Notes under the pieces: generated by a model
What the model saw: only the letters and a program-made list of their open reading frames with translations
What the model was told of the DNA's origin: nothing
Database searches by the model: none
Shown here: in pieces, positions 1 through 64,000 of the stretch
How the letters are laid out: each line of letters opens with the position of its first letter
Position numbering within the stretch: the stretch's first letter is position 1
Assembly (NCBI GenBank): GCA_021791275.1
Contig: JAJYWX010000003.1
Location: 29,641-93,640 of the forward strand
Direction of reading: 5' to 3'
Length of the DNA stretch: 64,000 nucleotides
Source of the DNA: a bacterium
Lineage (GTDB): Bacteria > Patescibacteriota > Dojkabacteria > JAKAPS01 > JAJZLI01
Program-made: the position numbers and the translations under genes

Positions 1-131
1 TGTACTGATTCACAAGAGACTCAACTTTATAGTTATATGAATCTATATTATTCATAAGATAAAGTTGCCCAGCTACTAATATAAACAACATGAATATTAG
101 TAGGACTAAAATTTTATTTGATTTTTTAATA
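1..131 (-). CDS. N-terminal fragment of a small FtsL-like membrane protein (truncated by window edge)
   Basis: ATG at 131..129 lies directly after the rsmH stop. Translation is MKRNNIKKSNKILVLLIFMLFILVAGQLYLM..., a basic N-terminus followed by one TM helix, which is the expected ftsL position after mraZ-rsmH in dcw clusters. Partial and weak. Confidence 0.3.
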
Positions 132-1040
132 TTATTTCTTTTCATATACTCTCATTTTTGAAGATCTCGCTCTTCTATTTTTTTCTATTTCACCTTGATC
201 AGGTAAAATAGGTTTTTTATATAAAGATAAAAACTTATCACTATTTGAAAGAAAGTATTGTTTTACAATTCTGTCTTCTCCTGAATGAAAAGTTATAAAT
301 ATAACTCTACCACCAATATCTAGGATATCAGGCAACTGGAGCAGAGAATCCTTCAAAACGCCCAACTCATTGTTGACCTTGATCCTTAATGCCTGAAATA
401 TCCTAGATACATGGTGATAGAGATGAGCTTGCCCTTTTACACTTTTTCTAATAATTTCAACTAACTCTGAGGACTTTTCTATCTTTTTTATTTTCCTACT
501 TAAAACTATATTCCTAGCAATACTTTTTGAAAAAGGATCTTCAGAATAATTTTTAAATAATTCATAAAGTTCTTTTTCATATAATCCATTTAAGAGATCT
601 CGGGCAGTAACTTTCAAATTTTTATCCATTCTCATATCTAAAGGAGAATCTTTTATATAGCTAAACCCTTTTGAAGAATTATCTATTTGAAAGGATGAGA
701 CCCCTAAATCATAAACAATACCGGTAACATAATTTATATTTAAATCTTTTAACACCTCTTTAAGCTCTGAAAAATTTTTATTGTATAAATATACATTTAT
801 ATTTTTTAACTTACACTTACCATTTACCACTTTAACTTTATATCTTTTATAGATTTCTTTTTCGAAATTATCTATAGCATCAATATCAACATCAAGACAT
901 ATAACAGATCCTTTTTCCAAACTATCAATAATTTCAAAACTTACACCGCCACCTCCCAATGTTGCATCTACATATACACCTAAATTTTTTAAAGCAAGCT
1001 CACCTATTATATTTTGTAAAAGAACACTTTCATGATACAT
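132..1040 (-). CDS. rsmH: 16S rRNA (cytosine1402-N4)-methyltransferase RsmH (MraW)
   Basis: 302 aa. SAM-binding motif VYVDATLGGGG and full-length RsmH-like organisation, immediately downstream of mraZ. Confidence 0.9.
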   Translation of the reverse strand: MYHESVLLQNIIGELALKNLGVYVDATLGGGGVSFEIIDSLEKGSVICLDVDIDAIDNFEKEIYKRYKVKVVNGKCKLKNINVYLYNKNFSELKEVLKDLNINYVTGIVYDLGVSSFQIDNSSKGFSYIKDSPLDMRMDKNLKVTARDLLNGLYEKELYELFKNYSEDPFSKSIARNIVLSRKIKKIEKSSELVEIIRKSVKGQAHLYHHVSRIFQALRIKVNNELGVLKDSLLQLPDILDIGGRVIFITFHSGEDRIVKQYFLSNSDKFLSLYKKPILPDQGEIEKNRRARSSKMRVYEKK

Positions 1041-1473
1041 CTAACTTTGACAACTCATCCGCAATACTAGAACCCGAATCCCTTAGATATTTTTCCCTTT
1101 CTTTCCATCTAGATGTATCCCAAACCTCTATCCAGTTCACTAATCCTAAGAAAGATACATCAGAATTTAGCCCTGCATGTTCTGCCAAGGTTGGATTTAT
1201 AACAAACCTACCCTGATCATCCAACAAAACTTCAACAGCAGAACCAAGAATAAATCTTGATGTATCTCTAACATTTGTCATTGTAAAAGGACGAGAAACT
1301 ATACCTTTTATCATTTCCTCCCATTTATCGAAAGGTACTACTATCAAACACTCTTCATAACCTTTTGTAATAATTATTTTCTCTCCTATTTCTGATCTAA
1401 ACTTTTTTGGCATAGATACTCTATTTTTATCCTGTAGTTTTGATGTATATTCACCTATTAACATAAATTTCAA
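1030..1473 (-). CDS. mraZ: Transcriptional regulator MraZ
   Basis: Conserved N-terminus M(F/L)xGEY...LDxKxRVSMPKKFR and a duplicated domain. The true start is probably the MLIGEY methionine (about 1464). Precedes rsmH. Confidence 0.9.
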   Translation of the reverse strand: MKFMLIGEYTSKLQDKNRVSMPKKFRSEIGEKIIITKGYEECLIVVPFDKWEEMIKGIVSRPFTMTNVRDTSRFILGSAVEVLLDDQGRFVINPTLAEHAGLNSDVSFLGLVNWIEVWDTSRWKEREKYLRDSGSSIADELSKLDVS

Positions 1474-1481
1474 TAACTAAA

Positions 1482-1509
1482 TTAACCACCTTTCACCACT
1501 ATTCACCAC
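1482..1509 (-). promoter_or_regulatory. Three 10-bp-phased direct repeats GTGGT(G/T)AA, a candidate MraZ operator, just upstream of mraZ
   Basis: Plus strand reads TTAACCAC(1482-1489) TTCACCAC(1492-1499) TTCACCAC(1502-1509). On the coding strand this is GTGGTGAA-n2-GTGGTGAA-n2-GTGGTTAA, a GTGG-type repeat array with helical phasing, as described for MraZ boxes in other bacteria. Confidence 0.5.
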
Positions 1510-1673
1510 TCATTGCTCCCAATATAATATTTTATAAAATATTAGTCAATACTGTCCCTTATATATCTTATAGAAACAACGAAAAAGTGGATATAAAAAA
1601 AATAAAATATATAAACATTGATATTTATACTCAATAGATATAAACTTAAAAAATAATATTATAGATTATAATT

Positions 1674-2033
1674 ATGAACGGAAATAATGAATCAACATCC
1701 TTTGACCCTAGAATGGTCACAACATCTATATCATTAGATGGATTTATGGTAACTCAAAATTTGGGTATTGTTAAAGGTATAATTGTAAGGTCCAGAAGTA
1801 TTGTTGGAAATATCGGAGCTAGTATACAATCAATATTTGGAGGAAATATATCCATATATACAGCTATGTGTGAGAAGGCAAGAGATGACACATATAATCT
1901 TATGTGCAATCATGCACAATCATTAGGTGCAAATGCAATAATATCAGTAAGATATGATACCAATGAGATTGCTCCCGGTCTATCAGAAGTTCTTTGCTAT
2001 GGAACAGCAGTAATAGTCCAGAAGACAGCATAA
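1674..2033 (+). CDS. YbjQ/UPF0145 (DUF74) family protein
   Basis: 119 aa with the typical YbjQ pattern (ISLDGFMVTQNLGIVKGIIVRSRSIVGNIGA...ANAIISVRYD). Confidence 0.65.
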   Translation: MNGNNESTSFDPRMVTTSISLDGFMVTQNLGIVKGIIVRSRSIVGNIGASIQSIFGGNISIYTAMCEKARDDTYNLMCNHAQSLGANAIISVRYDTNEIAPGLSEVLCYGTAVIVQKTA

Positions 2034-2627
2034 ATGATAGTAGTAGATGTTGAAACAACCGGTATAAATCCTAAAAAAAATTCAATAGTAAGTATAGGTG
2101 CAATTAATTTTGATTCACCTAAAAATCAATTTTATACCGAATGCAAAATATTTGAAGGCGCTGAAATATCAGAAATTTCTTTAAAAGTTAATGGATTTTT
2201 AAAAAGTGATATAGATTCTGACAACGATACTAAAAAACCCTTAAGAGAATCTATAAATGAATTTTCATCTTGGGTACATGAGCAAAAGACAGAAAAAATA
2301 ATAGCGGGGCAAAATCCAGCATTTGATAGAGATTTTTTAATGCATTCATTTGAAAAATATCAAATGAATTTTCCTTTTACATTCAGAACCATTGATTTAA
2401 ATTCCTTATGTGCATTATATGTTCTAAAAAATAAAATAGATGTAAAAATTGACAAATTAAATACAAATACCATATATGAAATTTTAGGTATGCCTTCAGA
2501 ACCTAATCCCCATAATGCACTGACAGGAGCATTAATGGAGGCAGAAGCATTTTCAAGATTAATCTATGGAAAAAATATGTTTAATACTTTCAAAGACTAT
2601 CCTTTACCAAAATCACTCGTATCTTAG
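2034..2627 (+). CDS. DEDDh-type 3'-5' exonuclease domain protein (DnaQ-like)
   Basis: Exo I motif VVDVETTG, Exo II AGQNPAFDRDFL and Exo III HNALTGALMEAEAF. The ATG directly abuts the ybjQ stop (TAAATG). Confidence 0.7.
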   Translation: MIVVDVETTGINPKKNSIVSIGAINFDSPKNQFYTECKIFEGAEISEISLKVNGFLKSDIDSDNDTKKPLRESINEFSSWVHEQKTEKIIAGQNPAFDRDFLMHSFEKYQMNFPFTFRTIDLNSLCALYVLKNKIDVKIDKLNTNTIYEILGMPSEPNPHNALTGALMEAEAFSRLIYGKNMFNTFKDYPLPKSLVS

Positions 2628-4592
2628 CGCATCCACAGGATTTAAGTTTGAAGCCTTAGATGATGGATATATACCAGATAAAACACTTATTACAATTCCA
2701 AACAAGAATACTAACAAATAAAAGTATAAAGGCGATGAGAATAAAATAACTGAGGCTCCTCCTGAAGCTTTTATAAAGTATGCAATTATTACATTCAAAA
2801 TACTTATAAATATAATTCCGAATATAAGACCTATTAACCCTCCTATAATCCCAATAACTATTGTCTCAAATATAAACAGATTTCTAACATCCTTTTTTCT
2901 AGCCCCAATTGCTTTAAGTATTCCAATTTCTCGAGTTCTTTCAAGTATTTCCATAAGCATTATTACAAGAATCATTATTGCAGAAACTACTAAAGATATT
3001 CCCCCTACAATTGCCAATACACTGTCTATAATCAAAAATGGAGTATTTAAAGAAGATATTATGCTAGCAAGGGTTTCTACTCCATAACCTAAAGATGAAA
3101 TTTTTGAAGCTATACTGTTTACATTTGATGTATTATCAGACAAAACATCAATACCAGAAAATTTAACATTATTAGTTCCTTCTAAACTACCCAGAAAAGA
3201 TATTGATTGCTTATATGGGATAAATGATTGGTGTTGAGTAGTAATACCTATTACTTTTACTTTAAACTTTCCTGGTTTTTTAAAAAGTCCATTTGGATCA
3301 AATATAGAAACTCCTCCACCGATAGATATACTTATATACTTTCCTAAAAGACTTTTAGCGTTCTTTGTAAATTCCTTAGCATTTGCTAATGATAAAATAA
3401 TGCCTGAATTGGAATTTATGTTTCCATATTTCATGGAATTTTTAATATTACTTTCTATATATTTTTGAGGGGAAAGATTTGTAATATAAACATTTGTAGT
3501 CTTCCCTTCAAAAACTGCAGATGCAAAAAATGTACTTTCTCCCCATGCAGCTTTAACATTTTGAATTTTTTTAAATTTATCAATTGTACTATTATTTAAA
3601 ATTTTACTCTTTGAACTATTAGATGCTTTCGGAGAAAATGAAAACCCACTACTGTTCTTATTTGGAGAGACTGAAATAATATTAGCTGATATTATTGTTG
3701 AAAGTCCTTTAGATAAATTCTGTTTCAAACCAAACCCAAAAGATAAAAGTATAATAAGCATTGCAATACCAATAGCAATACCTAAAGATGTCATCAAATT
3801 CCTAAACTTATTTTGGAATATATTATTCATTGCTATTTTAAAAAGCTCTACATAATTTATATTATTAATCTTTCTCTCTTTTTTATCTAAGCTAATCTCT
3901 TCTTTAGTATCTTTTAATTTATCCTCAACCTTAATAATTTTCCCATCAAGGAAATGAATAATAAAGTTCGAATCTTTAACTAAATCTTCATTATGAGTTA
4001 CCATTAAAACACTCTTCCCTTCAGAAACAAGAAGATTTAGTATTTTCATAACTTCTTCTCCATTTTTTGAGTCTAGATTCCCAGTAGGCTCATCTGCCAA
4101 TATTATATCTGGATCATTAATAAGTGCCCTTGCTATTGCCACCCTTTGTTTTTCACCTCCAGATAGAGTAGATACCCTTGCATCCTTTTTTTGAGAAATA
4201 TTAAATTTTTTTAAAAGATCTAATGCTTTTTTTTGAGAATCTTTTCTACTTAAACCCGCAAAAAGCCCAGGAATCATTATATTTTCCAAAACGCTCAAAG
4301 ATTCAATAAGATGAAATGATTGGAATATAAAACCAATTTTATCTCTCCTGTAGTATGAGAGATCATTCATTCCAAGATTTGTTATATTAACTCCATCAAT
4401 AAGTATCTCCCCTTCATCAGGCCGATCCATACCACCTATAAGATGCATAAATGTACTTTTACCTGAACCTGATTGGCCTAAAACCCCTACTAATTGATTC
4501 TCGGGTATATCTATTGATACGTTAGATACTGCCGAAAAATAAGAGTTATCTCCTAATTTATATTTTTTTGATATACCTTTAACTTTAATCAT
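2613..4592 (-). CDS. Fused ABC transporter, MacB-like: N-terminal ATPase plus C-terminal FtsX-type permease with a large extracytoplasmic domain
   Basis: Walker A GQSGSGKST, signature LSGGEKQRVAIARAL and Walker B ILADEPTGNLD. The C-terminal half has 4 TM helices with a long loop and an FtsX-like final TM bundle. Confidence 0.8.
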   Translation of the reverse strand: MIKVKGISKKYKLGDNSYFSAVSNVSIDIPENQLVGVLGQSGSGKSTFMHLIGGMDRPDEGEILIDGVNITNLGMNDLSYYRRDKIGFIFQSFHLIESLSVLENIMIPGLFAGLSRKDSQKKALDLLKKFNISQKKDARVSTLSGGEKQRVAIARALINDPDIILADEPTGNLDSKNGEEVMKILNLLVSEGKSVLMVTHNEDLVKDSNFIIHFLDGKIIKVEDKLKDTKEEISLDKKERKINNINYVELFKIAMNNIFQNKFRNLMTSLGIAIGIAMLIILLSFGFGLKQNLSKGLSTIISANIISVSPNKNSSGFSFSPKASNSSKSKILNNSTIDKFKKIQNVKAAWGESTFFASAVFEGKTTNVYITNLSPQKYIESNIKNSMKYGNINSNSGIILSLANAKEFTKNAKSLLGKYISISIGGGVSIFDPNGLFKKPGKFKVKVIGITTQHQSFIPYKQSISFLGSLEGTNNVKFSGIDVLSDNTSNVNSIASKISSLGYGVETLASIISSLNTPFLIIDSVLAIVGGISLVVSAIMILVIMLMEILERTREIGILKAIGARKKDVRNLFIFETIVIGIIGGLIGLIFGIIFISILNVIIAYFIKASGGASVILFSSPLYFYLLVFLFGIVISVLSGIYPSSKASNLNPVDALRYE

Positions 4593-5032
4593 ACTGATCT
4601 ACTATTATCATAACTTTTAATCCCGAGGTAAGAAAAAATTAAACAAAATAAACCAACAAAAATAGTATCTATAATAATTGAAACAAAAAAAAGAATTATA
4701 TACTCTTGCTTAGATATATGAACAGATGATGATAATTTATAAGATCCATACCCTTTCGTTGCTATGAAATTTATTATTTCTGTTGATAGAAACGTTAGTG
4801 TAGAGACTATAAAAGAAAATGAATATATTTTTTTTAACTCATAACCTCTTTCTTTCAAAAATTTTGAAACATTATAAAAAAAGTAAAACGCAAATAATAT
4901 CGCTATTGTTGAGATAATTACAAGGTATGCTTCTTGAAATTTCAGTAAAATTAGAATTATATCTAATATGATAAAGACACCAAAGTAAATGAACGCTAAT
5001 TTTTTCCTAGAGAAATTTTTGAAAACTTCCAT
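4589..5032 (-). CDS. Hypothetical small polytopic membrane protein (4 TM)
   Basis: 147-aa ORF with hydrophobic helices. Its stop overlaps the start of the MacB-like gene (ATGA), suggesting co-translation. No recognisable motif. Confidence 0.4.
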   Translation of the reverse strand: MEVFKNFSRKKLAFIYFGVFIILDIILILLKFQEAYLVIISTIAILFAFYFFYNVSKFLKERGYELKKIYSFSFIVSTLTFLSTEIINFIATKGYGSYKLSSSVHISKQEYIILFFVSIIIDTIFVGLFCLIFSYLGIKSYDNSRSV

Positions 5033-5111
5033 TCAGTTTATATAACCTTCAGATATTGTAACCTAATAACTGTACTTATTCAAATTATTATTTTATTATC
5101 AAAATTATTAT

Positions 5112-5840
5112 ATGTATACTAACATTTTAAATTTAATATATTTAAATATTCTTTTTATAATATTACTTTTAGTATCAGAATTTGTATATAAAAAAATAGC
5201 AAATCAGAATGATAGGGTAAAAGAATATTTGAGAAAATCAGTACATATTATAACTAGCCTTCTATTTATCTATGCTACATTTACCCTTAACCAAACATTT
5301 TTCATAATATTAGTAGCAGAATCGCTAATCTCTGTCATAGCATCAAAATATATAAATGTATTTCACTCTCTTAATAAAACACGAGATAAAAAAAGTAATT
5401 TAGGTGGAGAATTATATGCAATAGCTTTAATTATAGTAGCAATAATTTTTTATAATAATTTAATATTAATAAGAGAAGCTCTTCTAGTAGTTGGACTATC
5501 TGATAGTATTGCTGCTGTTATAGGCATGAATATTCCATTGATAAGTTATAAAATTCTTAAAGATAATAAATCTATTATTGGATCTTTTACATTCTTTGTT
5601 ATAACTTTTTTAATTTTTATATTCTTTAAAAATGGCTTTATGATATCAATAATATCTTCTCTTTCTTTAGCTATAATAGAGTCGATATCTTCATATGGAT
5701 CAGATAATTTAACCCTTATACTTATTACCCCACTCCTATTAACATTGAATTTATATGATAATATTCTTGTACTTATAGCACTTGCTATAATATTTTTATC
5801 CTTATTCCCATTTAAAGAATATCACATTAAGAATAAATAG
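5112..5840 (+). CDS. Polytopic membrane protein, possibly CTP_transf_1 / dolichol(polyprenol)-kinase-like family
   Basis: 242 aa with about 7 TM helices and a C-terminal GLSDSIAAVIG motif reminiscent of the GDxxAxxVG motif of the dolichol kinase/CdsA superfamily. Weak. Confidence 0.3.
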   Translation: MYTNILNLIYLNILFIILLLVSEFVYKKIANQNDRVKEYLRKSVHIITSLLFIYATFTLNQTFFIILVAESLISVIASKYINVFHSLNKTRDKKSNLGGELYAIALIIVAIIFYNNLILIREALLVVGLSDSIAAVIGMNIPLISYKILKDNKSIIGSFTFFVITFLIFIFFKNGFMISIISSLSLAIIESISSYGSDNLTLILITPLLLTLNLYDNILVLIALAIIFLSLFPFKEYHIKNK

Positions 5841-7031
5841 AATTATTATCCAAGCAATCATACCTTCAATTTGGTTATGCAGCGTTAGAAGAGAATATCC
5901 ATGCTCATAAACTCCTCTCAAAGAATTTGCAAGATATGTAAGTGGAAAGAATTTAACAATATCTTGTAGCCATGAAGGAAAACTATTAACTGCAAAAAAT
6001 ACACCTGATAAGAATAACATTGGAAGAGTTATAAGATTTGCTAGAGGAAAAACAGTTTCTGTTTTGTTAGAAATTGTAGATATTAGTAATGCCAATGTAA
6101 CAAACATTAAGGATCCTAGTATTACTACAATTGCAAGATTTATAAACCCTAATATTCCACCCAATGGTACTACATGTATAAATACAGATGCTATTACTAT
6201 AAGAATTGCTACTTGAATTAAAGCAAAAATTAATCTTGTTAATGTTAGTGCAGCAATAAAATCAGATTTTGAAAGTGGAGTTACAGCTAATCTTCTTAAT
6301 ATTCCTAACTCCTTATAATTTACAATAATATTTATAACTGCAAAAATAACACCTTGCATTAATGATAGAGACAATATTCCTGGAACAAGAAAATCAAGAT
6401 AGTTATAACTTTTTCCATTACTACTTACTAATTCAGTCTTAAATTTGAAAGGAGAGAACTCAGTATTGAGACTATTTGATTTTAAAAGATTATATTTAAA
6501 ATTGGTAACAAATAAATCTGTCTCTAAAATATCTGAAGAAGTTTTATCAATATAGAATGAAACATTATAATTATTCAAGAAAGAGTAGTGCAAAAGCTTT
6601 ACGTTTGGAGTTAACCCTGATGTTGACTTTGATGCAGGTATCATAGTCCCCCCAGGGTTTATACTTACTGGTTTTGAATCTGGAGAAACAATAGGCCCTT
6701 GAGGATAAAGTCTTTTTGTTGAATTAGAAGTACTTACATCTATTAATAAATCATTATTACCATTTTTAACATTTTTTAAAGCTTTAGAAAAATTACTTAC
6801 TACTTTCACTGTACCGAAATTTTTCGAGTTCTTAATTATATTTTGTGCAAAACTTTTTGCCTGCTTTGAATAAATAAGTTCTATACTAATCTTAGGGGTA
6901 GAATTTGAATTATAAAGGCTAAATGCCAACATTATAGCTATAGGAAATATAAAAGAAGATATTATTGCAAATCTATTCCTAAAGGTCATCTTCAAACTTG
7001 CAATTGTAAATTTTATAATTCTGTTTATCAT
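5802..7031 (-). CDS. ABC-2 type transporter permease with large N-terminal extracytoplasmic domain
   Basis: 409 aa with an N-terminal TM, a loop of about 180 aa, then 5-6 TM helices typical of ABC-2 permeases. Directly downstream of the ABC ATPase. Confidence 0.7.
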   Translation of the reverse strand: MINRIIKFTIASLKMTFRNRFAIISSFIFPIAIMLAFSLYNSNSTPKISIELIYSKQAKSFAQNIIKNSKNFGTVKVVSNFSKALKNVKNGNNDLLIDVSTSNSTKRLYPQGPIVSPDSKPVSINPGGTMIPASKSTSGLTPNVKLLHYSFLNNYNVSFYIDKTSSDILETDLFVTNFKYNLLKSNSLNTEFSPFKFKTELVSSNGKSYNYLDFLVPGILSLSLMQGVIFAVINIIVNYKELGILRRLAVTPLSKSDFIAALTLTRLIFALIQVAILIVIASVFIHVVPLGGILGFINLAIVVILGSLMFVTLALLISTISNKTETVFPLANLITLPMLFLSGVFFAVNSFPSWLQDIVKFFPLTYLANSLRGVYEHGYSLLTLHNQIEGMIAWIIILFILNVIFFKWE

Positions 7032-7035
7032 AATA

Positions 7036-7791
7036 TTATTCTCTTAAATTTTTTCCTGTTAAGTCAATAAATACATCCTCTAGATTTGCTCTTTCATCTG
7101 CTATTACCTTTTTCTTAAAACCTTTTTTAATAAGTTCGTTTATTAAATTCTTAGGAGTATCCATTCTTAGTATTTTTCCATTATCCATTATTGCTACTCT
7201 ATCAGCTAAAGTTTCTGCTTCATCCATAAAATGGGTTGTCAAAATTATAGTTTTCCCTTTATCCTTTAAAGAAGAGACTATATCCCAAATATGTCTTCTT
7301 GACTGTGGATCTAAACCTGTTGTTGGTTCATCTAAAAATAAGACTTTCGGATTATTTATTAAAGCAAGGGCGATTGTAAATCTTTGCTTTTGTCCTCCAG
7401 ACATTTTTTTATAATATACATTTGCCTTATCATGCAATTCTACTTCTTCAAGAAATTCCATTGCATTTATTTTAAGACTAAAGAAGCTTGCAAATAAATT
7501 TAAAATCTCCTTAAGGCTTAAACTATCGAAAAAATTATTACTCTGGAGAGATACTCCTATTATTGACTGCAACTGATGATTATTTTGGGATACCTTAACA
7601 CCATCTATATATGCCTCACCTTCATCTATTTTCGTAATACCTTCAATCATCTCGACTGTAGTAGTTTTCCCTGCACCATTTGGGCCAAGCAGTCCAAATA
7701 TCTCACCCTTATCAACTGAAAATGAAACTCCATTAACTGCAACTAAATCTCCATAACGCTTTTTTATATCTTTAACTTCTATGATAGCCAC
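7036..7791 (-). CDS. ABC transporter ATP-binding protein (ABC-2 subfamily)
   Basis: Walker A GPNGAGKTT, signature MSGGQKQRFTIALAL and Walker B LFLDEPTTGLD. Confidence 0.85.
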   Translation of the reverse strand: MAIIEVKDIKKRYGDLVAVNGVSFSVDKGEIFGLLGPNGAGKTTTVEMIEGITKIDEGEAYIDGVKVSQNNHQLQSIIGVSLQSNNFFDSLSLKEILNLFASFFSLKINAMEFLEEVELHDKANVYYKKMSGGQKQRFTIALALINNPKVLFLDEPTTGLDPQSRRHIWDIVSSLKDKGKTIILTTHFMDEAETLADRVAIMDNGKILRMDTPKNLINELIKKGFKKKVIADERANLEDVFIDLTGKNLRE

Positions 7792-7800
7792 AAAAATATT

Positions 7801-8481
7801 CTACACATGAGATACCTCATTGTCAATTAAAAGAACACATACTATTTCTCCCTTAACATTTGTAATTTTTGAATAAAAATTGTAAATATCTTTTATATTT
7901 CCTCTCTTTATGTCTTCATGCATTTTAGAAATTTCCCTACATACACAGATATAAGATTCAGGGAAATTATCATTTAAGATTTTTAAAGTTTTTACTATTC
8001 TTTTTGGAGATTCAAAAAATATGGTACTAGTACCTCTGAATTTTGAAATATCAGATATAATTTTAGATTGTTTTTTTTGTAAAAATCCTATAAATACAAA
8101 ATTGTGAACTGGAAATGAAGAATATATTAATGAAGGAAGTATACTTGATGCCCCTGGTAAAACTTCCATTTTCAAATCTTGTTTGTTTATCTCTGATATT
8201 AATTTATAACCTGGGTCTGAGATTACTGGGTATCCTGCATCAGATACAATGCCTACAATTTTATTTTGTTTTATCTGTTCAATAATTTGAGGAATTAATT
8301 TTTTTTCATTCTGATCGACATACTTTTGTAGATTGACTCCTTCAATTCCAAGTTTAGTGAGCATATTACTTGTATGCCTTGGATCCTCACAATAAAGTAC
8401 ATCTAAACTTTTTATTACTTTGATTGTACGAAAAGTTATATCATCAAGATTTCCAATTGGAGTTGGTATTACATAAAACAT
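7801..8481 (-). CDS. rsmI: 16S rRNA (cytidine1402-2'-O)-methyltransferase RsmI (tetrapyrrole-methylase fold)
   Basis: N-terminus MFYVIPTPIGNLDDITFRTIKVIKSLDVLYCEDPRHT is the classic RsmI start. 226 aa, which is short for RsmI. Confidence 0.8.
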   Translation of the reverse strand: MFYVIPTPIGNLDDITFRTIKVIKSLDVLYCEDPRHTSNMLTKLGIEGVNLQKYVDQNEKKLIPQIIEQIKQNKIVGIVSDAGYPVISDPGYKLISEINKQDLKMEVLPGASSILPSLIYSSFPVHNFVFIGFLQKKQSKIISDISKFRGTSTIFFESPKRIVKTLKILNDNFPESYICVCREISKMHEDIKRGNIKDIYNFYSKITNVKGEIVCVLLIDNEVSHV

Positions 8482-9827
8482 TTATTTAAAATCTTTTTTA
8501 AATCTTTAATCTTGTGTCTTGTCTGTTTCATTGTATCCCTATCTCTTATTGTGACAGTATCATCATTAAGACTGAGGCTATCAACTGTTATACACTTACA
8601 CGTTCCAATTTCATCTTGTCTTCTATACCTTTTTCCAATAGATCCTCCATCATCATAAACACATCTGAAATCTAATTTAAGCTCTTTATAAATTTTATAT
8701 GCAATATCATCAATCTTATCTTTTTTCATTAGAGGAAATATTGCAACCTGATATGGGGATACTTTGTGAGATAATTTCAAAAATATTCTCTCTTCTCCTG
8801 CGACCTCATCTTTTGAATATGAGTCACAAAGAAGTGCCAAGAAAAGTCTATCTAAACCAAAAGATGGCTCTATAACAAAAGGTATATATCTATCTTTTGT
8901 GTTTTCATCTAGAATTGATAATTCTTTCCCTGAAAATTCTGAGTGTCTTTTTAAATCATAATCTCCTCTATTAGCAAGTCCAGAAAGTTCTTTAAAACCA
9001 AAAGGAAAATTAAAGTATACATCTACGGTCCTTTTTGAATAATGAGCTCTTTCATTTTCATCTATTTCAACATACTTTAAATTCTCATCTTTAATTCCAA
9101 TATATTGATACCACTTTTTAATATAACTTAGCCAATCTTCAAAAAATTCCATATCTTTTCCCTCTCTTACGAAGTATTCAAGCTCCATTATCTCTGGTTC
9201 TAATATCCTAAATATAAAATTACCTGCAGTTATTTCATTCCTAAAAGATTTTCCAATCTGGGCAACACCAAAAGGAATTTTTACTCTATTACTTTTGATT
9301 ATATTATCAAAATTTATGAATATCCCTTGAGCTGTTTCTGGTCTTAAAAATAAATTTTGAGAATTATCTTCATTTTCTATTGGGCCAATTTTAGTCTGAA
9401 ACATTAAGTTATAATATCTAACTTCAGTTAACTCTCCACCACAATTAGGACACTTTATTTTATTATCTTTCAAAAGTTTGGTCATATCTTTTGTAGATAG
9501 ACCTTCAACCTTTATTTTGAGAATCTCTTCCAATAGATGATCTGCCCTAAATCTTTTTTTACAAGATAAACAATCTGTCATAGGATCTGTAAAATTTTCT
9601 AGATGCCCAGATGCCTTCCAAACCATAGGATTTAGGAGTATTGCACTATCTATTAAAAGCATATCTTCTCTAAGATTAACAAAGAATTTTATCCATTCAT
9701 TCTTTATGTTGTTCTTCATAAGAGTTCCAATAGGCCCATAATCCCATGTATTTGCAAGTCCTCCATATATTTCTGATGAAGGATATACAAACCCTCTTCT
9801 TTTAGACAAAGACACTATTTCATCCAT
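8469..9827 (-). CDS. glyQS: Glycine--tRNA ligase (dimeric class II GlyQS type)
   Basis: N-terminus RGFVYPSSEIYGGLANTWDYGPIG, class II motifs and a Cys-cluster insertion (CLSCKK...CPNCGG). Confidence 0.9.
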   Translation of the reverse strand: MDEIVSLSKRRGFVYPSSEIYGGLANTWDYGPIGTLMKNNIKNEWIKFFVNLREDMLLIDSAILLNPMVWKASGHLENFTDPMTDCLSCKKRFRADHLLEEILKIKVEGLSTKDMTKLLKDNKIKCPNCGGELTEVRYYNLMFQTKIGPIENEDNSQNLFLRPETAQGIFINFDNIIKSNRVKIPFGVAQIGKSFRNEITAGNFIFRILEPEIMELEYFVREGKDMEFFEDWLSYIKKWYQYIGIKDENLKYVEIDENERAHYSKRTVDVYFNFPFGFKELSGLANRGDYDLKRHSEFSGKELSILDENTKDRYIPFVIEPSFGLDRLFLALLCDSYSKDEVAGEERIFLKLSHKVSPYQVAIFPLMKKDKIDDIAYKIYKELKLDFRCVYDDGGSIGKRYRRQDEIGTCKCITVDSLSLNDDTVTIRDRDTMKQTRHKIKDLKKILNKCFM

Positions 9828-9897
9828 AATACAATTGTACTTTATTTATAGAAAATAAAGCAAATAATATTTATATGATAATTAATTTTGGCTATAC

Positions 9898-9926
9898 TTG
9901 ACATAATATTTTTATATGTTAATATA
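9898..9926 (+). promoter_or_regulatory. Sigma70-like promoter candidate for the RND gene (TTGACA, 16-17 nt spacer, TAATAT)
   Basis: TTGACA at 9898-9903 and TAATAT at 9920-9925, in the divergent glyQS/RND intergenic region. Such matches are common by chance in AT-rich DNA. Confidence 0.3.
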
Positions 9927-9964
9927 TGTAGGTTACCTAATTATTTGCAAACCTAAATATTTTT

Positions 9965-12943
9965 ATGATAGAGAAAATTGTCAATTATTCAATTAAAAAT
10001 AAATCTTTAATATTTATAATATTAATATTTTTAATATTATTTGGAACTTACTCATACATTGTTGCTGACAGAGAAGTTTTTCCAAATGTAGATTTAAGTA
10101 CAGTTATAATTCAATCAGAAGATCCAAATACTAATGCAAAAACAATATATACTTCGTTAACTGAACCTATATATAACGCTATAAAATCAATAAATGGAAT
10201 AAAAACTGTTCAAGAAAATGCAGACAATAACTATACTACACTTGTTGTAACAACTCATTACGGAGTAAGCTTAAGTAAAATTGAACAATCCATAAATCAA
10301 AATTTGACCTCTATAAAATTGCCTCAAGGGGCTACTACACCGACAGTATCTGAATTTAGTTTTTCAAATTTACCTATACTTCAAATATCAATATCTGGGA
10401 AAGGAAAAAATGCTTTTGTTAAAAATACTCTTTCAAAAGATGTAAGTGATATAAATGGAGTTCAATCAATATCTTACTATGGAGATAAGGCCAATGAATT
10501 AAAAATATATATAAATTTTCAAAACCTTCAAAAGTATAATATTTCATATAAAACATTATTAGGAATAATAAGCTCATTAGATATTAATAATTCTATTGGT
10601 AATATTCCAAATGGGAAAGATACCACAGAACCTTTAGTTGTATATTCAAACATAAATAGTATTAATGATCTTTTAAATACACCCATAGGTTTTTCAAATG
10701 GATCAAAAGTATATTTAAAAAATGTAGCTACAGCTCAAATTCAAGATTCATACCAAAATCAAATAGTAAAAACAAATAATAAAAGTGCAATACTTTTTAA
10801 TGTCTACGGGCAAAATAATGTAAATACAATACAGGTAATACAGTCAGTATTATCAAAGCTAAATTCCACAAAACCTAAATCTATTAATTATCAAATATTA
10901 CAAAATGATACATCTACAATAAACTCTACTATAAATAGTATTTTAAGAGAAACTTTATTGGGAATAGTATTAGCAGTATTGATAATATATATATTTTTAA
11001 AAAGTCCTGATACTACACTTATAGCATCACTATCAATTCCAATATCATTTTTATTTACACTTGTACTTATGAATGTACAAAATATCACATTCAACATCAT
11101 GTCTCTTTCTGGTTTATCAGTTGCATTAGGAAGAATAGTAGATGATAGTATCGTTGTAATTGAAAATATTTTTAGACATCTTTCAGAGAAGAAAGAGAAA
11201 AAGGATGTTTCATTAATAGTTAATTCCGTTAAAGAGGTAGGTGGAGCAATAACTTCGTCTACTCTTACAACCATAGGTGTATTTCTACCTATAGCATTTG
11301 TTGGAGGAATAACCTCTTCTTTCTTTATACCCTTTGCATTTACAGCATCCTCAGCATTAATAGCATCACTATTTACAGCAATAATAGTAATTCCTCTTTT
11401 TGCAAGAATATTTTTACTTAAGAAAAAAGTAAAATTGAAAGAAAAAGAATTTTTCTTAGTTAAATACTATGATAGATTTCTTAGGATCACACTAAGACAT
11501 AAATTTATAACAATTGTTATAACACTAGTATTAGTAGGGTTATCACTCCTATTAATACCATTTATAAAGACTGGATTTATACCTTCTCCTTCTCAACCAG
11601 ATGCAACAATTTCTGGGACACTAAAAGTGGGAACATCTAAGAGCGAAACATTAGCTGAAGCAGAGAAAATAGGTAACTATCTTCATTCAATTAGCGATGT
11701 GGAATTGTATAGTATACAAGTAGGTGCAACCCAAAGAGGAATTCTTAATAGCACACTAAATAATGAATTTCAAATATTTGTAAGTTTCAAAAATAGCAAT
11801 AATATAAACAATATAATCTCTCAAATAGAGAACTTTACAAATAAACAAAAAGGTCTTAATTCTCAAGTTAATTTATTATCTGCCGTTGGAAATCTAAATT
11901 CTGTATCATTAATAGTAAACACTTCTAATCAAAAAAATCTTTATAATGCTACTGAATATTTGGCTTCTCATCTAAAGTCAAATAAAGGAATTTCAAATGT
12001 TACATCTAATCTTTCTAAAGACACATACCAAAAAAAGATAGTACTTTTGAGCAAAAATCTATCTAAATATGATCTTTCATCAATACAGGTACTCTCACAA
12101 ATACAGTACTACTTCACTCCATATGAGATTCAGCAATACAGTATTGGATCAAATAATTACGATACATATATTTATGTAAATAATTTACCTAATCTTGAAA
12201 ATATAAATATACAAAATCCATTAGGTATAAATATTCCTCTTTCAAAAATCTCAACAATAAAAGATGTATCATATAGTTCAAATATAACTTATCAAAATGG
12301 AGAAAGGGCATCAAATATAAATGCCTTAATAACATCTACAGATACTGAAAAAACAAATAATTATATACTCTCATATATTTCTAAAACACAAAAAAAATAT
12401 AATGTGACGGTGAAAAATCAAGGTTCTTCATCTGAACAATCAAGTTCATTTGACTCTCTATTTGAAGCTATGGGAATATCTGTATTCATAGTACTTATAA
12501 TAATGGTTGCTACATTTTCATCAATTACAGAGCCTCTTGCTATACTGTCATCTCTTCCGGTAACAGTTATAGGTATCTTTGTTGCCCTATATATTACAGG
12601 TTCTACATTAAATCTCCCTGCATTAATTGGTATGCTTATGCTTATTGGTATAGTAGTAACTAACGCAATAGTTTTACTCGTAAAAATAAAGCAAAATATA
12701 GAGAGTGGAGAAGATATGCAAGAAGCAATAATACGCGGAGGAAGAATAAGATTAAGACCTATACTTATGACTGCAGTAACAACGATTTTCGCACTTCTAC
12801 CATTAGCAATATTCTCCTCTAACTCTTCTCTGATTGGTCAATCGTTAGCAATTACAGTTATTGGTGGATTATTTACATCTACATTCCTTACTCTATTTAT
12901 AGTACCTGTAGTATACTCATCTATTAAAAGAGTAAAGTATTAA
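9965..12943 (+). CDS. RND superfamily efflux transporter (AcrB/HAE-like), stand-alone
   Basis: 992 aa with 12 TM helices and two large extracytoplasmic loops, and an AcrB-like N-terminus (MIEKIVNYSIKNKSLIFIILIF...). No adaptor (MFP) or outer-membrane factor gene is adjacent. Confidence 0.85.
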   Translation: MIEKIVNYSIKNKSLIFIILIFLILFGTYSYIVADREVFPNVDLSTVIIQSEDPNTNAKTIYTSLTEPIYNAIKSINGIKTVQENADNNYTTLVVTTHYGVSLSKIEQSINQNLTSIKLPQGATTPTVSEFSFSNLPILQISISGKGKNAFVKNTLSKDVSDINGVQSISYYGDKANELKIYINFQNLQKYNISYKTLLGIISSLDINNSIGNIPNGKDTTEPLVVYSNINSINDLLNTPIGFSNGSKVYLKNVATAQIQDSYQNQIVKTNNKSAILFNVYGQNNVNTIQVIQSVLSKLNSTKPKSINYQILQNDTSTINSTINSILRETLLGIVLAVLIIYIFLKSPDTTLIASLSIPISFLFTLVLMNVQNITFNIMSLSGLSVALGRIVDDSIVVIENIFRHLSEKKEKKDVSLIVNSVKEVGGAITSSTLTTIGVFLPIAFVGGITSSFFIPFAFTASSALIASLFTAIIVIPLFARIFLLKKKVKLKEKEFFLVKYYDRFLRITLRHKFITIVITLVLVGLSLLLIPFIKTGFIPSPSQPDATISGTLKVGTSKSETLAEAEKIGNYLHSISDVELYSIQVGATQRGILNSTLNNEFQIFVSFKNSNNINNIISQIENFTNKQKGLNSQVNLLSAVGNLNSVSLIVNTSNQKNLYNATEYLASHLKSNKGISNVTSNLSKDTYQKKIVLLSKNLSKYDLSSIQVLSQIQYYFTPYEIQQYSIGSNNYDTYIYVNNLPNLENINIQNPLGINIPLSKISTIKDVSYSSNITYQNGERASNINALITSTDTEKTNNYILSYISKTQKKYNVTVKNQGSSSEQSSSFDSLFEAMGISVFIVLIIMVATFSSITEPLAILSSLPVTVIGIFVALYITGSTLNLPALIGMLMLIGIVVTNAIVLLVKIKQNIESGEDMQEAIIRGGRIRLRPILMTAVTTIFALLPLAIFSSNSSLIGQSLAITVIGGLFTSTFLTLFIVPVVYSSIKRVKY

Positions 12944-13644
12944 TATAAATATTTTTTAGATTTTATATCTGATTCTAAAAAATTTTCTAATATTAATAAA
13001 AGATAATATTGTAATTCTTTAGATGTTTTCTCATCCAAGTCTATATTAATAATAGAGTCTGATTTAATATTAAAATTATAAAGATACTTTAATAATTTTA
13101 AAGATTTTATTGATATGTATAGGTCTGAATCTGTACACATTTCATGAAAGATCCCTTCTGAAGATATTATAATTTTATCTTTTTCACTAAATTTATCTCC
13201 ACATTTTAGACAATTATTAAGGTCTATAAACACTCCCTCGATAATTAGGAGTTTTGTTATAAAAAGAAATAGATAAAGTTTTGGATTTTCAAAAATATGA
13301 GAAAGAGAAAATATTATCAAGGAAAATAAATCTTTCTCATCCTGGTCATTTCTTTGTATCTTTAATATAACCTCAACAATAAACATTAAATAAAAAGGAT
13401 ACTTCTCTTTATCTTCAGGATAGGAATTTATTAATCTAACAGAGGTTAATATAGGTAAACCTTTTGTTTGAACAATTTGGTAAGATATATAGTTTCCAAT
13501 ATCTATGAAATTTGCCCTTTTACCATTTTTTAAACTTTTAGCAATAACTGTTACAACACCATATTCTGTAAATATAGTAATTATTTTATCATTCTCTGAG
13601 TAATCAACCGTTTTTAGTATTACTCCTTCATTAATCTTTGACAT
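12940..13644 (-). CDS. recO: DNA repair protein RecO
   Basis: N-terminal OB-fold segment GVILKTVDYSENDKIITIFTEYGVVTVIAKS and a C-terminal Cys cluster (CLKCGDKF...HEMC). Confidence 0.7.
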   Translation of the reverse strand: MSKINEGVILKTVDYSENDKIITIFTEYGVVTVIAKSLKNGKRANFIDIGNYISYQIVQTKGLPILTSVRLINSYPEDKEKYPFYLMFIVEVILKIQRNDQDEKDLFSLIIFSLSHIFENPKLYLFLFITKLLIIEGVFIDLNNCLKCGDKFSEKDKIIISSEGIFHEMCTDSDLYISIKSLKLLKYLYNFNIKSDSIINIDLDEKTSKELQYYLLLILENFLESDIKSKKYLY

Positions 13645-15515
13645 TAAAGATTTATAGTATTAGTAGCAGCTGTAATGTATTGAGATTTATGTATATTTCC
13701 AAAATTTACATAAACCCACTCTCCCTTAATTCCAGCTTCCTTTTGAAATATTAATTTAGAAAGATTTATATTTTGAGGAAGCTCATATTTATAAGTTAAT
13801 GATCCTTTGGAAGGGGGATCTGATTTTGATAATCTTGGTGGAACTTTTATATGATTACCAAAAACAGATTTATCTACAGTAGTATTAATATAATTTTGAG
13901 TAAATCCATCTACTCCAGTCATAGTCATCAAGATAGAACCTTGAGGAACATACATTCTTACCCAAGATAGATATGGCCCCACTAGCCAATCATCATAGAC
14001 TGCAGGTTCTGTCCATGTAACTTTTGTTGATTGTATATATCTTCCGTTACTTGCCTTAACTATATTTATATTAACAGTCTCACCCATAAAATAATTATCC
14101 TTCGCCCCTGCAAGATTTGCCTCTACTATTTGAAGATAATCATATTTATTAGATTTGGGAATAACACCTCCCCATCCATATTGATTTACCAAATCTTCAG
14201 CTTTGAGATTATTAAAATACAAAAGTATCTGCTTATTATTAAGATTACTTATTGTTGTATTTAAAACTTTAAAAACTTGATTACCAGTAGAGTGGAATAC
14301 CTTTGATATAAGCTCATGCATCATTATGGATATAAAATCTTTCCTTTCCTGTTGAGGAAGACCTGATTTTTCAGCCATATATTCCATATAATAATTTGCA
14401 TTGCTAGCTGTTAAAACAAGATTATTCCCATATACAGAAGGCATGGTAATTCCTCCAACTGCATTGATTAAATCATCCACATACCAAGTATTAATAAATA
14501 TTACACCATTAATTGCTGGTGCATTATGTATTGAGTTATAAAATTTATATATATTTGAGACACTTTCTGGGACATCAGCAGATGTATTAGCATCCCTAAG
14601 ATGCCAGTAATAAGTACCGTTATAAACATATAAAGGCTTTGGAGCTACAGGTTTGTAATGGATTACATTTGATATGTTATATATATTTTGAGCTGTAATT
14701 GAACCCAACTGGCCATCATTAAAGTTTACAAATCCAAATGCAGTCATAAAACCCCCAGTTGGCCTTATTTCTCCACTATTCTCAAACATCAATAAATATC
14801 TTTGTGGATTTGGATTTCCCAATATATTTTCTAATGTTTGAGTTGAATTAAATAAAGTAGGCAATGCCCTAATAGCCCCTGAAAATTCTAATTTTAATTC
14901 TTTTATATTATATTTAGACTCTATTGATGAGGGTATGTATGAAACATTAATATTTTGTAAATATTTGTTAGATTTTACTAAATCAGGATATGCCTTCTTA
15001 AATAAAGGGGATAATTTTGGTAAAGATTGAACTATAGCATATATTTTTTCTTTTCCACTTATAGTTACAGCATTTTTTGAAGTTGAGGTACTATATCCAA
15101 ATATTGGAGCTACATTATTTAAACCTTTATCCATATCACTAAATCCTTCAGAAGCATAATAACCAGCATTTATAAGGTTATATCCTAAAGAATAATAATT
15201 ATTTAAAATAGGAATATAGTTCATATATCCTAGTGTATTTATCTCCCCTCTCATTTTTGAGAAATTATTTGTTAGAAGAGGTACTTGTGATTCTATACCT
15301 GATAAATTCTTCTTATCTTTATAATATTTAACTAAAGTAAGCTCTCCTTTTAAAGAGTCATAATTTGATTTTAAAGCTAGAAGAGGTGATATTAGAAAAA
15401 AGTATCCCAACACAATTACAACCACTACAATAGGTGCAGTAATTTTGAACCACTTCCTTTTATAGAATGGCATATTTGATTGATTCTTATATTTATCTAA
15501 ACTTATAACTGACAT
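13644..15515 (-). CDS. Membrane-anchored extracytoplasmic protein, DUF4012-like
   Basis: 623 aa with a single N-terminal TM. The segment NPQRYLLMFENSGEIRPTGGFMTAFGFVNFNDGQLGS matches the RYLLLFQN-AE-R-TGG-G signature I recall for DUF4012, a family that co-occurs with polysaccharide loci. Confidence 0.5.
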   Translation of the reverse strand: MSVISLDKYKNQSNMPFYKRKWFKITAPIVVVVIVLGYFFLISPLLALKSNYDSLKGELTLVKYYKDKKNLSGIESQVPLLTNNFSKMRGEINTLGYMNYIPILNNYYSLGYNLINAGYYASEGFSDMDKGLNNVAPIFGYSTSTSKNAVTISGKEKIYAIVQSLPKLSPLFKKAYPDLVKSNKYLQNINVSYIPSSIESKYNIKELKLEFSGAIRALPTLFNSTQTLENILGNPNPQRYLLMFENSGEIRPTGGFMTAFGFVNFNDGQLGSITAQNIYNISNVIHYKPVAPKPLYVYNGTYYWHLRDANTSADVPESVSNIYKFYNSIHNAPAINGVIFINTWYVDDLINAVGGITMPSVYGNNLVLTASNANYYMEYMAEKSGLPQQERKDFISIMMHELISKVFHSTGNQVFKVLNTTISNLNNKQILLYFNNLKAEDLVNQYGWGGVIPKSNKYDYLQIVEANLAGAKDNYFMGETVNINIVKASNGRYIQSTKVTWTEPAVYDDWLVGPYLSWVRMYVPQGSILMTMTGVDGFTQNYINTTVDKSVFGNHIKVPPRLSKSDPPSKGSLTYKYELPQNINLSKLIFQKEAGIKGEWVYVNFGNIHKSQYITAATNTINL

Positions 15516-16162
15516 TAGTAGGCACCTTTCTTAGAAAAAACTGCAAATGGTGTTTTCAATAATATTAAAAAGTAATTTTTAAGAGAATGATTACTTGCAT
15601 ATTCTAAATCAATCTTGATCCTTTTGTCAAAAGGAATCTCTGATCTTCCAGATACCTGCCAAACACCAGTAATACCTGGTTTTATTGATGTAATTATATC
15701 TATATCTTTTTTAAATTTTTTGTCTCTAGATATGTAATATTTTAATTCATCAAAATAATATGCTCTTGGACCAACTAATGACATATCTCCTTTAAGGACA
15801 TTAAAAAATTGAGGAAGCTCATCTAAACTATATTTTCTCAATACCTTGCCTACACGTGTAACACGAGGATCATCTTTTAATTTGTAATTATTTCTTTTGT
15901 ATTCCATATAAAATTTCTTAAATCTCTTGTCTGTTTTAAGTAATATATGGGCATTTTCAATCATTGATCTAAATTTTAAAAATTTAAAAGGTTTATAATT
16001 AAGTCCTACTCTTTCTGGAGTATCTGCGAATACCGGTCCTTTACTATCAATCTTTATTATAATAGCAATAACAATCATTATTGGTGAAAAAATTATTATT
16101 GCCAAAAGAGATCCGATTATGTCTAAAGACCGAACAAAAAATTTATATACCATTTTTTTCAA
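15515..16162 (-). CDS. Initiating polyprenyl-phosphate sugar phosphotransferase (bacterial sugar transferase, PglC/WbaP C-terminal type)
   Basis: 215 aa with one N-terminal TM and the motifs KFLKFRSM and DELPQFFNVLKGDMSLVGPR. Confidence 0.85.
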   Translation of the reverse strand: MKKMVYKFFVRSLDIIGSLLAIIIFSPIMIVIAIIIKIDSKGPVFADTPERVGLNYKPFKFLKFRSMIENAHILLKTDKRFKKFYMEYKRNNYKLKDDPRVTRVGKVLRKYSLDELPQFFNVLKGDMSLVGPRAYYFDELKYYISRDKKFKKDIDIITSIKPGITGVWQVSGRSEIPFDKRIKIDLEYASNHSLKNYFLILLKTPFAVFSKKGAY

Positions 16163-17231
16163 TTATATTAAATACATTTTTTCTTAAATTAAGATGAAAA
16201 TTTTCTTTAGAAAATTTTTCTGCCCTTTCTCTACAATCCTCTTTGGAAATAGATTGTGCATTAAAATTTCTAACAATCTTTTCTAATTCATCTCTACTAT
16301 TAAAAAGATATCCTGTTTTTTTATCAATAATAGTTTCCTTAACTCCATCCTTATTATATCCTATAACTGCTTTGCCACAGGCAAGAGCCTCTATTGGTGT
16401 TAATCCAAAATCTTCAGCTCCCGGGAAAATCAAAGCTTTTGATTCATTAATTTTATCAATTAAATATGAATCTTTCACATATCCCAAAAAATTTATATAT
16501 CTTTTATCCGCAATTTTTTCTAACTCTTTTCTATAAGAACCTTCTCCAATTATATCAAGTTTTATTTTTAATTTATTAAACACACTAATTGCAAGATCAA
16601 TATTTTTGTATTTTTCTAATCTTGAAATTATTAAAAAATTCCCTTCATAAGAAAAATTATTATTCATTTTAAACAATTCAGTATCCACGAATGGGTAAAT
16701 AACAGTACTATCTCTTCTATAAAATTTCTCCACCCTCTTTTTTACAACTTCAGAGTTTACAAATATATATGAAGGATTTTGAGCAGATGTAAAATCTTTT
16801 ACTCTTAAGTAATTATTAATTATATATAATGGAAGTTTAGATTTAATTCTATCTTGTGTTGAATTTGCTAAATTCCACAAAAATCTTGGTGGTGTAAGAA
16901 CATAAGCTATATGGATTTTTTTAAAAGATATACATTTAGAAAACCCCGCCCCCATAGATATAACTAAATCAAAATCAGATAAATCAAAATTTTCAAATAT
17001 TATAGGAAGAAATGGGATAGAAATATATTTAAGATTAGCTAACAGATTAGGATGTTTAGAAACTTTTATATCATATTTTAAAAAAGATTTGGGAAATACC
17101 TCCTTTTTAAAATAGGGTGTAAATATCACAGATTTAGGAAATGTATTAATAACCCCCTCAAGATGTCTTTCTAATCCGCCATAGACTTTTAAAGGATCTG
17201 TAACAATAGCTATTTTTAAATCTTTTTCCAT
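16143..17231 (-). CDS. Glycosyltransferase family 4 (GT-B)
   Basis: C-terminal EX7E-type region FPGAEDFGLTPIEALACGKAVIGY. Confidence 0.85.
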   Translation of the reverse strand: MEKDLKIAIVTDPLKVYGGLERHLEGVINTFPKSVIFTPYFKKEVFPKSFLKYDIKVSKHPNLLANLKYISIPFLPIIFENFDLSDFDLVISMGAGFSKCISFKKIHIAYVLTPPRFLWNLANSTQDRIKSKLPLYIINNYLRVKDFTSAQNPSYIFVNSEVVKKRVEKFYRRDSTVIYPFVDTELFKMNNNFSYEGNFLIISRLEKYKNIDLAISVFNKLKIKLDIIGEGSYRKELEKIADKRYINFLGYVKDSYLIDKINESKALIFPGAEDFGLTPIEALACGKAVIGYNKDGVKETIIDKKTGYLFNSRDELEKIVRNFNAQSISKEDCRERAEKFSKENFHLNLRKNVFNIIEKNGI

Positions 17232-18301
17232 ACTGAATCAATATACAATTTTATATTTTTCTCAAATAAATCTTTTGAAAATCTTTTAGACTCATTTTTT
17301 AGATATTCACTATCAAATTTGAGACTTTCAAACTCATCAATTGCACTATTTAAAGAAGTCACACTCTGCCCTTTAAATAGGATACCAGTTTTTTTATCTT
17401 TTATAATATCTAAAATGCCTCCTTTGCCATATGCTATAACAGGTTTCCCTGAAGCTAAAGATTCTACAGGAATAATACCAAAATCTTCTTTTTGAGGAAA
17501 AATAACTGCCTTACATTTCTGATAGAAGGAAGGAAGCTCCTTGTCGTTAACTTTATCAAAGAATTTAATATTATTTTTTGATATTGATTTAAGTTTTTTG
17601 ATATATTTGCTATCTCCTTCTCCTACAAAATAAAGCTCTTTTTTATTTTCATTAAATGCCTTTATTACAATATCTAATCTTTTCCAAGGAACAATTCTTC
17701 CCACATATAGATAATAATCTCCACTCAAAGCCTTATTTTTTATAAATCTTTCAATATCGACAGGAGGATTTATAACAACACTATCTCTTTTATAAAATTT
17801 CTTTATTCTTTCTTGGGTATATATTGAATTTGCTATAAAAAAATCTACTCTCTGTGATGCAGCATAATCCCATACCCTCAAATAAGATATAAAAACTGGT
17901 AACAATAATTTATCAAATTTCCCCAAATTCATATCTTTCGTATATTCCAAATAATCCCATACATATCTTGATGGAGAATGCATATAACAAAAATGTAGGG
18001 TCTCTGGGGAAGTAATAACACCATGTGCAAACCTAGTAGAAGAAGATATAACTATGTCATATTTATCAAAATTAAATGATTCAAACGCTAGAGGATATAT
18101 AAAAAAGAATTTTTTAAAATTCTTCCTTATAAAATTATATTTTTGAAAAAAGGATAATTTTAAATCCTTAATATTTAGCAAATTTTCATCTGAAGCTATA
18201 GAAGAGTATATATCTGCATTAAAAATCTCACTTATACAAAGTGATACCCTCTCTGCACCTCCAAATTGCATAAAATCATCATGTACAACTGCATAATTCA
18301 T
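17216..18301 (-). CDS. Glycosyltransferase family 4 (GT-B)
   Basis: FPQKEDFGIIPVESLASGKPVIAYGKGG. Overlaps the downstream GT4 gene. Confidence 0.85.
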   Translation of the reverse strand: MNYAVVHDDFMQFGGAERVSLCISEIFNADIYSSIASDENLLNIKDLKLSFFQKYNFIRKNFKKFFFIYPLAFESFNFDKYDIVISSSTRFAHGVITSPETLHFCYMHSPSRYVWDYLEYTKDMNLGKFDKLLLPVFISYLRVWDYAASQRVDFFIANSIYTQERIKKFYKRDSVVINPPVDIERFIKNKALSGDYYLYVGRIVPWKRLDIVIKAFNENKKELYFVGEGDSKYIKKLKSISKNNIKFFDKVNDKELPSFYQKCKAVIFPQKEDFGIIPVESLASGKPVIAYGKGGILDIIKDKKTGILFKGQSVTSLNSAIDEFESLKFDSEYLKNESKRFSKDLFEKNIKLYIDSVWKKI

Positions 18302-18309
18302 AATTAGAT

Positions 18310-18381
18310 ATTATATCATTAAGATAAATAAAAATAGCACTAATTACTCTTGCATATTTTAAATTATGATTATATCATTAA
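18310..18381. repeat. 13-bp direct repeat ATTATATCATTAA (twice) in the divergent GT4/galE promoter region
   Basis: Exact copies at 18310-18322 and 18369-18381. Possible regulator sites. Confidence 0.4.
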
Positions 18382-18403
18382 AAAACATTATCAAATCTAA
18401 AAA

Positions 18404-19402
18404 ATGAGTAATAAACAAATCTTAATTCTAGGAGGGGCAGGATATATAGGTTCTCACACTCTAAATTTATTAAAAAGATCCAATTATGACGTTATAGTAA
18501 TTGATAATCTTTACTCTGGACATGAAAAAGCACTGGGAGATCTAAAAGATAGATTTATAAAAGGAGATATATCTTCAAAAACTCTTTTGCAAGCAAAAAA
18601 AAATTTTGGCAAGATTGATGGGATAATACATTTTGCAGGGTACATCGAGGTTGGAGAGTCTATGAGATCTCCATATAAATATATAAAAAATAATATTGAT
18701 ACAGCCACATTGATACTTGAGTTTATGAAAGATGAGGGAGTTAAAAATATAGTATTCTCTTCATCTGCAGCTGTTTATGGAAAGGATTACTCAGAGAAAA
18801 TAAAAGAAGATTTTTCAAAAAATCCAATAAATGTATATGGATTTACAAAATCTGCATTTGAGGATATATTAAACTTTTATTCTCAAATATATGGTATAAA
18901 CTATGTATCTTTAAGATATTTTAACGCATCTGGAGCATCTCATTTTACAAATATTGGGGAAGATCATCCAAATGAGACTCACTTAATACCTTTAATTCTT
19001 AAAACAGTACAGGGGAAAAGAGACCATGTAGACATATATGGAGATGACTATAAAACAAAAGATGGAACTTGTATAAGAGATTATATTCATGTAGATGACC
19101 TTGCAAGTGCTCACCTTCTTTCAATGGAACATATTATAAACGGAGGAGAAAGTAATATATTTAACCTTGGGGGGAGTAAAGGTTATTCTGTAAAAGAAAT
19201 AATTGATACTACAGAAAAAATAACTGGGATGAAGGTTAATTTTAAGATATCAAAAAGAAGAGAGGGTGATCCAGATATATTAATAGCAGATTATTCAAAA
19301 ATTAAAAATATACTTGGATGGCAGCCAAAATTCGGAATAGATGATATAATAGAGACTGCCTGGAAATGGCATAAAAATAATCCAGAGGGTTTTAATATAT
19401 GA
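18404..19402 (+). CDS. galE: UDP-glucose 4-epimerase
   Basis: Rossmann motif ILILGGAGYIGSH, the YxxxK catalytic context and GalE-like length (332 aa). Confidence 0.85.
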   Translation: MSNKQILILGGAGYIGSHTLNLLKRSNYDVIVIDNLYSGHEKALGDLKDRFIKGDISSKTLLQAKKNFGKIDGIIHFAGYIEVGESMRSPYKYIKNNIDTATLILEFMKDEGVKNIVFSSSAAVYGKDYSEKIKEDFSKNPINVYGFTKSAFEDILNFYSQIYGINYVSLRYFNASGASHFTNIGEDHPNETHLIPLILKTVQGKRDHVDIYGDDYKTKDGTCIRDYIHVDDLASAHLLSMEHIINGGESNIFNLGGSKGYSVKEIIDTTEKITGMKVNFKISKRREGDPDILIADYSKIKNILGWQPKFGIDDIIETAWKWHKNNPEGFNI

Positions 19403-20481
19403 AATATATAGGAATTGATTTCAGAGAAGTAGGAGAACATGAAACTGGGATAGGAAACTACACAAAAAGCATTGTCTCTGAAATGTTGAAAATAGATAAA
19501 AAAAACGTATATTATATAATATGTAATAGTGGGTCAATATACGAAAAATATAAAAATATATATAAAAAGAATAAGAATATTAAAATAGTTGCAATAAAAT
19601 CTAAGACAAAGAGTGTACTCTCTGAATTTACCTTAAATAGAGAATTAAAAAAATTAAAAATAGATATATTTTGGACTCATATATGGGGAAGTATATATTT
19701 TTTTTCTATACCATATACTATTACTTTACATGATGTAATAGGAGTTAAAAACCCTCAATTTGTAAGTTTAAAATACAAAATATATAACAGATTCCACTTA
19801 AAATGGACAATCAACAGAGCATATAAAGTTTTTACTCCAACTTATGCGGTAAAAGATGATGTCATAGAATATTTAAAAATAAAAAATAGCAAAAAAATAA
19901 GAGTTATAGGAGAAGGTGTTAGTGTCCCTAAAAGTTATTATGAAGGCGAAGATATTTTAAAAAAATACAAGATAGATAAGGAGTATTTCATATATGTAGG
20001 TAATAGTAGACCTCATAAAAATGTACAAACCCTTGTTTCTGATTTCTTACTTTACAAAAAGAAATATAAGCAAGATACAATGCTTGTTTTAATAGGGGTA
20101 AAAGAGAATGATATAGGTATTAAAAATAAAAATGTAAAAATTCTTCATAATATAAATAATGTTGAAAAATTTGAAATTTTAAAGAAAGCTATTTGTTTCG
20201 TAACACTAACTTATGATGAGGGATTTTCCTTACCTATACTTGAAGCCACATATTCTGGAATACCCGTAATATGTACTGATATACCTGTTCTAAGAGAAGT
20301 TATAGGAGATGAAGGTGCAATTTTTGTAGATAATTTATATGAAGATGATGTTTGTGAAGCATTAAATAAAATATATCTAGATAAAAATTTAAGGGAAAAT
20401 ATTGTTAAAGAAGCAAAAGAAAGACTTGAAGTTTATACTTGGAAAAAAAGTGCAAAAAAAGTATTAAAATATATTAAATGA
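19399..20481 (+). CDS. Glycosyltransferase (GT4-like, GT-B fold)
   Basis: C-terminal EGFSLPILEATYSGIPVICTD. Start overlaps the galE stop (ATGA). Confidence 0.75.
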   Translation: MKYIGIDFREVGEHETGIGNYTKSIVSEMLKIDKKNVYYIICNSGSIYEKYKNIYKKNKNIKIVAIKSKTKSVLSEFTLNRELKKLKIDIFWTHIWGSIYFFSIPYTITLHDVIGVKNPQFVSLKYKIYNRFHLKWTINRAYKVFTPTYAVKDDVIEYLKIKNSKKIRVIGEGVSVPKSYYEGEDILKKYKIDKEYFIYVGNSRPHKNVQTLVSDFLLYKKKYKQDTMLVLIGVKENDIGIKNKNVKILHNINNVEKFEILKKAICFVTLTYDEGFSLPILEATYSGIPVICTDIPVLREVIGDEGAIFVDNLYEDDVCEALNKIYLDKNLRENIVKEAKERLEVYTWKKSAKKVLKYIK

Positions 20482-21674
20482 AAGATAAAAAGAATGCCTC
20501 ATTAAATTTAATAATTTTTAATATTATTAAGTTTATATATGTAACATCAGTTGCATATATAATTTTTGTAAATAATTCAAAATATTTTGAATATGTTGCT
20601 CCTGTAATTATTATATTTGAAATATTAAATATATTTTCAAATTATATAAATAAGAAATGGGAAATTGATATTAGCTCTATTGGTTCTATAATAGCAATCA
20701 CAGATATATCATTTTTATTTTTCATATTAATTATAACCCACAACAATGTTTTATTTTTAGCATTAGCATTAATATCTTATATTCTAAACTTTTTAATATA
20801 TAATAAATTAGTAATATCTTTAGAGATTTTTATTACAGCACTTTTATTATTTTTCCTAGGAGTAATATATCTAAATATTGTATATATTCTCCTTGCCTTA
20901 ATATTTATAATAATAGGGGTATCCATATATTTATATAGAACCAATTTTAAAAAAGATGAAAATACTGATATAAAACCAGATATTATTACTAATGAGAAGG
21001 ATGAAACCGTAGATATAAAGGATGAATTTACTATTATTGTTTCACATAATTTAAGAACACCGATTGCTACATTAAAAGGATATTTACAACTTATAGAGTA
21101 TACAAATGACGAGGAATTAAAGCAAAACTATTTAAACCTTTTAAAAAATAACGTTAATAAATTATATCTTTTAACAGAAGAAGTACTTGGTATAATAAAT
21201 AATACTAAAACCTCTGATTCAAAAACAAACGTAAATTTAGTAATCTCAGCTCTTATAGAAAGATTCGATGAAGATCTGAAATCAAAAAGGATAGAAATTA
21301 ATGTAAAAAGTGATTCTCAAAATACAGAAGTAAATGTAGGAGAATATAGATTAAAAATAATATTGGGCAATATTATTGAAAATGCCATAAAATTTTCTCA
21401 CTTAAATTCTCAGATCGATATTAATATATATCATATCCAAGATAAAGGATTATCAATTAAAATAAGAGATTACGGTACAGGGATAGAAAAGGAAGCTTTA
21501 AAAAATATTTTTCAGAAATATCACAAAACTGACAACGTACTAAATTCTAATTTTGAAGGTTTAGGGTTAGGCCTATATATAGTAAAAAGCTTAATAAATG
21601 ATGAAAAGGGGCAAATTGTTATAAATTCAGAGAAAGGAAAAGGTACAGAAGTTGAAATAGTATTCCCATTGTAA
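20478..21674 (+). CDS. Sensor histidine kinase with polytopic (about 5 TM) membrane sensor and no large periplasmic loop
   Basis: H-box SHNLRTPIATLKGY, an HATPase_c domain with G-boxes (RDYGTGI, GLGLGLYIV) and 5 N-terminal TM helices. Confidence 0.8.
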   Translation: MKDKKNASLNLIIFNIIKFIYVTSVAYIIFVNNSKYFEYVAPVIIIFEILNIFSNYINKKWEIDISSIGSIIAITDISFLFFILIITHNNVLFLALALISYILNFLIYNKLVISLEIFITALLLFFLGVIYLNIVYILLALIFIIIGVSIYLYRTNFKKDENTDIKPDIITNEKDETVDIKDEFTIIVSHNLRTPIATLKGYLQLIEYTNDEELKQNYLNLLKNNVNKLYLLTEEVLGIINNTKTSDSKTNVNLVISALIERFDEDLKSKRIEINVKSDSQNTEVNVGEYRLKIILGNIIENAIKFSHLNSQIDINIYHIQDKGLSIKIRDYGTGIEKEALKNIFQKYHKTDNVLNSNFEGLGLGLYIVKSLINDEKGQIVINSEKGKGTEVEIVFPL

Positions 21675-21686
21675 TAATATAGAGAT

Positions 21687-22931
21687 ATGCTCAAGAAAAT
21701 AAGAAAATTTACTGAAGACGCTAGTATTTCAGAGCCAATAGCATATGTTATTTTTATAAGGATATTTATAAAGGTTTTTATTTTCTTATCCGCACTCTAC
21801 TTCAAGCTTAATTATGCATCATTGTCAATAATTATATTTATATTTCTAGTAACAGAAATATATAGAAATATTGGTACAATTTTATCGGCCACCAAAAAAT
21901 TTCCTGATGAACTTATCGGAGGAATAATATCAGCACTGGATGGTGCAATGATAGTACTTTTACTTTACTACACAAACCTTTTAGGAAGTTATCTATACAT
22001 TTTTATAATACTTTCAATAGCTTTCGATACAATCGAATATGGTATTACTGCAGGTATGGCTGAAGGATTAACTGCTTCAATTTCATATGTATTTTTAGAA
22101 GGGTTTATAAGTACTAATTATACAGAAATTTTAATTAAAGCTTTAATAATAATCATAATTGGAATTATTACAGGATGGCTGAGTGAAAAAATGAAAAATA
22201 GTGAAAAATTGCTACAGAATACTTTAATGAAAAGTAAAAAAGCACAGAGGTTAAATAAGATAAAAGATGAGTTTATTGGAATTAGTTCACATAAAGTAAA
22301 AACTCCAATATCAGTTATTAAAGGTTATATTGAGTTACTCCTCAATGGAAGAGCAGGAGACTTAAATGAAGCTCAAAAAGATTACTTACTGAAAATAGAT
22401 GCCAACACATCTACATTAAATATGCTAATTGACGATCTTCTAAGTATACTTACATTGCAAAATAATAAAATTACAATAATCCCTGCTGAAAATTATATTA
22501 TAAAACTCTTAAATGAGATAAAAAGCAATTTTGAAGCTGAGGAAAAGATAAAGAATATAAAATATTTAACTGATATTGATATAAAAGATAATAAGTTGGC
22601 TGTTTTTGATTATGATAAAATAAAGATAGCAATATCAAATATACTCTCTTATTCTTTTGAAAAATCTAGAGAATCTATAACCTTAAGATCTTATGTAAAT
22701 GAGAATAGTTGGTTTATAGAGGTAAAGGATGATAGTCTAGGTGTAAGTAAAAATGAAGTAAAAAGAATACTTTCGGATAAAAATGAAATTTTCCAAACAA
22801 TAAAAGAGTTAGGAAATAAAGGATTAAATTTATATATATCAAATCTCATAATTCAAGCCCATAAGGGAAGGTTTGAAATAATATCAATAGAGGGTATAGG
22901 TACAACCTTTAAAATTAAACTACCACTATGA
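21687..22931 (+). CDS. Second sensor histidine kinase, paralogous architecture
   Basis: H-box SSHKVKTPISVIKGY and a C-terminal HATPase-like region, after 5-6 TM helices. Confidence 0.75.
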   Translation: MLKKIRKFTEDASISEPIAYVIFIRIFIKVFIFLSALYFKLNYASLSIIIFIFLVTEIYRNIGTILSATKKFPDELIGGIISALDGAMIVLLLYYTNLLGSYLYIFIILSIAFDTIEYGITAGMAEGLTASISYVFLEGFISTNYTEILIKALIIIIIGIITGWLSEKMKNSEKLLQNTLMKSKKAQRLNKIKDEFIGISSHKVKTPISVIKGYIELLLNGRAGDLNEAQKDYLLKIDANTSTLNMLIDDLLSILTLQNNKITIIPAENYIIKLLNEIKSNFEAEEKIKNIKYLTDIDIKDNKLAVFDYDKIKIAISNILSYSFEKSRESITLRSYVNENSWFIEVKDDSLGVSKNEVKRILSDKNEIFQTIKELGNKGLNLYISNLIIQAHKGRFEIISIEGIGTTFKIKLPL

Positions 22932-23287
22932 GTAAAATATTATTAGTTGAAGATGACAATGACTTAGTAAATATATATAAAGAAGAACTTAGTTTTTCTA
23001 ATATAGATTTTGATATCGCTACAAATGGAGAGGATGCAATTAAAAAAAATGAATCTTTTGATTATGATTTGATAATGCTTGACATAATGCTTCCTGATAT
23101 TAGTGGAATAGATGTACTTAAGAAAATCAAGGAAAAAGATAAAGATAAAAAAGTTATTGTGATATCAAATTTAGAAGTCCCTGCAATAATAAACCAAGCT
23201 TTTGCGTTAGGTGTTAATGCCTATCTTATAAAAGCAGAGCTTCTGCCATCTCAGATAATAGAAGAGGTAAAAAGACTTATAACATGA
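22928..23287 (+). CDS. Single-domain response regulator (CheY-like receiver only)
   Basis: LLVEDDNDL...DLIMLDIMLPDISGIDVLKKIK...KVIVISN. 119 aa with no output domain. Confidence 0.8.
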   Translation: MSKILLVEDDNDLVNIYKEELSFSNIDFDIATNGEDAIKKNESFDYDLIMLDIMLPDISGIDVLKKIKEKDKDKKVIVISNLEVPAIINQAFALGVNAYLIKAELLPSQIIEEVKRLIT

Positions 23288-24960
23288 ATGAATTAATCCT
23301 TTATACTACAGCTATACTAACTTTAGCATTAATCGGTGGTTATATAGCTGTAAAATTTAAGCAATACGCAATAGTAGGCTACATATTGATGGGAGTTATA
23401 ATAGGGAGTTTTATTTCCAAAATTCCAGGATCAGAAAATGACATACAAACTCTTTCTTATATAGGTGTTGCATTACTAATTTTTTATACAGGTACGGAAT
23501 TTTCTCTAGGCAAGGTATTGGAATACAAAGGTGTTATTATTAAAGGAATAATAATACAATTTATTATAAATCTTTTAATAATAACATTCCTATTATTTAT
23601 ACTAAAAATAAATATCATTCAAAGTATAATTATTTCTGCAGCACTTTCCTTTAGTTCAACTATTATTGTAAGCAAAATACTAAAAGATCTTGATAGGAAT
23701 TATTCCAATGAAAATCAAATAACTATATCTTGGTTAATGTTACAAGACCTTATATCTATCCCTGTGATAATTTTTATAGAAGATTTTGCACAAAGAGTAC
23801 ACGGTAGTATGCTTATTTTTTCAATATTATCACCAATACTAAAGAGTATTTTACTTCTTATCATAATTTATTATCTAGGATCATTAATCATTCCATACAT
23901 ACTAAAGGAGATAGCAAAAACAGAAATAAGAGAACTTTTAATAATATCGATAATCTGTATTTTATTTATAATGATAACTCTATCTTATTACATAGGTATA
24001 TCCCCTGTAATAGGTGCATTCATTGCAGGATTAATCATTTCCAAAGGGATGCTCAATCATGAAATTTCATCAGAAATTCGGCCATTTAAGGATATATTTT
24101 CTGTATTCTTTTTTATACTTATTGGGACACTCACTCCAATATCTTTTATATTTTCACATATAATAATTATTATTCTTTTAATAATATTTTTTGTACTAAT
24201 AAAGATTATAGTAGAATACTTACTTTTGAATAATTTTCATTTCCACTCTCTTGAATCATTTACTATTGCTCTCAATATGTTCCAAGCTGGAGAATTTTCA
24301 TTTATTGTGGGATTAACTGCATACTCATATGGATTATTATCATTTAATAATTATCATCTGCTATTATCAGTCACAATAATAACTATGATATTTTCCCCTA
24401 TTGTTATAAAAAATAATATTAATATATATAATTTTATAAAAAGATTCTTAGGAAAAAAGGATAATAGAAGCCATACCTCTTCCCAAGTAGAATCAGAGAA
24501 AGATTCTCATAGTGATATAGTAATTGCAGGATATGGACGAGTTGGAAGACAAATAACAAATATTTTAGTCAAAAATGGTATATCGGTAACTGTCATTGAT
24601 TTTAATAAAGATTTAATAAATTCAGAGAAGAATAAGAACATAAGATTTGTTTATGGAAATGCCGAATCTTTGGATATATTAAAATTTGCAAGAGTGCCTG
24701 ATGCGAAAGTTTTAATTATAACTACGCCAGAAATAGAAGTTAATTATGAAATAACAACTCTTTCAAAAAAAATTAATCCAAGGATAAAGATAATTGCAAG
24801 ATCTCACTTGCCAAAACATAAAGAGATTCTATCTAAATCAGGGGTAGAACATGTTATAGAACCTGAAAAAGAGGCTGCGAAAAAAATGACTGAGATCCTA
24901 TTGCAATCTATTGGCAAAAAAGAAAAAGAAATACTTTTTATATTAGATAATATTAAGTAA
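23284..24960 (+). CDS. Monovalent cation:proton antiporter (CPA2, Kef-type) with C-terminal RCK/TrkA-N domain
   Basis: About 12 TM helices, then Rossmann IAGYGRVGRQITNIL and a TrkA-N-like domain. Confidence 0.8.
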   Translation: MNELILYTTAILTLALIGGYIAVKFKQYAIVGYILMGVIIGSFISKIPGSENDIQTLSYIGVALLIFYTGTEFSLGKVLEYKGVIIKGIIIQFIINLLIITFLLFILKINIIQSIIISAALSFSSTIIVSKILKDLDRNYSNENQITISWLMLQDLISIPVIIFIEDFAQRVHGSMLIFSILSPILKSILLLIIIYYLGSLIIPYILKEIAKTEIRELLIISIICILFIMITLSYYIGISPVIGAFIAGLIISKGMLNHEISSEIRPFKDIFSVFFFILIGTLTPISFIFSHIIIIILLIIFFVLIKIIVEYLLLNNFHFHSLESFTIALNMFQAGEFSFIVGLTAYSYGLLSFNNYHLLLSVTIITMIFSPIVIKNNINIYNFIKRFLGKKDNRSHTSSQVESEKDSHSDIVIAGYGRVGRQITNILVKNGISVTVIDFNKDLINSEKNKNIRFVYGNAESLDILKFARVPDAKVLIITTPEIEVNYEITTLSKKINPRIKIIARSHLPKHKEILSKSGVEHVIEPEKEAAKKMTEILLQSIGKKEKEILFILDNIK

Positions 24961-24999
24961 AAATTTGCAAAAATGACTTTATTTTATTAGAATCTATTT

Positions 25000-25500
25000 A
25001 TGCTTAAGAGGAATTTAGATAATAAGGTTGTATTAGGTGTATGTGCAGGCCTTTCAGATTATTATAATATAGATGTAACACTAATAAGGATAATCTTTAT
25101 TATAACAACATTATTATTTGGAATAGGTCTAATTATTTATTTAATATTAGGATTCATTATGACAATAGAAGAAGAAAATCCAAAAATTATCAAAGATTCT
25201 AAAAAAGTAGAATTTATAGATCCAGAAAAAAATGCTAAGAATTTCGCATATATACTTTTAACCATAGGTGTAATTATATTACTTTTTTATACTCCAATTG
25301 TTCAAGTATTTTATAATGGAATATTTTGGGGTATATTCTTTATACTACTTGCGTTAAGCATTATTTTAAAGAAAAAGACATTTTCTATTCCTATGTTTAT
25401 TGTGGTCTTAATAGTATCTATAATATTAACTATAATTGTAAAAGATTTAGGATTCTATTTATCCCAGAATCTACCTTATCCTTATAATAATTACTTTTAA
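25000..25500 (+). CDS. PspC-domain membrane protein
   Basis: N-terminal LKRNLDNKVVLGVCAGLSDYYNIDVTLIRIIFII is a PspC-type amphipathic/TM segment. Confidence 0.65.
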   Translation: MLKRNLDNKVVLGVCAGLSDYYNIDVTLIRIIFIITTLLFGIGLIIYLILGFIMTIEEENPKIIKDSKKVEFIDPEKNAKNFAYILLTIGVIILLFYTPIVQVFYNGIFWGIFFILLALSIILKKKTFSIPMFIVVLIVSIILTIIVKDLGFYLSQNLPYPYNNYF

Positions 25501-25503
25501 AGT

Positions 25504-25785
25504 ATGGATGTTAAAACATTTTTTGAATTGATAAAAATAATATCAATTGATTACCCCATAGCATTAATATTTGGAATAATTGTTTTTTTTATATCTAGAA
25601 AATTTATAATTAAAAATTATATTATAGATTTATTAATAGCTTTTATATTTTTTATAATTTTTACATTTATACCTTATTCTATAGTTGATAGGGGATATTA
25701 TTTAGCTTTTATGGTATATATTAATAAAGGAATAACAAATATATTTAATCAATTAGCAAGTAGCATACTTTTACATAAATCATAG
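25504..25785 (+). CDS. Hypothetical small membrane protein
   Basis: 93-aa ORF with 2-3 hydrophobic helices. Confidence 0.3.
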   Translation: MDVKTFFELIKIISIDYPIALIFGIIVFFISRKFIIKNYIIDLLIAFIFFIIFTFIPYSIVDRGYYLAFMVYINKGITNIFNQLASSILLHKS

Positions 25786-26313
25786 AGGCTCAATCAAACC
25801 GTAAGTAACACCATCATCTCTTTCATATACCATTGTATACTTACCTGTTTCTATATTTCTAAATAAGAATGATTTATGACCAAGTAGTATCATTCTCTCT
25901 ATTGCTTCTTGAGGGTGTATAGGAGTGTTATCTGAATATTTTTTAACCTTAATGATAGGTCTATAATCGATCTCACTACTTTTAACTTCATTCCCATAAT
26001 CCTCCCAATCTTCATCTCCTGAGAAATATTTATGGCTTTTCTCTTTATATCTTACTACCCTCTCTTTTAATGTTGATACTACATCTTCAACACAATCATA
26101 AAACTTTGAACCACTTTTAGAAGCTCTTATTATTACATCATTATATAATGCTGAAATCTCTATCTTATAAAGTTTCCTTTTTTCTTCTTTTATCTTGACA
26201 TACAGTGGGTTCTCCTTATCTAAAAGATGAGAAAGAGTTGATATTTTCTTTTCAATAAAGTCTTTCTCACTTTCTGTAATTTCATAGTTTAGTATTGTGT
26301 ATTTTATATCCAT
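25780..26313 (-). CDS. hpf: Ribosome hibernation promoting factor (long HPF/RaiA family)
   Basis: N-terminal MDIKYTILNYEITESEKDFIEKKISTL...YKIEISA..., the S30AE fold pattern, plus a C-terminal dimerisation extension. Confidence 0.75.
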   Translation of the reverse strand: MDIKYTILNYEITESEKDFIEKKISTLSHLLDKENPLYVKIKEEKRKLYKIEISALYNDVIIRASKSGSKFYDCVEDVVSTLKERVVRYKEKSHKYFSGDEDWEDYGNEVKSSEIDYRPIIKVKKYSDNTPIHPQEAIERMILLGHKSFLFRNIETGKYTMVYERDDGVTYGLIEPL

Positions 26314-26314
26314 A

Positions 26315-27670
26315 TTAAAATCTTTTTATTTTATCAAATCCAGTATACTCTCTTAGAACCTTAGGTACAAGGATACTTCCATCTTCTTGTTGATAATTTT
26401 CAAGTATCGCTATCAAACTTCTTCCGAGAGGAGCCCCTGTATCATTTACTGTATGTACATAATTAAGCTTTCCATTTTCATCTCTATATTTTATATTTAG
26501 TCTTCTTGCTTGGAAATCGGTTGCATTTGTACATGTACCCACTTCTATAAAAGTATTCTGAGATGGTAACCAAGCCTCAATATCTGACTGTATAGCACTT
26601 GCATAATAACCAGAATCTCCTTTACATTTTAAAATTATATGAAAAGGAATCTCTAATGACTCCCAAAACCATTTATTGATATCTAAAAGTTTCTTAAAAA
26701 TTTTATCGGATTGATCAGGAGTCGATACAACATCCATTTCTAATTTATCAAATTGATGTACTCTTTTTATCCCTCTTACATCTTTTCCCCAAGATCCTAC
26801 TTCAGTTCTAAAACAAGTTGTATTTGCAAATACCATCTGAGGAAGTTCATATTCATCAAGTATTTTATCCATAAAATAAGAAAAATTACTCGGTTCTGAT
26901 GATCCAACTAGATAAAGTTTATTGTTATCTTCTACTTTTGAATCTTCAACAGAGTAAACCTGGTCTTTCTCTTGAGGGAAATGACTAGTCCCATATAAAG
27001 ATCTTTCTTTAACAAGTAATGGTGGATTTAGAGGGTAAAAACCCTCTTCTATAAGTTTTTTTGAAAGATGAGATACTATTGCCCATTGAAGTAGTACTCC
27101 TTCCTTTTTAATATATGAAAATCGAGAACCAGAAACTTTTGCAGATTGATTTATATCAATAATATCATTAATTTCTCCTAGTTCAACATGATCTCTCAAC
27201 TCAAAATTATGGTTATCAGAATGAGAAGAATATTTAGGCATATATTGGGAGGATTTATTATCTTTCCCTAATTTAGATTTATCAAACGATTTTATTTCCG
27301 GACTCCAAGCATAAGTTTCAATATTATCCTTTTCTTCTGACCCATCTGGGACTTCATCTTTAAATACATTTGGAATCCAAAGCATTAGGTTATTATATTC
27401 TTCTTCAATAAGGGAAAGTTCTTTATCTAAAGATTCTTTTTGTTTCTTTAGATTTTTCCCAGTCTCTATTAATTTTTCATCCCTTACACTCTTTAACTTA
27501 TGTGAAATCTCATTTCTTTGCCTATTTATACCATCAACTTTTTCTATAAGTTCGACTCTTCTTTTATCTGATTCCAAAAGTTTATCTAGAATACTAACAT
27601 CTAACTTCCTACCTAAAAGACTAGACTTCACTTTATCTTGATTTTTTCTTATATAGTCTATACTTAACAT
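26315..27670 (-). CDS. serS: Serine--tRNA ligase
   Basis: N-terminal coiled-coil arm (MLSIDYIRKNQDKV...) and class II motifs (FRTEVGSWGKDVRGIKRVHQFDKLE, GRSLIAILENYQ). The start is taken at the MLSIDY methionine, because the longer ORF would overlap the upstream gene. Confidence 0.85.
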   Translation of the reverse strand: MLSIDYIRKNQDKVKSSLLGRKLDVSILDKLLESDKRRVELIEKVDGINRQRNEISHKLKSVRDEKLIETGKNLKKQKESLDKELSLIEEEYNNLMLWIPNVFKDEVPDGSEEKDNIETYAWSPEIKSFDKSKLGKDNKSSQYMPKYSSHSDNHNFELRDHVELGEINDIIDINQSAKVSGSRFSYIKKEGVLLQWAIVSHLSKKLIEEGFYPLNPPLLVKERSLYGTSHFPQEKDQVYSVEDSKVEDNNKLYLVGSSEPSNFSYFMDKILDEYELPQMVFANTTCFRTEVGSWGKDVRGIKRVHQFDKLEMDVVSTPDQSDKIFKKLLDINKWFWESLEIPFHIILKCKGDSGYYASAIQSDIEAWLPSQNTFIEVGTCTNATDFQARRLNIKYRDENGKLNYVHTVNDTGAPLGRSLIAILENYQQEDGSILVPKVLREYTGFDKIKRF

Positions 27671-27683
27671 AAAGCTAAATTTA

Positions 27684-28151
27684 TTATAATAAAAATTCGG
27701 AGGATTTAATATAATAAAGTAGTATACCACAGGCGACTGAAACATTTAAAGAATTTTTTTTACCATACATTGGTATTTCTATTACATAATCTGATGATTT
27801 AATTATTTCATCACTAACACCATCTATTTCATTACCTAAAGCTAGGCAAATTTTTTTAGGATACTTAATATCTGTATACAAATAACTTTCTTTTTTCTGT
27901 TCTGCAGAATATATAGGTATATCTAATTTTTTTATTTTATTTAATATAAATATTAAATCTCTATTATATTCCCAATCAACATAATCAAGAGCTCCTAGAG
28001 CAGTTTTATCCAACTTATGATCTGGAGGATAAGGAGTATATCCTGATAAAAATATTTTTTTTACACCTACAGCATCAGCAGTCCTAAATATTGACCCCAC
28101 ATTAAACGCACTTCTAATATTATATAATAATAAGTAAATATCCCTATTCAT
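27684..28151 (-). CDS. SpoU-family RNA 2'-O-methyltransferase (TrmL-like)
   Basis: 155 aa with SPOUT motifs NVGSIFRTADAVG, LGNEIDGVS and IPMYGKKNSLNVSVACGILLY. Confidence 0.7.
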   Translation of the reverse strand: MNRDIYLLLYNIRSAFNVGSIFRTADAVGVKKIFLSGYTPYPPDHKLDKTALGALDYVDWEYNRDLIFILNKIKKLDIPIYSAEQKKESYLYTDIKYPKKICLALGNEIDGVSDEIIKSSDYVIEIPMYGKKNSLNVSVACGILLYYIKSSEFLL

Positions 28152-28240
28152 AAAAGGTTATTATATATATATATCCCCCAAAAAACAAAAACCCATAGAC
28201 TATTTCGATATTTCACATTGTTCCATGTATTTTTTTTATA

Positions 28241-28274
28241 AATTAGAAAAAATATAAACCCCATAGAAATGGGG
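28241..28274 (-). terminator. Rho-independent terminator downstream of secA
   Basis: Hairpin CCCCAT-agaa-ATGGGG (28259-28274), followed on the minus strand by TTTATATTTTTT. Confidence 0.5.
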
Positions 28275-28386
28275 AATACACAATTGAGGCATAGAAATAA
28301 AAGCAAGAATTTGGGTATTTATATTTAGTAAATATGCCAAATTCTTCACAAAAGAAACTGAGTATAATATTTAAATAGGGGAGTGA

Positions 28387-31044
28387 TTACTTATTTTTTC
28401 CGTGACAATTTTTATATTTTTTTCCTGATCCACAAAAACAAGGATCATTTCTTTTTATTTTAGGAGAATTTTTCTGATCAATTTCAGCTTCTATTTCCTT
28501 ATTATTCTCTTGCATTACTGGTTGTTCTATATCAACTTTTTGAACATAAAATACCCTCCTTGCAAACTGAAAATCTACAGTCTTTATAAATCTATCAAAC
28601 ATATTAAAAGCTTCCTGTTTATACGCCACCAAAGGATCTACTTGAGCATACCCCTGCAATCTAATACTTTGTTGCAAATAATTCATTGAGTCTATATGGT
28701 CAGTCCAAAGAAATGATAATACCTGCAAATATACATCTTTTATAATCTGCCTATATATCTCAGCAGTAAACACACTCTCCTGCATATCAAAAGCCTCTTC
28801 AACTATTAAATCAAATTGTTTTTTTACAACATCTAAATCAATAAACTTATTATCTTTTATAAGAAGATTTTTCCATTCATCAAAAGAAGTTCCATTTTTC
28901 TTTAAAATTGCTTCTAAAAACTCTTTCGGTATTATTGATAAAAAATCATTTATAAGAACATCTAATTTCTCTTTTTTATCATCATCAGAATGAGCAGAAA
29001 TTATATTGTCTATCTCTGTGTATATTTTTTCTAATACTAAAGATCTGTAATCAAATTTTGGATTAGTCATATTATCCAAAAATCTCCTTCTTCTAACAAA
29101 GACAACTTCTCTGTGCTGATTCATGATATCATCATAATCAACTAAAGACTTTCTTATATCAAAGTTATATGCTTCCACTTTCTTTTGAGCAGATTCAATC
29201 TGTTTTGTTATGATTGAAGATTCTATTGGCAAATCATCTGACACCCCTAGATTACCTAAAAGCTTTCCAACTGAATCACCTCCAAATATCCTCATTAAAT
29301 CATCATCCATGGATACATAGAATCTGGAAAATCCGGGATCCCCCTGCCTTCCAGCTCTTCCTCTTAATTGGTTATCTATTCTCCTAGATTCATGTCTTTG
29401 CGTACCTATTATATGGAGTCCACCCAATTCCTTTACCCCTTCACCCAAAGCTATATCTGTTCCTCTACCTGCCATATTAGTTGCAATAGTAACTTGTCCT
29501 TTCTCTCCTGCATGAGAAATAATTTCAGCTTCTCTCTCATAATACTTTGCATTTAAAACATTATGCTGAATTCCCTGAGATTTCAAAATATCAGAAAGAT
29601 ATTCAGATGTATCTACAGATGTAGTTCCTACCAATACAGGAACGCCAATTTTGTGCAATTCCAATATTTCAGCTACTACTGCTTTAAACTTAGCCTCTTT
29701 ATTTCTATAAACCCTATCTGGATTATCTTTCCTTATATTGGGTCTATTGGTTGGGATAACAATTGTGTCTAATTTATATATTTTATAAAACTCTTCTGCC
29801 TCTGTAAGTGCTGTCCCAGTCATACCAGCGAGATATTTATATATCCTAAATAGATTTTGAAATGTTATAGTTGCAAGATTTCTACTTTCTTGAAGAATCT
29901 CTACTCCCTCTTTAGCTTCAATAGCTTGATGAAGCCCTTCAGAAAATCTTCTATCTGGCATAAGTCTCCCAGTAAACTCATCTACTATGACTACTTTTCC
30001 ATCTTTGACTAAATATTCATCATCTTTGATAAAAAATGTCTTTGCTTTAAGAGCATTTTCAAGATGATATGTGGTTGAATAATTACTCCAAATATCATCT
30101 AATTTCAAAAGTTTCTCAACTTTATCAATACCATTCTCAGTTAAAGTTATTGATTGGCTTTTCTCATCTGCAACATAATCAAGCTCTATTTGCATCTGGT
30201 TTGCTAAAGATGCAAATTTCTGATATTCCATAGTTTCACTCTCAACTGGATCAGATATGATAAGTGGTGTTCTAGCTTCATCGATTAGTACTGAATCGGC
30301 CTCATCTACTATACAGAAAAAAAGATCTCTTTGGACTATATCTTCCTTATTAAAAACCAAATTATCCCTTAAGTAATCAAATCCTAAATCATTATTAGTA
30401 GCATAAGTGATATCACAATCATAGGCCTCTTTTCTAGTACATTCAACAAGATATAGACCATGCATTCCATTTAATTTTAAATCATATCCTTTTGCATCTT
30501 TTTTATCTTTACCATAATCTTGAAATTCATCAATGGTAATAAATTTATACGAACTTGTAGAAGTAACAACCCCTGTGCTAAGACCTAAAAAAGAGTATAT
30601 AAACCCACACCATTCTGCATCTCTTTTTGCCAGATAATCATTGACTGTTACTATATGCGCACCCCTTGAAAGAAGTGAGTAAAGAGAAAGTGGCAATGTC
30701 GCAACCAATGTTTTTCCCTCTCCAGTAGAAAGTTCTATTAACTTTCCCTTCGCCATAGCTACTCCAGCCATTATCTGAACATCATAATGCCTATGATTAA
30801 AAACCCTATTTGATGCTTCTCTAACTAATGAGAAAACTTCAATGATATTATTTTCAATAAAAGAATCAATATCTTCATCCTTTATATTTTTTCCCTTATT
30901 TTTTACCTCAAGGATTCTTTTTTTTATCTTATCATCAGAATAGGATTTTACTTTGCTTTCTTCCAAGTTAACTTTTTCAAGATACAATGAAAGCTTATTT
31001 AGCTGTTTTTGATTTGAATCAAATATTTTTGAAAAAAAAGACAT
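28387..31044 (-). CDS. secA: Preprotein translocase ATPase SecA
   Basis: 885 aa with DEAD-motor motifs and a C-terminal zinc finger CFCGSGKKYKNCHGK. Confidence 0.9.
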   Translation of the reverse strand: MSFFSKIFDSNQKQLNKLSLYLEKVNLEESKVKSYSDDKIKKRILEVKNKGKNIKDEDIDSFIENNIIEVFSLVREASNRVFNHRHYDVQIMAGVAMAKGKLIELSTGEGKTLVATLPLSLYSLLSRGAHIVTVNDYLAKRDAEWCGFIYSFLGLSTGVVTSTSSYKFITIDEFQDYGKDKKDAKGYDLKLNGMHGLYLVECTRKEAYDCDITYATNNDLGFDYLRDNLVFNKEDIVQRDLFFCIVDEADSVLIDEARTPLIISDPVESETMEYQKFASLANQMQIELDYVADEKSQSITLTENGIDKVEKLLKLDDIWSNYSTTYHLENALKAKTFFIKDDEYLVKDGKVVIVDEFTGRLMPDRRFSEGLHQAIEAKEGVEILQESRNLATITFQNLFRIYKYLAGMTGTALTEAEEFYKIYKLDTIVIPTNRPNIRKDNPDRVYRNKEAKFKAVVAEILELHKIGVPVLVGTTSVDTSEYLSDILKSQGIQHNVLNAKYYEREAEIISHAGEKGQVTIATNMAGRGTDIALGEGVKELGGLHIIGTQRHESRRIDNQLRGRAGRQGDPGFSRFYVSMDDDLMRIFGGDSVGKLLGNLGVSDDLPIESSIITKQIESAQKKVEAYNFDIRKSLVDYDDIMNQHREVVFVRRRRFLDNMTNPKFDYRSLVLEKIYTEIDNIISAHSDDDKKEKLDVLINDFLSIIPKEFLEAILKKNGTSFDEWKNLLIKDNKFIDLDVVKKQFDLIVEEAFDMQESVFTAEIYRQIIKDVYLQVLSFLWTDHIDSMNYLQQSIRLQGYAQVDPLVAYKQEAFNMFDRFIKTVDFQFARRVFYVQKVDIEQPVMQENNKEIEAEIDQKNSPKIKRNDPCFCGSGKKYKNCHGKNK

Positions 31045-31047
31045 ATA

Positions 31048-31521
31048 CTAATTCTCTACATCAATAATCTCATATTCAACATTATTCCCCTCTATCTCTA
31101 CAGTTACACTATCTCCTTTAGATTTACCCAGCAGTACACTACCTAAAGGAGAGTCTCCAGATATTTTATTTTCCATAGGATCACTCTCATTTGTCCCAAC
31201 TATCTGAAACACTTTTTCTTTGCCTGCATGAGATACCTTCACTTTAGATCCAACTTGAACTAAATCGCTAGCTGAATTTTCTTCTACAATAACATAATTA
31301 TTTAATATATCCTCTATTTCAGAAACCCTAACTTCATTAATTTCTCTAGCCAAAAGCCCTGCATGGTAAGCTTCATTTTCAGATAAATCTCCCTCAGCTC
31401 TAGCAAGATTGATTTCTTTATTAATTCTATCTCTTTCCTTAAGCTTCTCTTTATATTCTTTTTGTAAAGATTCCAACCCCTTCTTAGTAAGAACATTAGG
31501 TGTTGGTTTATTAATAGCCAT
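31048..31521 (-). CDS. greA: Transcription elongation factor GreA
   Basis: N-terminal coiled coil with acidic tip (AEGDLSENEAYHA) and a C-terminal FKBP-like domain. Confidence 0.85.
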   Translation of the reverse strand: MAINKPTPNVLTKKGLESLQKEYKEKLKERDRINKEINLARAEGDLSENEAYHAGLLAREINEVRVSEIEDILNNYVIVEENSASDLVQVGSKVKVSHAGKEKVFQIVGTNESDPMENKISGDSPLGSVLLGKSKGDSVTVEIEGNNVEYEIIDVEN

Positions 31522-31623
31522 ATAAATAAAAATTTAACAAAATAAGGATAAAGATACTCAAATTTCTAAATTTAGTATCTATTAATTAGATAATCTTATC
31601 ATAAAATTGGACAAATTAATATA

Positions 31624-32541
31624 TTAGTAATAAAAAGCTAACCCTGCTACGGTGATAGCATTATCACCACAAATAGATATATCTGGTACATAGATATTAA
31701 ATTCATTATTATAACTTAGAAGCTCTTCTCTTAAAGCTTTATTGGCAGCTACTCCTCCGGAAAGTGTAATTGTATTTATTTTAAAATCTCTTGCTGCTCT
31801 TATTGTTTTTCTTATCAAAATATCTACACACGCATACTCAAAACTTGCCAATGTATCTTCCACAGAGAGAGAATCCTTATTATTCTTTATATAATTAGAT
31901 ACTGCAGTTTTTATGCCAGAGAATGAGAAGTTATAATCCTTGCTATTTTCCATAGGCCTTGGGAAATTTATAGCTTCCCTATTACCTTTCATAGCTAATT
32001 TAGAAACAATAGGACCTCCGGGATAACCTAAATTAAACATTCTTGCAACTTTATCAAACGCCTCACCACAAGCATCATCCAAGGTGGAACCTATTACTTC
32101 CATCTCTGTTGGAGATTTTACTTTTATTATCTGTGTATGACCTCCAGATACCAATAATGATATATGAGGAAATTCTATATCGGGATGTTCAAATATATTT
32201 GCATATACATGAGAATATAGATGGTTTATATCTATAACCTCTAAATCCCAAGAGCGTGCAAGGCCATAGGCAAAGCTTACTCCAACAAGAAGCGCAGGAA
32301 TAAGCCCCGGATTAGTTGTTACAGCAATTCTATCCGGTTTTTCCCCATTCATACGGCTAATTATATCTGCTACAAGAACTGGTAAGACTTCTATATGCAT
32401 TCTCGATGCTCTCTCCGGTATTACACCTCCCGTATTAGAATGTAGTTGAGAGGAAGCAGTTGTATGTAAAAGCTTATGCCCATCCTCAACTAAAGCTACT
32501 GCTGTATCATCACAAGATGTTTCAATTCCTAATATTATCAT
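31624..32541 (-). CDS. tsaD: tRNA N6-adenosine threonylcarbamoyltransferase TsaD
   Basis: MIILGIETSCDDTAVALV and HxxxH-type metal site (LYSHVYANIFEHP...GGH). Confidence 0.9.
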   Translation of the reverse strand: MIILGIETSCDDTAVALVEDGHKLLHTTASSQLHSNTGGVIPERASRMHIEVLPVLVADIISRMNGEKPDRIAVTTNPGLIPALLVGVSFAYGLARSWDLEVIDINHLYSHVYANIFEHPDIEFPHISLLVSGGHTQIIKVKSPTEMEVIGSTLDDACGEAFDKVARMFNLGYPGGPIVSKLAMKGNREAINFPRPMENSKDYNFSFSGIKTAVSNYIKNNKDSLSVEDTLASFEYACVDILIRKTIRAARDFKINTITLSGGVAANKALREELLSYNNEFNIYVPDISICGDNAITVAGLAFYY

Positions 32542-33014
32542 ATTTCTGAAATGTACAAAGGTAAAACTTTCAATGGATCATCGAATTTTTTCTTCTCGAA
32601 CCTAGATAATATAATACTGAGAAAAGTATTATAATCAATCTCTTCAAAATTTGATCCTACCTCAACTCTATAACCACTATCATCTTTTATGTATACCTTT
32701 CCCCTACCCGCATCTACAATAAGGTTTTTTTTATCCTTTTTTAAAACATCAAAAGAAGATATTGCAATGAGAGGTACTCCTTTTCCATAACAGTATCCTT
32801 TAGTATATGCCAAGGATACCTTGGTTCGAGTAAAAGATCCTGGACCTTTATTTATACCAATAATATCAATATTTGGAATTGATTTAAAAGTAGAATTTAA
32901 TGATGAGAATATATCTCTACCCTCATATGAAAAATCTTTAAATATTTTTTTATCTTTACATAAAAATGCTTTTAAGAAATTATGTCTTGTTGCATCAATA
33001 ATTAATGTATTCAT
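32538..33014 (-). CDS. tsaB: TsaB (YeaZ) homolog, short form
   Basis: Contains GPGSFTRTKV (compare the GPGSFTGLRIG signature) and lies between tsaE and tsaD. Only 158 aa. Confidence 0.6.
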   Translation of the reverse strand: MNTLIIDATRHNFLKAFLCKDKKIFKDFSYEGRDIFSSLNSTFKSIPNIDIIGINKGPGSFTRTKVSLAYTKGYCYGKGVPLIAISSFDVLKKDKKNLIVDAGRGKVYIKDDSGYRVEVGSNFEEIDYNTFLSIILSRFEKKKFDDPLKVLPLYISEI

Positions 33015-33481
33015 CTTATTATATCAATATATCTTATATTATCCTTACCTTCAAAATTTATTACTATCTTTTTGTAATCGTCTAAAATCCTTATATATTT
33101 ATCTGCCCACTCTATTATAACAATACCATCATATAAAGTATCAAAAAAATCTACTCCTAGAAGGTCTTCTTTATTATCCATTCTATACCAATCAAAATGA
33201 TAAACCATACCCTTTTTAGACTTATGATCTGATCTCAAAATAAAAGTTGGAGATAAAACATCTTCCTCTACACCAAGCGAGGATAGTAGATACTTTGTAA
33301 AGGTAGTTTTTCCTGCACCTAAATCTCCGACAAGACATATTATCTCGTTACCTTTAAGACTTTTCCCAAATTCTCTTGCTATTTTTTCAGTATCTTTGAG
33401 ACTTTTTGAGGTATATTTCATAATTTTAAAGTATATCACAAAAATATTTACACCAAGGAATGTATAGAGTAAAATACCCAA
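33011..33481 (-). CDS. tsaE: tRNA threonylcarbamoyladenosine biosynthesis ATPase TsaE
   Basis: Walker A LVGDLGAGKTTFTKYLL, at YjeE-like size. Confidence 0.8.
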   Translation of the reverse strand: MGILLYTFLGVNIFVIYFKIMKYTSKSLKDTEKIAREFGKSLKGNEIICLVGDLGAGKTTFTKYLLSSLGVEEDVLSPTFILRSDHKSKKGMVYHFDWYRMDNKEDLLGVDFFDTLYDGIVIIEWADKYIRILDDYKKIVINFEGKDNIRYIDIIR

Positions 33482-33485
33482 TATT

Positions 33486-34790
33486 ATGAATGAAACATTA
33501 GATATAAAAGATATAAGGTGGGGAGCCTCAACTGCAGGACATCAATCAGGAGATAATTCAGGGATCGATGTAGATTGGGTTGAATTTGAGAAAAGAAAAG
33601 CAGAAGAATGGGCAGAAGATTTTGCACCTGGAACAGATTTTGGAAATGGACCCATTGGAGAAGATATTTATGAAAGGATGAAATCAGATGCAAAAAATCC
33701 TGATAATTATATATCCGGAAAGGGAACTGAATGGGCAGATGGAAGATATAAAGAAGATTTAGATATTGCAAAAGATTTAGGGCTAGAGTCTATTAGATTT
33801 TCAATTGAAAGATCAAGAGTAGAGGTAAGTGAAGGAGAATTTTCTGAAGAAGCAATAAAATATTACAAAAGTATAATCAAGGAATGCAGGAAGAGAGGAA
33901 TTGAGCCTATGATAACTCTTTTCCATTTTACAAATCCCACATGGTTTAGTAGAAAAGGTGGATGGGAAGATAAAGAATCTGCACAAAATTTTAGCAGATA
34001 TGTAGGAAAACTTTTAAAAATTCTTGACGAAGATATAAAATATATAATAGTTATAAATGAACCTGATATATATACACTGCAAGGATATGTATGGGGGAAT
34101 TGGCCACCAGAGAAGAAATACTCCCTTATAAATGTTTATAGAGTAAGAAAAAATCTAATTGAAGCACATAAAAGCTCTTTTGATTTAATAAAGGGATATA
34201 ATTCAGAGTCTCAAGTATCTAGTGCAGTTAATCTAACTCACTTTGAACCCAAAACTCCAGCAATAGAGGATTATTTCGGATCTGTCATTTTAGAAAAAAT
34301 AGTCAATGAAGGATTCTTACCATATATATCAGGCCATATGAATTTTATAGCAATTAATTGCTATTTCCATTGCTTAAAAAAGGGTATTTTTCCTTGGAAA
34401 GGTTTATTCGAAAATGATGAGCAGGAAAAAAGATCTGACCTAGGAATATATATAAACCCTATAAGTATATATAAAATCCTTTTATACCTTCATGGAAGGT
34501 ATCCTAATTTACCTATTGAAATAACAGAAAATGGAGTAGCTGATAGGAATGACACTTTGAGACCAGACTTTATAAGAAAAACTCTCTATTATGTTGCAAA
34601 AGCTATACATGCTGGAGTACCGGTGAGATCATACTACCATTGGTCATTAACTGATAATTTTGAGTGGGATAAAGGATTCGCCGCAAGATTTGGGCTAATA
34701 GGAATAGACTATGAAACACAAAAAAGAACTGTAAGGGAATCGGCAAGGGTATATCAAGAGATTATAAGATCTGGAAGAGTTTCTATATAA
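33486..34790 (+). CDS. Glycoside hydrolase family 1 (beta-glucosidase/beta-galactosidase-like)
   Basis: Acid/base motif VINEP and nucleophile motif ITENG (LPIEITENGVAD). 434 aa. Confidence 0.85.
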   Translation: MNETLDIKDIRWGASTAGHQSGDNSGIDVDWVEFEKRKAEEWAEDFAPGTDFGNGPIGEDIYERMKSDAKNPDNYISGKGTEWADGRYKEDLDIAKDLGLESIRFSIERSRVEVSEGEFSEEAIKYYKSIIKECRKRGIEPMITLFHFTNPTWFSRKGGWEDKESAQNFSRYVGKLLKILDEDIKYIIVINEPDIYTLQGYVWGNWPPEKKYSLINVYRVRKNLIEAHKSSFDLIKGYNSESQVSSAVNLTHFEPKTPAIEDYFGSVILEKIVNEGFLPYISGHMNFIAINCYFHCLKKGIFPWKGLFENDEQEKRSDLGIYINPISIYKILLYLHGRYPNLPIEITENGVADRNDTLRPDFIRKTLYYVAKAIHAGVPVRSYYHWSLTDNFEWDKGFAARFGLIGIDYETQKRTVRESARVYQEIIRSGRVSI

Positions 34791-34791
34791 T

Positions 34792-35190
34792 TTATATATT
34801 AATATACTTTGAATATTCTCCTATTACAGGTAAATTGACCATTTTACCATTCATACTATTATATATTCCAATTAGTATAAAAATAAATATAAATAAATCT
34901 AGAATAATATCTACTATCAAAAATAATATATTTATAAACGGAATCCAAGCTAGAATAAATGTAAGAACTGGAACTATAACCACCACTATTATATCTATAA
35001 TCAAAAGTACAATGGATTGTTTTACATGAAACTTAAAAAAATTATCTTTTTGTAATTCCTCTGATATAAAATAAATTAAAATACCAACTACTAAATATGA
35101 AACTGCAGATAGAATTTTTTGATTTTGAGAAATATTTTCACTATCCATTAACCTAATGTATTTAGTATCATAAAACAGACAAAAAAACAA
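34792..35190 (-). CDS. Hypothetical small membrane protein (3 TM)
   Basis: 132-aa ORF. Hydrophobic, with no recognisable motif. Confidence 0.35.
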   Translation of the reverse strand: MFFCLFYDTKYIRLMDSENISQNQKILSAVSYLVVGILIYFISEELQKDNFFKFHVKQSIVLLIIDIIVVVIVPVLTFILAWIPFINILFLIVDIILDLFIFIFILIGIYNSMNGKMVNLPVIGEYSKYINI

Positions 35191-35328
35191 TCATACTGGC
35201 ATATGTTTTAATACCAATTGAGCTTAAAGTGCCTCAGATCGAACCGCTTTTAGTATGGATTATAAAAATAATAGAAGGTAATATGTAATATTTTCACACA
35301 TAATCAATGGGCTCAATTTAACCATTTA

Positions 35329-35769
35329 CTATTCTAGTTTAAAATCTAAAATATATTTAACAGACGTTATTTTATTTTTTGTATTATTAAACAACTTTTT
35401 GTCTGCTGTAATGAAATCATATTTCAAAAATTGTGAAAGTGTGACATAAGAAGCATCATAAAAAGATAAATTATATTTTATTGATATGTTTAATATATCT
35501 AAATAAATTTCTTTTAAATCATAAAAAATTATTCCATAGTCATTAAAGAGACTTAAAGACTCTTTAGCTACGTTGACATCCAATTTCTTTAATCTTACTG
35601 CTGTTGAAAATACATTACCAATCTCATAATTGAGTATTGCTGGAGAATGCAAATTTATTTGCCCTGTATCATATAAATGTTTCAATTTTAGTGCAATATC
35701 AAGATGTTCTTCTTTCCGAAATTGTAAATACCATTTAACGATAATTGAATTATCTAGAATTAAATTCAT
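35329..35769 (-). CDS. vapC: PIN-domain toxin (VapC-like)
   Basis: N-terminal LILDNSIIVKWY with the first acidic D, plus further acidic residues (DASYV, TAD) near the C-terminus. Its ATG overlaps the stop of the upstream small RHH-like gene. Confidence 0.6.
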   Translation of the reverse strand: MNLILDNSIIVKWYLQFRKEEHLDIALKLKHLYDTGQINLHSPAILNYEIGNVFSTAVRLKKLDVNVAKESLSLFNDYGIIFYDLKEIYLDILNISIKYNLSFYDASYVTLSQFLKYDFITADKKLFNNTKNKITSVKYILDFKLE

Positions 35770-36014
35770 TTCAAGTCTTTTTTACTTTCTATAACAATAT
35801 CAGAGAAATCTTTGATTTTTAAGTTTTCTCTAATTTTATCTATTTTTGTACCTATTCTTAACCTTTGGCTATTATCATTTATATCTTGCATTCCTCTAAG
35901 AATCAACATATTTATTACTTTTTGTAAAGATACTTTTTGGTTATACGCAATATCCCGTGCTTGTTTTATTAATACACTATTTATTCTAATTGTTGTTCTT
36001 TCCATTTTATCCAT
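35766..36014 (-). CDS. vapB: Antitoxin, ribbon-helix-helix/CopG-like (VapB-like)
   Basis: 82 aa. MERTTIRINSVLIKQARDIAYNQKVSLQKVINMLILRGM fits the beta-strand then two-helix RHH pattern. Overlaps the vapC start. Confidence 0.5.
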   Translation of the reverse strand: MDKMERTTIRINSVLIKQARDIAYNQKVSLQKVINMLILRGMQDINDNSQRLRIGTKIDKIRENLKIKDFSDIVIESKKDLK

Positions 36015-36035
36015 ATAACCATATTAGCATGAAGA

Positions 36036-36048
36036 TGACATGATGTCA
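36036..36048. promoter_or_regulatory. Perfect palindrome TGACAT-g-ATGTCA, a candidate antitoxin operator 22 bp upstream of vapB
   Basis: Read directly from the sequence. RHH antitoxins commonly autoregulate via inverted repeats. Confidence 0.4.
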
Positions 36049-36144
36049 AGATGTATATTATTAAATCAGGCATTTCGAACCGAATTTATAGGCAAGTTCT
36101 ATCAATACATTTGAGATATTTTCAAGTGGTAGTGTCGCATCACT

Positions 36145-36218
36145 TGACCTTGGCGGGATTCGAACCCGCGATTACCAGGATGAGAACCTGGTGTCCTAGT
36201 CCACTAGACGACAAGGCC
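36145..36218 (-). tRNA. tRNA-Glu (anticodon CTC)
   Basis: Reverse complement reads GGCCTTG TC GTCTAGTGGACTAGGAC A CCAGG TTCTCAT CCTGG TAAT CGCGGG TTCGAAT CCCGC CAAGGTC A. The cloverleaf has a 7-bp acceptor stem (one G-U), a T-loop TTCGAAT and an anticodon loop TT-CTC-AT. CCA is not encoded. Confidence 0.85.
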
Positions 36219-36284
36219 ATTTATAAGCAAAATTATAACATAAAATAAATTTACATTTTGTATTTTTTTTAGTAACATGAAAAC

Positions 36285-37046
36285 ATGCATAAAGTAAAAG
36301 ATTTTATCCTGCCCACCAAAGCAAATAACTTTAAATCTCCCCTACTTTCAAATAAAGCATTGACAGTATATTTCATTTTTCTATTATTTATAAATATAAT
36401 ACTTCCAATTTTCGCAATAAAATCAAACGTATCTATATTATCCCTATACAATAATATTAATAAATATAGAGAGGATCATAATTTAAAAGATTATGTATTT
36501 AGTAAATCCTTGTCTCAATCAGCTCAATTTATTATCGATGATATACAAAGATATCAGTATTTATCTAGAATAAACCCAATTACAGGATATACGTATTATT
36601 CTTTTATTGATACTAAGAGATTTTCTAATAACAATGAAATAATACTTAAAAATTATAACCTATCTAATATCAACACACAAAATATATTTAACTCATATTC
36701 AAACGCGATATTAAATAAGACAAATGATATTGGTATAGCGACTCAAAAAATTAATTTTTTTGGAACACCCTCATACATAACAGTTATTCTTACAGCCTAC
36801 GGAAACTCAAAAAATACGACACCGGTTTTTACAAGCAATACTCGAGGAGAATTTATTGATTACTCAATAATAACTTATACGGATTTCTTACTTATAATAT
36901 TTATACTTTCTTTAATGTTTTTAGATATAACATTTTCTATTTATTACAATTCTTTTGAAGATAAAAGCATCCCGCATACCAATTTCGCAATGGTTGTAAT
37001 TGCAATACTTATTATATTAATCTTAGTTATTGGAATAAGCATATGA
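36285..37046 (+). CDS. Hypothetical membrane-anchored protein with extracytoplasmic domain (weak CAP/SCP-like resemblance)
   Basis: 253 aa with an N-terminal TM, a soluble domain of about 150 aa (NNINKYREDHNLKDY...), then 2 C-terminal TM helices. Confidence 0.35.
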   Translation: MHKVKDFILPTKANNFKSPLLSNKALTVYFIFLLFINIILPIFAIKSNVSILSLYNNINKYREDHNLKDYVFSKSLSQSAQFIIDDIQRYQYLSRINPITGYTYYSFIDTKRFSNNNEIILKNYNLSNINTQNIFNSYSNAILNKTNDIGIATQKINFFGTPSYITVILTAYGNSKNTTPVFTSNTRGEFIDYSIITYTDFLLIIFILSLMFLDITFSIYYNSFEDKSIPHTNFAMVVIAILIILILVIGISI

Positions 37047-37858
37047 AGAAATTAATAAAATATAATATTGAAATATTAACTTTGCTCTTCTTCGTTTCTT
37101 TGCAAATATTGATTTTTTTGCTTTTTATATCTTCAATAAATTTCATACTTATATATATATTTATAATTGACCTTATAGTCATAGTATCTTTAATTGATGG
37201 AACGAAGAAATTTAAAGAAAATGTAAAAGAAAAAAAGATTTCTAAAAATGATAAAAATATATACTTCTATAATCAACTCATAATACCTTTAGTTTTATTT
37301 CTATCTACAGAAGTATTCTTAATAATTAACAGATTTAATATCTATTTTTCAGAGCTTACACTTATAATAACAGTAGTATTATTTTTTACATCACTAAAAT
37401 ACTTTGAAGCTTATTTTGAAGTATTTGAATTTAGTGAGAAAGCACATTTTACAATAAATGCTGTAAAGCTTTTTATATTCTTTATACTTATATACTCCCT
37501 TTTTGAGGTATCATCAATCCTTTATATATCCCAATATATACAGTCAGCATTTGTACTACTTATATCTTTTGCACTAATATTAATGATAATGCAAAGAAAT
37601 AAGATTTATTCATTAAAATTTATACTCTACTCTTTTTTAATTTCTCTATTTATATCTTTAATATCTCTTTTAGAAAATATTTATCTGCAGAATGTACTTC
37701 TTACAACATTTTCTATATCTTTAATATTTTATTTTTTTGAAAATATACTCCATCATAAATTTCATAATACACTCACCAGAGAGATTATTATTCAATACAT
37801 CTTAATAATATTAATACTATTTCTTCTAATTAAAGGTGTTGTTGGACTATCTCTATGA
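37043..37858 (+). CDS. Hypothetical polytopic membrane protein
   Basis: 271 aa with 7-8 hydrophobic helices. Start overlaps the upstream stop. Confidence 0.35.
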   Translation: MKKLIKYNIEILTLLFFVSLQILIFLLFISSINFILIYIFIIDLIVIVSLIDGTKKFKENVKEKKISKNDKNIYFYNQLIIPLVLFLSTEVFLIINRFNIYFSELTLIITVVLFFTSLKYFEAYFEVFEFSEKAHFTINAVKLFIFFILIYSLFEVSSILYISQYIQSAFVLLISFALILMIMQRNKIYSLKFILYSFLISLFISLISLLENIYLQNVLLTTFSISLIFYFFENILHHKFHNTLTREIIIQYILIILILFLLIKGVVGLSL

Positions 37859-38145
37859 AGAAATTAAAGGTTAAAAAACTATCTAATATTCAAGATAAAT
37901 CTTTGGGAAAGATAAAGTATAAAGATGAGAATATTTTCTTTAAAACAAGATTCGGTATTCATACATTTGGAATCAAAGAAAAAATAACAGTAGTTATACT
38001 AGATAATGATTTCAAGGTGAAGACAATTAAGGAAGTTTTGCCAAATAGATTATTTTTTTGGAATATAAAATATAAGAATGTAATCGAGCTAAATGAAGAT
38101 AATACGATAGACTTAAAAATTGGAGATAAAATTGAAATATACTAG
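37855..38145 (+). CDS. DUF192 (COG1430)-like small protein
   Basis: FGIHTFGIKEKITVVILDNDFKV...IDLKIGDKIEI resembles the IHTFGM...DVxFLDxDGxV...GD core of DUF192. Confidence 0.4.
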   Translation: MKKLKVKKLSNIQDKSLGKIKYKDENIFFKTRFGIHTFGIKEKITVVILDNDFKVKTIKEVLPNRLFFWNIKYKNVIELNEDNTIDLKIGDKIEIY

Positions 38146-38146
38146 A

Positions 38147-39406
38147 TTAAAAGACCGCCGCAAAAAATATATTACCAGGATCATATCTTAGACCTCCTCC
38201 CATATTTTGACCAAATGTAAGATTTGGGCCAAACCAAGGATCCTGCATAGTACCAGATGCTCCAACAGCACCAGTCATTGTTACAAAATGTGTACCAAAA
38301 GGATTATCTGGAACATAGAATCCTATAACTACTGGAGAAGAAGGTGATGCATATGCATCTATTTCAGATATAGATGGATTGTATATCAATTGTTGAACAC
38401 CAGGTAGAGACCCAAATTCCGTTCCCCCATTACCTGTCCAATATGAGACTGCTGAATAAGGATTAAATCCTGTATTTCCTATTAAATTTTCAGCCATAAT
38501 TGCAGCAATTAAAGAACACCCAGCGTTACTGTAAGTATCCCCAGATGAATCTAATACATATCCTCCCCATGAAGGACATTCTTGAGAATAATAAAATCCA
38601 GTATTACAAGGTACATTAGCAGGTATTACACCAGGAGTTCCTTCTGAAAGCTCTAAGCTTGCAATTTTTTGAAGTATAGATTGCTGTTGTTGTTGGATTT
38701 GGGAATTGGAAGATTGAAGTGAATTATTACTACTTTGGAATTGAGATTGCTCATTTTTAAGTGCATTTTGGTCCGCAATAAGAGAATCCTCTGTTGAAAC
38801 CTCTTGGTTATAAAGGCTCTGTGCATCATTTTGTTTTAATACCAATGAAGATTTATTTGCATTAAGAGATGAGATCAAAGCATCCATTTTTATAACTAAA
38901 TCATTTTCATGAGTCATAGTAGCCTTATAATAAACAACAGACTCAATAGCACTATTAATGTTTGAATTTCCCATAAACATTGTTACTGGAGGTATGTATG
39001 TTTCCTCATATCCAGATTTTGCATTTTGATCTATTTTTCCTTTTATAACAGATATTTGGTTCTCTTCTGAGGCAATCTGAGCATTTAAAGCATTTATTTG
39101 AGAATCTAACTGATCTATTTGAGCTTTTTCATTATTAACTAATACTTGTTTTTGAAATATTAGCTGTTGATAACTATTGATTTGCGCTTGAAGGTTTGAA
39201 ATATTATTATTATTTTGTTGTATTTTTTGTTGATTTTGATTTATAAGATTCTGAAGATCATTGTACTGCTGTTGTAGTGCACCAAGAGATGAAGTTGCAT
39301 TAACAACCTTGGGCTTTGCTAACATAAGAGGATATATCACTATTGATGTAATTAAAAATAGAAATAAAGCTAATCTTATTTTTTTATATTTAAAAAATAT
39401 ATTCAT
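38147..39406 (-). CDS. Secreted coiled-coil protein with C-terminal papain-like cysteine peptidase domain (Peptidase_C39-like/CHAP-like), a putative FtsEX-regulated cell-wall hydrolase
   Basis: N-terminal signal/TM segment, then about 230 aa of Q/N-rich heptad-like coiled coil. The C-terminal domain has catalytic-type Cys (SNAGCSLIAAIMA) and His (GTHFVTMTGAVGASGTMQDPWFG), matching the C39-like pattern. It lies directly downstream of ftsE-ftsX. Confidence 0.6.
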   Translation of the reverse strand: MNIFFKYKKIRLALFLFLITSIVIYPLMLAKPKVVNATSSLGALQQQYNDLQNLINQNQQKIQQNNNNISNLQAQINSYQQLIFQKQVLVNNEKAQIDQLDSQINALNAQIASEENQISVIKGKIDQNAKSGYEETYIPPVTMFMGNSNINSAIESVVYYKATMTHENDLVIKMDALISSLNANKSSLVLKQNDAQSLYNQEVSTEDSLIADQNALKNEQSQFQSSNNSLQSSNSQIQQQQQSILQKIASLELSEGTPGVIPANVPCNTGFYYSQECPSWGGYVLDSSGDTYSNAGCSLIAAIMAENLIGNTGFNPYSAVSYWTGNGGTEFGSLPGVQQLIYNPSISEIDAYASPSSPVVIGFYVPDNPFGTHFVTMTGAVGASGTMQDPWFGPNLTFGQNMGGGLRYDPGNIFFAAVF

Positions 39407-39456
39407 ATACTTGAGTCACATTACAATATAGCATAAAGAAAAATGTGTTTCAAATG

Positions 39457-40383
39457 TTATTTTTTAAGATACCTAGAAATGGCTATAAAAGAAGAGATTG
39501 AGCCTATAATAATTCCCAATAAAACTTCAACAAAAATTATTTCCAAAATAAGTAAAGGAGAATATTGAGGTATAGGTATTCCTTGGAAGAAACTTAGAAG
39601 AGGTAAAATTACAGACTCTCTATAATAAGTATTTAAAACTAAAAATATTAGATAAAGTATTATTGATGATGCAAATACACCAATTATTCCATAAAATGCA
39701 CCTTCAAATATAAATGGGCCAGAGACATAGGTATCAGTTGCCCCAACTAACTTCATTATCTCTATTTCCTCGGAGTGAGAATTTATTGTTATAGCAACAG
39801 TTATTATTATTATTACAAAAGATATTATAGATAAAAATACAATAAGTCCTATACCAATACTTGTAATAATAGATACAGCCTTTTTAAGAAACTGTACAAC
39901 ACTCTTAAAGTAAAGAATATTGTTTATTTCCCCCTTACTTTGAGATTTTAATTTATATAATATACCCGCAATATATTCTAAATTAGATAAATTATTCGTA
40001 CTTATTTCATATGATGGAGGTAGTGCATTTAAATCTACCGCCTTTGCAAGTTGAGGGTTTTGCGTTTTTAATGTTTTTTCAAAGTTTACAAAAGCCTGTT
40101 TTTTAGAAACATATTTTATTTCTGTTGCCCTATGAGTATTTTCTATATCTTTTTTAACTGCAGATATATAAGAGGCTGGTGCATTTGGATTAAAAAACAG
40201 TATGATTTGAGATTTAGATTCATAGTAGTGTAATACTACATTTACAGAATACACAGTCAAGGAAAATATCGATATAACAAAAAAAGTAAGGGTCATTATC
40301 GCTATAGAGGCAAATGAAAGCCATCCATTTCTTATTATATGTTGATATGTGTATTTTAAAACTCTTTCCAGTTTAAGCATCAT
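39457..40383 (-). CDS. ftsX: Cell division ABC transporter permease-like protein FtsX
   Basis: 308 aa with 4 TM helices and an extracytoplasmic domain between TM1 and TM2. Overlaps the ftsE stop. Confidence 0.8.
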   Translation of the reverse strand: MMLKLERVLKYTYQHIIRNGWLSFASIAIMTLTFFVISIFSLTVYSVNVVLHYYESKSQIILFFNPNAPASYISAVKKDIENTHRATEIKYVSKKQAFVNFEKTLKTQNPQLAKAVDLNALPPSYEISTNNLSNLEYIAGILYKLKSQSKGEINNILYFKSVVQFLKKAVSIITSIGIGLIVFLSIISFVIIIITVAITINSHSEEIEIMKLVGATDTYVSGPFIFEGAFYGIIGVFASSIILYLIFLVLNTYYRESVILPLLSFFQGIPIPQYSPLLILEIIFVEVLLGIIIGSISSFIAISRYLKK

Positions 40384-41054
40384 TCGTTATAACCTCCCTC
40401 AGAGTCTCTAATAATTCTACCCTCATCCAACGCTATAACTCTTTTTTGCATTGAATTAACAATATCTGATGCATGTGTGGCCATAAGAACTGTAGTTCCC
40501 CAACTATTTATTTTATTCAAAAGCTGTATAATATCCCACCCTACCAATGGATCTAAATTCCCTGTAGGCTCATCAGCTATAAGAATATGAGGATTATTCA
40601 CCAATGCTCTTGCAATAGCAACTCTTTGCCTCTCTCCTCCAGATAGTTGATGTGGAAACATTTTAGACTTAGTTGAAAGACCAACCATATCTAATATATA
40701 GTCTACACTTTTTTTGATTTCTCTATTAGTATGGTCTGAAAGTTCTAAAGCAAAAGATACATTCTCAAATGTAGTTTTCCTTGGAAGAAGTTTGAAATCC
40801 TGAAATACTACCCCTATCTCTCTTCTTAGGTAAGGCAGGGCTTTTTTATTTAATTTTTCTATATCATAACCTGCAAAATGTATACTTCCAGATGTTAAAT
40901 TCTCTTCCTTTATTACCAACCTTATTACTGTACTCTTCCCTGCCCCAGAATGGCCTACAAGAAAAACAAACTCCCCCTCATCAATATGAAAATTTATATT
41001 ATCTAAAACAGTCTTACCTTTATACTCTTTATAAACATTTTTAAAAGTTAACAT
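40380..41054 (-). CDS. ftsE: Cell division ATP-binding protein FtsE
   Basis: Walker A GHSGAGKST, signature LSGGERQRVAIARAL and Walker B LIADEPTGNLD. 224 aa. Confidence 0.9.
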   Translation of the reverse strand: MLTFKNVYKEYKGKTVLDNINFHIDEGEFVFLVGHSGAGKSTVIRLVIKEENLTSGSIHFAGYDIEKLNKKALPYLRREIGVVFQDFKLLPRKTTFENVSFALELSDHTNREIKKSVDYILDMVGLSTKSKMFPHQLSGGERQRVAIARALVNNPHILIADEPTGNLDPLVGWDIIQLLNKINSWGTTVLMATHASDIVNSMQKRVIALDEGRIIRDSEGGYNE

Positions 41055-41087
41055 ATTAACTTAGCATATAATAAAAAACATAAATTT

Positions 41088-42173
41088 TCAATTTAGTTTT
41101 ATTTCTGAAAAAATAAAAATATCCAAATCCCCGTTGAGAACAGCTTCTGTATCAGAAGTTTCTACATTTGTTCTTAAATCTTTAACAAGTTTATATGGAT
41201 GTAGAACATAGTTTCTTATCTGATTTCCCCACATAGGAACTTTATGCTCTCCTTTTAAGTCCGATAACTCTTTTTCTTTTTTATCTTCTTCGATCTTATA
41301 AATTTGAGCTCTAAGCTTTCTCATAGCATATTCTCTATTTTGAACCTGAGATCTTTCCGAACCTGCAACAACAACGATACCTGTGGGTATATGTTTTAAA
41401 GTCACCTTGGTTGAAACTTTATTTACATTTTGTCCCCCTGGCCCCCCACCTCTAGTAGCTGAAAATTCTATATCTTCATCTCTAATTTCAATTTCAGAAT
41501 CATCTTCAATTAAGGGTACTACTTCTACTAAAGCAAATGATGTCTGCCTCAATCCTTGAGCATTAAAAGGAGAAACTCGTACAAGTCTATGAGTTCCGCT
41601 TTCCCTCTTTAAATATCCAAAAACATAAGCTCCTTTTACTTCCATACTCACACTACTTATCCCAGCTTCATTACCCTGTACCATATCTGTAATCTCATAT
41701 TCCCAACCTTTAGATTGGAAGTATCTTGTATACATCCTAAAAAGCATGTCAGTCCAATCCATAGCTTCAGTACCACCTTGACCTGCATGAATTGAGAGTA
41801 TTGCTCCATTCCTATCAAATTTTGAAGAAAGATAAGTTTTAAACTCTATTTTTTCAAAATCTTTATCAATTGATGCTAATTCTTTTTCTAACTCTTCTTT
41901 TAAACTTTCTGTATCTTCAGATGAAAGTTCAGATAGCTCTCTCATATACGCCACTCTAGATTCTATATCCTCTATATCTTTTACTTCTTCTTTAAGCTCA
42001 TTTAGCTCTTTCATTTTTGAAGTAGCAATGGAAGAATCGTTCCAAAAACCTTCCTTCAAGGATTCTTCTTCAAGTGCATTAATACGACTTTCAAAAGAAG
42101 AAAAATCTAAATTCTTCTTAATATCAATAATTCTTTTTTCTAAGACAGATATCTTATCTTTTATGGAGTCCAT
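41088..42173 (-). CDS. prfB: Peptide chain release factor 2
   Basis: SPF tripeptide (RVSPFNAQG) and GGQ motif (GGPGGQNVNKVSTKV). A single uninterrupted 361-aa ORF. Confidence 0.9.
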   Translation of the reverse strand: MDSIKDKISVLEKRIIDIKKNLDFSSFESRINALEEESLKEGFWNDSSIATSKMKELNELKEEVKDIEDIESRVAYMRELSELSSEDTESLKEELEKELASIDKDFEKIEFKTYLSSKFDRNGAILSIHAGQGGTEAMDWTDMLFRMYTRYFQSKGWEYEITDMVQGNEAGISSVSMEVKGAYVFGYLKRESGTHRLVRVSPFNAQGLRQTSFALVEVVPLIEDDSEIEIRDEDIEFSATRGGGPGGQNVNKVSTKVTLKHIPTGIVVVAGSERSQVQNREYAMRKLRAQIYKIEEDKKEKELSDLKGEHKVPMWGNQIRNYVLHPYKLVKDLRTNVETSDTEAVLNGDLDIFIFSEIKLN

Positions 42174-42187
42174 TTTTTAAATTTACG

Positions 42188-42574
42188 TTAAGGAATTTTT
42201 AATATAGATTTTACCTCTTCTATTATCTGCTTTGTTGAGTGAAATGATTTTATAATATATCCTGCAGCTTCTCTCGCAAATCCCTCCTTAATAGTTGTAT
42301 CATCTGAAAGATTTGTAAGAAGAATAACCGGTATATTCATAGTTGAAGGAACAGATTTCAACTCTTTTAGAACATCTAGGCCATTCATTCCTGGAAGCAT
42401 AACATCCAAAAGTATGAAATCAGGTTTTTCATTTTTTGCCATTATGAGCCCTTCTTCCCCTGTGTATGCATTTATAACTGAAAAATTATTCTCTTCAAAT
42501 GCCCTTGCATATATAAATGCTATATTTACCTCATCTTCGATAAAAAGAACTTTCATTTTTTTATTATTGTCCAT
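42188..42574 (-). CDS. Single-domain response regulator (receiver only)
   Basis: MKVLFIEDEVN...FILLDVMLPGMNGLDVLKELK...PVILLTN. 128 aa. Confidence 0.75.
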   Translation of the reverse strand: MDNNKKMKVLFIEDEVNIAFIYARAFEENNFSVINAYTGEEGLIMAKNEKPDFILLDVMLPGMNGLDVLKELKSVPSTMNIPVILLTNLSDDTTIKEGFAREAAGYIIKSFHSTKQIIEEVKSILKIP

Positions 42575-42637
42575 ATATACTAAAAATTATATTAGTATAC
42601 AGTATAAAAGTAAATAGAAAATAACATTTTAAATAAT

Positions 42638-43660
42638 TTACTCTAATAACCTTAGTACTTCGACTCTTCTTGGATCTTCTTCTGTACCAAAACATTCAAT
42701 ATCACCTTTCTTTATAAAATCAATCTCCTTTTTTGTAAGAGGAATCTTTTTTAAAACTTTTCTATGTATTCTTGTCAATTTTCTCATATCTGTAAAAGTT
42801 TTTCTGAATTTTTCAAATGAATTTAATTCTCTTAATAATTTTTCCAATACATCATACATAATTGGATCTACATTTTGTTGAAATAAAATACCTCTGGCTT
42901 CAACTACTTCTCCATTTTTTAACCTAATAACAAGTCTTGGAACCTTTTTTCCATTTTCATCATAATCATAATAAACATATATATCACCATCATTGAGATA
43001 CATAAATGCTTTATACCTCTTTTCTATACACCATCCAGTATTATTCCCACTTAAGGATGATACTAATGCATCCTCATCTCCTTGAGAGTATCTTTCCCAA
43101 TCACCTTTTTTATATTTACATGTTTCAGAAAAATTTGGACTCTGCTGAACTCCATAAATTTCTCGTGCATATAATCTGGAAAATCTTCCATTGTCGCCCA
43201 AAAGTATACTTAGATACACATTATGCACGGCTCCTTCATGAATAGGGGGAAACGGATCTAGAGTGGTTTTACTACGACTTGAGAATTCTCCCCATCCCTT
43301 ATTATACCCTGATAATTTAAGTACTGACCTTAATACTAAATATTTAAACCAAATTGGATAATCTGATTGTCTCATATATTCTATCCAAGAGCTTAAACTT
43401 TCATATTGACCTTTTCTTATAACCTCTAATTCCGAATCCGTAAGATTCGGGTTATCTTGGGATTTTACAAGATGATATTCTATGAATCTTTTCAGTGCCT
43501 CAGGATTAGGGTTATCTCTAAAAACAGAGTGTCTTGACTCAAGATTACATAAATAAGAAGATACTAAATCAGGCTGTTTAGCAGAAAATTGTACTTCTGC
43601 AGAGTTACTTAATTCATATCTTTCCAGAGGATAAGTTATTTGCCTTTCTTCATTTTCCAA
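42638..43660 (-). CDS. Hypothetical protein (340 aa), no recognisable family
   Basis: Long intact ORF with Arg/Glu/Tyr/Trp-rich composition unlike its neighbours and no TM helix. Directly upstream of the receiver-only gene. Confidence 0.45.
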   Translation of the reverse strand: MENEERQITYPLERYELSNSAEVQFSAKQPDLVSSYLCNLESRHSVFRDNPNPEALKRFIEYHLVKSQDNPNLTDSELEVIRKGQYESLSSWIEYMRQSDYPIWFKYLVLRSVLKLSGYNKGWGEFSSRSKTTLDPFPPIHEGAVHNVYLSILLGDNGRFSRLYAREIYGVQQSPNFSETCKYKKGDWERYSQGDEDALVSSLSGNNTGWCIEKRYKAFMYLNDGDIYVYYDYDENGKKVPRLVIRLKNGEVVEARGILFQQNVDPIMYDVLEKLLRELNSFEKFRKTFTDMRKLTRIHRKVLKKIPLTKKEIDFIKKGDIECFGTEEDPRRVEVLRLLE

Positions 43661-43740
43661 AACATTAAGATTATATATCTTTTAATCTTTAAACCAAAAT
43701 TATTGTTTACTTATATATAGTAAATGCTATAATAAATTAT

Positions 43741-44658
43741 ATGAATGACACAATAAATTACTCTCAGCCAGGAAGTTCTAGAATAAGTCCCATATCAACG
43801 TTACTCTTTTTTATAATTTTTATACTTGGAATATTAATATCAATCCCAGTCATAATTGTAAATATTTATGTAGGTATAGTCCTCATAATATTAGTTACCA
43901 TAATTGCAAGGATAATATCTCTTGCTGTCAGAACTACTCCTGAATGGGAAAGAGTAGTTATCTTAAGATTAGGGAAATTTGATAGAATAAAAGGTCCGGG
44001 TATTTTTTTTATGATACCTATAGTTGAGAATATAGCATATTGGATTGATCTAAGAACAGCATCAATACCAATAAAAGCAGAGCAAACATTAACAAAGGAT
44101 AATGTTCCAGTATCTGTAGAGGCAATACTTTTTTGGAAAGTAAATGACCCTAAAATGGCAGCTTTAGAAGTTGCTAATTACAAAGATTCTGCAGATTTAG
44201 CTGCTCAAACTGCGCTAAGAGATATGATTGGTAAATCAGAGCTCTCCACTATATTATCTGATAGAGAAAGCATCGACGCAAAACTTCAAAATACAATTGC
44301 AAATAGAGTAACCCCTTGGGGAATCACGGTGATATCAGTTGAAATAAGAGATGTTATAATCCCTGAGAATTTACAAAATGCGATGAGCCAAAAAGCTCAA
44401 GCAGAAAGAGAAAGAGAAGCAAGAGTAATACTCGGAGACTCTGAGAGGATCATTGCTCAAAGTTTCATGGATGCGGCTGAAAAATATAAGGGGAATCCTG
44501 CAGCAATGCACCTTAGAGCCATGAATATGCTTTTCGAAGGATTAAAGGAGAAGGGAGCGTTAATTATAGTACCATCTAGTGCAGTTGACACAATGAATCT
44601 GGGTGGTATTGTAGGATTGAAAGAATACCAAGAAGAAACACAAAAAAAGAAAGAATAA
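43741..44658 (+). CDS. SPFH/Band 7 (stomatin-like) membrane protein
   Basis: N-terminal TM hairpin, then an SPFH core (PWGITVISVEIRDVIIPENLQNAMSQKAQAEREREARV). Confidence 0.8.
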   Translation: MNDTINYSQPGSSRISPISTLLFFIIFILGILISIPVIIVNIYVGIVLIILVTIIARIISLAVRTTPEWERVVILRLGKFDRIKGPGIFFMIPIVENIAYWIDLRTASIPIKAEQTLTKDNVPVSVEAILFWKVNDPKMAALEVANYKDSADLAAQTALRDMIGKSELSTILSDRESIDAKLQNTIANRVTPWGITVISVEIRDVIIPENLQNAMSQKAQAEREREARVILGDSERIIAQSFMDAAEKYKGNPAAMHLRAMNMLFEGLKEKGALIIVPSSAVDTMNLGGIVGLKEYQEETQKKKE

Positions 44659-45525
44659 ATGAAAATAGTCATAATCGGGCCAACAGGAGTAGGCAAAACA
44701 TCTGTAGCATACAATATATGCAAAAAATTCCAAGGAGAGATAATAAGTGCAGATTCAAGACAAGTATATAAATATTTGGATATTGGAAATAATAAAGAAA
44801 TTTTTACTGATGTTAAAACACATCTTATTGATGTCATTACCCCAGACAAAATATATAGTGCATATAAATTTAAATCTAGTGCTAAAAAAATAATTGTAAA
44901 CCTTCAAAAAGATAACCTTCTCCCAGTTATTGTTGGGGGAACAAATTTTTATATAAAAGCACTTGTCTATAACTTAAAACTTAGCAAATTAAAAAATAAA
45001 AATTACACTGGCCTTTCTAACAAAAGTATTGATACGCTACAAGAGATTCTAAAAACAAAAGACTATAAATTTTATCTAAGTTTAAATAATAGTGACAGAA
45101 ATAACAGAAGAAGATTAGAAAAATACATACAATCTGAAAATCTAGATCCTATAAGATCATATAAATTTGATAAATCTTTTAAAATAATACAGATAGATTT
45201 TGACAAAACAAATCTTTTTAATGATATAGAAGCAAGGACAAAAGAAATGATAAAAAGAGGACTTATAGATGAATGTAGAGAAGTTCTATCAATGGGATAC
45301 AAAGAGACAGCCCCAGCCTTTCAAATGGTAGGATATAAAGAGACTATACTTTATATAAAAGGCGATGTAAAAACAATCAATGAATTAGAAGATTTAATAA
45401 ATAAAGATACATATAAATTAGTAAAAAAACAGATTACTTTCCTAAATTCATTTAAAGAAAAAGTAATATTGCAAAAAAATAAGGTAATAGATTATATAGA
45501 AAGGGAAAATCTCACTTCTAAGTGA
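44659..45525 (+). CDS. miaA: tRNA dimethylallyltransferase MiaA
   Basis: P-loop IIGPTGVGKTSVA and ISADSRQVYKYLDIG. Its ATG abuts the stop of the upstream SPFH gene (TAAATG). Confidence 0.8.
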   Translation: MKIVIIGPTGVGKTSVAYNICKKFQGEIISADSRQVYKYLDIGNNKEIFTDVKTHLIDVITPDKIYSAYKFKSSAKKIIVNLQKDNLLPVIVGGTNFYIKALVYNLKLSKLKNKNYTGLSNKSIDTLQEILKTKDYKFYLSLNNSDRNNRRRLEKYIQSENLDPIRSYKFDKSFKIIQIDFDKTNLFNDIEARTKEMIKRGLIDECREVLSMGYKETAPAFQMVGYKETILYIKGDVKTINELEDLINKDTYKLVKKQITFLNSFKEKVILQKNKVIDYIERENLTSK

Positions 45526-45533
45526 GATTTTCC
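45504..45533. terminator. Bidirectional terminator hairpin between convergent miaA and hup
   Basis: Perfect 14-bp stem GGAAAATCTCACTT-ct-AAGTGAGATTTTCC spanning the miaA stop, flanked by A/T-rich sequence. Confidence 0.5.
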
Positions 45534-45571
45534 TAAATTAGTTGAAATTATTAGAAATTAAGAATTCGAGC

Positions 45572-45844
45572 TTATTTAACAGCTGCTTTCAAAGCTTTAC
45601 CAGCTCTAAATGCAGGAGTTTTTGTTGCAGGAATACTTATTTTAGCTCCTGTTTGAGGATTTCTACCTTCTCTTTGAGATCTTACTCTTACTTCAAATTT
45701 ACCAAAACCTGTAATTAATACTTCATCTCCTTTTTTTAATGCGTTAGTTACTGTTTCTACAAATGCATCTACTGCATCATTTGAAGCTTTTTTTGTAAGT
45801 CCTGTCATAGAAGCTATTTGATCTACTAAGTGTTGCTTTAACAT
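45572..45844 (-). CDS. hup: DNA-binding protein HU
   Basis: 90 aa with the HU signature GFGKFEVRVRSQREGRNPQTG. A strong SD (AAGGAGGTGA) lies 7 nt upstream. Confidence 0.9.
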   Translation of the reverse strand: MLKQHLVDQIASMTGLTKKASNDAVDAFVETVTNALKKGDEVLITGFGKFEVRVRSQREGRNPQTGAKISIPATKTPAFRAGKALKAAVK

Positions 45845-46014
45845 AATTAATCACCTCCTTATTTATTAATGTTTCTAGATAGCAAAGACCTTATGTCGAC
45901 AATAAGAAATGCTTTATCTAAAACATTAATTAAGAGTATATATTTTTGATACTGTAAATGCAATATATTTTCATGATAATACGACAAAATGGCTTATATA
46001 AAGCATAAAAACCT

Positions 46015-46515
46015 CTATTTTTTTTCGTAAATTTTTTCTAATTCCTTGTCTGTATAGAGTTTATAAGGTTTCTTCATAAGATCCATAAACATTTTCCCGT
46101 CCATATGATCTATCTCATGTTGTATAAGGTGAGAGTAAAATCCCTCAAACTGATAAGTTCTTCTTTTTCCAAATTCATTAAAATATTCTACTGCAATTTT
46201 TCTTGGTCTTTTAACTTTTCCAAAAAGATTCCCTTCATTAAGAGACATGCACCCTTCCCAATCAGATGACAAACTTTCATCTTTAAATAATATTTTAGGA
46301 TTTATCATTACTTCCCAGTCATCCTCAACATATATAACAGACATACGAATTTTAACTCCTACCTGCACACTTGCAAGACCAACGCAGTTATCTACTGATT
46401 TTCCATAATTAATCATTTCTGAGGCTAAATCTCTTAATTTTTTATCAAAATCCTTGACTGGCAAAGATTTCTGTCTTAATATTGGGTTTCCCTCTTTTAT
46501 TACATTTATAGCCAT
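46015..46515 (-). CDS. def: Peptide deformylase
   Basis: Motifs GLASVQVG, EGCMSL and QHEIDHMDG. Confidence 0.9.
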   Translation of the reverse strand: MAINVIKEGNPILRQKSLPVKDFDKKLRDLASEMINYGKSVDNCVGLASVQVGVKIRMSVIYVEDDWEVMINPKILFKDESLSSDWEGCMSLNEGNLFGKVKRPRKIAVEYFNEFGKRRTYQFEGFYSHLIQHEIDHMDGKMFMDLMKKPYKLYTDKELEKIYEKK

Positions 46516-46516
46516 T

Positions 46517-48157
46517 TTATTTCCAAGAAAAATTTAAAATTCCTTTATTTGATCTTAAAACCATACTACAATCTTTTTTATGTATTTTTATAACTCCTCC
46601 AACCCCTACTCTTCCTACAATGCTATCTCCTTTTTTAGGGTTACAACATTTAGATAATTTTATAGTGATATTATCAAATATAATATTATTTTCAATAGTT
46701 GGATCTTTTGATATATTTGTATTTTGTATTTTTTTGTCTTTTTCCTTCTTATTTTTTTCAATATCTACTTTATCTTTTTCTTTACTAAATTTTCTTATTT
46801 TTCTTTTTATTCCTGGATTTTGGGCTATTTGCTCCCAGCTCTTCTTAGGAATATTAGAATTTTTATCTTTAATAATCTCAACGATATCTCCTGAAGAGAG
46901 CTGATATATCAAAGGAACCATTTTTCCATTAACTTTAGCACCTTTTATGGAATTCCCTATTTGTGTATGTATAGAATATGCAAAATCTACTGGAGTTGAG
47001 CCTTTTTTCAATTGTTTCACCATATACATAGGTGTAAAAACAAATATTTTGTCTTCAAACAATTTTAATCCACTAATATCCTTACCTCCTGAAAAAGATA
47101 AATTTTTAACCCAATCAAATTGATCCTTAGAATTCCCACTTTTATAACTTATATGAGAAGCAGGTCCAAATTCATTATACTCGTGCATTTCATATGTTTT
47201 TATTTGTATTTCTACTAATTTATTATCTAATGCTTTTACTGTAGTCTGTAGAGCCCTAAAACCATTGGATTTAGGTCTTGAAATATAGTCATCAAATTCT
47301 TCAGGTATATATGTAAAAATTGTATGAATTTGACCTAAAACTTTGTAGCAAAGTTCAATATTACTTACAAGTATAGTAAATGCCCAAAGGTCATTTAGAG
47401 TAAAAATAAATTCATCAGAGTAATATCCATATATTTTAATAATTTTGTTATATATGCTGTATATGTTTTTTCTTCTTCCAAAAATATCTATATTGATATC
47501 GATTTTATCCTTGATATATTTTTTAAGTTTATCTGAATATAGGTTATCTTCTTTATAATCTTTATCAATAACTTCTAGGATCCTTTCATATATTTCTGGA
47601 TTTATTATACTAAAAGATAAATTATCAATTTCAGATTTAATTACATTTAAACCTAAATATTCAGATATTGGAGAATAAATATTAAAAATCTTTTTTGCAA
47701 AATCTTTTTTTAAATCTTCATTATCAAAATTTCCTTCTTTCAGAAGTGTATACTTATCTATAATTTTAAGTATCAAAACTCTAATATCTCTGCATGAAGC
47801 TATTAAATATTTCTTCAAAGCATCAAAATCTTGTTTATCCACATTTTCGCAAACTGACAAAATGTTATCCACATTTTTCATTCCCCTTTTGATGTTAACA
47901 AATATATGCCCAAATTCTTCTGCAATAAAGCCATCATCATACATATCAAAATTTACAAGAGAAGATATTATTGTTATAGAATCTAGATTAAAATTTATAC
48001 AGCTTATACATCTTTCAATCTTATTACTTTTTTCAATCTCACTTCCATCTTTCTCAAGAAACATATATGCTTTCCTTAAAAGAATAAGGTCAATATCTGT
48101 TCCATTTTTTTTTATAAAATCAATCAAATTTACAAAATCTTTTTTTTTATCATTCAT
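46517..48157 (-). CDS. rel: RelA/SpoT-family (p)ppGpp synthetase with degenerate (pseudo) HD hydrolase domain, a TGS domain and a C-terminal Cys/His cluster
   Basis: Synthetase core GRRKNIYSIYNKI...DLWAFTILV...EIQIKTYEMHEYNEFG...HISYK. TGS domain VFTPMYMVKQLKKGSTPVDFAYSIHTQIGNSIKGAKVNGKMVPL. C-terminal CCNPKKGDSIVGRVG...HKKDC. The region aligned to the HD domain lacks the His, His-Asp and Asp residues. Start is taken at MNDKKKDF, where ATGA overlaps the recJ stop. Confidence 0.8.
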   Translation of the reverse strand: MNDKKKDFVNLIDFIKKNGTDIDLILLRKAYMFLEKDGSEIEKSNKIERCISCINFNLDSITIISSLVNFDMYDDGFIAEEFGHIFVNIKRGMKNVDNILSVCENVDKQDFDALKKYLIASCRDIRVLILKIIDKYTLLKEGNFDNEDLKKDFAKKIFNIYSPISEYLGLNVIKSEIDNLSFSIINPEIYERILEVIDKDYKEDNLYSDKLKKYIKDKIDINIDIFGRRKNIYSIYNKIIKIYGYYSDEFIFTLNDLWAFTILVSNIELCYKVLGQIHTIFTYIPEEFDDYISRPKSNGFRALQTTVKALDNKLVEIQIKTYEMHEYNEFGPASHISYKSGNSKDQFDWVKNLSFSGGKDISGLKLFEDKIFVFTPMYMVKQLKKGSTPVDFAYSIHTQIGNSIKGAKVNGKMVPLIYQLSSGDIVEIIKDKNSNIPKKSWEQIAQNPGIKRKIRKFSKEKDKVDIEKNKKEKDKKIQNTNISKDPTIENNIIFDNITIKLSKCCNPKKGDSIVGRVGVGGVIKIHKKDCSMVLRSNKGILNFSWK

Positions 48158-49809
48158 GATGAGTGAGGTTTTAAATCTAATATTTTTAATTGTAAATCGC
48201 TTTTTCCATTCCAAGTATTTTCAGTTATATTAAATGCTATATCCACATTTCCAAATTTAACAATTTCCTCTGGAGTATATATTGATGAGAACCAAATTGA
48301 ATCAATATATATATTCTTTTCTTTATCCGTTAGCCTTAATTTAACAAATTTCTTTGAATTGCCTACATTTGATGCAGACATAACAATACAAGAGTATGAA
48401 ACAAAAATGGGTTGAGGATTCCCAACTCCAAATGGTTTCAAAAGATTAATTTGATTATATAAATCATAATTTATGTTTTTAAGATGTATTGGAAAATCAA
48501 TTTTTAAAACTTTATCTCGTATACGCCCCTTTAAAAATTCTTTTGCATAATTATTAGCATGTAATTTTAATTTTGGTATATCTTCAAATTTTATTTGCAA
48601 TCCTGCAGCAGCTTCATGTCCTCCATACTTTATTAGATATTCTTTTCCCTTATCTAACATATCTACAATATTGAAATTTTCAATACTTCTTGCAGAACCA
48701 ACATAAACTCCTTTACTTTCACTAGATGTTATAGCTATAGTAGGTTTTCCACTCTCCTCTGTAATCTTCCCTGCAACAAGTCCTATAATCCCCTCTCCCC
48801 AATTATTCGAGACTACAATATTAAAAAAATCACTTCCATCTATTTGCTTCCATGCCTCTTCTAATGCATTCTTGGTCATATTCTGCCTTTCTATGTTAAA
48901 CTGATGTAGTTTTGATGATAAATTCTCGGCCGCCTTCTTATTCTTTGTAGAAAGTAATCTAAGAGAATGTATTGGGTCGTAAAGCCTCCCAGGAGCATTA
49001 ATCTTAGGTCCTATTACAAATCCTATATGATATACATCTACTTCATCAATATTAGAAACCTTTATTAGAGAATCTATCCCTGGCCTTTTTCTGGAATTTA
49101 TTATCTCTAATCCCATATTAACAAATGCCCTATTCTCTCCTATAAGCTTTGATACATCACAAATAGTTGCTAAGCAGACAAGATCTAGATACTCACTCAT
49201 ATCAAATTCATTTTTCTTATTAAGTGCACAGGCCAATTTGTATGCAACCGCTGCACCACATATTTCAGGTCTACCATACCCTAATGCAGGATGAATATTT
49301 ACAAAACTTTTTGGGATATTTTCAGAGATCAAATGGTGGTCTGTTATTATTAAATCAATTCCCAATTTTTTAGCAAGCAAAGCATTTTCTGTATCTCTTA
49401 TTCCACAATCAACTGTTATTACTAAAGTATAACCTTCCTTTGCAAACTCTTTTAATTTATCTCCATTAAGTCCATACCCTTCTGTAAATCTTGAAGGAAT
49501 AAATGGAAATGCATTAGCATGCATCTTATTGTATAAAAAGTCCCAAAGTATTGATGTTGCAGAAATCCCATCTACATCGTAATCTCCATATATAAGTATC
49601 TTCTCTTTGTTTTTAATTGCCTTTTTAATCCTTGATACCGCAGTTTTCATGCCATCAAATAAAAAAGGATCAAAAAGATAATTCGGATTTAAAAAATACT
49701 CAATTTCAGAAGGTGAAATATTCCTGTTAGCAAGGAGAATTGCCAAGAAACTATCTATACCCTTATAACCAGATACATCAGGATTCCTATATATATTCCA
49801 ATAGGCCAT
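48154..49809 (-). CDS. recJ: Single-stranded-DNA-specific exonuclease RecJ
   Basis: DHH motifs (YGDYDVDGISATSIL, ITDHH) and a DHHA1 region. Confidence 0.85.
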   Translation of the reverse strand: MAYWNIYRNPDVSGYKGIDSFLAILLANRNISPSEIEYFLNPNYLFDPFLFDGMKTAVSRIKKAIKNKEKILIYGDYDVDGISATSILWDFLYNKMHANAFPFIPSRFTEGYGLNGDKLKEFAKEGYTLVITVDCGIRDTENALLAKKLGIDLIITDHHLISENIPKSFVNIHPALGYGRPEICGAAVAYKLACALNKKNEFDMSEYLDLVCLATICDVSKLIGENRAFVNMGLEIINSRKRPGIDSLIKVSNIDEVDVYHIGFVIGPKINAPGRLYDPIHSLRLLSTKNKKAAENLSSKLHQFNIERQNMTKNALEEAWKQIDGSDFFNIVVSNNWGEGIIGLVAGKITEESGKPTIAITSSESKGVYVGSARSIENFNIVDMLDKGKEYLIKYGGHEAAAGLQIKFEDIPKLKLHANNYAKEFLKGRIRDKVLKIDFPIHLKNINYDLYNQINLLKPFGVGNPQPIFVSYSCIVMSASNVGNSKKFVKLRLTDKEKNIYIDSIWFSSIYTPEEIVKFGNVDIAFNITENTWNGKSDLQLKILDLKPHSS

Positions 49810-49810
49810 A

Positions 49811-50824
49811 TTAAAAATTCTCTCTAACTTTTTGCTCTATTTCTTTATAAAGATCTTTATCTTCCTTCAATAGTTCTTTAAGCGAATCTCTACCTTGTGC
49901 TAACTGTTTGTCTCCCATTCTAAACCAAGCCCCTGATCTTTCTAAGATTCCCATCGATACTGCAGTATCTATTAAAGCACTTTCCTTTGAAATCCCATCT
50001 GGAAAAATAATATCAAAGCTTGCTTCTTTAAAAGGAGGTGCAACTTTATTTTTTACAACCTTAGCAACAACATTATGCCCAATAACATTATCTCCTTTTG
50101 TTATTTTCTCCTTCCTTCTTATATCAATTCTAATAGAAGAATAGAATTTCAAAGCGTTTCCTCCTGTAGTAACTTCTGGAGATCCAAACATTACTCCAAT
50201 CTTTTGTCTTAATTGGTTTATAAATATCACAGTACAATTGGAGCGAGCAGATATAGATGTTAGCTTTCTCATTGCCTTTGACATTAACCTTGCCTGAAGA
50301 CCTATTGATGTATCTGACATCTCACCTTCTATTTCAGCCTTAGGAGTAAGAGCTGCGACTGAATCTACAACTACAACATCTATTGATCCTGAACGTATTA
50401 AAGTTTCAACAATCTCTAAAGCTTGTTCTCCATAATCAGGTTGAGATAAAAAAACTTCATCTATATTTACACCAATTCGTCTTGCATATTCTGGATCTAA
50501 GGCATGTTCAGCGTCTATATAGACTATTTTCCCACCCTTTTTTTGTGCTTCAGCTATAATATGTAATGCCAAGGTGGTTTTTCCTGAACTTTCTGGCCCA
50601 AATATTTCAATTATTCTTCCTCTTGGAATTCCTCCAACACCTAATGCATAGTCAAGAGAGATTGCTCCAGTGGAATATACCTCCACTTCCATGTTAGGCT
50701 TCTCTCCCCATTTCATGACAGATCCTTGTCCGAACTGCTTTTCTATTTGGGATAATGCTATTTTTAATGTCTCATCTTTATTGAAATCAAGCTTATCTGT
50801 AGTTTTTTTATCACTTTTAGCCAT
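49811..50824 (-). CDS. recA: Recombinase RecA
   Basis: Canonical RecA sequence (GPESSGKTT, Walker B, L1/L2 loops). Confidence 0.95.
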
Positions 50825-50887
50825 ATTAAAATATATATAATCTTAGATAAACCTATTATATCAAATAATCAAGTATATTTACAAAAA

Positions 50888-52207
50888 TCAATTAGATCTT
50901 TTAGATAGGTTTGCAAACTTTGCTTGTTCTTTTATAAATTTGATTTCTACTTGACCAACTGGACCATTTCTATGTTTTGAAACAATGACATCTGCAATAC
51001 CTTTTCTATCCGTATCCTGGTCATAAAGTTCTTCTCTATGAAGAAAGATTACAACATCTGCATCCTGCTCTATAGCACCAGATTCTCTTAAATCTGAGAG
51101 TTGAGGAATTTTTGAAGTCCTATTTTCAACAGCACGAGAAAGCTGAGATGCAGCAATAACAGGGACTTTTAATTCTCTAGCCATATTCTTTAAAAATCTA
51201 GATATTTCTGAAACCTCCTGAACCCTATTTTCCTTATTTGTTCCAGCTATAAGCTGTAAATAATCTACTATTATAAGATCAATATTTTTATCTATATCTA
51301 ATCTTCTTGCCTTAGTACTCATTTCCATAATGCTTTGCCCAGGAGTATCATCTATGTATAGATTGGCCTCTGAAAGCCTTCCCATGACATCAGCCAAATT
51401 TTCTAATTTAGATGAATCAAGGTGTCCCATCCTATAATCCCAAAGATTCATTTCTACTTGAGAAGATATTAGTCTATCTGTAAGCTCAGAATTAGACATC
51501 TCTAAAGAAAACATAGCAACATTCTTATTTCCTCTCAAAGAAGCATTTCTTGCTATATCTAAAAGAAAAGAGGTTTTCCCAACTGAAGGCCTTGCAGCAA
51601 CAATAATCAGGTTAGATTCTTGAAAACCTCCCAATATATTATCTAAATCTACAAAACCACTAACTATACCTCTAAGTTTATCCTTACTTTTCTCAATCTC
51701 TTCTGCCCTCTTATAACTTTCAGATAATAGCTCTTTTAATGGTATAAAATCAGTACTAATATTTGATGAAGAGACTCCAAAAAGTTTTTTTTCAGATTCA
51801 TTTATAACATCTGATATATTCTTGTTTTCATCAAAACTTAAATCCACTATATCTGCACCAGTCTTTATAAGTTCCCGCCTTATATATAATTCTTTGACTA
51901 AATTTCCATAATAAACAGCAGATAAAGCACCCGCTGTATTTTCTACTAATTCTGCTAAATAAACCTCTCCTCCTATTTTTGATAATAATTTCTTCTTAGA
52001 AAGGTAAGTTTTAACACTCATTATATCAACTGGTGAACCTTCCTGAAAAAGATTTACTATTGCATTATATATCTCTCTATTGGAATCGAAGTAAAAATAT
52101 TCTGGTTTTAAAAACTCAACAAGATCTAAAAGAGAATCTTTACTCATTAAAATAGCATTTAAACAAAGTTTTTCTGCTTCAAGATTTTGTGGTAATCTTT
52201 TGTCCAT
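50888..52207 (-). CDS. dnaB: Replicative DNA helicase DnaB
   Basis: N-terminal domain LPQNLEAEKLCLNAIL, Walker A ARPSVGKT and RecA-like C-terminal motifs. Confidence 0.9.
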   Translation of the reverse strand: MDKRLPQNLEAEKLCLNAILMSKDSLLDLVEFLKPEYFYFDSNREIYNAIVNLFQEGSPVDIMSVKTYLSKKKLLSKIGGEVYLAELVENTAGALSAVYYGNLVKELYIRRELIKTGADIVDLSFDENKNISDVINESEKKLFGVSSSNISTDFIPLKELLSESYKRAEEIEKSKDKLRGIVSGFVDLDNILGGFQESNLIIVAARPSVGKTSFLLDIARNASLRGNKNVAMFSLEMSNSELTDRLISSQVEMNLWDYRMGHLDSSKLENLADVMGRLSEANLYIDDTPGQSIMEMSTKARRLDIDKNIDLIIVDYLQLIAGTNKENRVQEVSEISRFLKNMARELKVPVIAASQLSRAVENRTSKIPQLSDLRESGAIEQDADVVIFLHREELYDQDTDRKGIADVIVSKHRNGPVGQVEIKFIKEQAKFANLSKRSN

Positions 52208-52902
52208 TAACTTTTAAAAACTACAACTTTCGTTTCTATATCTTCTTCTTCAAAATCCTTCTCATCTACCTCTAAGATATCTACTTCTTGAGGTGCTACG
52301 CCATACTCCTCTAGAAATTTATCTACACCTTCTAATGGTAAATCTTTAGTTTTTTCAGTTTTATAGTGCATTGGAATAACTATAGAGGGATTAATATCAT
52401 TTACTAATTCTACAGCTTCTTTATAATCTATTGTAAAGTGTCCCCCTACAGGAACAAAAAGTACATCTACAACAGATAGCTCTTCTAACTGCTCTTTTGT
52501 AAGTTTTTGTCCTAAATCCCCAAGATGTGCAAAATTAACTTTATTGAAATTTATTGAATAGATAGTATTAAAACCTCTATCTTGTCCTTTATTTTTGTCG
52601 TGATATGTTTCAATCCCTTGGACAATAACTTCCTTTACATCATACTCACCCGGATTACATATTTCAAAAGTATTCTCTCCTTTGTATTCTCTGTTGTTAT
52701 GATCTTGATGCTCATGAGTTATTAAAAGAATATCTGGATTTTTATTAAACTTTGGGGGATTCAAATCTGCAATTTTAGAATAAGGATCAATAAAAATACT
52801 TGTATCTTTATCATTTAATGTAAAAAAAGCTTGTGAAAAATATTTTATTGTGACTTTGCTCATCGTAAAGATGAGTATACCAAAATTCTCAACCTTAGAC
52901 AA
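52207..52902 (-). CDS. MBL-fold metal-dependent hydrolase (COG2220/UPF0173-like)
   Basis: HxHxDH motif LLITHEHQDHNN, plus distal His/Asp residues. Confidence 0.7.
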   Translation of the reverse strand: MSKVENFGILIFTMSKVTIKYFSQAFFTLNDKDTSIFIDPYSKIADLNPPKFNKNPDILLITHEHQDHNNREYKGENTFEICNPGEYDVKEVIVQGIETYHDKNKGQDRGFNTIYSINFNKVNFAHLGDLGQKLTKEQLEELSVVDVLFVPVGGHFTIDYKEAVELVNDINPSIVIPMHYKTEKTKDLPLEGVDKFLEEYGVAPQEVDILEVDEKDFEEEDIETKVVVFKS

Positions 52903-53229
52903 TCAATCGTCATACACTATACGTTCTGAAATGATTTTACCAGATTCATCTAGAACTTTTTCTACTACCCCACTATTGCACTTTATCCTTACAACAGTTT
53001 TGACACATACACCCTTATCAAAATACTCAGTCATCTCTATACCTCTATCATTCATATAGTATCTTTTTAAAAGAGTTTTATCCTCTCCAAACAATTCACA
53101 ATGACGAAATCCTGGTCCTTCAATTGATTTTGAAAATATACTTCCAGAAGGATATTTAATTATTTTTGTACAAAAATCTTCACTAGGAAAACCTTCTAAA
53201 TAACTAAGAGAATCATTTTCACAATTCAT
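52903..53229 (-). CDS. Hypothetical protein
   Basis: 108-aa ORF abutting the MBL gene. No recognisable motif. Confidence 0.3.
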   Translation of the reverse strand: MNCENDSLSYLEGFPSEDFCTKIIKYPSGSIFSKSIEGPGFRHCELFGEDKTLLKRYYMNDRGIEMTEYFDKGVCVKTVVRIKCNSGVVEKVLDESGKIISERIVYDD

Positions 53230-53308
53230 AAAAACACCCCCTCATCATATACTTTATGTATATAATTTAATTGATTGAAAATCAATAGGAAAAGAGTATG
53301 GGAAGAAT

Positions 53309-53740
53309 TTAAACTCTATTTAGTGTTTTTCCAGATTTTCTACTAAAAGATTTTATCTTCCCTGACAATCTTTTTATATAAAGCAAATCTTCAAACGGAA
53401 TATTTTCAGTTATCTGTAATGTATTAATAACTTTTTTCCCTTTAACTATTAGAATTTCAACACGATTATCATCTGTAATTCTGAATGAAATCCCATCAAA
53501 CTCGCATTCTTCATCCAAAGAAAAAATTCTTCTTATCTCTCCGTTATTTAAAGATATAGGTGGCATGAAAAAAACTTGTGTGAATTTACCTTCATAGTCA
53601 GGATAATAATATGGACTTACATCTCCATTACACTCAGGCTGTATACATTTTAAAGAGTCATCTACATCATCTCGTATTCTTGAAATTACTACCCCTTTGG
53701 GTATTTCAGTAAAATCTTTAAACCTTTCTTGTAAGTTCAT
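53309..53740 (-). CDS. Hypothetical protein
   Basis: 143-aa ORF. Soluble, with no recognisable motif. Confidence 0.3.
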   Translation of the reverse strand: MNLQERFKDFTEIPKGVVISRIRDDVDDSLKCIQPECNGDVSPYYYPDYEGKFTQVFFMPPISLNNGEIRRIFSLDEECEFDGISFRITDDNRVEILIVKGKKVINTLQITENIPFEDLLYIKRLSGKIKSFSRKSGKTLNRV

Positions 53741-53824
53741 AGGAGAGTATTATAACACCTGAAATATTTAAAATACAATAACTCCAATCCATAAATTAAA
53801 ATGTTTATTTAATAAGAAATTGAA

Positions 53825-54499
53825 TTAATTTGGATACGATTTTATTTCTAAAATCAGTTTTGACAAATTTTCCTTATAACTTGAAAGATATACCTGATAT
53901 TTAATACCTTCATATTTTCCATAAAAAAAACATTCATTACCAAAAGTATAGATCTTCTTTACAATCTCATTTCCAGACCAGGCAAGAAATTCTTTTTTTG
54001 CAATTGTACAAGCATGTTCTCTTGTTAATTTTGTTTCCCAAACCCTTTCTCCATAAGGAGGGTTTGAATAAAAAGAGGTTTGCTTCCTTATTCCATAAAC
54101 ATTATCAGAAACACTTGTAAATGTGTTTGGTAAATTTATTGTATTTAATCCATTATCTATTAATTTTTCAGGATAATATCTTTGATTAGAATAGTAAAAT
54201 CCAAAAATAACAGTTATTAGACAAAATAAAAACATAATCAATACTAAATATATATATTTTTTACTATTCTTAGATATTAACCAGAATATAAAACCCAAAA
54301 AAGATATAAGTATTATTAAATATGAAACATCTAGCCAAACTCCATTTACATAATTTATGAATTTTTGATAATCGTTGAGGGAATATGAGATTCTATTAAA
54401 TAGAACATAAAAATAAAGTAAAATTCCAGATAACCAAGAGGTAAATATTAGAATAACAGCAACTCTTCTGGAGAAAATTTTTTCTTTATTAAACTTCAT
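53825..54499 (-). CDS. Hypothetical membrane protein (3-4 TM) with C-terminal soluble domain
   Basis: The start is placed at the MKFNKEK methionine so it does not overlap the divergent rpmE gene. The longer ORF would end at 54604. Confidence 0.35.
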   Translation of the reverse strand: MKFNKEKIFSRRVAVILIFTSWLSGILLYFYVLFNRISYSLNDYQKFINYVNGVWLDVSYLIILISFLGFIFWLISKNSKKYIYLVLIMFLFCLITVIFGFYYSNQRYYPEKLIDNGLNTINLPNTFTSVSDNVYGIRKQTSFYSNPPYGERVWETKLTREHACTIAKKEFLAWSGNEIVKKIYTFGNECFFYGKYEGIKYQVYLSSYKENLSKLILEIKSYPN

Positions 54500-54550
54500 A
54501 TTAAATCTATTATATACCCACATTAAAAATTTTAATAATTCAAATTGATT

Positions 54551-54577
54551 TACAGTTAAAAAAAAATTCTGTATAAT
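54551..54577 (+). promoter_or_regulatory. Extended -10 promoter (TTACAG, 16 nt spacer, TGTATAAT) for rpmE, with a near-leaderless transcript
   Basis: TGTATAAT at 54570-54577, only 9 nt before the rpmE ATG, and TTACAG at 54550-54555. Confidence 0.4.
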
Positions 54578-54586
54578 GATTGGGTC

Positions 54587-54907
54587 ATGAAAAAAAATAT
54601 ACACCCAGAATACAAAGATATTAAGGTAACATGCCTTTGTGGTAACGTTATGAATTTAAAATCAACATCAGGTGATTTGAATGTAGAACTTTGCTATAAA
54701 TGTCACCCGTTCTATACAGGAGAGCAAAAGATAGTTGATACAGCAAATAGGGTAAAGAGCTTTACTCAGAAATCTAAGATTGCTGAGAAAATGAAAAGTG
54801 AGATGTTAAAAAAGAAAGAGAAGAAAGAGAGTAAAAATATAAATAAAGATAAAAAAGAAAATAATATACTCACTCTTAGAGACATGATGAATGCTTTAGA
54901 AAAATAA
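54587..54907 (+). CDS. rpmE: 50S ribosomal protein L31 (with Lys/Glu-rich C-terminal tail)
   Basis: [20 protein letters not shown]...[10 protein letters not shown] is the zinc-ribbon L31 type A pattern. Confidence 0.85.
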
Positions 54908-54910
54908 AGT

Positions 54911-55921
54911 ATGGATCAAAACAAATACTTAGATTATAAAGAGAAATTATCTAAGTTAAACCAACAAATTAAAGATAATCCAAAAGAAATAGAAAATTTA
55001 GCTGACGAATATAATGAAGCTATAACTTTTGTTAATGATTTTGAAGAAATATCCAGATTAAATACTCAAATAGAAAACAATCTTACTATAAAAGATCCTG
55101 AACTACTAAATATAATAAAGGATGAAAATAAAAATTTAGAGAAAAGAATTTATCAAATTAAAAATAAATATAATCCTTCAAATATAAATGATTCAAAAAA
55201 TATAATATTAGAGATAAGAGCGGGCACAGGAGGAGATGAGGCAGGGTTATTTGTAAAAGATATGTATGAAGTATATAAAAAGTATATTGAATCTAAAGGA
55301 TGGAAGCTAAATATATTAGATATATCATATAACGAATCATCTGGAATAAAACAAATAATAGCATCTGTTAAAGGTAATATGGTTTATGGTAATTTCAAAT
55401 TTGAAAGTGGGGTACATAGAGTTCAGAGAGTTCCAAAAACTGAAAGTGGAGGCAGAATACATACCTCAACAATATCAGTTGTGGTATTGCCAGAAATACA
55501 ACCTAAAGATTTAGAAATAAGTGAGAAAGATTTAAAATTTGATTACTTCAGAGCCTCTGGTGCTGGTGGGCAACATGTAAATAAAACTGAATCTGCAGTA
55601 AGAATTACTCATATACCAACAGGAATTATTGCAGTATCTCAGGCAACTCCATCTCAGCTTCAAAATAAGCAGACTGCAATGGAGGTACTCAGATCAAAAC
55701 TTTATTCAAAAATACATGAAGAAAATTTAGAAAAAAATTCTAAAGAAAGATTATCACAAATAGCTGGAAGCAAAAGATCTGAAAAAATTAGAACATATAA
55801 TTTTCTACAAGATAGAATTACTGACCATAGATTAGGAAAAGCAGAAAACTTTCATATCTCAGACATATTTGAAAAAAACAAACTTCAAGAACTTATAGAT
55901 AAAATAAAAAATGAAAATTGA
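54911..55921 (+). CDS. prfA: Peptide chain release factor 1
   Basis: PxT-type motif (PKT) and GGQ motif (SGAGGQHVNKTESAVRITHIPTG). Confidence 0.9.
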   Translation: MDQNKYLDYKEKLSKLNQQIKDNPKEIENLADEYNEAITFVNDFEEISRLNTQIENNLTIKDPELLNIIKDENKNLEKRIYQIKNKYNPSNINDSKNIILEIRAGTGGDEAGLFVKDMYEVYKKYIESKGWKLNILDISYNESSGIKQIIASVKGNMVYGNFKFESGVHRVQRVPKTESGGRIHTSTISVVVLPEIQPKDLEISEKDLKFDYFRASGAGGQHVNKTESAVRITHIPTGIIAVSQATPSQLQNKQTAMEVLRSKLYSKIHEENLEKNSKERLSQIAGSKRSEKIRTYNFLQDRITDHRLGKAENFHISDIFEKNKLQELIDKIKNEN

Positions 55922-56654
55922 GGATATATTAAGGTCTAATAACCAAGATCTTATAAGATTAGTAAAATATGTAACAAAAAAGGATCCATATAAAAATACT
56001 GAATATAATATTAATAAGAATGAAATTCAGAGAATAAAGAAATTAAAAAAAAGAATAGGTAAAAATGAACCTATTGAATATATAATTAAAAAAGCATATT
56101 TTTCAAAATATGAATTCCTAGTCAATAAGAACACATTAATACCAAGAGTAGAGACACAGATTATACTCGAATACCTAAAAAATTATAAAAATATACTTGA
56201 TTTAGGATGTGGATCTGGAGCCGTTGGCATATCAATAAAAAGAAACAACCTTAAAATAAATGTTACACTTTCTGATATATCAGAAAAAGCATTATATATT
56301 GCAAGAAAAAATGCACAAAATTTAGATATAAAAATAATAAAATCAGATCTTTTAAAAAATATCAAAAATATTAATATATATGATTGTATATTTGCAAATC
56401 TTCCATATATCAAAGATTTTGACTCTTTACCATATTCTGTAAGACTCTATGAGCCTAAAATAGCCCTTATAGGTGGAGGTAAGCATGGTCTTGAAAAGAT
56501 AGAAAATCTAATAAATCAAATAGAAGAAAGGAAATGGAAAGGGGATCTTTATTTAGAAGTTGACCCTTTCCAAATAAAATATATAAAAAAGAAAAATTTT
56601 ATAATAAAAGATCAATATGGAAAAAATAGGTTTATAAAAATTATTTTCAAGTAG
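55911..56654 (+). CDS. prmC: Release factor glutamine N5-methyltransferase PrmC (HemK)
   Basis: SAM motif LDLGCGSGAVG and the NPPY-type motif FANLPYI. Overlaps the prfA stop. Confidence 0.8.
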   Translation: MKIEDILRSNNQDLIRLVKYVTKKDPYKNTEYNINKNEIQRIKKLKKRIGKNEPIEYIIKKAYFSKYEFLVNKNTLIPRVETQIILEYLKNYKNILDLGCGSGAVGISIKRNNLKINVTLSDISEKALYIARKNAQNLDIKIIKSDLLKNIKNINIYDCIFANLPYIKDFDSLPYSVRLYEPKIALIGGGKHGLEKIENLINQIEERKWKGDLYLEVDPFQIKYIKKKNFIIKDQYGKNRFIKIIFK

Positions 56655-57858
56655 CACCTTTAACTTCTATTGCTTTTTGGAGCTGTGTATCAATACCCTT
56701 TTCAAATTCTTTTGCAGAAAATTTAACTTTCACATTAGGTATTATTGGATTCTGAGGAGTAATCCACCTACCTGAAGGAAGTAACCAATGCTTTGTTGTA
56801 AGTACCAATAATGCCCCATCAGAGAAATTATATACATTTTGAGCAGTCCCTTTACCATATGTATTCTCTCCTACTACAACAGCTCTATGATAATATTGCA
56901 AAGCCCCTGTAAAGATTTCTGCAGAAGATGCAGTTTCACCATTTACAAGTATAACTAAAGGTGTATTTTGAAGATTACCTTGATAATTTGTATCAAACTG
57001 CTGGATACCCCCTCCCCTACTTTCTTGTTCAGCGACTAAACTTCCTTGAGGCAAAAATTCACCTGCAGCATACACAGCTGCATCAAAATAACCTCCAGGA
57101 TTCCCTCTTAAATCTAAGATAATTTTTGAAGGATTCTCTGCTTCAACTTTTGACATTGTACTTGAGAAAGAATTTTCCCATTGTGATAATGTTGAATCTG
57201 AAAATCTTAAAATTTGAACATCCACTACTCCATTCCCAAGATTCTTTACCACTTCGCTGGATACATGAATATTTTGTCTTTCTATTTTATAATTTTTAAA
57301 ATTACCATTTATTGTATCTATTCCCAAAGTTAAATAAGTCCCACTTTTACCTCTAACATCATTTACTAAAGTGTTTATATTGGAAATATTCTTTCCATTA
57401 AAAGTTTTTATTATATCTCCATCCTCAAGGCCAGCTTTTTGTGCTGGAGTATTTGGTAAGACCTCATTTATAATAATATTTCCTGAATGATTGAACCCTA
57501 AAGCAACACCTATTCCAGCAAAGGAATTACCAGATATTGCATCATAATACTGAGATGCTTGAGAAGGTGAAAAAAATAAAGTATGAGGATCTCCTAATGA
57601 GTTTACCATACCATTTATAGCACCATAATATAACTTTTTATTATTTAAATTCTCATAATAATAATCTGTATGTATTACATTCCAAACATTATTAAAAAGA
57701 TTTGGGTTTATACCATTTGATGAAAGAGGACTTGATATATTGCTTTGGGTAAAAAATGATGAAGGAGAAAAATTAGAACCTGCCCAAAATCCTATTGCAA
57801 GGCAAACTATCGCAAGCAGAGATACTGTAATATATTTATTAAAAAGAATATTTTTCAT
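56647..57858 (-). CDS. Carboxyl-terminal processing protease (peptidase S41, CtpA-like) with PDZ domain
   Basis: N-terminal TM, PDZ segment (GDIIKTFNGK) and the S41 core (GNPGGYFDAAV..., GETASSAEIF..., YGKGT). Confidence 0.8.
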   Translation of the reverse strand: MKNILFNKYITVSLLAIVCLAIGFWAGSNFSPSSFFTQSNISSPLSSNGINPNLFNNVWNVIHTDYYYENLNNKKLYYGAINGMVNSLGDPHTLFFSPSQASQYYDAISGNSFAGIGVALGFNHSGNIIINEVLPNTPAQKAGLEDGDIIKTFNGKNISNINTLVNDVRGKSGTYLTLGIDTINGNFKNYKIERQNIHVSSEVVKNLGNGVVDVQILRFSDSTLSQWENSFSSTMSKVEAENPSKIILDLRGNPGGYFDAAVYAAGEFLPQGSLVAEQESRGGGIQQFDTNYQGNLQNTPLVILVNGETASSAEIFTGALQYYHRAVVVGENTYGKGTAQNVYNFSDGALLVLTTKHWLLPSGRWITPQNPIIPNVKVKFSAKEFEKGIDTQLQKAIEVKGAT

Positions 57859-58862
57859 TAATCTTCAATTATACCAACAATGTCATCAATTTGTATATTA
57901 ACATTATTCCCGTTATCTAGATTTAGATTACACTCTTTACCTATGGAATTTATTGAATTTACCCTTCCTGTATATCCCCAATAAGGATACGAAAATATTT
58001 GAACTTTATCAGAAACTTCTACTTTTTTTATATCAAAAAGTTTATCATCTCTTTTTGACTTATTATCCGATATAACAAAGGCCATATTTGATTGATCTAT
58101 AAAAGCGGGAGATTTGTGATTCTTTTCAAGAGAGTAAAAACAAGAATTCTCAATTACACCAAACCCATCCGTAACTCCAACAGTTATTGGAATAGAATTT
58201 ACAAAATCTTCAATACTTTCATTGTTCCTCAGTTCTATACCATTACCCATTATCCCTACAACACCAACAGCCACAGATTTTTTGATAATCTCCATAGTTA
58301 TTAAATTACCTACATATATTATATCTCCAATAACAGAGGCATTGATATTTTCTAAATTCAAAAATCCTTTGTTATCACATAAATATCGAAAATTTGCCTC
58401 TGTGCTAGGTCCAAAAATATATCTTAAATCTATTTTCAATACTGGAGAATCTATTACAACCCTACTTTTATCATCTGATATATATGATACTGTACCAGAT
58501 ATTTTGGATATATTTACTATATCTTCTGGATATGATTTTACTAAAATAAAACCAGAAGGAAGATGAGATAAATCGACTATACCATCTACAGGCGCCTCTA
58601 TTTGTTTTTTCCTTTTTTTAATAATCGGATCACCCTTATGAACAATTTCTCCATTTTCAACTAGAACATATTTCACAAAATTAGTGGAAAAATCAGAAAC
58701 TTTTATCCTATATGACATCTTACTAATATGTCCTTTAGATATAACAGTATCATCAGATATAATATCATTTAAAGATACCATAAGATGAGTATCAGGATCT
58801 ATAAATCTTGAATATTTATAACTATGTATGTATGCTATTTTTTTTAAAAAAACTATCTCCAT
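57858..58862 (-). CDS. Hypothetical protein (334 aa)
   Basis: Intact ORF that overlaps the S41 protease gene by 1 nt. No recognisable motif. Confidence 0.4.
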   Translation of the reverse strand: MEIVFLKKIAYIHSYKYSRFIDPDTHLMVSLNDIISDDTVISKGHISKMSYRIKVSDFSTNFVKYVLVENGEIVHKGDPIIKKRKKQIEAPVDGIVDLSHLPSGFILVKSYPEDIVNISKISGTVSYISDDKSRVVIDSPVLKIDLRYIFGPSTEANFRYLCDNKGFLNLENINASVIGDIIYVGNLITMEIIKKSVAVGVVGIMGNGIELRNNESIEDFVNSIPITVGVTDGFGVIENSCFYSLEKNHKSPAFIDQSNMAFVISDNKSKRDDKLFDIKKVEVSDKVQIFSYPYWGYTGRVNSINSIGKECNLNLDNGNNVNIQIDDIVGIIED

Positions 58863-58865
58863 AAT

Positions 58866-59990
58866 TTAAAAAACTAAATCCTGAGAATTTTCTATCCAAC
58901 GAGATATTTCGATAGGAGTTAATTTATCAATATCCTTAGTATATATAAACACCTTACTTTTTGATATTAACTCAACATCTCCTCTTTTATTCCCTATGGA
59001 TACTCCATTAGGAAGTTTTATAGTTATATGTGCTGTACCATTAACAGGTATATTTATAAGATCATTCAGCTTAACATTTATTTCCTTAACACTTTCATCA
59101 TCTATAACTTTTATAGGAATAATTAGAGATTCATTTTCTTTTTTATCAAAACTAATATGGAATACATCTCCTATATGATTAATTTTAGAGAATATATAAT
59201 CATCAGGGAGAATGCCTAAAAAAGGAAAAATATTTGAATTATCTGTATAAAGAGATATTATTCCTCGTATATCAAGTCCATATAGAAGCGAGAATATTGC
59301 ATAATTGCTATCAGATAGAAATTGATATATATCACCACTAAGTATAAATATAGGGACAGAGTCCTGAGGTTCAAAAGAGAATGATGAAAGTAAATTTTTA
59401 TTTAAAGTTGAAATTATTGGTAAAAACAACTCTTCTCGGTAGGACAAAGATTGTTTTGTTAAAGCATTATAAAGGTTATATTTTTTAATTTTTCCATTAA
59501 GTATTGAAAATTGAGAAAAATCTTTGATTTTGAATAATTCATCGTACATAAAATCAAAAGTTTTTTTAGAACTTGTGAAATTTATATTCCCTGATATGAA
59601 AATATTATCTCTTGATACATTAACTACAAAACAAGGTATATCATAAAACTTTTTTGCAAAATACTTTGTTTTATCATTTAAAAAATTCTGATCAATATTT
59701 ATAACCTTTTCTGTGATTTTCAAAAGATCTTTTTTAAAAAAATCCAAAGATGTATAAATTTCAATGTTAAGATCATCATCGGGAGAATGATAACTAAAAT
59801 TATAAAGTAAAACCTTTATAAATTTATTAATGAATAAAACTCTGTCAAAAAGGGGATTAAAAAATTCTTGGACTAAAGATATTTTTTTTGATGATAATAC
59901 TTGTCCATCAAAAAAGATAAAACCTTTTATATAAAAATTATCTATTGATATTATTATTTTATAATTCTCTCTCCTATCTTTATTTTCCAT
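58866..59990 (-). CDS. Hypothetical protein (374 aa)
   Basis: Intact ORF 21 nt downstream of rpsR. No recognisable motif. Confidence 0.4.
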   Translation of the reverse strand: MENKDRRENYKIIISIDNFYIKGFIFFDGQVLSSKKISLVQEFFNPLFDRVLFINKFIKVLLYNFSYHSPDDDLNIEIYTSLDFFKKDLLKITEKVINIDQNFLNDKTKYFAKKFYDIPCFVVNVSRDNIFISGNINFTSSKKTFDFMYDELFKIKDFSQFSILNGKIKKYNLYNALTKQSLSYREELFLPIISTLNKNLLSSFSFEPQDSVPIFILSGDIYQFLSDSNYAIFSLLYGLDIRGIISLYTDNSNIFPFLGILPDDYIFSKINHIGDVFHISFDKKENESLIIPIKVIDDESVKEINVKLNDLINIPVNGTAHITIKLPNGVSIGNKRGDVELISKSKVFIYTKDIDKLTPIEISRWIENSQDLVF

Positions 59991-60011
59991 TTTTTGGGCA
60001 GATGTATTTTT

Positions 60012-60266
60012 TTATTCAGTAGAACTAAAAGGCATTAAGGCTACTATTCTTGCACGCTTAATTGCCCTAGTAACATTCCTTTGGTGTTTACTACAATTCC
60101 CAGATCTGAATCTAGAGATTATCTTACCTTTTCTTGATACAAATTTCTTTAATCTATAAATATCAAGGTATGAAACCTCATCAATACCATTAGCACAAAG
60201 GGAACAAGTTGATAATCTTTTATTTAATTTCTTCTTATTTTTATTTCTTTTAACAAATTGAGCCAT
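60012..60266 (-). CDS. rpsR: 30S ribosomal protein S18
   Basis: CSLCANGIDEVSYLDIYRLKKFVSRKGKIISR...TRAIKRARIVALMPF. Confidence 0.9.
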   Translation of the reverse strand: MAQFVKRNKNKKKLNKRLSTCSLCANGIDEVSYLDIYRLKKFVSRKGKIISRFRSGNCSKHQRNVTRAIKRARIVALMPFSSTE

Positions 60267-60269
60267 AAT

Positions 60270-60743
60270 TTAAAAAGGTAAATCATCAATTGAATCAACT
60301 ATATCTTCATCTTTGACATTGTCTTCTGAAGGTTTAGAAGCTTTTTTACTTTTTTTAGGAGTATCATTAACTACCCCCTCATCCATATCAGCAATATCTA
60401 CATCTTTAGATAAAGGAGAAAGTACTACCATATTATCTGCTCTAATCTCAGTTTTATTGTAATTAACTCCATCTTTTTCCCACTTTCTATTCCTTATTTC
60501 ACCTTCTATAAAAACCTTTGTTCCAACTTTTAATAATTGAGAACATATTTCAGCTAGTTTGTTCCAAGCCACAATATTATGGAATTCTGCTACTTCTTGT
60601 ACATTTCCGTCAGAATCTTTCCAAGAACTATTTGTAGCCACAGAAAAGCTACATACTGGATTTCCATTTGGGGTATATCTTAACTCAGGATCCCTTGTTA
60701 AGTTTCCAATTAAAAGTGCTTTATTTAATGATCTTGATGCCAT
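60270..60743 (-). CDS. ssb: Single-stranded DNA-binding protein
   Basis: OB-fold N-terminus (LNKALLIGNLTRDPELRYTPNG) and acidic C-terminal tip DDLPF. Confidence 0.9.
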   Translation of the reverse strand: MASRSLNKALLIGNLTRDPELRYTPNGNPVCSFSVATNSSWKDSDGNVQEVAEFHNIVAWNKLAEICSQLLKVGTKVFIEGEIRNRKWEKDGVNYNKTEIRADNMVVLSPLSKDVDIADMDEGVVNDTPKKSKKASKPSEDNVKDEDIVDSIDDLPF

Positions 60744-60763
60744 AATTTTATATATAAAATAAA

Positions 60764-61099
60764 CTAAACATTTTTTTGCGTACTTACAGTACTAAAATTT
60801 CTAACAGAAAAAATACTAGATCTTATTACTTCTGATGTAACATTCAAAGATTTTGCCAATTTAACGATATCTTTTCTTGAAAATTCTTTCCCCTCTTCTA
60901 AGTTATACAAAACGTAATATCCTTCTTTATGCTTCTTAACAGGATAAGCCAAATACCTTTTACCCCAAACATCCTTTGAGGCCATTGATAGACCTACATC
61001 ATTTATTAAATTTTCTACTTTACTGAGAACACTTATCCTTACATTTTCAGGCAAAGAAGGTTTAAGAGTTAACATCAATTCATACTTATTTTTTTTCAT
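60764..61099 (-). CDS. rpsF: 30S ribosomal protein S6
   Basis: MKKNKYELMLTLKP... is the typical S6 start, in the classic rpsF-ssb-rpsR order. Start is placed at the internal Met of the longer ORF (60764..61132). Confidence 0.85.
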   Translation of the reverse strand: MKKNKYELMLTLKPSLPENVRISVLSKVENLINDVGLSMASKDVWGKRYLAYPVKKHKEGYYVLYNLEEGKEFSRKDIVKLAKSLNVTSEVIRSSIFSVRNFSTVSTQKNV

Positions 61100-61147
61100 A
61101 AAATTTCGTACCTTACATACAAAATATATCATAATAAGTAATATTTA

Positions 61148-61519
61148 TCAATATTCATTAAGTATCTTTTGTATGTTCTTAATTTCTTTATTATCTAATT
61201 TTATTTTTTTTAAAGAGACTTTATCTAATACAATATCATTTGCCATTGATAGTAATTCCTTTTTATTCTTTTTATTCGAATTTTCACAAAGATAATTATA
61301 TATTTTATCCCTTTTTAAGGTATATAAAGATACTAGTTTAAAGTAGTACATAATTTTGGTAAAAAACGATGTAATTAAAATTGATATTAGGAGGTAAAGA
61401 ATAAAAAGATATAAATTAAAATAAACTATAGATTCAAAGGTTTTATATATAAAATATATACCGAAAACAAAAAGTACAATAGATACTATAAAATTAAATT
61501 TAAGAGATTTTTTTCTCAT
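61148..61519 (-). CDS. Hypothetical small membrane protein (2 TM)
   Basis: 123-aa ORF downstream of the subunit-IV-like gene. Confidence 0.3.
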   Translation of the reverse strand: MRKKSLKFNFIVSIVLFVFGIYFIYKTFESIVYFNLYLFILYLLISILITSFFTKIMYYFKLVSLYTLKRDKIYNYLCENSNKKNKKELLSMANDIVLDKVSLKKIKLDNKEIKNIQKILNEY

Positions 61520-62444
61520 TGTAATATCTTCTCCAAATTATTTTATATATTGGAATATAATAAGGAATTTTATTTAAAACTGGTATTATTGGGATGAAAA
61601 ACAATATTGCAATAAATACGCTAAACGTTAGAAATGCCATTAAGTCTCCCGAAGGGGAAGTAGAATAAGGAGGTATTTGATATAAGGATGTATATAAAAA
61701 TAACCACCAAGGACCAGGATAGTTTCCCTCCTCTTTTAAAATCCCCCACTGATCGCCAAGCATAGAATAATTTTTAGCCATATTTGCAAGTGGAGCACCC
61801 TGTAAAAATAACAATTTATTTTGGAAATTATATGAATACACCCCGTTATTCCCTTTTAAATTATTATCTAAAAGGTTTTGAAATACTCCAGTCTGAGCCA
61901 GGATTAACAAATCGTTTTCCATACCCTGAATGGGACCATATTCTCCATTCTTAACAATAACTTTCCCCTTATAGACTTTAGCTGAATTCAAAGCTTTATA
62001 ATAATTTTCCTCATACTTATTTAAAAGACTCTTATCATAGTGGGATAAATAAAAATATTGATTCATAAGAGTCTTTACTTTTTGAGATAATCGCGAATAA
62101 GTTATTAAAGGATCTATAAAAAAGACCTCTTTGGGGTGTACAGAAACAGTTACCCCCTCAATTCCCTCTGGCGATATGAATCCTACAGATTGTGCTTGTC
62201 CATTTTTATTATAGGGAGGACCATAATCCTCCAGAGAGGAGATTCCCAATATATTTCTAGATTCCACTTTTTCAAAACCTACCGGACTACTCTTAGAATA
62301 AGACATAATTGACAGGGGTTTCATTTGTGGAGATTTAAAAAGTAAAGCTAAAATTAGAATAAAAGCTAAAACTGCAAAAAAAGCATATAAAAATTCTTTT
62401 ATAAGATCTGATTCTTTTTGTTTATATTTATCTTCTTCATTCAT
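61500..62444 (-). CDS. Membrane protein with a large extracytoplasmic insert and C-terminal cytochrome b C-terminal/subunit-IV-like segment (PEWY-like PWWLF)
   Basis: One N-terminal TM, a soluble region of about 190 aa, then YPGPWWLFLYTSLYQIPP plus a TM (LMAFLTFSVFIAILFFIPIIPVL), which resembles the PEWYF.PvfqILR plus helix F of PetD/QcrC. Immediately follows the cytochrome b6-like gene. Start taken at the internal Met (62444); the longer ORF would begin at 62501. Confidence 0.4.
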   Translation of the reverse strand: MNEEDKYKQKESDLIKEFLYAFFAVLAFILILALLFKSPQMKPLSIMSYSKSSPVGFEKVESRNILGISSLEDYGPPYNKNGQAQSVGFISPEGIEGVTVSVHPKEVFFIDPLITYSRLSQKVKTLMNQYFYLSHYDKSLLNKYEENYYKALNSAKVYKGKVIVKNGEYGPIQGMENDLLILAQTGVFQNLLDNNLKGNNGVYSYNFQNKLLFLQGAPLANMAKNYSMLGDQWGILKEEGNYPGPWWLFLYTSLYQIPPYSTSPSGDLMAFLTFSVFIAILFFIPIIPVLNKIPYYIPIYKIIWRRYYNEKKIS

Positions 62445-62445
62445 A

Positions 62446-63030
62446 TCATTCAATTGGGGGTACAACCCCTTTCTTCCTAACAAAAAATAAATGTATGCCA
62501 AGAAGCGCTACTAATATTATTGGAAGTATCACTACATGCAACCCATAAATTTGACTATTATTTAATATATTAATAAATCCAGTTAATCCAATCGCATTCA
62601 TTGCATCTTTAGCTTGCACTTGGTTCCATTGTGCAAAAAATCCCCCACCAATAAGATAGCCCAAGAAAGCTTCAAACATAGATATTCCAAAAAGCATAAC
62701 CCCCAACATCCATGTAATAATCCTTCCTTCTCTCCAACCTGCCATAAAAAAAACTGAAATCATATGTACTATCATGAAAAAAAAGAATACCTGAGCTCCC
62801 CAGAAATGTATCGATCTGAAGAAAAGTCCTAACGAAGAGTATTGGTACCAAATGGGTCCTTCTAAAACCATTATTATTCCTGATGATATAACGATAACAA
62901 GACTTGCCATCGTAAGAACCCCAAACATATATACAAAAGAGGATACATACACTGGTAATGTATCAGGAAGCATCATATCTGGGTCTAAATCTTTTTTTAT
63001 CTCTTTTTTTACTACCCTAGTTATATTCAT
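62446..63030 (-). CDS. Cytochrome b6-type dihaem membrane protein (PetB/QcrB N-terminal-domain homolog)
   Basis: Aligns by eye along its length with cytochrome b6. FRSIHFWGAQVFFFFMIVH has His-x13-His, compared with RSVHRWSASMMVLMMILH. TWMLGVMLF...FLGYLI matches TWVTGVVLA...VTGYSL. IYGLHVVILPIILVALLGIHLFFVRKKG has His-x14-His, compared with [28 protein letters not shown]. All four haem-ligand His are at b6 spacing. Confidence 0.7.
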   Translation of the reverse strand: MNITRVVKKEIKKDLDPDMMLPDTLPVYVSSFVYMFGVLTMASLVIVISSGIIMVLEGPIWYQYSSLGLFFRSIHFWGAQVFFFFMIVHMISVFFMAGWREGRIITWMLGVMLFGISMFEAFLGYLIGGGFFAQWNQVQAKDAMNAIGLTGFINILNNSQIYGLHVVILPIILVALLGIHLFFVRKKGVVPPIE

Positions 63031-63210
63031 ATATTATTATTTCTTCTTATTTTTTCTTTTCTTACTTGAAAAATTTGGATATGGTAAAATTATAGCTACA
63101 ATAAACGCCACTATTATTAAAATGTATATTGCTATATCTATATATATTGAATTTCCACCACCCATATTAAACATTGTAGTACAAAAATAAATTAATTCAA
63201 CAAATAAATT

Positions 63211-63239
63211 TTGATTACATATAAAAAATCGTATATAAT
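63211..63239 (+). promoter_or_regulatory. Sigma70-like promoter candidate (TTGATT, 17 nt spacer, TATAAT) for the PAP2 gene
   Basis: TTGATT at 63211-63216 and TATAAT at 63234-63239, with the ATG 11 nt downstream. Confidence 0.35.
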
Positions 63240-63250
63240 ACTAATCTATT

Positions 63251-63826
63251 ATGATACAGGATAATGTATTACTATTTAGAGTAATCAACGGCTGGGCTAT
63301 AAACCCATTTTTTAATGCATTCTTTTCCTTTTGTGCTCAATACTTAATATTCATATTTTTAATTCTTGTAATAATAATTTGGTTTTACAAAAAACCATTA
63401 TCAAAAGATGTTGATAACAAAAGGATATTCATGTTATCAGTAATATCTTCGGTTATATCTTGGTTGATATTAGATAAAATGCTGGGGTTTATTTATTACG
63501 AAAAAAGACCATTTGTAGCGTTAAAAAATGTACACTTACTATTCCACTATATACCTAATAATTCTTTCCCTTCAGATCACTCCGCAGTAACAATGGCACT
63601 AGCTTCAATGATATTTGTATATAATAAAAAATTAGGATGGTTTTTCATCGTATTATCTGTATTAATAGGTTTTTCCCGAGTCTTTTCTGGAGTACATTTT
63701 CCGTTAGATATAGTTGTTGGGTTTACCTCTGGAATTCTTGCAACAATAATAGTTTATATACTAAAAGATAAATTAGAACCTCTCTTAAATTTAGGAATTA
63801 GTATTGGCAAAAAGCTTCATATATAA
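63251..63826 (+). CDS. PAP2-superfamily phosphatase (BcrC/undecaprenyl-diphosphatase-like)
   Basis: PAP2 motifs KxxxxxxRP-like (YEKRPF), PSDHS and SRVFSGVHFPLD, with 5-6 TM helices. Confidence 0.75.
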   Translation: MIQDNVLLFRVINGWAINPFFNAFFSFCAQYLIFIFLILVIIIWFYKKPLSKDVDNKRIFMLSVISSVISWLILDKMLGFIYYEKRPFVALKNVHLLFHYIPNNSFPSDHSAVTMALASMIFVYNKKLGWFFIVLSVLIGFSRVFSGVHFPLDIVVGFTSGILATIIVYILKDKLEPLLNLGISIGKKLHI

Positions 63827-63930
63827 GGATAAGTATTGAGTAAGCCGAATTCTGTTTTATGTGTTTATCTATCTTGAGTAAATATTCTCACATTTACTTC
63901 TTTGCGTTTAAAACTTGCTGAAGGTGGAGG

Positions 63931-63982
63931 TTACACTGCCATGGTAAATCACTTTCCATGCGGTAGTCTCTTACACTGCCAT
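63931..63982. repeat. Direct repeat TTACACTGCCAT (twice, 40-bp period) at window edge
   Basis: Copies at 63931-63942 and 63971-63982, in a locally GC-richer stretch after the PAP2 gene. Truncated by the window end. Confidence 0.3.
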
Positions 63983-64000
63983 TTCACCCTTACCATCACT

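Follow-up and report, generated by a model that had tools for sequence, protein, structure and literature searches.

Our analysis suggests that a six-helix membrane sensor and a receiver-only response regulator (REC), encoded within a surface-polysaccharide cluster, form a lineage-restricted phospho-signalling module of Patescibacteria in which REC acts post-translationally on glycan assembly, a reading to which we give somewhat less than an even chance. As judged by sequence comparison, the conserved core consists of a GT4 glycosyltransferase, a sensor of the HK2 lineage and REC, and the second kinase (HK1) and the Kef antiporter found beside them in the window (the whole 64,000-nucleotide stretch that was analysed) arrived secondarily. 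Patescibacteria (CPR) have tiny genomes with few regulators, and the cell surface is their interface with hosts; to our knowledge, how they control that surface is essentially unknown. A sensor/receiver pair in a glycan cluster without transcriptional output would exemplify post-translational envelope control in this group.

Gene organization

The initial annotation described four tightly packed genes, encoding two tandem kinases, a 119-residue receiver without an effector domain and a Kef/CPA2 antiporter with TrkA_N, and all four are present as claimed (open reading frames with Pfam and NCBIfam domains; Table 1). The packing is tight inasmuch as ATGA overlaps at 22928 (HK2/REC) and 23284 (REC/Kef) can be read directly from the sequence, but such overlaps are routine here: the GalE/GT4 and GT4/HK1 junctions are ATGA overlaps too, and 24 of the 52 co-directional neighbour pairs overlap, the overlap being exactly 4 nt long in 11 cases. 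The co-directional block is also wider than four genes, beginning with GalE-GT4 (18404) and running to a small membrane-protein gene (25785). The lesson is that in genomes as compact as this an ATGA overlap together with adjacency is not evidence of functional pairing.

Table 1. Genes of the module, of the adjoining surface-glycan block and of the second receiver, in window coordinates.
Feature	Position	Strand	Remarks
DUF4012	13644-15515	-	divergent surface-glycan gene
PGT, small monotopic phosphoglycosyl transferase (Bac_transf), 215 aa	15515-16162	-	divergent surface-glycan gene
GT4	16143-17231	-	divergent surface-glycan gene
GT4	17216-18301	-	divergent surface-glycan gene
GalE (UDP-glucose 4-epimerase)	18404-19402	+	NCBIfam TIGR01179, 407.8 bits (cut-off 262.3); opens co-directional block
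GT4 glycosyltransferase	19399-20481	+	Pfam; directly upstream of HK1
HK1, membrane histidine kinase, 398 aa	20478-21674	+	HisKA and HATPase_c (Pfam, NCBIfam)
HK2, sensor kinase homologue, 414 aa	21687-22931	+	HisKA and weak HATPase_c match
REC, receiver-only response regulator, 119 aa	22928-23287	+	Response_reg as sole domain (Pfam)
Kef/YbaL-like CPA2 antiporter, 558 aa	23284-24960	+	Na_H_Exchanger and TrkA_N (Pfam, NCBIfam)
PspC-domain membrane protein	25000-25500	+	follows Kef; PspC domain
93-aa membrane protein	25504-25785	+	2-3 hydrophobic helices; end of co-directional block
Second receiver-only protein, 128 aa	42188-42574	-	canonical residues; 34% identical to REC

The module in related loci

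We compared 11 loci from the clade of the window with three more distant ones (L027, L028 and L029); about 14 such loci exist, too few for covariation tests. The claim that the module has no DNA-binding output is borne out. Neither an OmpR/NarL-type nor any other DNA-binding regulator was found in the 11 in-clade and three distant loci, and since the response regulator is receiver-only in 14 of 14, the arrangement is not a local deletion of a canonical regulator that is present elsewhere.

Within the clade the GT4|HK1 and HK2|REC junctions are never interrupted, and insertions occur in some genome at HK1|HK2, REC|Kef and Kef|PspC. The distant loci read GT4, HK2-type sensor, REC, GT4, GT4, with no Kef, and further downstream come a PGT in L028 and DUF4012 with RecO in L027 and L028. 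The GT4 upstream of HK1 in the window is orthologous to the upstream GT4 of all three (104-136 bits, against at most 26 bits to other GT4s), and an orthologue of it lies upstream of the sensor in every lineage examined that has the module. In L027-L029, orthologues of the window's two divergent GT4s come immediately after REC and share its strand. DUF4012 is known to adjoin the priming transferase in a Bifidobacterium CPS/EPS cluster (PMC5412050; PMC6744442). Each in-clade locus has the PspC-domain gene and the gene for the 93-residue membrane protein after Kef; the distant loci have neither.

The Kef antiporter as a candidate output

Could REC act on the antiporter encoded next to it? The best PDB match of the window Kef is KefC (8bxg, E 1e-48), with the segment LMLQDLISIP aligned to the QD motif of KefC, and Pfam recognizes both Na_H_Exchanger (195.9 bits) and TrkA_N, i.e. 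RCK_N (96.8 bits), the latter with an intact GxGxxG motif (GYGRVG). An RCK_C domain is absent from the protein, and its scores fall below the NCBIfam equivalog cut-offs for YbaL (230 against 700 bits), KefC (229 against 752) and KefB (210 against 804). By these comparisons it is a distant CPA2-RCK relative rather than an orthologue of any of the three.

Suppose that REC, phosphorylated or not, bound the RCK domain and thereby gated K+/H+ exchange, its gene occupying the position that KefF and KefG take upstream of KefC and KefB. The KefC-like character of the antiporter with its regulatory RCK_N fits this idea, as does the fact that REC and Kef overlap, by 4 or 1 nt, at 7 of the 11 in-clade loci, and small partner proteins, including one at the end of a phosphorelay, are known to regulate K+/H+ antiporters (KefF-KefC, PMC2920069; PtsN-YcgO, PMC11808508). 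In those systems (see also KefG-KefB; PMC11150392) the gene for a small alpha/beta protein likewise lies upstream of, and overlaps, that for a CPA2-RCK antiporter; however, REC is a CheY-like receiver, unlike those partners, which are quinone oxidoreductases or a PTS protein, and only one clade shows the adjacency here. Even within that clade 88-109 nt lie between the two genes in the L015 group, and in L023 a 79-residue open reading frame and MntP intervene, which places them 1165 nt apart. Neither a histidine kinase nor a receiver was found near the out-of-clade Patescibacteria relatives of Kef (about 31% identity), and in L027-L029 the older sensor-REC pair occurs without Kef. The overlap with Kef in the window has its counterpart in L027 and L029, where REC overlaps the GT4 gene that follows it, and 4-nt overlaps are in any case the genomic norm. 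We therefore rejected Kef as a conserved partner of REC. The initial proposal that the output may be control of K+/H+ flux is not supported by this comparison, in which receiver and Kef do not co-occur across lineages, and we consider gating of Kef by REC improbable.

The adjacency to Kef arose by rearrangement, through relocation of the glycosyltransferase block, because the genes that follow REC in L027-L029 are orthologues of the window's divergent GT4-GT4-PGT-DUF4012-RecO block. Kef, the PspC-domain protein and the small membrane protein are thus co-transcribed neighbours in this clade rather than a conserved partner, perhaps expressed together for roles in the envelope or in ion homeostasis.

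The sensor and its degenerate kinase domain

HK2 begins with a compact block of about six hydrophobic helices, and an AlphaFold2 model of residues 1-175 (pLDDT 69.5) has six helices joined by loops of only 2-7 residues. This transmembrane domain is well conserved (69% mean identity, 43% invariant columns, with glutamates E57, E117 and E126 invariant) and rare, only 8 representatives matching among 1.84 billion proteins. The suggestion of a 5TMR-LYT or MASE-type sensor found no support, there being no such Pfam match at E<=0.01 with the full proteins and no Pfam family at all at E<=10 for the transmembrane regions of HK1, HK2 and the out-group kinase P0298. In general design the domain does resemble those sensors and the LiaS/BceS-type intramembrane-sensing kinases, being almost wholly intramembrane with no extracytoplasmic domain and having, in this clade, an envelope-related context (the PspC-domain neighbour). 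Sensing within the membrane, as originally proposed, is plausible given the modelled helices, the minimal loops and the invariant intramembrane glutamates.

The description of two tandem kinases holds only in part: both proteins carry HisKA, but the ATP-binding motifs of HK2 are degenerate and pseudokinase-like. The H-box SHKVKTP keeps the phospho-acceptor His and the Thr at H+4, the phosphatase residue (for the kinase and phosphatase roles of HisKA residues, see PMC3510030). In the N-box, NILSYSFEKS in the window, Asn is replaced by Tyr; the glycines of G1 (DDSLG) and G2 (GLNL) are lost; no F-box was found in the window protein; and HATPase_c scores only 41 bits. The same or worse degeneration is seen in most HK2 orthologues. 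P0298, of which HK2 is a full-length orthologue, is canonical, and its more distant orthologues include fully canonical proteins at one extreme and His-less ones at the other, His having given way to Asn in P0257 and to Glu in P0296 and P0297. The family thus displays a graded loss of catalytic motifs with the transmembrane domain conserved throughout. HK2 itself is, on its motifs, probably a pseudokinase, phosphatase or scaffold. The lineage forms a natural series from active kinase through ATP-blind protein to His-less pseudokinase on one conserved, uncharacterised sensor domain, and should be useful for studying the origin of bacterial pseudokinases.

In L027 and L029 the sensor lacks His and no kinase is adjacent, so that the phosphate of REC there must come from another source, if REC is phosphorylated at all; this counts against our preferred reading. 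A circuit like that of DivK and DivL in Caulobacter is one alternative: phosphorylated REC would bind HK2, whose DHp and CA domains would serve to sense the receiver's state, and HK2 would in turn modulate HK1 or another partner, so that the kinase complex is itself the output. The precedent is DivL, a kinase put to a new use in reading out a single-domain regulator (PMC4211667, PMC5361649), and in both cases a histidine kinase homologue with lost catalysis is paired with such a regulator in company with a genuine kinase. That the HK2 lineage sheds its catalytic motifs, even His (L027, L029, P0257), yet conserves DHp and keeps its pairing with REC is what one would expect of such a circuit. 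On the other hand, DivL is cytoplasmic, contains PAS domains and has Tyr in place of His, whereas HK2 has a six-helix membrane sensor, lies in a glycan cluster with no cell-cycle context, and retains a His and H+4 Thr that are more in keeping with phosphatase or phosphotransfer chemistry than with binding alone. Moreover, no HK1 adjoins the His-less sensors, and a downstream effector would still be required. We regard this circuit as quite unlikely.

HK1 as a secondary kinase

HK1 has the complementary features. Its H-box (SHNLRTP) and its ATP-binding motifs (N-box NAIKF/Y, G1 DYGxGI, F-box IFxKYHK, G2 GLGLGLY) are complete and invariant in the orthologues examined, and HisKA (32 bits) and HATPase_c (74.6 bits) both exceed the Pfam cut-off. 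Its N-terminus is also a compact block of about six hydrophobic helices, but one that evolves fast (mean pairwise identity 32%, against 72% for DHp); comparison with the HK2 sensor restricted to the transmembrane regions (hhalign, 77% probability, E 2e-5) indicates that the two are remote homologues. Full-length relatives of HK1 are confined to this clade.

One could imagine that the duplicated sensor kinase has split its labour, HK2 retaining the sensor without ATP binding and HK1 the catalysis with a drifted sensor, and that the two form an obligate hetero-complex with REC that tunes surface-glycan assembly, possibly also the K+/H+ antiporter, purely post-translationally. If true, this would be a way of signalling that dispenses with transcription factors, as would suit ultra-small episymbiotic bacteria; we think it unlikely in this full form.

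A separate observation bears on HK1 as a phosphodonor and speaks against that role: every HK1 orthologue has Asn at H+1, a position where the HisKA kinases that have been tested required an acidic residue in order to autophosphorylate (PMC3510030). Of 138 other HisKA kinases retrieved, 24 have N or Q at this position, which makes it a recurrent minority variant.

The receiver and its target

In REC, Response_reg (71.6 bits) covers residues 4-104, and the phospho-acceptor site is complete (D9, D10, D52, S80 and K102) and conserved across four lineages in our alignment. Among solved structures, the single-domain regulators TrrA (3a0r) and RR468 (3dge) come closest. Toward the C-terminus lies a family-specific motif, IKAELLPSQIIEEV.

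The closest functional parallel that we know of is EpsW of Myxococcus xanthus, a single-domain response regulator which, when phosphorylated, activates the priming phosphoglycosyl transferase EpsZ post-translationally (PMC12802240). In both systems the regulator is receiver-only and its phospho-acceptor site intact, the genes lie in a polysaccharide context with a Bac_transf priming transferase, and there is no transcriptional output. The likeness is one of gene context and domains alone, and does not imply that REC is orthologous to EpsW. The phosphodonors differ, EpsW receiving its phosphate from DifE, a CheA-type kinase of a chemosensory system, and the kinases here being membrane HisKA proteins, as do the transferases, EpsZ being a large monoPGT with a transmembrane bundle and a cytoplasmic domain and the window PGT a small one.

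We propose that the sensor would detect a signal inside the membrane through its invariant glutamates, and that HK2, which in the window clade has lost ATP binding and kept His and the H+4 Thr, would act as signal-reading partner, phosphatase or phosphotransfer scaffold. Its paralogue HK1 would supply phosphoryl groups, either to REC directly or in trans through HK2, and phosphorylated REC would then act through contact with other proteins, the likeliest being the surrounding glycan-assembly enzymes, much as EpsW acts on EpsZ. As a pointer to that target, however, gene neighbourhood counts for little in a syntenic group whose genomes are small and densely packed. If REC does act in this way, the EpsW-EpsZ principle extends beyond myxobacteria.

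As an observation on the transferase itself, the match of the window PGT to the WbaP and EpsZ models is limited to their catalytic C-terminal portion (positions about 255-445), and the modelled docking site of EpsW, a cytoplasmic DUF of large monoPGTs without the beta-hairpin (PMC12802240), is absent from it. This argues against a literal copy of the EpsW mechanism.

Alternatively, REC might not be the terminal output at all. Single-domain receivers often serve as phosphate sinks or phosphorelay intermediates. DifD is an example of this role (PMC12802240), and REC could in like manner pass its phosphate to a regulator encoded at another place in the genome, possibly a DNA-binding protein or the second receiver, with an Hpt protein or a bifunctional kinase as go-between. 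The presence of two receiver-only proteins and two kinases within 64 kb, and of two tandem receivers adjoining one kinase in L028, would accord with such a scheme. However, the window and the 14 loci yielded neither an Hpt domain nor a DNA-binding regulator, and the family-specific motif on the C-terminal (alpha4-beta5-alpha5) face of REC is conserved in all lineages, a pattern more suggestive of a conserved binding partner than of a passive sink. A sink or relay role for REC therefore looks doubtful to us, and we retain action on glycan assembly as the preferred reading. The second orphan receiver, which the initial annotation had also pointed out, is real; its gene lies upstream of those for a release factor, FtsE and FtsX.

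Results

The four genes of the module, encoding two tandem membrane histidine kinases (HK1 and HK2), a receiver-only regulator (REC) and a CPA2/RCK antiporter (Kef), lie exactly where the initial annotation had placed them, as confirmed by open reading frames and Pfam/NCBIfam domains, and so does a second receiver-only gene (REC2) on the minus strand. Reading the sequence confirms the ATGA overlaps noted at 22928 and 23284. The tightly packed block, however, does not end with these four genes, since GalE and a GT4 glycosyltransferase precede them and a PspC-domain protein and a 93-aa membrane protein follow. The window has a GC content of about 27% and a coding density of about 96%, and 24 of its 52 co-directional neighbour pairs overlap (11 by exactly 4 nt), so that in this genome an overlap, 4-nt ones included, does not single out coupled genes. 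Scans of this 27% GC DNA for sigma-70 promoters and terminators found sites no more numerous than in shuffled sequence, and we therefore set no transcription-unit boundaries; in Rfam no regulatory RNA was found in the region, the sole match being a tRNA. HK1, HK2, REC and REC2 are the only two-component parts within the 64 kb.

Features of the module, its flanks and other genes of the window discussed in the text
Feature	Position	Strand	Remarks
RND-type permease	9965-12943	+	992 aa; ACR_tran
GalE	18404-19402	+	TIGR01179 408 bits, above cut-off; 4-nt overlap with GT4
GT4 upstream of HK1	19399-20481	+	ATGA overlap with HK1
HK1	20478-21674	+	398 aa; HisKA and HATPase_c
HK2	21687-22931	+	414 aa; HisKA and weak HATPase_c match
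REC	22928-23287	+	119 aa; Response_reg only
Kef, CPA2 antiporter with TrkA_N	23284-24960	+	558 aa
PspC-domain protein, after Kef	25000-25500	+	co-directional run
93-aa membrane protein, after PspC	25504-25785	+	co-directional run
Seryl-tRNA synthetase ORF	26315-27745	-	476 aa
tRNA	36145-36218		sole Rfam match
ftsX	39457-40383
ftsE	40380-41054
Release-factor gene	41088-42173
REC2, receiver-only	42188-42574	-	128 aa; just upstream of release-factor gene and ftsE-ftsX

In both kinases the first 160 residues or so consist of roughly six hydrophobic helices, in line with the 5-6 TM helices initially described. In HK1 the ATP-binding motifs N, G1, F and G2 are all present and, like the H-box SHNLRTP, invariant among orthologues; mean pairwise identity is 32% in the transmembrane region versus 72% in the DHp domain. 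HisKA proteins are known to require an acidic residue at H+1 for kinase activity and Thr or Asn at H+4 for phosphatase activity (PMC3510030). The H+1 position is never acidic in this family, being Asn in HK1, Lys in HK2 and Ser in P0298, a distant protein of the HK2 lineage; among 138 other retrieved HisKA kinases Asn or Gln stands there in 24, and Lys or Ser in none. HK1 is thus likely, though not certain, to be catalytically competent, the Asn at H+1 being what keeps us short of certainty.

HK2 proved to be membrane-embedded and kinase-like, as annotated, but not an ordinary kinase, since its ATP-binding motifs are degenerate: the N-box Asn is replaced by Tyr (NILSYSFEKS), G1 reads DDSLG, G2 reads GLNL and the F-box is absent. 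The protein looks ATP-blind; it keeps the phospho-acceptor His and the H+4 Thr (SHKVKTP). Its best-conserved part is the transmembrane region (69% identity, 43% invariant columns), where E57, E117 and E126, all inside helices, are invariant even in distant relatives. An AlphaFold2 model of residues 1-175 (pLDDT 69.5, pTM 0.61) predicts six helices whose connecting loops are just 2-7 residues long. The transmembrane regions of HK1 and HK2 align colinearly (hhalign probability 77%, E 2e-5; a reversed control gave E 0.36), with E48, D75 and E116 of HK1 opposite E57, D85 and E126 of HK2, which suggests an old duplication. A recent tandem duplication is ruled out by a core identity of only 27%; any duplication would be ancient.

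A 5TMR-LYT or MASE-type sensor had been considered, but Pfam and NCBIfam searches of the transmembrane regions returned no known sensor domain even at E<=10. Full-length relatives are very rare: HK1 and HK2 each have about 10 clusters at 90% identity among the 5.8 billion searched, followed by an E-value cliff. An exhaustive phmmer search with the HK2 transmembrane domain against 1.84 billion representatives gave eight proteins; of the distant ones among them, three could be placed on contigs (loci L027, L028 and L029, with sensors P0296, P0298 and P0297, respectively). A metagenome scan with the HK2 alignment yielded a single short contig and so did not enlarge the sample. The alignment of HK2 with P0298 spans 404 residues and takes in the transmembrane domain (32% identity, E 1e-58); HK1 matches only the P0298 core. 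The lineage is graded, from the fully canonical P0298 through the apparently ATP-blind HK2, which retains its His, to the His-less P0257, P0296 and P0297, and the membrane domain is constrained throughout. Catalytic decay with a constrained membrane domain argues that the essential role of these sensors would be signal reading and partner binding rather than catalysis.

REC has the phospho-acceptor residues D9, D10, D52, S80 and K102 and a family-specific C-terminal motif, and both site and motif are kept in all orthologues, including those beside His-less sensors; among solved structures, the single-domain regulators TrrA and RR468 come closest to it. REC might instead be a relay or a phosphate sink to a distal output, a reading we find unlikely. 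REC2 is canonical and 34% identical to REC, and may serve HK1 or HK2 as a further substrate or be tied to cell division; as a candidate orthologue of the second of two tandem receivers in L028 it was not singled out (identities 38-40%). A literature search on two-component systems of Patescibacteria found nothing specific.

In 11 loci from related MAGs the order GalE-GT4-HK1-HK2-REC-Kef-PspC-small protein is found in all, as far as the contigs reach, with Kef identities of 54-71%. None of them has a DNA-binding regulator, in agreement with the annotated lack of such an output, and no OmpR/NarL regulator turned up in the orthologous operons. Since the neighbourhood from RecO to SecA is wholly syntenic in the clade, conserved order alone says little here. 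The individual junctions tell more: neither GT4-HK1 (-4 to 20 nt) nor HK2-REC (-4 to 10 nt) carries an insertion in any of these loci. HK1 and HK2 are separated by an AbiEii toxin-antitoxin insertion in two loci (L013:9255-10123 and L019); REC and Kef are separated in L023 by 1165 nt.

These inserts merit a few words. In the one genome represented by L023, the insert holds a 79-aa ORF and the manganese exporter MntP (L023:5835-6659), so that downstream of the signalling genes there are two cation transporters of different kinds. The DUF6922/AbiEii pair recurs at L015:1-176 and upstream of the pseudokinase in L029 (L029:6897-7752); the insertions in one sub-clade and in this distant lineage are independent, suggesting that the site takes insertions repeatedly or that a mobile addiction module follows the locus. 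In one sub-clade (L015:12699-14957, L021, L022) a large DUF8128/DUF87/TrwB-like ATPase (750-865 aa) separates Kef from PspC, and the same type occurs near Kef relatives or IleRS elsewhere in Patescibacteria (L025:10243-12840, L027:1369-3885, L029:1371-3659). In one metagenome assembly GalE is split into ORFs of 81 and 246 aa (L007:1846-2844), either as a frameshift pseudogene or through an assembly error.

Discussion

The initial annotation suggested that the output may be protein-protein control, for example of K+/H+ flux, with REC acting on Kef. Kef has KefC as its best structural match (8bxg, E 1e-48) and carries the QD motif as well as an RCK_N domain with GxGxxG, but its scores fall far short of the curated thresholds for YbaL and KefC. 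Such control would be biologically reasonable, as the KefF-KefC (PMC2920069) and PtsN-YcgO (PMC11808508) pairs attest, but the comparative data lend it no support. The HK-HK-REC-Kef association is confined to one clade: in L024-L026, loci of other Patescibacteria, Kef relatives that are about 31% identical sit beside a pseudouridine synthase, with a LytR_C protein on the other side in two of the three, and no kinase or receiver is near them. A profile scan of genome contigs with the Kef alignment found only five loci, all within the clade, and did not enlarge the sample. We regard control of Kef as the least probable of the readings considered here.

The three distant lineages point elsewhere. 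L027 reads GT4, P0296 (His to Glu, without G boxes), REC (121 aa), three GT4s, DUF4012 and RecO; L029 reads GT4, the AbiEii pair, P0297 (His to Glu), REC (130 aa) and two GT4s; and L028 reads Wzm/Wzt, then, further on, GT2, GT4, P0298 with canonical motifs, two RECs, two GT4s, Bac_transf, DUF4012 and RecO. Kef, HK1, PspC and a DNA-binding regulator are absent from all three. The upstream GT4 in each is the orthologue of the GT4 preceding HK1, and the downstream ones correspond as orthologues to GTb and GTa on the minus strand of the window; after them come the small phosphoglycosyl transferase, DUF4012 and RecO where present. REC overlaps its downstream GT4 by 4 nt in L027 and 8 nt in L029, the same kind of overlap as that between REC and Kef. 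It follows from this orthology that the block ancestrally following REC moved to the other side and strand in the window's clade, Kef becoming the neighbour of REC secondarily. The deeply conserved unit is GT4, six-helix sensor and receiver-only protein in a glycan cluster. L028 also carries two '23S rRNA intervening sequence protein' genes (PF05635; 3685-4068 and 10179-10541) within that cluster, one straight after the tandem receivers.

Upstream of the module in the window, the opposite strand encodes these two GT4s along with DUF4012, RecO and a small priming phosphoglycosyl transferase of the Bac_transf type. DUF4012 belongs to the families enriched in CPR and Gram-positive bacteria (PMC6744442) and adjoins the priming transferase in a Bifidobacterium longum capsule/EPS cluster (PMC5412050). 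With GalE, GT4s, Bac_transf and DUF4012 as neighbours, the module lies within a surface-glycan gene cluster.

The most economical model for the window's clade, drawn from the gene neighbourhoods of a few related MAGs and proposed tentatively, at a little under even confidence, is a division of labour. HK1, the catalytically equipped paralogue directly upstream, would supply phosphoryl groups; HK2 would sense and act as phosphatase, phosphotransfer scaffold or allosteric partner; and REC~P would work through protein contact, most likely with glycan-assembly enzymes encoded nearby. For the output step, the best precedent to be had is the post-translational activation of the priming transferase EpsZ by EpsW~P (PMC12802240). 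EpsZ, however, has a docking domain, whereas the window's enzyme is a small monoPGT without it, and the partner of REC~P could therefore equally be a GT4 or DUF4012. Feedback of REC on the kinases has a precedent in DivL/DivK (PMC4211667), but we judge it somewhat less likely than the relay or sink, if not as improbable as control of Kef.

None of the ingredients is new in kind, whether stand-alone receiver, tandem kinases, bacterial pseudokinase or Kef-RCK antiporter. What is new here is a previously undescribed, lineage-restricted six-helix sensor domain, a natural series of catalytic decay in its lineage with a probable catalytic paralogue alongside, and the fact that in Patescibacteria this domain consistently sits in a surface-glycan cluster, together with a receiver-only output.

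Two further genes of the window deserve mention. The RND-type permease, found at the same position in related MAGs, is unusual in Patescibacteria, organisms thought to be without an outer membrane. The seryl-tRNA synthetase ORF is longer than in relatives (448-454 aa), and its true start probably lies downstream, which would abolish a 62-nt overlap with the SpoU methylase gene.

Follow-up and report, generated by a model that had tools for sequence, protein, structure and literature searches.

Within the 64-kb window (the whole stretch of DNA that was analysed), an intact gene for tRNA-Glu(CTC) without an encoded CCA lies on the minus strand at 36144–36219 (ARAGORN; Rfam RF00005, 62.5 bits), followed on its 3′ side by two overlapping genes on the same strand. 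The further of the two, vapC (35329–35769), encodes a 146-aa PIN-domain toxin that scored above the gathering cutoff of Pfam PF01850 (27.7 bits; cutoff, 23.6), matched the PIN proteins PAE2754 and PAE0151 in the PDB (E = 2e-4), and possesses an acidic quartet (D6, E49, D105, D123) that is invariant across 13 homologues. Judged by its family, VapC is predicted to be an intact PIN ribonuclease. The nearer gene, vapB (35766–36014, minus strand; ORF call), encodes an 82-aa antitoxin, and its stop overlaps the vapC start (ATGA).

Sequence profiles returned little for VapB, which reached the threshold of no Pfam or NCBIfam antitoxin model, with DUF6364 matched weakly by 12 of the 13 family members and a single marginal CopG-family match for the VapB profile in a PDB sequence search (E = 0.022). 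Its relatives numbered only 10 among 1.84 billion representatives. A first predicted structure, based on 10 near-identical sequences, was all-helical (pLDDT 69.6) and uninformative in fold searches, and was replaced by an AF2 model built from a more diverse alignment. The final model consists of an extended N-terminus and two helices (pLDDT 89–95 at residues 11–40), read as an N-terminal ribbon-helix-helix (RHH; RTTIRI strand, helices 13–26 and 30–44) followed by a C-terminal tail. In a fold search of the PDB, the top ~25 matches were nearly all RHH proteins (probability, 0.8–0.96; E just 0.07–0.8), including Arc, CopG, CdbA, Rv0298, and a Mycobacterium tuberculosis VapB (5x3t). The gene pair is thus supported as a vapBC-type toxin-antitoxin (TA) module of PIN and RHH proteins, and overlapping PIN and RHH-like genes beside tRNA-Glu(CTC), as proposed in an earlier sequence-only reading of this DNA, were confirmed by ARAGORN and Rfam for the tRNA, by Pfam for the toxin, and by fold rather than sequence profile for the antitoxin.

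A promoter scan identified a sigma-70 type promoter with an extended −10 upstream of vapB (36021–36049, minus strand; score, 10/12), composed of TTGACA (36049–36044), a 17-nt spacer, and TG-TAATAT (36026–36021). The −35 box, the −10 box, and the 6-nt spacing to the vapB ATG are invariant across 7 intact copies of the cassette described below, and the vapBC mRNA is probably leaderless because the ATG lies only 6 nt past the −10 box. The perfect palindrome TGACAT-g-ATGTCA that the sequence-only reading had placed 22 bp upstream of vapB was recovered at 36036–36048, 21–22 nt upstream of the ATG and overlapping the −35 box. It is intact in 5 of the 7 cassettes, with L097 departing from it at one position and L099 at three, and is a candidate VapB operator. 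By analogy with the family, VapB most likely binds this palindrome and represses the operon, and most likely neutralises VapC via its C-terminal tail.

The position of tRNA-Glu is kept in the related loci L011, L012/L091, L092, L212, and L218. The three membrane or secreted genes on its other side (36285–38145), once suggested to be part of the same island, have the same order beside the tRNA and ftsEX in all relatives (54–55% amino-acid identity) and, because of this conserved neighbourhood, are core genes and not island genes. On the 3′ side, variable DNA runs away from the tRNA as far as tsaE at 33481. When compared to L011 (FtsX 85% identical), homology stops exactly at 36145, where the tRNA has its 3′ end, and picks up again in tsaE, such that foreign DNA starts at or within the 3′ end of an intact tRNA gene. 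When compared to L012 (77%), homology ends at 35218, and other modules separate the vapBC ortholog from the tRNA, placing it 2.6 kb more distant. The interval between these limits (35218–36143; 926 bp) contains vapBC only, with no recombination or transfer genes. The cassette locus lies at a tRNA-linked hotspot for insertions and is a miniature, integrase-less form of a tRNA-targeted genomic island, for which tRNA-Glu(CTC) is the anchor of a cassette array. On balance, the interval is best read as one mobile cassette directly 3′ of the tRNA, acquired through serial site-specific insertion by a recombinase acting in trans, a reading held with modest confidence.

The cassette is enclosed by a two-part shell. 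Its left part (36068–36143, minus strand) is a leader of ~76 nt, Y, with an inner box at the end away from the tRNA (GTGATGCGACAC...GAATGTATTGATA...AAATTCGGTTCGAAATGCCT). Eleven copies with a conserved consensus were detected by nhmmer in 5 genomes, most at E = 1e-8 to 1e-26 and the weakest at 643–748 of L212 (E = 2e-4). The leader opens many units and always adjoins the tRNA 3′ end or a copy of that end; in the cargo-only copies L097 and L099 homology begins only at 36049–36058. The right part (35218–35282, minus strand; ...AATCCATACTAAAAGCGGTTCGATCTGAGGCA-CTTTAAGCTCAA) is X, an element of ~65 nt that finishes in a copy of the last 10–12 nt of tRNA-Glu. In the entire 64-kb window the X profile had a single match (nhmmer, E = 4e-18 or 6e-17). 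According to the junction table, the duplicated segment is the 3′-terminal acceptor strand, with the core CGCCAAGGTCAA as the last 12 nt of the tRNA (36155–36144, minus strand) and the probable crossover region on the attL side. The attR-side copy in the window, CTTTAAGCTCAA at 35229–35218, has decayed to 8/12, a match that is not significant alone (p = 0.14) and is recognisable only because it ends a conserved X. Exact core copies of 10–12 nt occur in L091 (r2/r3), L092 (r2/r3), and L218 (b/c), with p = 0.001–0.02 against shuffles.

X also closes cassettes in L091 (4 copies), L092, L212, L218 (4 copies), and L097, and it closes every recognisable cassette, including vapBC, a second vapBC (vapBC-2), RelE/YafQ pairs, NYN, and AAA_14–DUF4143. 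The unrelated loci searched outside the arrays had no X.core, and one match to X, in L204 (E = 1e-6), falls within a coding sequence and was attributed to chance. After ...AAGGTCA, every junction continues either as leader (AGTGATGCGACAC...) or as CCA...; for tRNA-Glu itself, species B and D show an encoded CCA, and the window and species C the leader. As every junction switches at this same point, the tRNA's own end included, the exchange point is placed at the tRNA 3′ end. X maintains a constant orientation relative to the tRNA even when the cargo is inverted (vapBC-2, YafQ, NYN), which argues for a site acting at the level of DNA rather than a transcript element. The ends of the cassette are direct, and a test for an insertion sequence or MITE found no inverted pair with arms in 35218–35290 and 36060–36143. 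Copies of X align best to different arms of the tRNA (T-arm or anticodon arm), with weak scores. A variant core, CTTAAGGTCA, is also present.

In four sister species or strains, the whole interval from the tRNA-Glu 3′ end to tsaE is replaced by 1–5 units drawn from these same cargo types, each unit ~0.7–1.4 kb in size and consisting of one gene or one TA operon. All assemblies of the window species have the vapBC pair at this position, whereas it is absent from the tRNA-Glu locus in L011/L214 and displaced in L012/L091. L218 has AAA_14 and YafQ cassettes that are missing in L212, despite flanks that are 95–98% identical, and in both cases the difference amounts to cargo plus one X; L091 and L092 differ by one cassette. 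The limits of cassette presence and absence between strains fall exactly at X copies, and the X1 copy of L212 switches parentage inside the ~10-nt core. L091 and L092 also have mosaic leaders and swapped X types, which need homologous exchange and not clean site-specific events. The shell is carried by one small lineage only (about 4 species, thinly sampled). The remainder of the variable segment in the window (33482–35217), with a membrane-protein gene (34792–35148/35190, minus strand) and a GH1 glycosidase gene (33486–34790, plus strand), has no recognisable shell and no match to X; it is swapped for unrelated genes in L011, L012/L091, and L218, with homology resuming in tsaE at 33397.

The cargo is mobile independently of the shell. 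Copies of vapBC with 83–92% amino-acid identity occupy at least 5 neighbourhoods, of which two adjoin rve/rve_3 fragments and one is behind tRNA-Lys. In the latter (L213), tRNA-Lys(CTT) precedes the same leader and cargo, and the 3′ end of this tRNA shares nothing with the tRNA-Glu core. No recombinase (Phage_integrase or Resolvase) was found in any array or among those ORFs of the 64-kb window that were checked; the only rve-type matches are the fragments beside the cargo copies not associated with a tRNA. Plasmid and phage collections had no match to the cassette DNA, and a viral collection matched neither X nor the 3′ end of tRNA-Glu, with only chance matches to the leader word. A metagenome scan for AAAAGNGGTTCNNNCTNAGGCA returned 110 stretches, and every one that was inspected proved to be a chance match, located in unrelated DNA that was mostly of higher GC; the one low-GC match, L204, is within a protein-coding gene. 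Neither a circular junction nor an empty site was observed, and an empty site sought via the adjacent 118-aa membrane protein gave 22 of 22 contigs with the same arrangement or a break nearby. For the window species, a set of Logan contigs all begin at the final 30 nt of the tRNA, which shows an assembly-graph branch; they were not used as evidence, because relatives that co-occur and differ slightly in the tRNA body would explain the branch as well as excision would.

Under the proposed mechanism, circular or donor cassettes carrying X.core.leader would recombine with the 3′-terminal core of the tRNA by means of a site-specific recombinase supplied in trans. New arrivals at the tRNA would push older cassettes outward, which would account for the tendency of the outermost core copy to decay, an order that is not strict, and the repeats could later double as substrates for homologous exchange. 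The window would then represent an array of one cassette, with the tRNA end as attL and the decayed copy at 35218–35229 as attR. Its cargo is a self-contained type II TA operon, in which the sigma-70 promoter is predicted to drive a probably leaderless vapB-vapC transcript.

A rival account is that of the sequence-only reading, in which one large tRNA island decayed to its TA module and two 17-mers containing TCGAACC are T-arm-derived attL and attR scars. TCGAACC does occur at 35239, 36075, and 36160, with 5 copies across the whole window compared to 1.1 expected from shuffles. The left 17-mer, CAGATCGAACCGCTTTT, exists as well, at 35235–35251 and not at 35234–35250, where only 5/17 positions match the right 17-mer (36071–36087). 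The reported match of 13/17, in contrast, is at chance level, as 49% of 400 control pairs of equal size and spacing from the same window reached 13/17 or better, and four different 17-mer pairs between both intergenic flanks reached it too. What is unusual is only the GC-rich word TCGAACCG common to both, since an equally informative word is shared in just 4% of controls; among direct repeats of the region it ranks first. The 17-mers do not score as pieces of the tRNA and show no significant echo of its T-arm: at E ≤ 10 Rfam detected no partial tRNA at either one, and when the left element was aligned locally with the tRNA, the result was p = 0.14 against shuffles. The two 17-mers do fall in the right and left shells, the left one inside X, with the decayed core copy just outside it, and the right one as the inner box of the conserved leader and not a crossover scar. 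However, the X profile had no match at the right site even at E ≤ 1, the 7-mer there is specific to the window (relatives have GGTTTGAAAT, GGATTGAAAT, or GGTTCAAAAC), and homology breaks at 36145/36143 and 35218, off the 17-mers, which are not supported as attL and attR. The sister arrays have small units of ~0.7–1.4 kb, never with an integrase, and no large-island remnants. This history is very unlikely. Its underlying idea, a mobile cassette linked to a tRNA and ending in a repeat that has decayed, was right in outline, with different parts. A locus in which nothing is mobile, with a vertically inherited chromosomal vapBC and flank similarities that are coincidental or regulatory, would fit the identical vapBC position in all assemblies of the window species, yet the synteny comparison refutes it: the pair is missing from this locus in L011/L214, displaced in L012/L091, and found in four other neighbourhoods (83–92%), and of all the accounts considered this is the hardest to credit.

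A stronger competitor is homologous recombination only, whereby the shell is a relic of one or a few old integrations that serves as portable homology for RecA-mediated exchange, with no dedicated recombinase, and cassettes are replaced, deleted, or added by incoming DNA from relatives. The leader of L092 is a mosaic, in part like Y2 and in part like Y4 of L091; X′ precedes vapBC in L091 and follows it in L092; and the vapBC alleles of L212 and L218 are 87.7% identical within flanks of 95–98%. A recA gene is present in the window, and no integrase was found in the arrays or the window ORFs checked. Such exchange would not predict that unrelated cargo is always closed by the same X.core, that all junctions, the tRNA's included, fall at the same nucleotide after AAGGTCA, or that parentage in L212 X1 switches within the ~10-nt core and not anywhere in the 65-nt repeat, and new cargo would have to gain the shell before it could move. 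This alternative is considered unlikely, though it keeps real weight. An integron-like origin, in which X.core represents attC-like folded sites in a cluster without its integron integrase, agrees with an array of one-operon cassettes that each have a ~65-nt site at one end and no adjacent integrase, and chromosomal integron arrays typically carry TA genes. When six X.core/leader sites were folded as DNA, however, z-scores of −0.73 to +1.35 against shuffles revealed no hairpin potential. The sites are conserved in sequence as direct copies of the tRNA end, the cargo varies in orientation and has its own promoter, no IntI-like gene was found in the arrays or the window ORFs checked, and the array is headed by a tRNA gene with core genes beyond, all of which renders an integron origin highly improbable. 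Serial site-specific insertion of cassettes at the tRNA end is therefore retained as the favoured reading of the cassette.

A wider extension of this reading is doubtful but conceivable, namely that the lineage has a tRNA-anchored cassette system, integron-like in function but different in construction, in which the 3′ end of tRNA-Glu, and possibly of other tRNAs such as tRNA-Lys in L213, captures ~1-kb one-operon cassettes with a two-part shell, and a recombinase encoded elsewhere inserts, excises, and shuffles them. Few bacterial genes are as horizontally mobile as TA operons, which usually have no visible vehicle of their own, and to our knowledge few mobile-element mechanisms have been described for the reduced genomes of Patescibacteria. 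Here vapBC and other TA, NYN, and AAA_14 genes share the same ~140 nt of conserved ends behind a tRNA, whole units differ between near-identical strains, and the DNA sites involved are concrete and testable as recombination substrates. The locus illustrates cassette-based plasticity of a reduced genome, and the shell offers a search image for similar arrays. If the system exists as proposed, it would supply a defined vehicle for TA and small defence genes, whose mobility has long been noted.

Among the closest known systems are the ssrA islands of Dehalococcoides, which occur in tandem and are bounded by a 20-bp repeat of ssrA's 3′ end with an adjacent conserved motif not derived from ssrA; some have no integration module and are proposed to be cis-mobilizable (PMC3146451). 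Both systems have tandem units behind one small-RNA gene, a boundary that repeats the 3′ end of that gene (20 bp there, 10–12 nt here), a conserved motif of non-RNA origin just upstream of the repeat (here X), conserved sequence around the repeats, and strain-specific content. The ssrA islands, however, span kilobases to tens of kilobases and most have a serine-recombinase module (DsiB), whereas the units described here are ~0.7–1.4 kb with a recombinase found in none, target tRNA-Glu and not tmRNA, and reside in a patescibacterium. Cis-mobilizable elements (CIMEs) likewise have bounding att-type direct repeats and no recombination or transfer genes, and they undergo tandem accretion at one site with an integrase supplied in trans (reviewed in PMC5704250). 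The cassette is similarly bounded by repeats and encodes no recombination or transfer functions, but CIMEs are normally recognised beside a related ICE or IME as the source of the integrase, a partner that was not found here, and the cassettes are far smaller, with a common shell in two parts (76 nt plus 65 nt). Chromosomal integrons and attC clusters consist of very small, TA-rich cassettes with one site each and vary between strains by whole cassettes. The arrays resemble them in all these respects and differ in the lack of attC hairpins, in sites that copy a tRNA end, in a primary site that is a tRNA gene and not attI, in cargo that has its own promoter and either orientation, and in IntI not having been found. 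As for the cargo, it corresponds to VapBC systems (M. tuberculosis 5x3t; Pyrobaculum PAE2754 and PAE0151) in its PIN toxin, whose four acidic residues are conserved, its small upstream RHH antitoxin, its overlapping genes, and its promoter palindrome, and departs from the usual VapBC in the tiny sequence family of its VapB and a transcript that is probably leaderless.

The window, from a Patescibacteria MAG and with a G+C content of ~30%, carries one tRNA-Glu(CTC) (36144–36219, minus strand; ARAGORN and Rfam both giving one tRNA), and the gene pair reported beside it was borne out. In the orientation of the tRNA, a 129-nt non-coding spacer leads to an 82-aa ORF (vapB, 36014–35766, minus strand) that overlaps a 146-aa ORF (vapC, 35769–35329, minus strand) at an ATGA, followed by a 138-nt non-coding stretch and then by a small membrane protein, a GH1 glycosidase (other strand), and tsaE-tsaB-tsaD. 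On the opposite side of the tRNA are three small genes, whose products are a secreted CAP-like protein, a membrane protein resembling DUF5656, and a protein of 96 aa, and past these a 419-aa coiled-coil protein and ftsX-ftsE-prfB.

VapC matches Pfam PIN (27.7 bits; threshold, 23.6) and the Pyrobaculum PIN structures PAE2754 and PAE0151 (PDB), with an acidic quartet (D6, E49, D105, D123) invariant in 13 homologues. P0002, a strain variant 98% identical to it, has Ala at the position of the catalytic Asp105 and may be inactive as a toxin. VapB has 11 near-identical orthologues and just 10 matches among 1.84 billion cluster representatives, and its family profiles are all sub-threshold (DUF6364 in 12 of 13 members, CopG_antitoxin in three, Arc in one). 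A first AF2 model, with near-identical sequences as input, was uninformative; a second, using a more diverse alignment, predicted helices at 13–26 and 30–44, preceded by an extended N-terminal stretch (RTTIRI; pLDDT ~90). The best ~25 PDB fold matches of this model were nearly all ribbon-helix-helix, one MatP chain among them, and included Arc, CopG, CdbA, AmrZ, and the antitoxins Rv0298, KacA, MazE6, and M. tuberculosis VapB (probabilities up to 0.96, but E-values of 0.07–0.8). Based on the PIN match and these fold matches, the pair was accepted as vapBC with a predicted ribbon-helix-helix antitoxin, as had been proposed.

A promoter scan identified TTGACA-17-TG-TAATAT at 36049–36021 (minus strand). 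The palindrome noted earlier upstream of vapB is present at 36036–36048, where it overlaps the −35 hexamer, and is unbroken in five of seven intact cassette copies. The vapB ATG occurs exactly 6 nt past the −10 box in all seven (window 36012–36026 and the alignment of relatives) and no Shine-Dalgarno sequence precedes vapB, together suggesting that the operon mRNA is probably leaderless.

A genome scan with FtsX recovered only two close relatives, L011 (species B, 85% identity) and L012 (species C, 77%), all others being ≤38% identical. Both preserve the order from ftsX through the 419-aa gene and the three small genes to tRNA-Glu, with syntenic homologues of the three small genes 54–55% identical; having kept their order beside the tRNA, these are core genes and not the island members they had been suggested to be. 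Downstream of the tRNA, the gene content is different throughout. Homology between L011 and the window ends one base short of the tRNA 3′ end, at 36145, and restarts in tsaE; the interval in L011 codes for a remnant of Fic, a protein of 415 aa, and a TPR protein. In L012/L091 (species C), the tRNA is followed by a second vapBC in inverted orientation, the remnant of another vapBC, a RelE/YafQ pair, and a fragment of AAA_14, and only after these come the orthologue of the window vapBC and more TA and AAA_14 genes, while L218/L212 (species D, the fourth species) carry NYN, AAA_14-DUF4143, vapBC, and a YafQ pair in inverted orientation. The G+C content at 34800–38200 of the window is 19–26%, compared to about 30–33% in the flanks; as the dip takes in the conserved membrane-protein genes as well as the variable segment, it is no marker of the island.

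Every unit in these arrays closes with a conserved ~65-nt element, X. A profile search detected four copies in L091, three in L092, four in L218, two in L212, one in L097, and exactly one in the 64-kb window (35282–35218), with none in the unrelated loci searched; a match in L204 was within a coding gene and attributed to chance. X terminates in a copy of the final 10–12 nt of tRNA-Glu (CGCCAAGGTCAA), the core, which is exact in several cases (p = 0.001–0.02) and decayed in the window (CTTTAAGCTCAA, 35229–35218); a shared variant core, CTTAAGGTCA, was also seen. A junction table had ...AAGGTCA followed either by a conserved leader (AGTGATGCGACAC...GAATGTATTGATA...TTTGAAATGCCT) or by CCA and other DNA, and the tRNA gene itself shows both states: L011, L212, and L218 have an encoded CCA, whereas L091, L092, and the window have the leader. 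The 11 leader copies, from five genomes, align well, and the orientation of X relative to the tRNA is constant, even with inverted cargo. Logan contigs of the window species from eight sequencing runs (L003–L008, L343, L344) all start with the last 30 nt of tRNA-Glu, corresponding to k−1 for k = 31, indicating that the assembly graph branches at the tRNA in many samples.

The sequence-only reading had assigned attL/attR scars to two 17-mers, both of which exist, the left one at 35235–35251, one base from its reported place. Their match at 13 of 17 positions carries no weight: four different pairs of 17-mers, one from each flank, reach this level, as do 49% of 400 control pairs drawn from the window. 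The information content of their common word, TCGAACCG, is equalled in just 4% of controls, which is suggestive, no more. Neither was recognisable as a tRNA fragment by alignment or Rfam, contrary to the proposed T-arm echo. The right 17-mer is the inner end of the leader, where relatives have GGTTTGAAAT and the window GGTTCGAAAT, and the X profile gave no match there even at E ≤ 1. Since X ends like the tRNA and the right 17-mer belongs to the leader, the left repeat would have its true partner in the 3′ end of the tRNA itself; the left 17-mer is an interior piece of the right shell, and the right 17-mer one of the left shell. The observation was confirmed in part and its interpretation supported in part: the concept was right, the att sites, extent, and island membership wrong.

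Differences between strains follow the same units. L212 and L218 (flanks 95–98% identical) differ by an AAA_14-DUF4143 unit and a YafQ unit present only in L218, each consisting of cargo plus one X, and in X1 of L212 parentage changes inside the core itself; L091 and L092 (96–98.6% identical) differ by the AAA_14-fragment unit. The mobile cargo extends from 36049/36058 to 35298/35338 (promoter to 30 nt past vapC) and occurs at 83–92% protein identity in other settings: beside rve fragments in L097 (X downstream) and L099, and in L213 (1615–1815), where cargo and leader directly follow the encoded CCA of tRNA-Lys(CTT). Other tRNA 3′ ends may therefore collect these cassettes. From that cassette to a convergent tRNA-Arg(TCG), L213 carries HicB-like, AAA_14-DUF4143, and CopG-like genes.

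The pattern has five traits: the junction is fixed at the tRNA 3′ end, every boundary carries a copy of that end, the arms on either side are conserved, units lie in tandem, and the outermost core copy is the most decayed one in the window and in L218. Such a pattern is that of integration at a tRNA or tmRNA gene which is both serial and site-specific. Neither the arrays nor those ORFs of the 64-kb window that were checked include a recombinase, and the tRNA-end pattern with small units lacking this gene favours a recombinase supplied in trans that would integrate the cassettes at the tRNA end, the cassettes behaving as cis-mobilizable elements, an account considered reasonably probable. Shells certainly undergo homologous exchange as well, to judge from the mosaic leader in L092 and from X types that have traded places between this strain and L091; such exchange could be the sole ongoing process, which is the less likely account. 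An integron-like reading fails on the attC folding test, and a transposon-type unit was rejected as the cassette has no inverted ends. For the pattern of serial integration, the tandem ssrA islands of Dehalococcoides are the nearest case described; in them, a conserved motif not derived from ssrA adjoins the repeat (PMC3146451), much as X does here. The present arrays differ in scale and autonomy, their units being ~0.7–1.4 kb, with one operon each and without a recombinase.

Other mobile DNA was also present. A 1,040-bp insert in L091 (11128–12168), absent in L092, contains a YafQ-type TA pair and part of a DDE_Tnp_1 gene, with ~45-bp inverted repeats at or near both ends (the right stops at the junction; the left begins ~25 nt inside), and is a second vehicle for TA genes within this array, of transposon type. 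In one strain, mobile DNA has also struck on the other side of the tRNA: an IS encoding a 495-aa DDE_Tnp_1 transposase (L091 2239–4944, absent in L092) interrupts an AAA_14 gene that lies between the gene for the 419-aa protein and the conserved trio of small genes. L214 (GCA_027425055.1, species B; 6240–6410) lacks a ~215-bp segment relative to L011 (14100–14450; flanks 99% identical) that in L011 contains the entire tRNA-Glu(CTC) gene, through either real loss or assembly collapse; if truly lost, GAG could be read by tRNA-Glu(UUC).

The 419-aa protein (38147–39406, minus strand), encoded directly after ftsE-ftsX, combines a long coiled coil rich in Q/N with a globular C-terminal part. No Pfam domain was detected in it, but where it lies and how it is built are reminiscent of cell-wall hydrolases of the PcsB type, which are FtsEX-controlled. 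Far from the tRNA (61500–63030), the window has a gene pair for a cytochrome-b-like protein (194–207 aa) and an unannotated ~320-aa protein, and a similar pair occurs in L218 (2228–3794) inside the variable segment from tRNA-Glu to tsaE.

Follow-up and report, generated by a model that had tools for sequence, protein, structure and literature searches.

A C39-like cysteine peptidase as the probable extracytoplasmic partner of FtsEX in a Patescibacteria genome

In the window analysed here, a 64,000-nucleotide stretch of contig JAJYWX010000003.1 from a small-genome bacterium of the Dojkabacteria (Patescibacteriota), prfB, ftsE, ftsX and an open reading frame for a 419-aa protein follow one another head-to-tail on the minus strand. 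The first-pass annotation had described this contiguous arrangement, and its coordinates proved exact. The genes are as follows:

41088..42173, minus strand: prfB, encoding peptide chain release factor 2, conserved just 5' of the module
40380..41054, minus strand: ftsE, ATPase subunit of FtsEX (TIGR02673 and Pfam ABC_tran)
39457..40383, minus strand: ftsX, membrane subunit with an extracellular domain (Pfam FtsX_ECD and FtsX)
38147..39406, minus strand: whole gene for the 419-aa protein, an exported coiled-coil/C39-like cysteine peptidase and putative FtsEX-controlled wall hydrolase

PrfB matches TIGR00020 with 436.6 bits (cutoff 370) and contains the Pfam PCRF and RF-1 domains. FtsE is an ABC ATPase that passes the FtsE equivalog model TIGR02673 (E 8.4e-83, 277.2 bits against a cutoff of 264.85) and matches Pfam ABC_tran (E 1.1e-37). 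In FtsX, residues 59-140 correspond to Pfam FtsX_ECD (E 1.1e-12, 48.9 bits) and residues 180-307 to Pfam FtsX (E 1.8e-11, 44.6 bits), both above cutoff. The NCBIfam model FtsX_Gpos also aligns to the protein (E 2e-54), but its 184.9 bits lie below the strict cutoff of 225, and a second NCBIfam FtsX model likewise falls short (156 bits against 255). The module is tightly packed: ftsE and ftsX overlap by 4 nt and the other intergenic gaps measure 33 and 50 nt, the latter separating ftsX from the 419-aa gene. A terminator scan revealed no intergenic terminator, and a promoter scan was uninformative, as it found 16 promoter-like sites where 26 would arise by chance. Elsewhere in the window, tblastn recovered no second coiled-coil M23 or C39-like partner, and no peptidoglycan-synthesis genes occur among the Pfam-scanned open reading frames (40 of the 46 that reach 180 aa, and two that are shorter). 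That the cell has a wall is therefore presumed, on the basis of what is generally known about Patescibacteria.

The 419-aa protein is built from four parts: an N-terminal hydrophobic helix, a two-helix coiled coil, a short linker and a C-terminal domain of 150 residues. Its features, with the codons of the putative active site, are listed below:

39296..39406, minus strand: residues 1-37, basic N-terminus, 19-residue hydrophobic helix and VNA/TSS junction (hydropathy, model)
38999..39298, minus strand: residues 37-136, coiled-coil helix 1 (full-length AF2 model)
38960..38998, minus strand: residues 137-149, inter-helix turn (..TYIPPVTMFMGNS..), a break in the model
38642..38959, minus strand: residues 150-255, coiled-coil helix 2 (model)
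38600..38641, minus strand: residues 256-269, linker (LSEGTPGVIPANVP), low pLDDT and without secondary structure
38150..38599, minus strand: residues 270-419, papain-like (C39-like) cysteine peptidase domain
38582..38584, minus strand: Gln275 codon, putative oxyanion-hole residue, invariant in 23 of 23 sequences
38516..38518, minus strand: Cys297 codon, putative nucleophile in an invariant Gly-Cys motif (alignments A1 and A2)
38288..38290, minus strand: His373 codon, putative catalytic base, invariant in alignments A1 and A2
38240..38242, minus strand: Asp389 codon (Asp-Pro motif), putative third triad member, invariant in A2

Residues 1-37 are predicted either to serve as a signal peptide or to anchor the protein in the membrane by its N-terminus. 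The hydropathy maximum, 2.19, lies at residues 10-28, and in alignment A1 Ser40 is invariant and Ala37 nearly so. The structure model places a helix at residues 8-28 and predicts, behind this hydrophobic segment, an antiparallel hairpin of about 200 residues, the layout of an exported partner. Both of its long helices, of about 100 residues each, have pLDDT values mostly above 90 (77-97 at residues 41-130 of helix 1, dropping near the turn, and 83-97 at residues 161-240 of helix 2), and the heptad-type positions L72, I76, I104 and I111 are kept in at least 14 of 16 family members. When the family profile was compared with PDB entries, the best matches were EnvC chains of FtsEX-EnvC complexes (8hd0_E, E 7.7e-10; 6tpi, E 1.3e-7), with profile positions 30-244 colinear with EnvC residues 22-236 in 8hd0_E. 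RipA followed at E 1e-3 and PcsB weakly (4cgk, E 0.64); all these matches are colinear over about 200 residues. Relatives of the protein match Pfam CC_PcsB, P0016 with 35.2 bits against a cutoff of 27. Judged by these profiles, the coiled coil is of the EnvC/RipA/PcsB type.

By analogy with EnvC residues 114-160 and the Lip segment of RipC (PMC11627006), the turn at residues 137-149 is presumed to be the docking site for the FtsX extracellular domain. In alignment A1, Y133, E134, P139 and P140 are nearly invariant. Across the broad family, the conservation peak expected at the turn did not appear: the sliding-window signal does not rise above the coiled-coil background, and apart from Tyr133 and a few residues close to it no position is conspicuous. 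We therefore do not use conservation of the turn as evidence of FtsX docking.

The coiled-coil half is rich in polar residues, with 16.5% Gln, 13.3% Asn and 12.8% Ser over residues 38-255, all modelled within the two long helices. The suggestion that this region is encoded by near-repetitive CAA/CAG tracts prone to slippage found no support: Tandem Repeats Finder reports a single 2-copy array (score 33-44), a direct-repeat search returned only two-copy chance matches of 12-18 nt, the longest Gln run is five residues, and among close orthologs the coiled-coil half is free of indels beyond the N-terminal ~25 residues.

The motifs quoted earlier for the C-terminal domain, NAGCSLIAAIMA, GTHFVTMTG and DPWFG, are all present in the protein. 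Residues 251-419 match no Pfam family, PF13529 (Peptidase_C39_2) included, even at E values up to 10, so the 419-aa protein does not reach the PF13529 gathering cutoff. Nor does the domain have a sequence match of its own in NCBIfam or, with phmmer, in the PDB, where only coiled-coil noise was returned; Foldseek against the PDB gave nothing below E 0.03. Its relatives provide the link. The domain aligns by hhalign to relatives that pass the Peptidase_C39_2 cutoff (99.5% probability, E 1.7e-22) and finds PF13529-passing proteins by phmmer at E 1e-8 to 1e-4; against the cutoff of 24 bits, P0021 scores 33.3, P0027 32.1, P0016 28.3, P0014 26.4 and P0018 24.6. Since the domain itself has no direct family match, its assignment to the C39-like group is transitive, and is supported by profile homology together with the predicted fold. 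Weak PDB profile matches to PeiR, 3erv, PCAT and AvrRpt2 are coherent with a C39-like papain fold.

The domain model (pLDDT 88) has a papain-like fold, with the cysteine at the N-terminus of the central helix and the histidine on a β-strand. A cysteine at a helix N-terminus is a hallmark position of the papain fold; here Cys297 caps helix 47-58 and His373 lies in strand 122-127 (domain numbering). The Cys and His that the first-pass annotation had singled out are conserved: alignment A2, with 23 domain sequences reaching down to about 21% identity, shows no variation at Cys297 and His373, nor at Gln275 and Asp389. The swapped-domain lineage P0008/P0009 has Asn in place of Asp389 (alignment A1).

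The linkage to ftsEX holds among orthologs as well. The ftsX gene lies directly upstream in 8 of 9 independent lineages, down to about 24% identity; besides the window, these are L008/9/11, L001/2/3/12, L004/5/6/13, L007, L014, L015 and L016. Orthologs of 51-99% identity occupy the same place after ftsX, the adjacency extends to relatives of only 24-30% identity, and prfB also lies 5' of ftsE in L001, L004, L008 and L015. L014 carries two partner genes in tandem. The loci related by close-clade alignment come from only three GTDB species. The exception is the distant homolog P0012 (L010), which has no ftsX within the ~970 nt available upstream.

Taken together, these results favor the interpretation that the 419-aa protein is the extracytoplasmic partner of FtsEX and an active C39-like peptidase that cuts the wall at division, to which we assign a probability of about 70%. 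The fold, the conserved Cys/His residues and the linkage to ftsEX thus all support, on computational grounds, the original reading of this gene as the cognate hydrolase. The N-terminal hydrophobic segment would export or anchor the protein, and its two antiparallel helices would form a hairpin of the EnvC/RipC/PcsB type whose turn docks onto the extracellular part of FtsX. When FtsE binds and hydrolyses ATP, FtsX and the coiled coil would pass the signal on to the C-terminal domain, releasing it from a putative autoinhibited state or positioning it. The C39-like domain, with Gln275, Cys297, His373 and Asp389, would then cleave peptide or amide bonds of the wall.

Peptidoglycan is the presumed substrate, as suggested by the intact catalytic residues and by structural neighbours that include PeiR and phage wall hydrolases. 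Among viral folds, the significant matches all lie in virion wall hydrolases and tape-measure proteins of phages (E 3.5e-6 and 1.7e-4), and Peptidase_C39_2 is listed as an endolysin catalytic domain (PMC8223927). The C39 leader-peptide proteases of PCAT belong to the same fold group with a Z score nearly equal to that of PeiR, which counts against regarding a wall substrate as settled. The protein could instead be an FtsEX-tethered protease acting on a protein or peptide that is secreted or displayed on the surface (a pilin, S-layer protein or leader peptide, for instance), with FtsEX merely positioning or gating it; we consider this unlikely.

Alternatively, the protein could act on the wall as a hydrolase that does not depend on FtsEX, as has been reported of RipA in Corynebacteriales, with the adjacency reflecting inherited operon structure and no physical partnership. 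Control of a coiled-coil hydrolase without FtsEX is reported in the title of PMC9897464, a promoter-like site (a consensus match only) lies in the 50-nt gap upstream of the gene, and P0012 illustrates a homolog without an upstream ftsX. However, the adjacency persists in lineages whose FtsX proteins are as little as 24-34% identical, which far exceeds simple inheritance between close relatives. In addition, the L004 sister lineage retains a coiled coil that is 70% identical but carries a different C39-like domain, only 25% identical, an apparent cassette swap seen in L004 and L013 with its break near residue 243; keeping the coiled coil while replacing the catalytic domain is what would be expected if a partner constrains the coiled coil. 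An FtsEX-independent role is improbable. A non-catalytic, EnvC-like protein that does not cut the wall but uses its C-terminal domain to bind and switch on another hydrolase is about as improbable: EnvC is the best profile match to the coiled coil and NCBI names one ortholog "murein hydrolase activator EnvC family protein", but that label derives solely from the coiled coil (NF008644 reaches 21.4 bits over residues 45-252, the cutoff being 270), and invariance of the full Gln/Cys/His/Asp set at 21% identity argues for a retained active site, whereas the LytM domain of EnvC has lost its catalytic residues (PMC11627006).

Between the two sister lineages FtsX and FtsE are 85-91% identical and the C39-like domains only 25%. 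If the 419-aa protein is indeed a C39-like hydrolase controlled by FtsEX, this contrast would point to a fast change in which wall bonds are cut, perhaps linked to an unusual wall chemistry or an episymbiotic lifestyle. Such an in-place swap behind a conserved coiled coil would be a natural experiment on the modularity of FtsEX-partner systems. We tentatively propose, at somewhat less than even odds, that across a broad set of Patescibacteria the FtsEX division hydrolase belongs to a fourth, C39-like catalytic class, exchanged as a cassette behind the FtsX-docking coiled coil.

Mechanotransmission by FtsEX, which acts on coiled-coil hydrolases of the cell wall, is a thoroughly studied paradigm. 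A C39-like FtsEX partner is an extension of this concept rather than a surprise, since CHAP and NlpC/P60 domains are papain-like Cys-His enzymes too and annotation pipelines already tag such proteins. If correct, it would nonetheless add a new catalytic class to the paradigm, extend it to the poorly understood and largely uncultured Patescibacteria, and tie some members of Peptidase_C39_2, a large family that is mostly uncharacterised, to a defined function in the cell. FtsEX partners covered in a 2024 review carry only LytM, CHAP or NlpC/P60 domains (PMC11627006), and our literature search, of incomplete coverage, returned no description of an FtsEX partner with a C39-like domain or of FtsEX in Patescibacteria/CPR.

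We compared the protein with its characterized counterparts. Annotation pipelines call such proteins CwlO-like, EnvC-family or C39 peptidases. Peptidase C39 proper, which processes bacteriocins in PCAT/ABC exporters, forms the N-terminal part of the exporter and cleaves leader peptides of the double-glycine type. Here the domain is C-terminal on an exported coiled-coil protein, and the adjacent ABC system is FtsEX rather than an exporter with a fused peptidase; membership in that group was rejected. The Peptidase_C39_2 (PF13529) and other C39-like proteins (e.g. 3erv) and the pseudomurein endoisopeptidases PeiR, PeiW and PeiP differ in not being fused to an FtsEX-type coiled coil, and sequence identity to these structural neighbours is 13-17%. 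EnvC, which works with FtsEX in E. coli, Pseudomonas and Vibrio, is the closest profile match to the coiled-coil half, colinear over about 215 residues. Its C-terminus is a degenerate, non-catalytic LytM domain that activates amidases (PMC11627006), whereas the cysteine-peptidase residues are intact in our sequence. The EnvC family model NF008644 covers residues 45-252 only and Peptidase_M23 has no match, so we did not place the protein in this family. In Streptococcus pneumoniae, PcsB likewise combines a coiled coil with a C-terminal papain-like cysteine amidase/peptidase under FtsEX control; its catalytic domain is CHAP and its coiled coil has more helices (PMC11627006). Membership in PcsB was rejected too (NF046104, 9.3 bits against a cutoff of 450, coiled coil only, and no CHAP match). 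The same applies to CwlO, RipC and RipA, since the NlpC/P60 NCBIfam models match the coiled coil only (10-21 bits against cutoffs of 517-625), with no Pfam NLPC_P60 match in the 419-aa protein. In architecture, RipC-FtsEX of Mycobacterium tuberculosis and CwlO-FtsEX of Bacillus subtilis resemble our system: each has an ftsEX-linked, exported two-helix antiparallel coiled coil with a short inter-helix segment, followed by a linker and, at the C-terminus, a Cys-His peptidase with the papain superfold. In RipC, α-1 spans residues 45-110, Lip 110-128, α-2 extends to 216 and the catalytic domain covers 270-385 (PMC11627006), compared with 37-136, 137-149, 150-255 and 270-419 in the 419-aa protein. 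The catalytic domain of RipC and CwlO is NlpC/P60, whereas the corresponding position here is taken by a C39-like domain with Gln, Cys, His and Asp.

The genes lie on one strand exactly as the first-pass annotation had described, running from prfB through ftsE and ftsX to an ORF encoding a 419-aa protein:

42188-42574, minus strand: response-regulator gene, from the ORF list
41088-42173, minus strand: prfB, unambiguous in identity (TIGR00020, 437 bits)
40380-41054, minus strand: ftsE (TIGR02673, 277.2 bits against the NCBIfam equivalog cutoff of 264.85)
39457-40383, minus strand: ftsX (Pfam FtsX_ECD at residues 59-140 and FtsX at residues 180-307, both above cutoff)
38147-39406, minus strand: 419-aa ORF, from the ORF list, 50 nt from ftsX

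ftsX and ftsE overlap by 4 nt, and the window FtsX falls below the strict NCBIfam FtsX cutoffs. A second FtsX-type permease (2613-4592, minus; 659 aa) is a fused MacB-like protein (ABC_tran, MacB_PCD and FtsX C-terminal domain) distinct from FtsEX, with an AcrB-family transporter nearby (9965-12943). Since prfB is a single uninterrupted ORF matching positions 3-351 of the 353 in TIGR00020, the +1 programmed frameshift common among bacterial prfB genes appears to be absent; prfA and a prmC-like methyltransferase gene are found at 54911-56654. The window has a G+C content of 24-33% and encodes further housekeeping genes (secA, recA, dnaB, recJ, relA, tsaD and tRNA synthetases), and NCBI labels a 56%-identical ortholog of the 419-aa protein as Patescibacteria. 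No mur or pbp genes were found in a Pfam scan that covered 40 of the 46 window ORFs with 180 aa or more and two below that length, and four ORFs of 333-374 aa (42638-43660, 57858-59990 and 61500-62501, all minus) gave no Pfam match at E <=1e-5.

On the best-supported reading, FtsEX would control the 419-aa protein as a wall hydrolase, in the manner of RipC, CwlO or PcsB but with catalysis by a C39-like domain. What the analysis shows is how the protein is built and folded, that its active-site residues are conserved and that its gene stays linked to ftsEX. By analogy with the characterised systems (PMC11627006), the hairpin turn of the coiled coil would dock on extracellular domains of FtsX, cycling of the FtsE ATPase would free or position the catalytic domain, and the substrate would be a peptide or amide bond of peptidoglycan. 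A CtpB-like C-terminal processing protease (Peptidase_S41, PDZ and CtpB_N-like) is encoded at 56647-57858 (minus); Ctp proteases of other bacteria regulate wall hydrolases.

The full-length AlphaFold2 model has a hydrophobic helix at residues 8-28, long helices at 37-136 and 150-255 separated by a break at 137-149, and then a globular domain, with pLDDT above 90 over most of both long helices. Residues 38-255 contain 16.5% Gln, 13.3% Asn and 12.8% Ser, in agreement with the Q/N-rich coiled coil noted earlier. A family profile built from 13 full-length members was searched against all PDB sequences; the top match was EnvC in the FtsEX-EnvC cryo-EM complex (8hd0_E, E 7.7e-10; profile 30-244 against chain 22-236), and the matches also included the EnvC crystal structure 6tpi (E 1.3e-7), RipA (E 1e-3), further M23 proteins of FtsEX complexes and, weakly, PcsB (4cgk, E 0.64). 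Matches to generic coiled coils are interspersed with these, so compositional bias adds to the scores; despite this bias, the best matches are colinear across the whole hairpin of about 200 residues. Distant relatives reach or approach the Pfam CC_PcsB cutoff (35.2 bits against 27 for P0016). Conservation across the broad family is highest at the catalytic motifs and modest at the hairpin turn (where 14 or more of 16 sequences keep Tyr133), and we therefore do not count conservation as evidence for FtsX docking.

The first-pass annotation had also described near-repetitive CAA/CAG tracts that could be prone to length variation, and neither part of that claim is supported. The stretch coding for the Gln-rich region lacks repetition: the only array from Tandem Repeats Finder has 2 copies (score 33-44), a direct-repeat search gave only short two-copy chance matches, and the longest Gln run is 5 residues. 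Nor are there signs that its length varies, as the coiled-coil half aligns across close orthologs without indels beyond the N-terminal 25 or so residues.

The C-terminal domain (residues 270-419) contains all the motifs quoted earlier. Its proposed C39-like identity stands on profile-profile comparison, fold and invariant residues, not on Pfam, which gave no match to the domain alone even at E up to 10; phmmer against the PDB likewise found nothing meaningful. Out of 1.84 billion representatives, an exhaustive phmmer search recovered only 16 proteins at E <=1e-3, most of them 400-420 aa or so with the same architecture, and the domain is therefore a rare, divergent branch. Several of these proteins, namely P0021 (33.3 bits), P0027 (32.1), P0016 (28.3), P0014 (26.4) and P0018 (24.6), exceed the 24-bit gathering cutoff of Pfam Peptidase_C39_2. 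In the profile-profile comparison, the Pfam-positive clade (12 sequences) aligns with the window clade (7 sequences) at 99.5% probability (E 1.7e-22, 150 columns). All 23 sequences of the domain alignment share Gln275, Trp280, Gly296-Cys297, Pro316, Val359, His373 and Asp389-Pro390, bearing out the expected Cys/His conservation; Gln275 followed by Cys297, His373 and Asp389 is the order predicted for an oxyanion-hole Gln and a Cys-His-Asp triad. In the domain model, which is confident (pLDDT 88.1, pTM 0.87), Cys297 sits at the N-terminal end of the main helix, a beta strand carries His373, and the strand that follows ends at Asp389. By homology and modelled fold the domain is a member of the C39-like (Peptidase_C39_2) superfamily, though the current Pfam model does not reach it.

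Its structural neighbours are the pseudomurein endoisopeptidase PeiR (score 11.4), the PCAT1 C39 domain (10.5), the Bacillus anthracis C39-like peptidase 3erv (10.4), 6mpz (10.3), ComA C39 (10.2), CdiA-CT (10.1), Staphopain (9.6) and, with lower scores, many further papain-like enzymes. An hmmsearch of the domain profile against the PDB independently ranked PeiR first (E 0.006), followed by 3erv, 9jdd, PCAT and AvrRpt2, and Foldseek against the PDB gave weak yet coherent matches (best E 0.03). C39 leader-peptide proteases thus match almost as well as PeiR, which is the argument for a protease tethered to FtsEX and directed at a protein or peptide; we regard this alternative as unlikely. A viral structure library gave two matches at E <=0.001, each from a wall-penetration context: one is to a phi29-type "morphogenesis protein 1 / wall hydrolase" (E 3.5e-6), the other to a tail tape-measure protein (E 1.7e-4). 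A phage "peptidase" lies slightly above this cutoff (E 1.1e-3). Peptidase_C39_2 is listed as an enzymatically active domain in endolysins of phages with Gram-positive hosts (PMC8223927; bioRxiv 10.64898/2026.04.25.720813).

The same gene order is kept in other genomes. Positional orthologs at 70%, 56% and 51% identity retain the order response regulator-prfB-ftsE-ftsX-gene and the downstream neighbours, and relatives at 24-30% domain identity (loci L007, L014, L015 and L016), whose FtsX is only 24-34% identical to that of the window, likewise have ftsX immediately upstream. The order is prfB-x-ftsE-ftsX-gene in L015 and ftsE-ftsX-gene in L016, and the truncated ORF upstream in L014 is an FtsX C-terminus. 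In total, ftsX lies directly upstream in 8 of 9 distinct lineages; the exception, P0012, is on a 2.2-kb contig with unrelated small genes upstream. In L014 (3-3099), ftsX precedes a coiled-coil Peptidase_C39_2 protein and then an EnvC-like protein with a CC_PcsB-like coiled coil and Peptidase_M23, a tandem pair suggesting that one FtsEX may serve two partners. On the other side of the module, three convergent genes (36285-38145, plus) encode a 253-aa protein with a weak CAP-domain match, a 271-aa multi-pass membrane protein with a weak DUF5656 match and a 96-aa protein without a family; their synteny with the module is kept in L001, L004 and L008. Beyond them, ORFs of 82 and then 146 aa with a 4-nt overlap (35329-36014, minus) look like a candidate toxin-antitoxin pair, adjoin tRNA-Glu(CTC) (36144-36219) and have a PIN-domain gene at the syntenic position in L008.

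The lineage of L004 and L013 is the closest relative of the window by FtsE (90.6% identity), FtsX (85.1%), PrfB (77.0%) and the coiled-coil half (69.6%). Its C-terminal domain is 25.2% identical to that of the window, and more distant genomes have 67-81% identity in this domain. Comparing window 38150-38680 (residues ~243-419) with L004:5001-6251 and L013, the DNA alignment loses similarity sharply about 730 nt into the gene, at roughly residue 243 and close to window position 38676. The L004/L013 domain, with Asn at the position of Asp389, aligns with the Pfam-positive clade (hhalign 98.2%, E 5e-14) and is barely related to the window subtype (25.9% probability), which classifies it by sequence as a different C39-like subtype. 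It looks as though the catalytic cassette was replaced behind a conserved FtsX-side coiled coil. A hydrolase independent of FtsEX, its adjacency merely historical, is accordingly improbable, as the linkage is kept across deep divergence and the coiled coil is conserved while the catalytic domain changes. Least plausible is a non-catalytic, EnvC-like activator, given the invariant catalytic set.

An FtsEX-controlled C39-like hydrolase would extend the known partners, which a 2024 review lists as LytM, CHAP and NlpC/P60 only (PMC11627006). Our literature search, incomplete in coverage and leaving novelty unproven, found no description of a C39-like FtsEX partner or of FtsEX partners in Patescibacteria. 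Automated annotation calls family members "CwlO-like", "EnvC family" or "C39 family peptidase", and Pfam and NCBIfam found no CHAP, NlpC/P60 or LytM features in the 419-aa protein. It thus stands outside the families of RipC, CwlO, PcsB and EnvC but would share a similar mode of action with all four. In layout it is much like RipC, which has helix 1 at 45-110, the Lip at 110-128, helix 2 to 216 and the catalytic domain at 270-385 (PMC11627006), against 37-136, 137-149, 150-255 and 270-419 in the window protein.

Follow-up and report, generated by a model that had tools for sequence, protein, structure and literature searches.

A probable RelA-like (p)ppGpp synthetase with a degenerate hydrolase domain and a minimal C-terminal region in a deep-branching Patescibacteria bacterium

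We report that the gene at positions 46517..48157 (minus strand) of the analysed stretch of 64,000 nucleotides, hereafter the window, probably encodes a monofunctional RelA-like (p)ppGpp synthetase, i.e. a long RSH of the [hS] type, of a deep-branching Patescibacteria (CPR) bacterium. The open reading frame starts with ATG and encodes 546 aa followed by a stop codon, and the protein comprises an N-terminal HD-like domain, a synthetase (SYNTH) domain, a TGS domain and a CCHC zinc finger (RIS). Judged from its sequence the hydrolase site is destroyed, and the Rel-like protein can probably still make (p)ppGpp but probably no longer break it down. An initial annotation, made from the DNA letters alone, had described a hydrolase-dead long RSH of approximately 546 aa with a predicted competent synthetase, and this description holds: the multi-domain homology was confirmed, the His ligands of the hydrolase are impossible in any register, and the SYNTH residues are conserved together with an EFDD motif.

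Among the Pfam models, RelA_SpoT (PF04607) matched residues 227-342 with 97.1 bits (cut-off 27) and TGS (PF02824) scored 72.6 bits, while the match to HD_4 (PF13328) was weak and partial (37.1 bits vs a cut-off of 27.2; residues 71-169); the precomputed annotation assigned the Cys cluster to RelA_RIS (PF28438). Hence SYNTH, N-terminal HD_4-type homology, TGS and zinc-finger/RIS of a long RSH are all present, and the helical domain (about 88 aa) and the C-terminal ACT/RRM are not. The score against TIGR00691 (spoT_relA), 308 bits, lies below the trusted cut-off of 499 because domains are missing. A small alarmone synthetase would be a single SYNTH domain without HD, TGS and CTD, as opposed to the four domains seen here. 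The best match to a solved structure was B. subtilis Rel (6yxa; 3.9e-71, phmmer). Moreover, the AF2 model (mean pLDDT 83.7) had RelA (5iqr), Rel (6yxa) and SpoT (7qpr) as its top Foldseek matches, and its TM scores against Rel NTD crystal structures were 0.75-0.79.

The pseudo-hydrolase domain covers residues 8-190 (47588..48136, minus strand), which preserve the fold but not the Mn2+ site. Specifically, homology to the Rel HD domain, as proposed in the initial annotation, was recovered with a custom HD profile (81 bits, E 1e-24, positions 4-191), and the HD fold is retained in the AF2 model with a domain pLDDT of about 85-94. Both metal-binding His residues are absent according to phmmer alignment to B. 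subtilis Rel, MAFFT alignments of 17 and 120 sequences and the custom HD profile. A deletion of 7-8 residues takes out the R44..GExxxxHP segment, and the equivalent of RelSeq H53, the true first ligand, adjoins this deletion. The HDxxED motif is replaced by NFDMYDDG (residues 69-76; 47930..47953, minus strand), such that the RelSeq H77 equivalent is N or F and the ED reads YD or DD. Likewise, KIIDKYTLL (residues 131-139; 47741..47767, minus strand) replaces K-L-A-D-R-L-H-N, with DRLHN changed to DKYTL and the N148 equivalent to L; here the equivalent of RelSeq D144 is retained as D134. In the profile register F70-D71 stands opposite H77-D78, and D78 is perhaps retained, while MAFFT and phmmer place N69-F70 there. 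Neither of these Asp is conserved in the sister proteins, where the D144 position is occupied by Q, R or E. Consequently, of the hydrolase motif set of bifunctional Rel[HS] (RelSeq H53, H77-D78, E81-D82, D144 and N148) Asp equivalents alone are left.

The three strings on which the initial annotation had based its reading, KAYMFLEKDGS (residues 29-39), NFDMYDDG and KIIDKYTLL, are all present in the protein; its statement that every catalytic residue of the HD domain is substituted stands for both His ligands but not for D134, nor, in one register, for D71. The D/G of KAYMFLEKDGS, which it had placed at the first catalytic His, aligns instead to the non-ligand His of 'AHxGQ'. It had also named as a risk that another register might hide an intact H..HD..D motif; none was recovered by profile alignment, and by an alignment-free count residues 1-200 contain H84 as their only His and not one HD dipeptide, which makes the motif irrecoverable in any register. 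Within the clade of close relatives (see below) the pseudo-HD domain has a mean identity of 52% with 26% invariant columns, and clade members are only ~52% identical overall; this pattern of conservation counts as a sign of selection. The domain may support the synthetase structurally or allosterically, like the pseudo-HD domain of E. coli RelA.

In the C-terminal region, the TGS domain (residues 369-432; 46862..47053, minus strand) includes H397, which is invariant in 120 sequences and in the phmmer register corresponds to H420 of B. subtilis Rel and H432 of E. coli RelA, the sensor of the tRNA 3' end (PMC7058999). The zinc-finger, or conserved-cysteine/RIS, domain (residues 496-546; 46520..46672, minus strand) aligned to residues 582-641 of E. 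coli RelA, and its C504, C505, H526 and C530 show no variation among 17 sequences. Mutating the equivalents of H397, C504 and C505 in Rel and RelA disrupts activation by ribosome and tRNA (PMC7058999). The helical domain is represented by a remnant (46673..46861, minus strand) that in the AF2 model forms one long helix of about 27 residues (about residues 448-474) followed by a K/E-rich, disordered linker (474-489) of low pLDDT. Compared with full-length Rel about 100 alignment columns are missing, and the TGS His is separated from the CC motif by 106 residues vs about 170-180. This helical-domain deletion of ~100 aa had gone unremarked in the earlier reading. The ACT/RRM, on the other hand, had been noted as absent, and so it is: Pfam gives no ACT, the protein ends 16 residues past the last zinc-finger Cys (C530), and as def starts 1 nt beyond the rel stop there is no space for a hidden one.

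Regulation would most likely still be exerted by the ribosome, with the TGS domain reading the free 3' end of the deacylated A-site tRNA via H397 and the CCHC zinc finger anchoring the protein between the ribosomal subunits; in such a minimal tether a single helix would stand in for the helical domain, and ACT/RRM would be dispensed with. How far ribosome coupling has been kept is uncertain given G521 and the missing helical and RRM domains. An alternative, which we regard as unlikely, is that the response to starved ribosomes has been lost and that the protein is a ribosome-independent synthetase, weakly constitutive or differently regulated, and in function more akin to a small alarmone synthetase to which further domains are attached. 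The helical domain lacks about 100 aa, the RRM is gone altogether, the ACT-less RelA of Francisella tularensis (FtRelA) reaches an activation about 4-fold below that of E. coli RelA (PMC4708007), and G521 occupies the position of a zinc-finger Arg (R619 in B. subtilis, R629 in E. coli) whose charge reversal weakens ribosome activation (PMC7058999). However, this Arg is also lacking in the C. ihumii Rel (P0058), which is canonical, full-length and HD-intact. Furthermore, TGS is the best-conserved domain within the clade (74% identity; zinc finger 63%) and H397, C504, C505, H526 and C530 are all kept, which is hard to account for without a function involving tRNA or the ribosome.

The SYNTH domain (residues 191-345; 47123..47587, minus strand; PF04607) displays the landmarks GRRK (227-230), K238, D256, EFDD (287-290), PKxNGF (295-300) and E316-x-Q318, and R228, K230, K238, D256 and E316 are among the columns that are invariant across 120 homologues. 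D256 aligns with D264 of B. subtilis Rel (phmmer), and the D264G change abolishes synthesis in that enzyme (PMC7058999). The domain retains the residues needed for transfer of pyrophosphate from ATP to GDP/GTP and would be expected to be active. In place of the RXKD motif of bifunctional Rel[HS] it has EFDD; since HD-intact Patescibacteria Rel proteins have EFDD as well, the motif is not diagnostic in this lineage. The view that the synthetase, TGS and Cys-cluster domains are well conserved was borne out by the invariance of key residues in the 17- and 120-sequence alignments, whereas a regulatory-only synthetase, also raised in the initial annotation, is disfavoured by the conservation of its catalytic residues. 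In its extreme form, where both catalytic centres would be inactive and the protein would act solely as a ribosome- or tRNA-binding regulator, this reading is very unlikely. It could draw on the NCBIfam scores below their cut-offs and on three SYNTH positions that differ from the model enzymes (the Arg of D-x-x-A-x-R is Thr, giving 'AFTILV'; IQIRT is IQIKT; SLHTTV is ALQTTV), but relatives with intact HD domains carry the same substitutions, which are therefore lineage traits and not decay. In addition, the acidic and basic catalytic residues R228, K230, K238, D256 and E316, together with Q318, are invariant, the SYNTH score of 97 bits exceeds the cut-off of 27, and within the clade the domain is better conserved than the pseudo-HD domain (64% vs 52% identity).

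The gene belongs to a co-directional dnaB-recA-recJ-rel-def block on the minus strand, consisting of dnaB (50888-52207), recA (49811-50824), recJ (48154..49809; 551 aa with the Pfam domains DHH, DHHA1 and RecJ_OB), rel, and def encoding a peptide deformylase of 166 aa (46015..46515; PF01327, 142 bits). Direct reading of the sequence agrees with the coupling to recJ proposed initially: the recJ stop codon TGA (48154-48156) and the rel start codon ATG (48155-48157) overlap within an ATGA. The order of the block is kept in sister genomes (loci L007 and L009), and rel would be translated within a tightly packed recA-recJ-rel-def unit. An upstream TTG start, giving 565 aa, was rejected since it lies inside recJ and the sister proteins start at the position equivalent to the ATG. 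An alternative code with TGA as Gly was also dismissed, as TGA is the stop codon in 10 of the 27 long ORFs and there are two genes for class-I release factors; an Rfam scan of the window gave one tRNA only and nothing bearing on rel. That the gene is an artefact or pseudogene, with an ordinary bifunctional Rel altered by truncation, frameshift or mis-assembly, as its short product (546 vs about 720-740 aa) and the family-model scores under cut-off might suggest, has a negligible probability and is already contradicted by the identical protein on 14 independently assembled contigs from four sources (NCBI, JGI, ENA and Logan), by sister species whose proteins at 51-54% identity share its length (552-560 aa), deletions and end point, by neighbouring genes that abut it on both sides, and by the confident AF2 model.

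The host was assigned to Patescibacteria by SecA, and the protein family is a narrow Patescibacteria clade of five 90% clusters within one 50% cluster; the four further 90% clusters share length and architecture with the window protein. In an NJ tree this clade (A; 95% bootstrap) is positioned beside HD-intact Patescibacteria Rel and far from proteobacterial RelA, and it joins the HD-intact sister group B with 58% bootstrap. The score against the RelA equivalog NF008124 is 248 (cut-off 728), which, as does the NJ placement, speaks against descent through the proteobacterial Rel duplication. Since the clade nests among HD-intact Patescibacteria Rel and not with proteobacterial RelA, its hydrolase was lost independently of the latter. 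The term RelA-type used in the initial annotation is hence apt for the design (dead HD, live-looking SYNTH, EFDD) and not for the descent. Similar decay of the HD domain is seen in clade C and in a Peregrinibacteria protein, which suggests that the RelA-like solution may have arisen several times within CPR, with NJ support for independent hydrolase loss in clades A and C of only 58-60%. According to profile-aligned ligand columns, at least one His ligand is missing in 43 of 274 sequences; these columns replaced a census by regular-expression motifs alone, which over-called degenerate HD domains (66 of 273). Two 'Woesearchaeota'-labelled loci (L011 and L012) considered for clade C turned out to hold a different, HD-bearing RSH. 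Our literature search on RSH or ppGpp in Patescibacteria/CPR returned nothing specific.

With E. coli-type RelA[hS] the protein shares the defining features, i.e. a pseudo-hydrolase with lost H/HD/D ligands, a retained SYNTH domain and an EXDD motif, and moreover a TGS domain and zinc finger with the same sensor residues (the H432 equivalent and the CC pair). It differs in that it is not an orthologue and branches with Patescibacteria Rel, and in being about 200 aa shorter with neither helical nor RRM domain. To our knowledge, proteobacterial RelA always coexists with SpoT; for the window protein, in contrast, no such companion was found within 84 kb. An ACT-less RelA[hS] is already known from Francisella: FtRelA (647 aa) is, like the window protein, naturally hydrolase-dead and devoid of ACT/RRM, and as it is ppGpp-activated and responds to ribosomes, albeit more weakly, it illustrates that the ACT-less design can be functional (PMC4708007, PMC3153485). 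FtRelA, however, has the helical domain, an EXSD motif, proteobacterial RelA descent and a SpoT in the genome, and the window protein is another 100 aa shorter. Closest by sequence are HD-intact Patescibacteria Rel proteins, for example P0006 (MCL4392803.1; 657 aa, 42-43% identity). They likewise have EFDD, 'AFTILV', IQIKT and a deleted helical domain, but carry the full R..GE....HP / HDxxED / DRLHN set plus ACT/RRM. Finally, RshC is cut within the helical domain and the Haemophilus ducreyi SpoT has an internal deletion of the helical and CC domains (Atkinson et al. 2011); these show similarly that a long RSH can lose single domains from its C-terminal region, yet they are [HS] enzymes that have lost other sets of domains, and none of the truncated long RSHs of that study joins a dead HD domain with helical deletion and RRM loss.

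With a dead hydrolase, removal of (p)ppGpp would have to fall to something other than the Rel-like protein. No second RSH, SAS or SAH was detected in 84 kb of the 148-kb contig DAIBVW010000002.1 (record 27,032-110,726), or when six-frame ORFs of the window, and of the rel loci in its own genome and in the sisters, were searched with custom profiles for HD and SYNTH. A sub-threshold profile match at window positions 16906-17112 (E 0.018, 8.9 bits) was put down to chance, and a NUDIX gene 5 kb past the window end is similar to generic Ap4A hydrolases, with nothing that ties it specifically to ppGpp. E. coli RelA is lethal without a hydrolase partner (PMC3153485), and according to an empirical rule every bacterium with a (p)ppGpp synthetase also has an RSH hydrolase (Atkinson et al. 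2011). Our suggestion that the lineage has no RSH-type hydrolase at all (no bifunctional Rel, SpoT or SAH), such that its only RSH is a hydrolase-dead synthetase and the alarmone is cleared otherwise, is a tentative and somewhat doubtful one. If true, clearance might be achieved by a non-RSH enzyme such as a Nudix pyrophosphatase, by dilution or via the host cell; Ndx8 of Thermus is a Nudix pyrophosphatase that clears the alarmone. The stripped C-terminal region, with Gly at R619 and neither a helical domain nor an RRM, would then be a compensation that keeps synthesis tolerably low.

When the RRM is deleted in the laboratory, Rel and RelA become toxic via misregulated ribosome activation. In the window protein RRM and helical domain are gone together, leaving a natural minimal sensing region of TGS, one helix and zinc finger, which lends itself to studying how long RSHs become activated. 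A hydrolase domain that is dead yet preserved as a scaffold beside a predicted live synthetase would mean that the RelA solution has been re-invented outside Proteobacteria, in a bacterium with a tiny genome; this is of interest mainly because nothing that removes the signal was found in the 84 kb covered. If the genome is truly without a hydrolase partner, the lineage would be a counter-example that breaks the rule that a synthetase needs an RSH hydrolase, and it would hint at non-RSH alarmone turnover in ultra-small symbiotic bacteria.

The rel open reading frame starts with the ATG at position 48157 and ends at 46517 on the minus strand (546 codons). Sequence comparisons indicate that its product is a hydrolase-dead, probably synthetase-active long RSH whose regulatory tail is minimal; with the His ligands gone and the SYNTH residues invariant, the RelA-type reading of the initial annotation holds. 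A TTG start 57 nt 5' of the ATG (+19 residues) was rejected, as it lies within recJ and the sister proteins begin at the ATG-equivalent position. Reading of the sequence bore out the ATGA overlap between the stop codon of recJ and the start codon of rel. The recA gene ends 1 nt ahead of recJ and the rel stop lies 1 nt ahead of def, and hence recA-recJ-rel-def forms one tightly packed unit with dnaB upstream; the order dnaB-recA-recJ-rel-def is kept in the sister loci. An assembly or frameshift artefact was also rejected because the identical 546-aa protein recurs in NCBI, JGI, ENA and Logan assemblies, on 14 contigs (the NCBI copy is on the 148 kb contig DAIBVW010000002.1, GCA_027425295.1). 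Moreover, TGA terminates 10 of the 27 long ORFs and there are two class-I release factor genes; TGA is therefore a normal stop.

The protein matches the Pfam families RelA_SpoT (97 bits), TGS (72.6 bits) and, weakly and partially, HD_4 (37 bits, residues 71-169), and its precomputed annotation includes RelA_RIS, the conserved-cysteine zinc finger. Scores for TIGR00691 (308 bits, cut-off 499) and the RelA equivalog (248, cut-off 728) are below threshold. Among solved structures the best matches are to B. subtilis Rel (6yxa, 3.9e-71) and to E. coli RelA. The AlphaFold2 model, generated using 120 homologues, has a mean pLDDT of 83.7 (≈90 for the N-terminal domain); its top Foldseek matches are ribosome-bound RelA, Rel and SpoT, and TM-scores against crystal structures of Rel catalytic halves range between 0.75 and 0.79.

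The HD domain was aligned in three ways: phmmer to B. subtilis Rel, MAFFT with 17 and 120 sequences, and a profile from HD-intact relatives. In all three the N-terminal 190 residues fall on the HD domain with the same losses. We take the Mn2+ ligands to be H53, H77, D78 and D144, accompanied by the ED diad and N148 (RelSeq numbering, from established structure work). The R44..G-E-x-x-x-x segment adjoining H53, the first metal-binding His, is gone through a deletion of 7-8 residues, the HDxxED position reads N-F-D-M-Y-D in the MAFFT and phmmer alignments and F-D-M-Y-D-D in the profile register, and I-D-K-Y-T-L stands in place of A-D-R-L-H-N. In an alignment-free count, residues 1-200 contain H84 (in EFGHIFV) as their only His and lack an HD dipeptide, each of the four sister clusters shows 0 or 1 His at non-homologous positions, and HD-intact relatives have 4-7 including all canonical ones. 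The H..HD..D motif is consequently unrecoverable in any register, which rules out that a mis-assigned register hides an intact site. The initial claim that every catalytic residue is substituted stands for the His ligands but not fully for the Asp residues, since D134 matches D144 and D71, in one register, matches D78; as the sisters do not share these Asp (they have Q, R or E in place of D144), the two are not considered functional. The pseudo-HD domain is nevertheless still under constraint; clade members are on average 52% identical in it by pairwise comparison, and 26% of its columns are invariant (mean identity for SYNTH 64%, TGS 74%, zinc finger 63%).

In the synthetase domain, R228, K230, K238, D256 and E316 are invariant among the 120 homologues, and Q318 does not vary among the 17 aligned sequences and is at least 90% conserved among the 120. 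By the phmmer alignment D256 corresponds to B. subtilis D264, and D264G abolishes synthesis (PMC7058999). Three departures from the model enzymes (Thr for Arg in AFTILV, IQIKT for IQIRT and ALQTTV for SLHTTV) are common to HD-intact relatives and thus represent lineage traits. The acceptor motif, EFDD, has the EXDD form linked to monofunctional RelA and not RXKD, which is linked to bifunctional Rel (PMC3153485). Judged from the motifs, this dichotomy fails in the Patescibacteria Rel lineage. EFDD is carried by twenty relatives whose hydrolase motifs are all intact, mostly Patescibacteria Rel of ≈630-660 aa (e.g. P0013, P0016, P0006, P0007, P0024 and P0035).

The noted conservation of the synthetase, TGS and Cys-cluster regions extends to H397 in TGS and to the zinc-finger residues C504, C505, H526 and C530. 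H397 corresponds to B. subtilis H420/E. coli H432, required for activation by deacylated tRNA (PMC7058999). A Gly (G521) takes the place of the Arg at B. subtilis R619/E. coli R629, which on reversal of its charge reduces ribosome activation and relieves ΔRRM toxicity (PMC7058999); we give this little weight because C. ihumii Rel (P0058), a relative that is canonical, full-length and intact in its HD motifs, also lacks the Arg. The protein extends 16 residues past the last zinc-finger Cys and has no Pfam ACT match, and hence ACT/RRM is absent, as initially annotated. The helical domain, on which that annotation was silent, is missing as well: 106 residues separate the TGS His from the CC motif vs ≈170-180 in full-length enzymes, and the model has one long helix here (448-474) and then a K/E-rich linker of low confidence.

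This architecture is limited to five 90% clusters (clade A; 546-560 aa, 51-54% identity) in a collection of 5.8 billion proteins; in a library of 50% representatives these merge into one (958 bits), and the next match scores 534 bits. The related Patescibacteria clade B (≈655 aa) combines complete HD motifs with ACT, and clade C (P0010-P0012, ≈640 aa) has a degenerate HD domain without His ligands, retains ACT/RRM and lacks 6 residues where clade A has its deletion; both are without the helical domain. Dojkabacteria-type Rel (≈630 aa) has an intact HD, the helical domain and the zinc finger but not ACT. In a neighbour-joining tree of SYNTH+TGS the bootstraps were 95% for clade A, 58% for A+B, 60% for A+B+C and 3% for A+C. 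These values suggest, tentatively, that clade A probably lost its hydrolase independently of clade C. All three clades are remote from the proteobacterial RelA group, and the loss is therefore independent of that in proteobacterial RelA. Based on SecA the host belongs to a deep Patescibacteria lineage; SecA identity is 66-78% to its own group and ≈46% to Dojkabacteria/WS6 and Woykebacteria, the nearest named relatives.

Other long RSHs also deviate from the canonical architecture. P0220 and P0394 (549 and 573 aa, annotated 'Candidatus Peregrinibacteria') have a degenerate HD, EFCD, a short TGS-to-zinc-finger spacer and no RRM, and lie in a different part of the tree, i.e. their architecture is convergent with that of the window protein. 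Many CPR long RSHs of ≈480-500 aa (P0023, P0037, P0039, P0057, P0140, P0254 and others) stop right after TGS, lacking helical, zinc-finger and ACT domains, which resembles the RshC truncation; most retain the His ligands. P0198 (1168 aa) is a RelA-type [hS] protein with an N-terminal extension of ≈460 residues before the pseudo-HD domain. Two MAG contigs labelled 'Candidatus Woesearchaeota archaeon' (L011, 3010-4947; L012, 9941-11929) carry a bacterial-type long RSH in which HDxxED reads HDxxDF, which points to either mislabelled bins or transfer into DPANN archaea.

With custom profiles, no second HD or SYNTH match was detected in the window, or in the rel-flanking loci of the same genome, three sister genomes and the clade B locus L010. 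In the precomputed Pfam annotation, which covered 84 kb of the contig (record 27,032-110,726), perhaps a tenth of the genome, rel is the only HD_4 or RelA_SpoT protein. A long ribosome hibernation factor (Ribosomal_S30AE plus C-terminal domain; 25780-26313, minus strand), a factor that typically acts downstream in the stringent response, adjoins serS (26315-27745, minus). At 20478-24960 (plus) lies a signalling cluster unusually rich for a reduced genome, in which a tandem pair of HisKA/HATPase sensor kinases precedes a response regulator and a Na+/H+ exchanger with TrkA_N. Several conserved ORFs of 250-370 aa without Pfam match on record are present at 42638-43660 (minus), 57858-59990 (minus) and 36285-37858 (plus). 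A 144-aa NUDIX gene lies ≈5 kb past the window end at 64000 (L076, 15331-15765); among solved structures it is nearest to Ap4A hydrolases and Ndx1, a generic Ap4A hydrolase likeness, and its candidacy for non-RSH alarmone turnover is purely speculative. In Thermus, a Nudix enzyme is a known non-RSH ppGpp degrader (Atkinson et al. 2011, PMC3153485).

A literature search on RSH enzymes of Patescibacteria found no dedicated paper. Rare ACT-less long RSHs are Francisella and Methylotenera RelA[hS] and Elusimicrobium Rel, and a few other domain deletions are reported (Atkinson et al. 2011, PMC3153485). The closest functional likeness is Francisella RelA; that of F. tularensis (647 aa) is active and ppGpp-activated, with weaker stalled-ribosome activation than E. 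coli RelA (PMC4708007). In enzymes normally having RRM, its deletion is toxic via misregulated ribosome activation, and TGS or zinc-finger mutations suppress the toxicity (PMC7058999). The rel protein would work like RelA but falls outside the RelA orthologous group, and what is new is the independent [hS] origin in CPR combined with loss of both the helical and RRM domains. Loss of spoT is lethal in relA+ E. coli, and bacterial synthetases have never been found without an RSH hydrolase (Atkinson et al. 2011, PMC3153485); rel would be of greater interest if complete genomes of this lineage prove to be without any RSH hydrolase.
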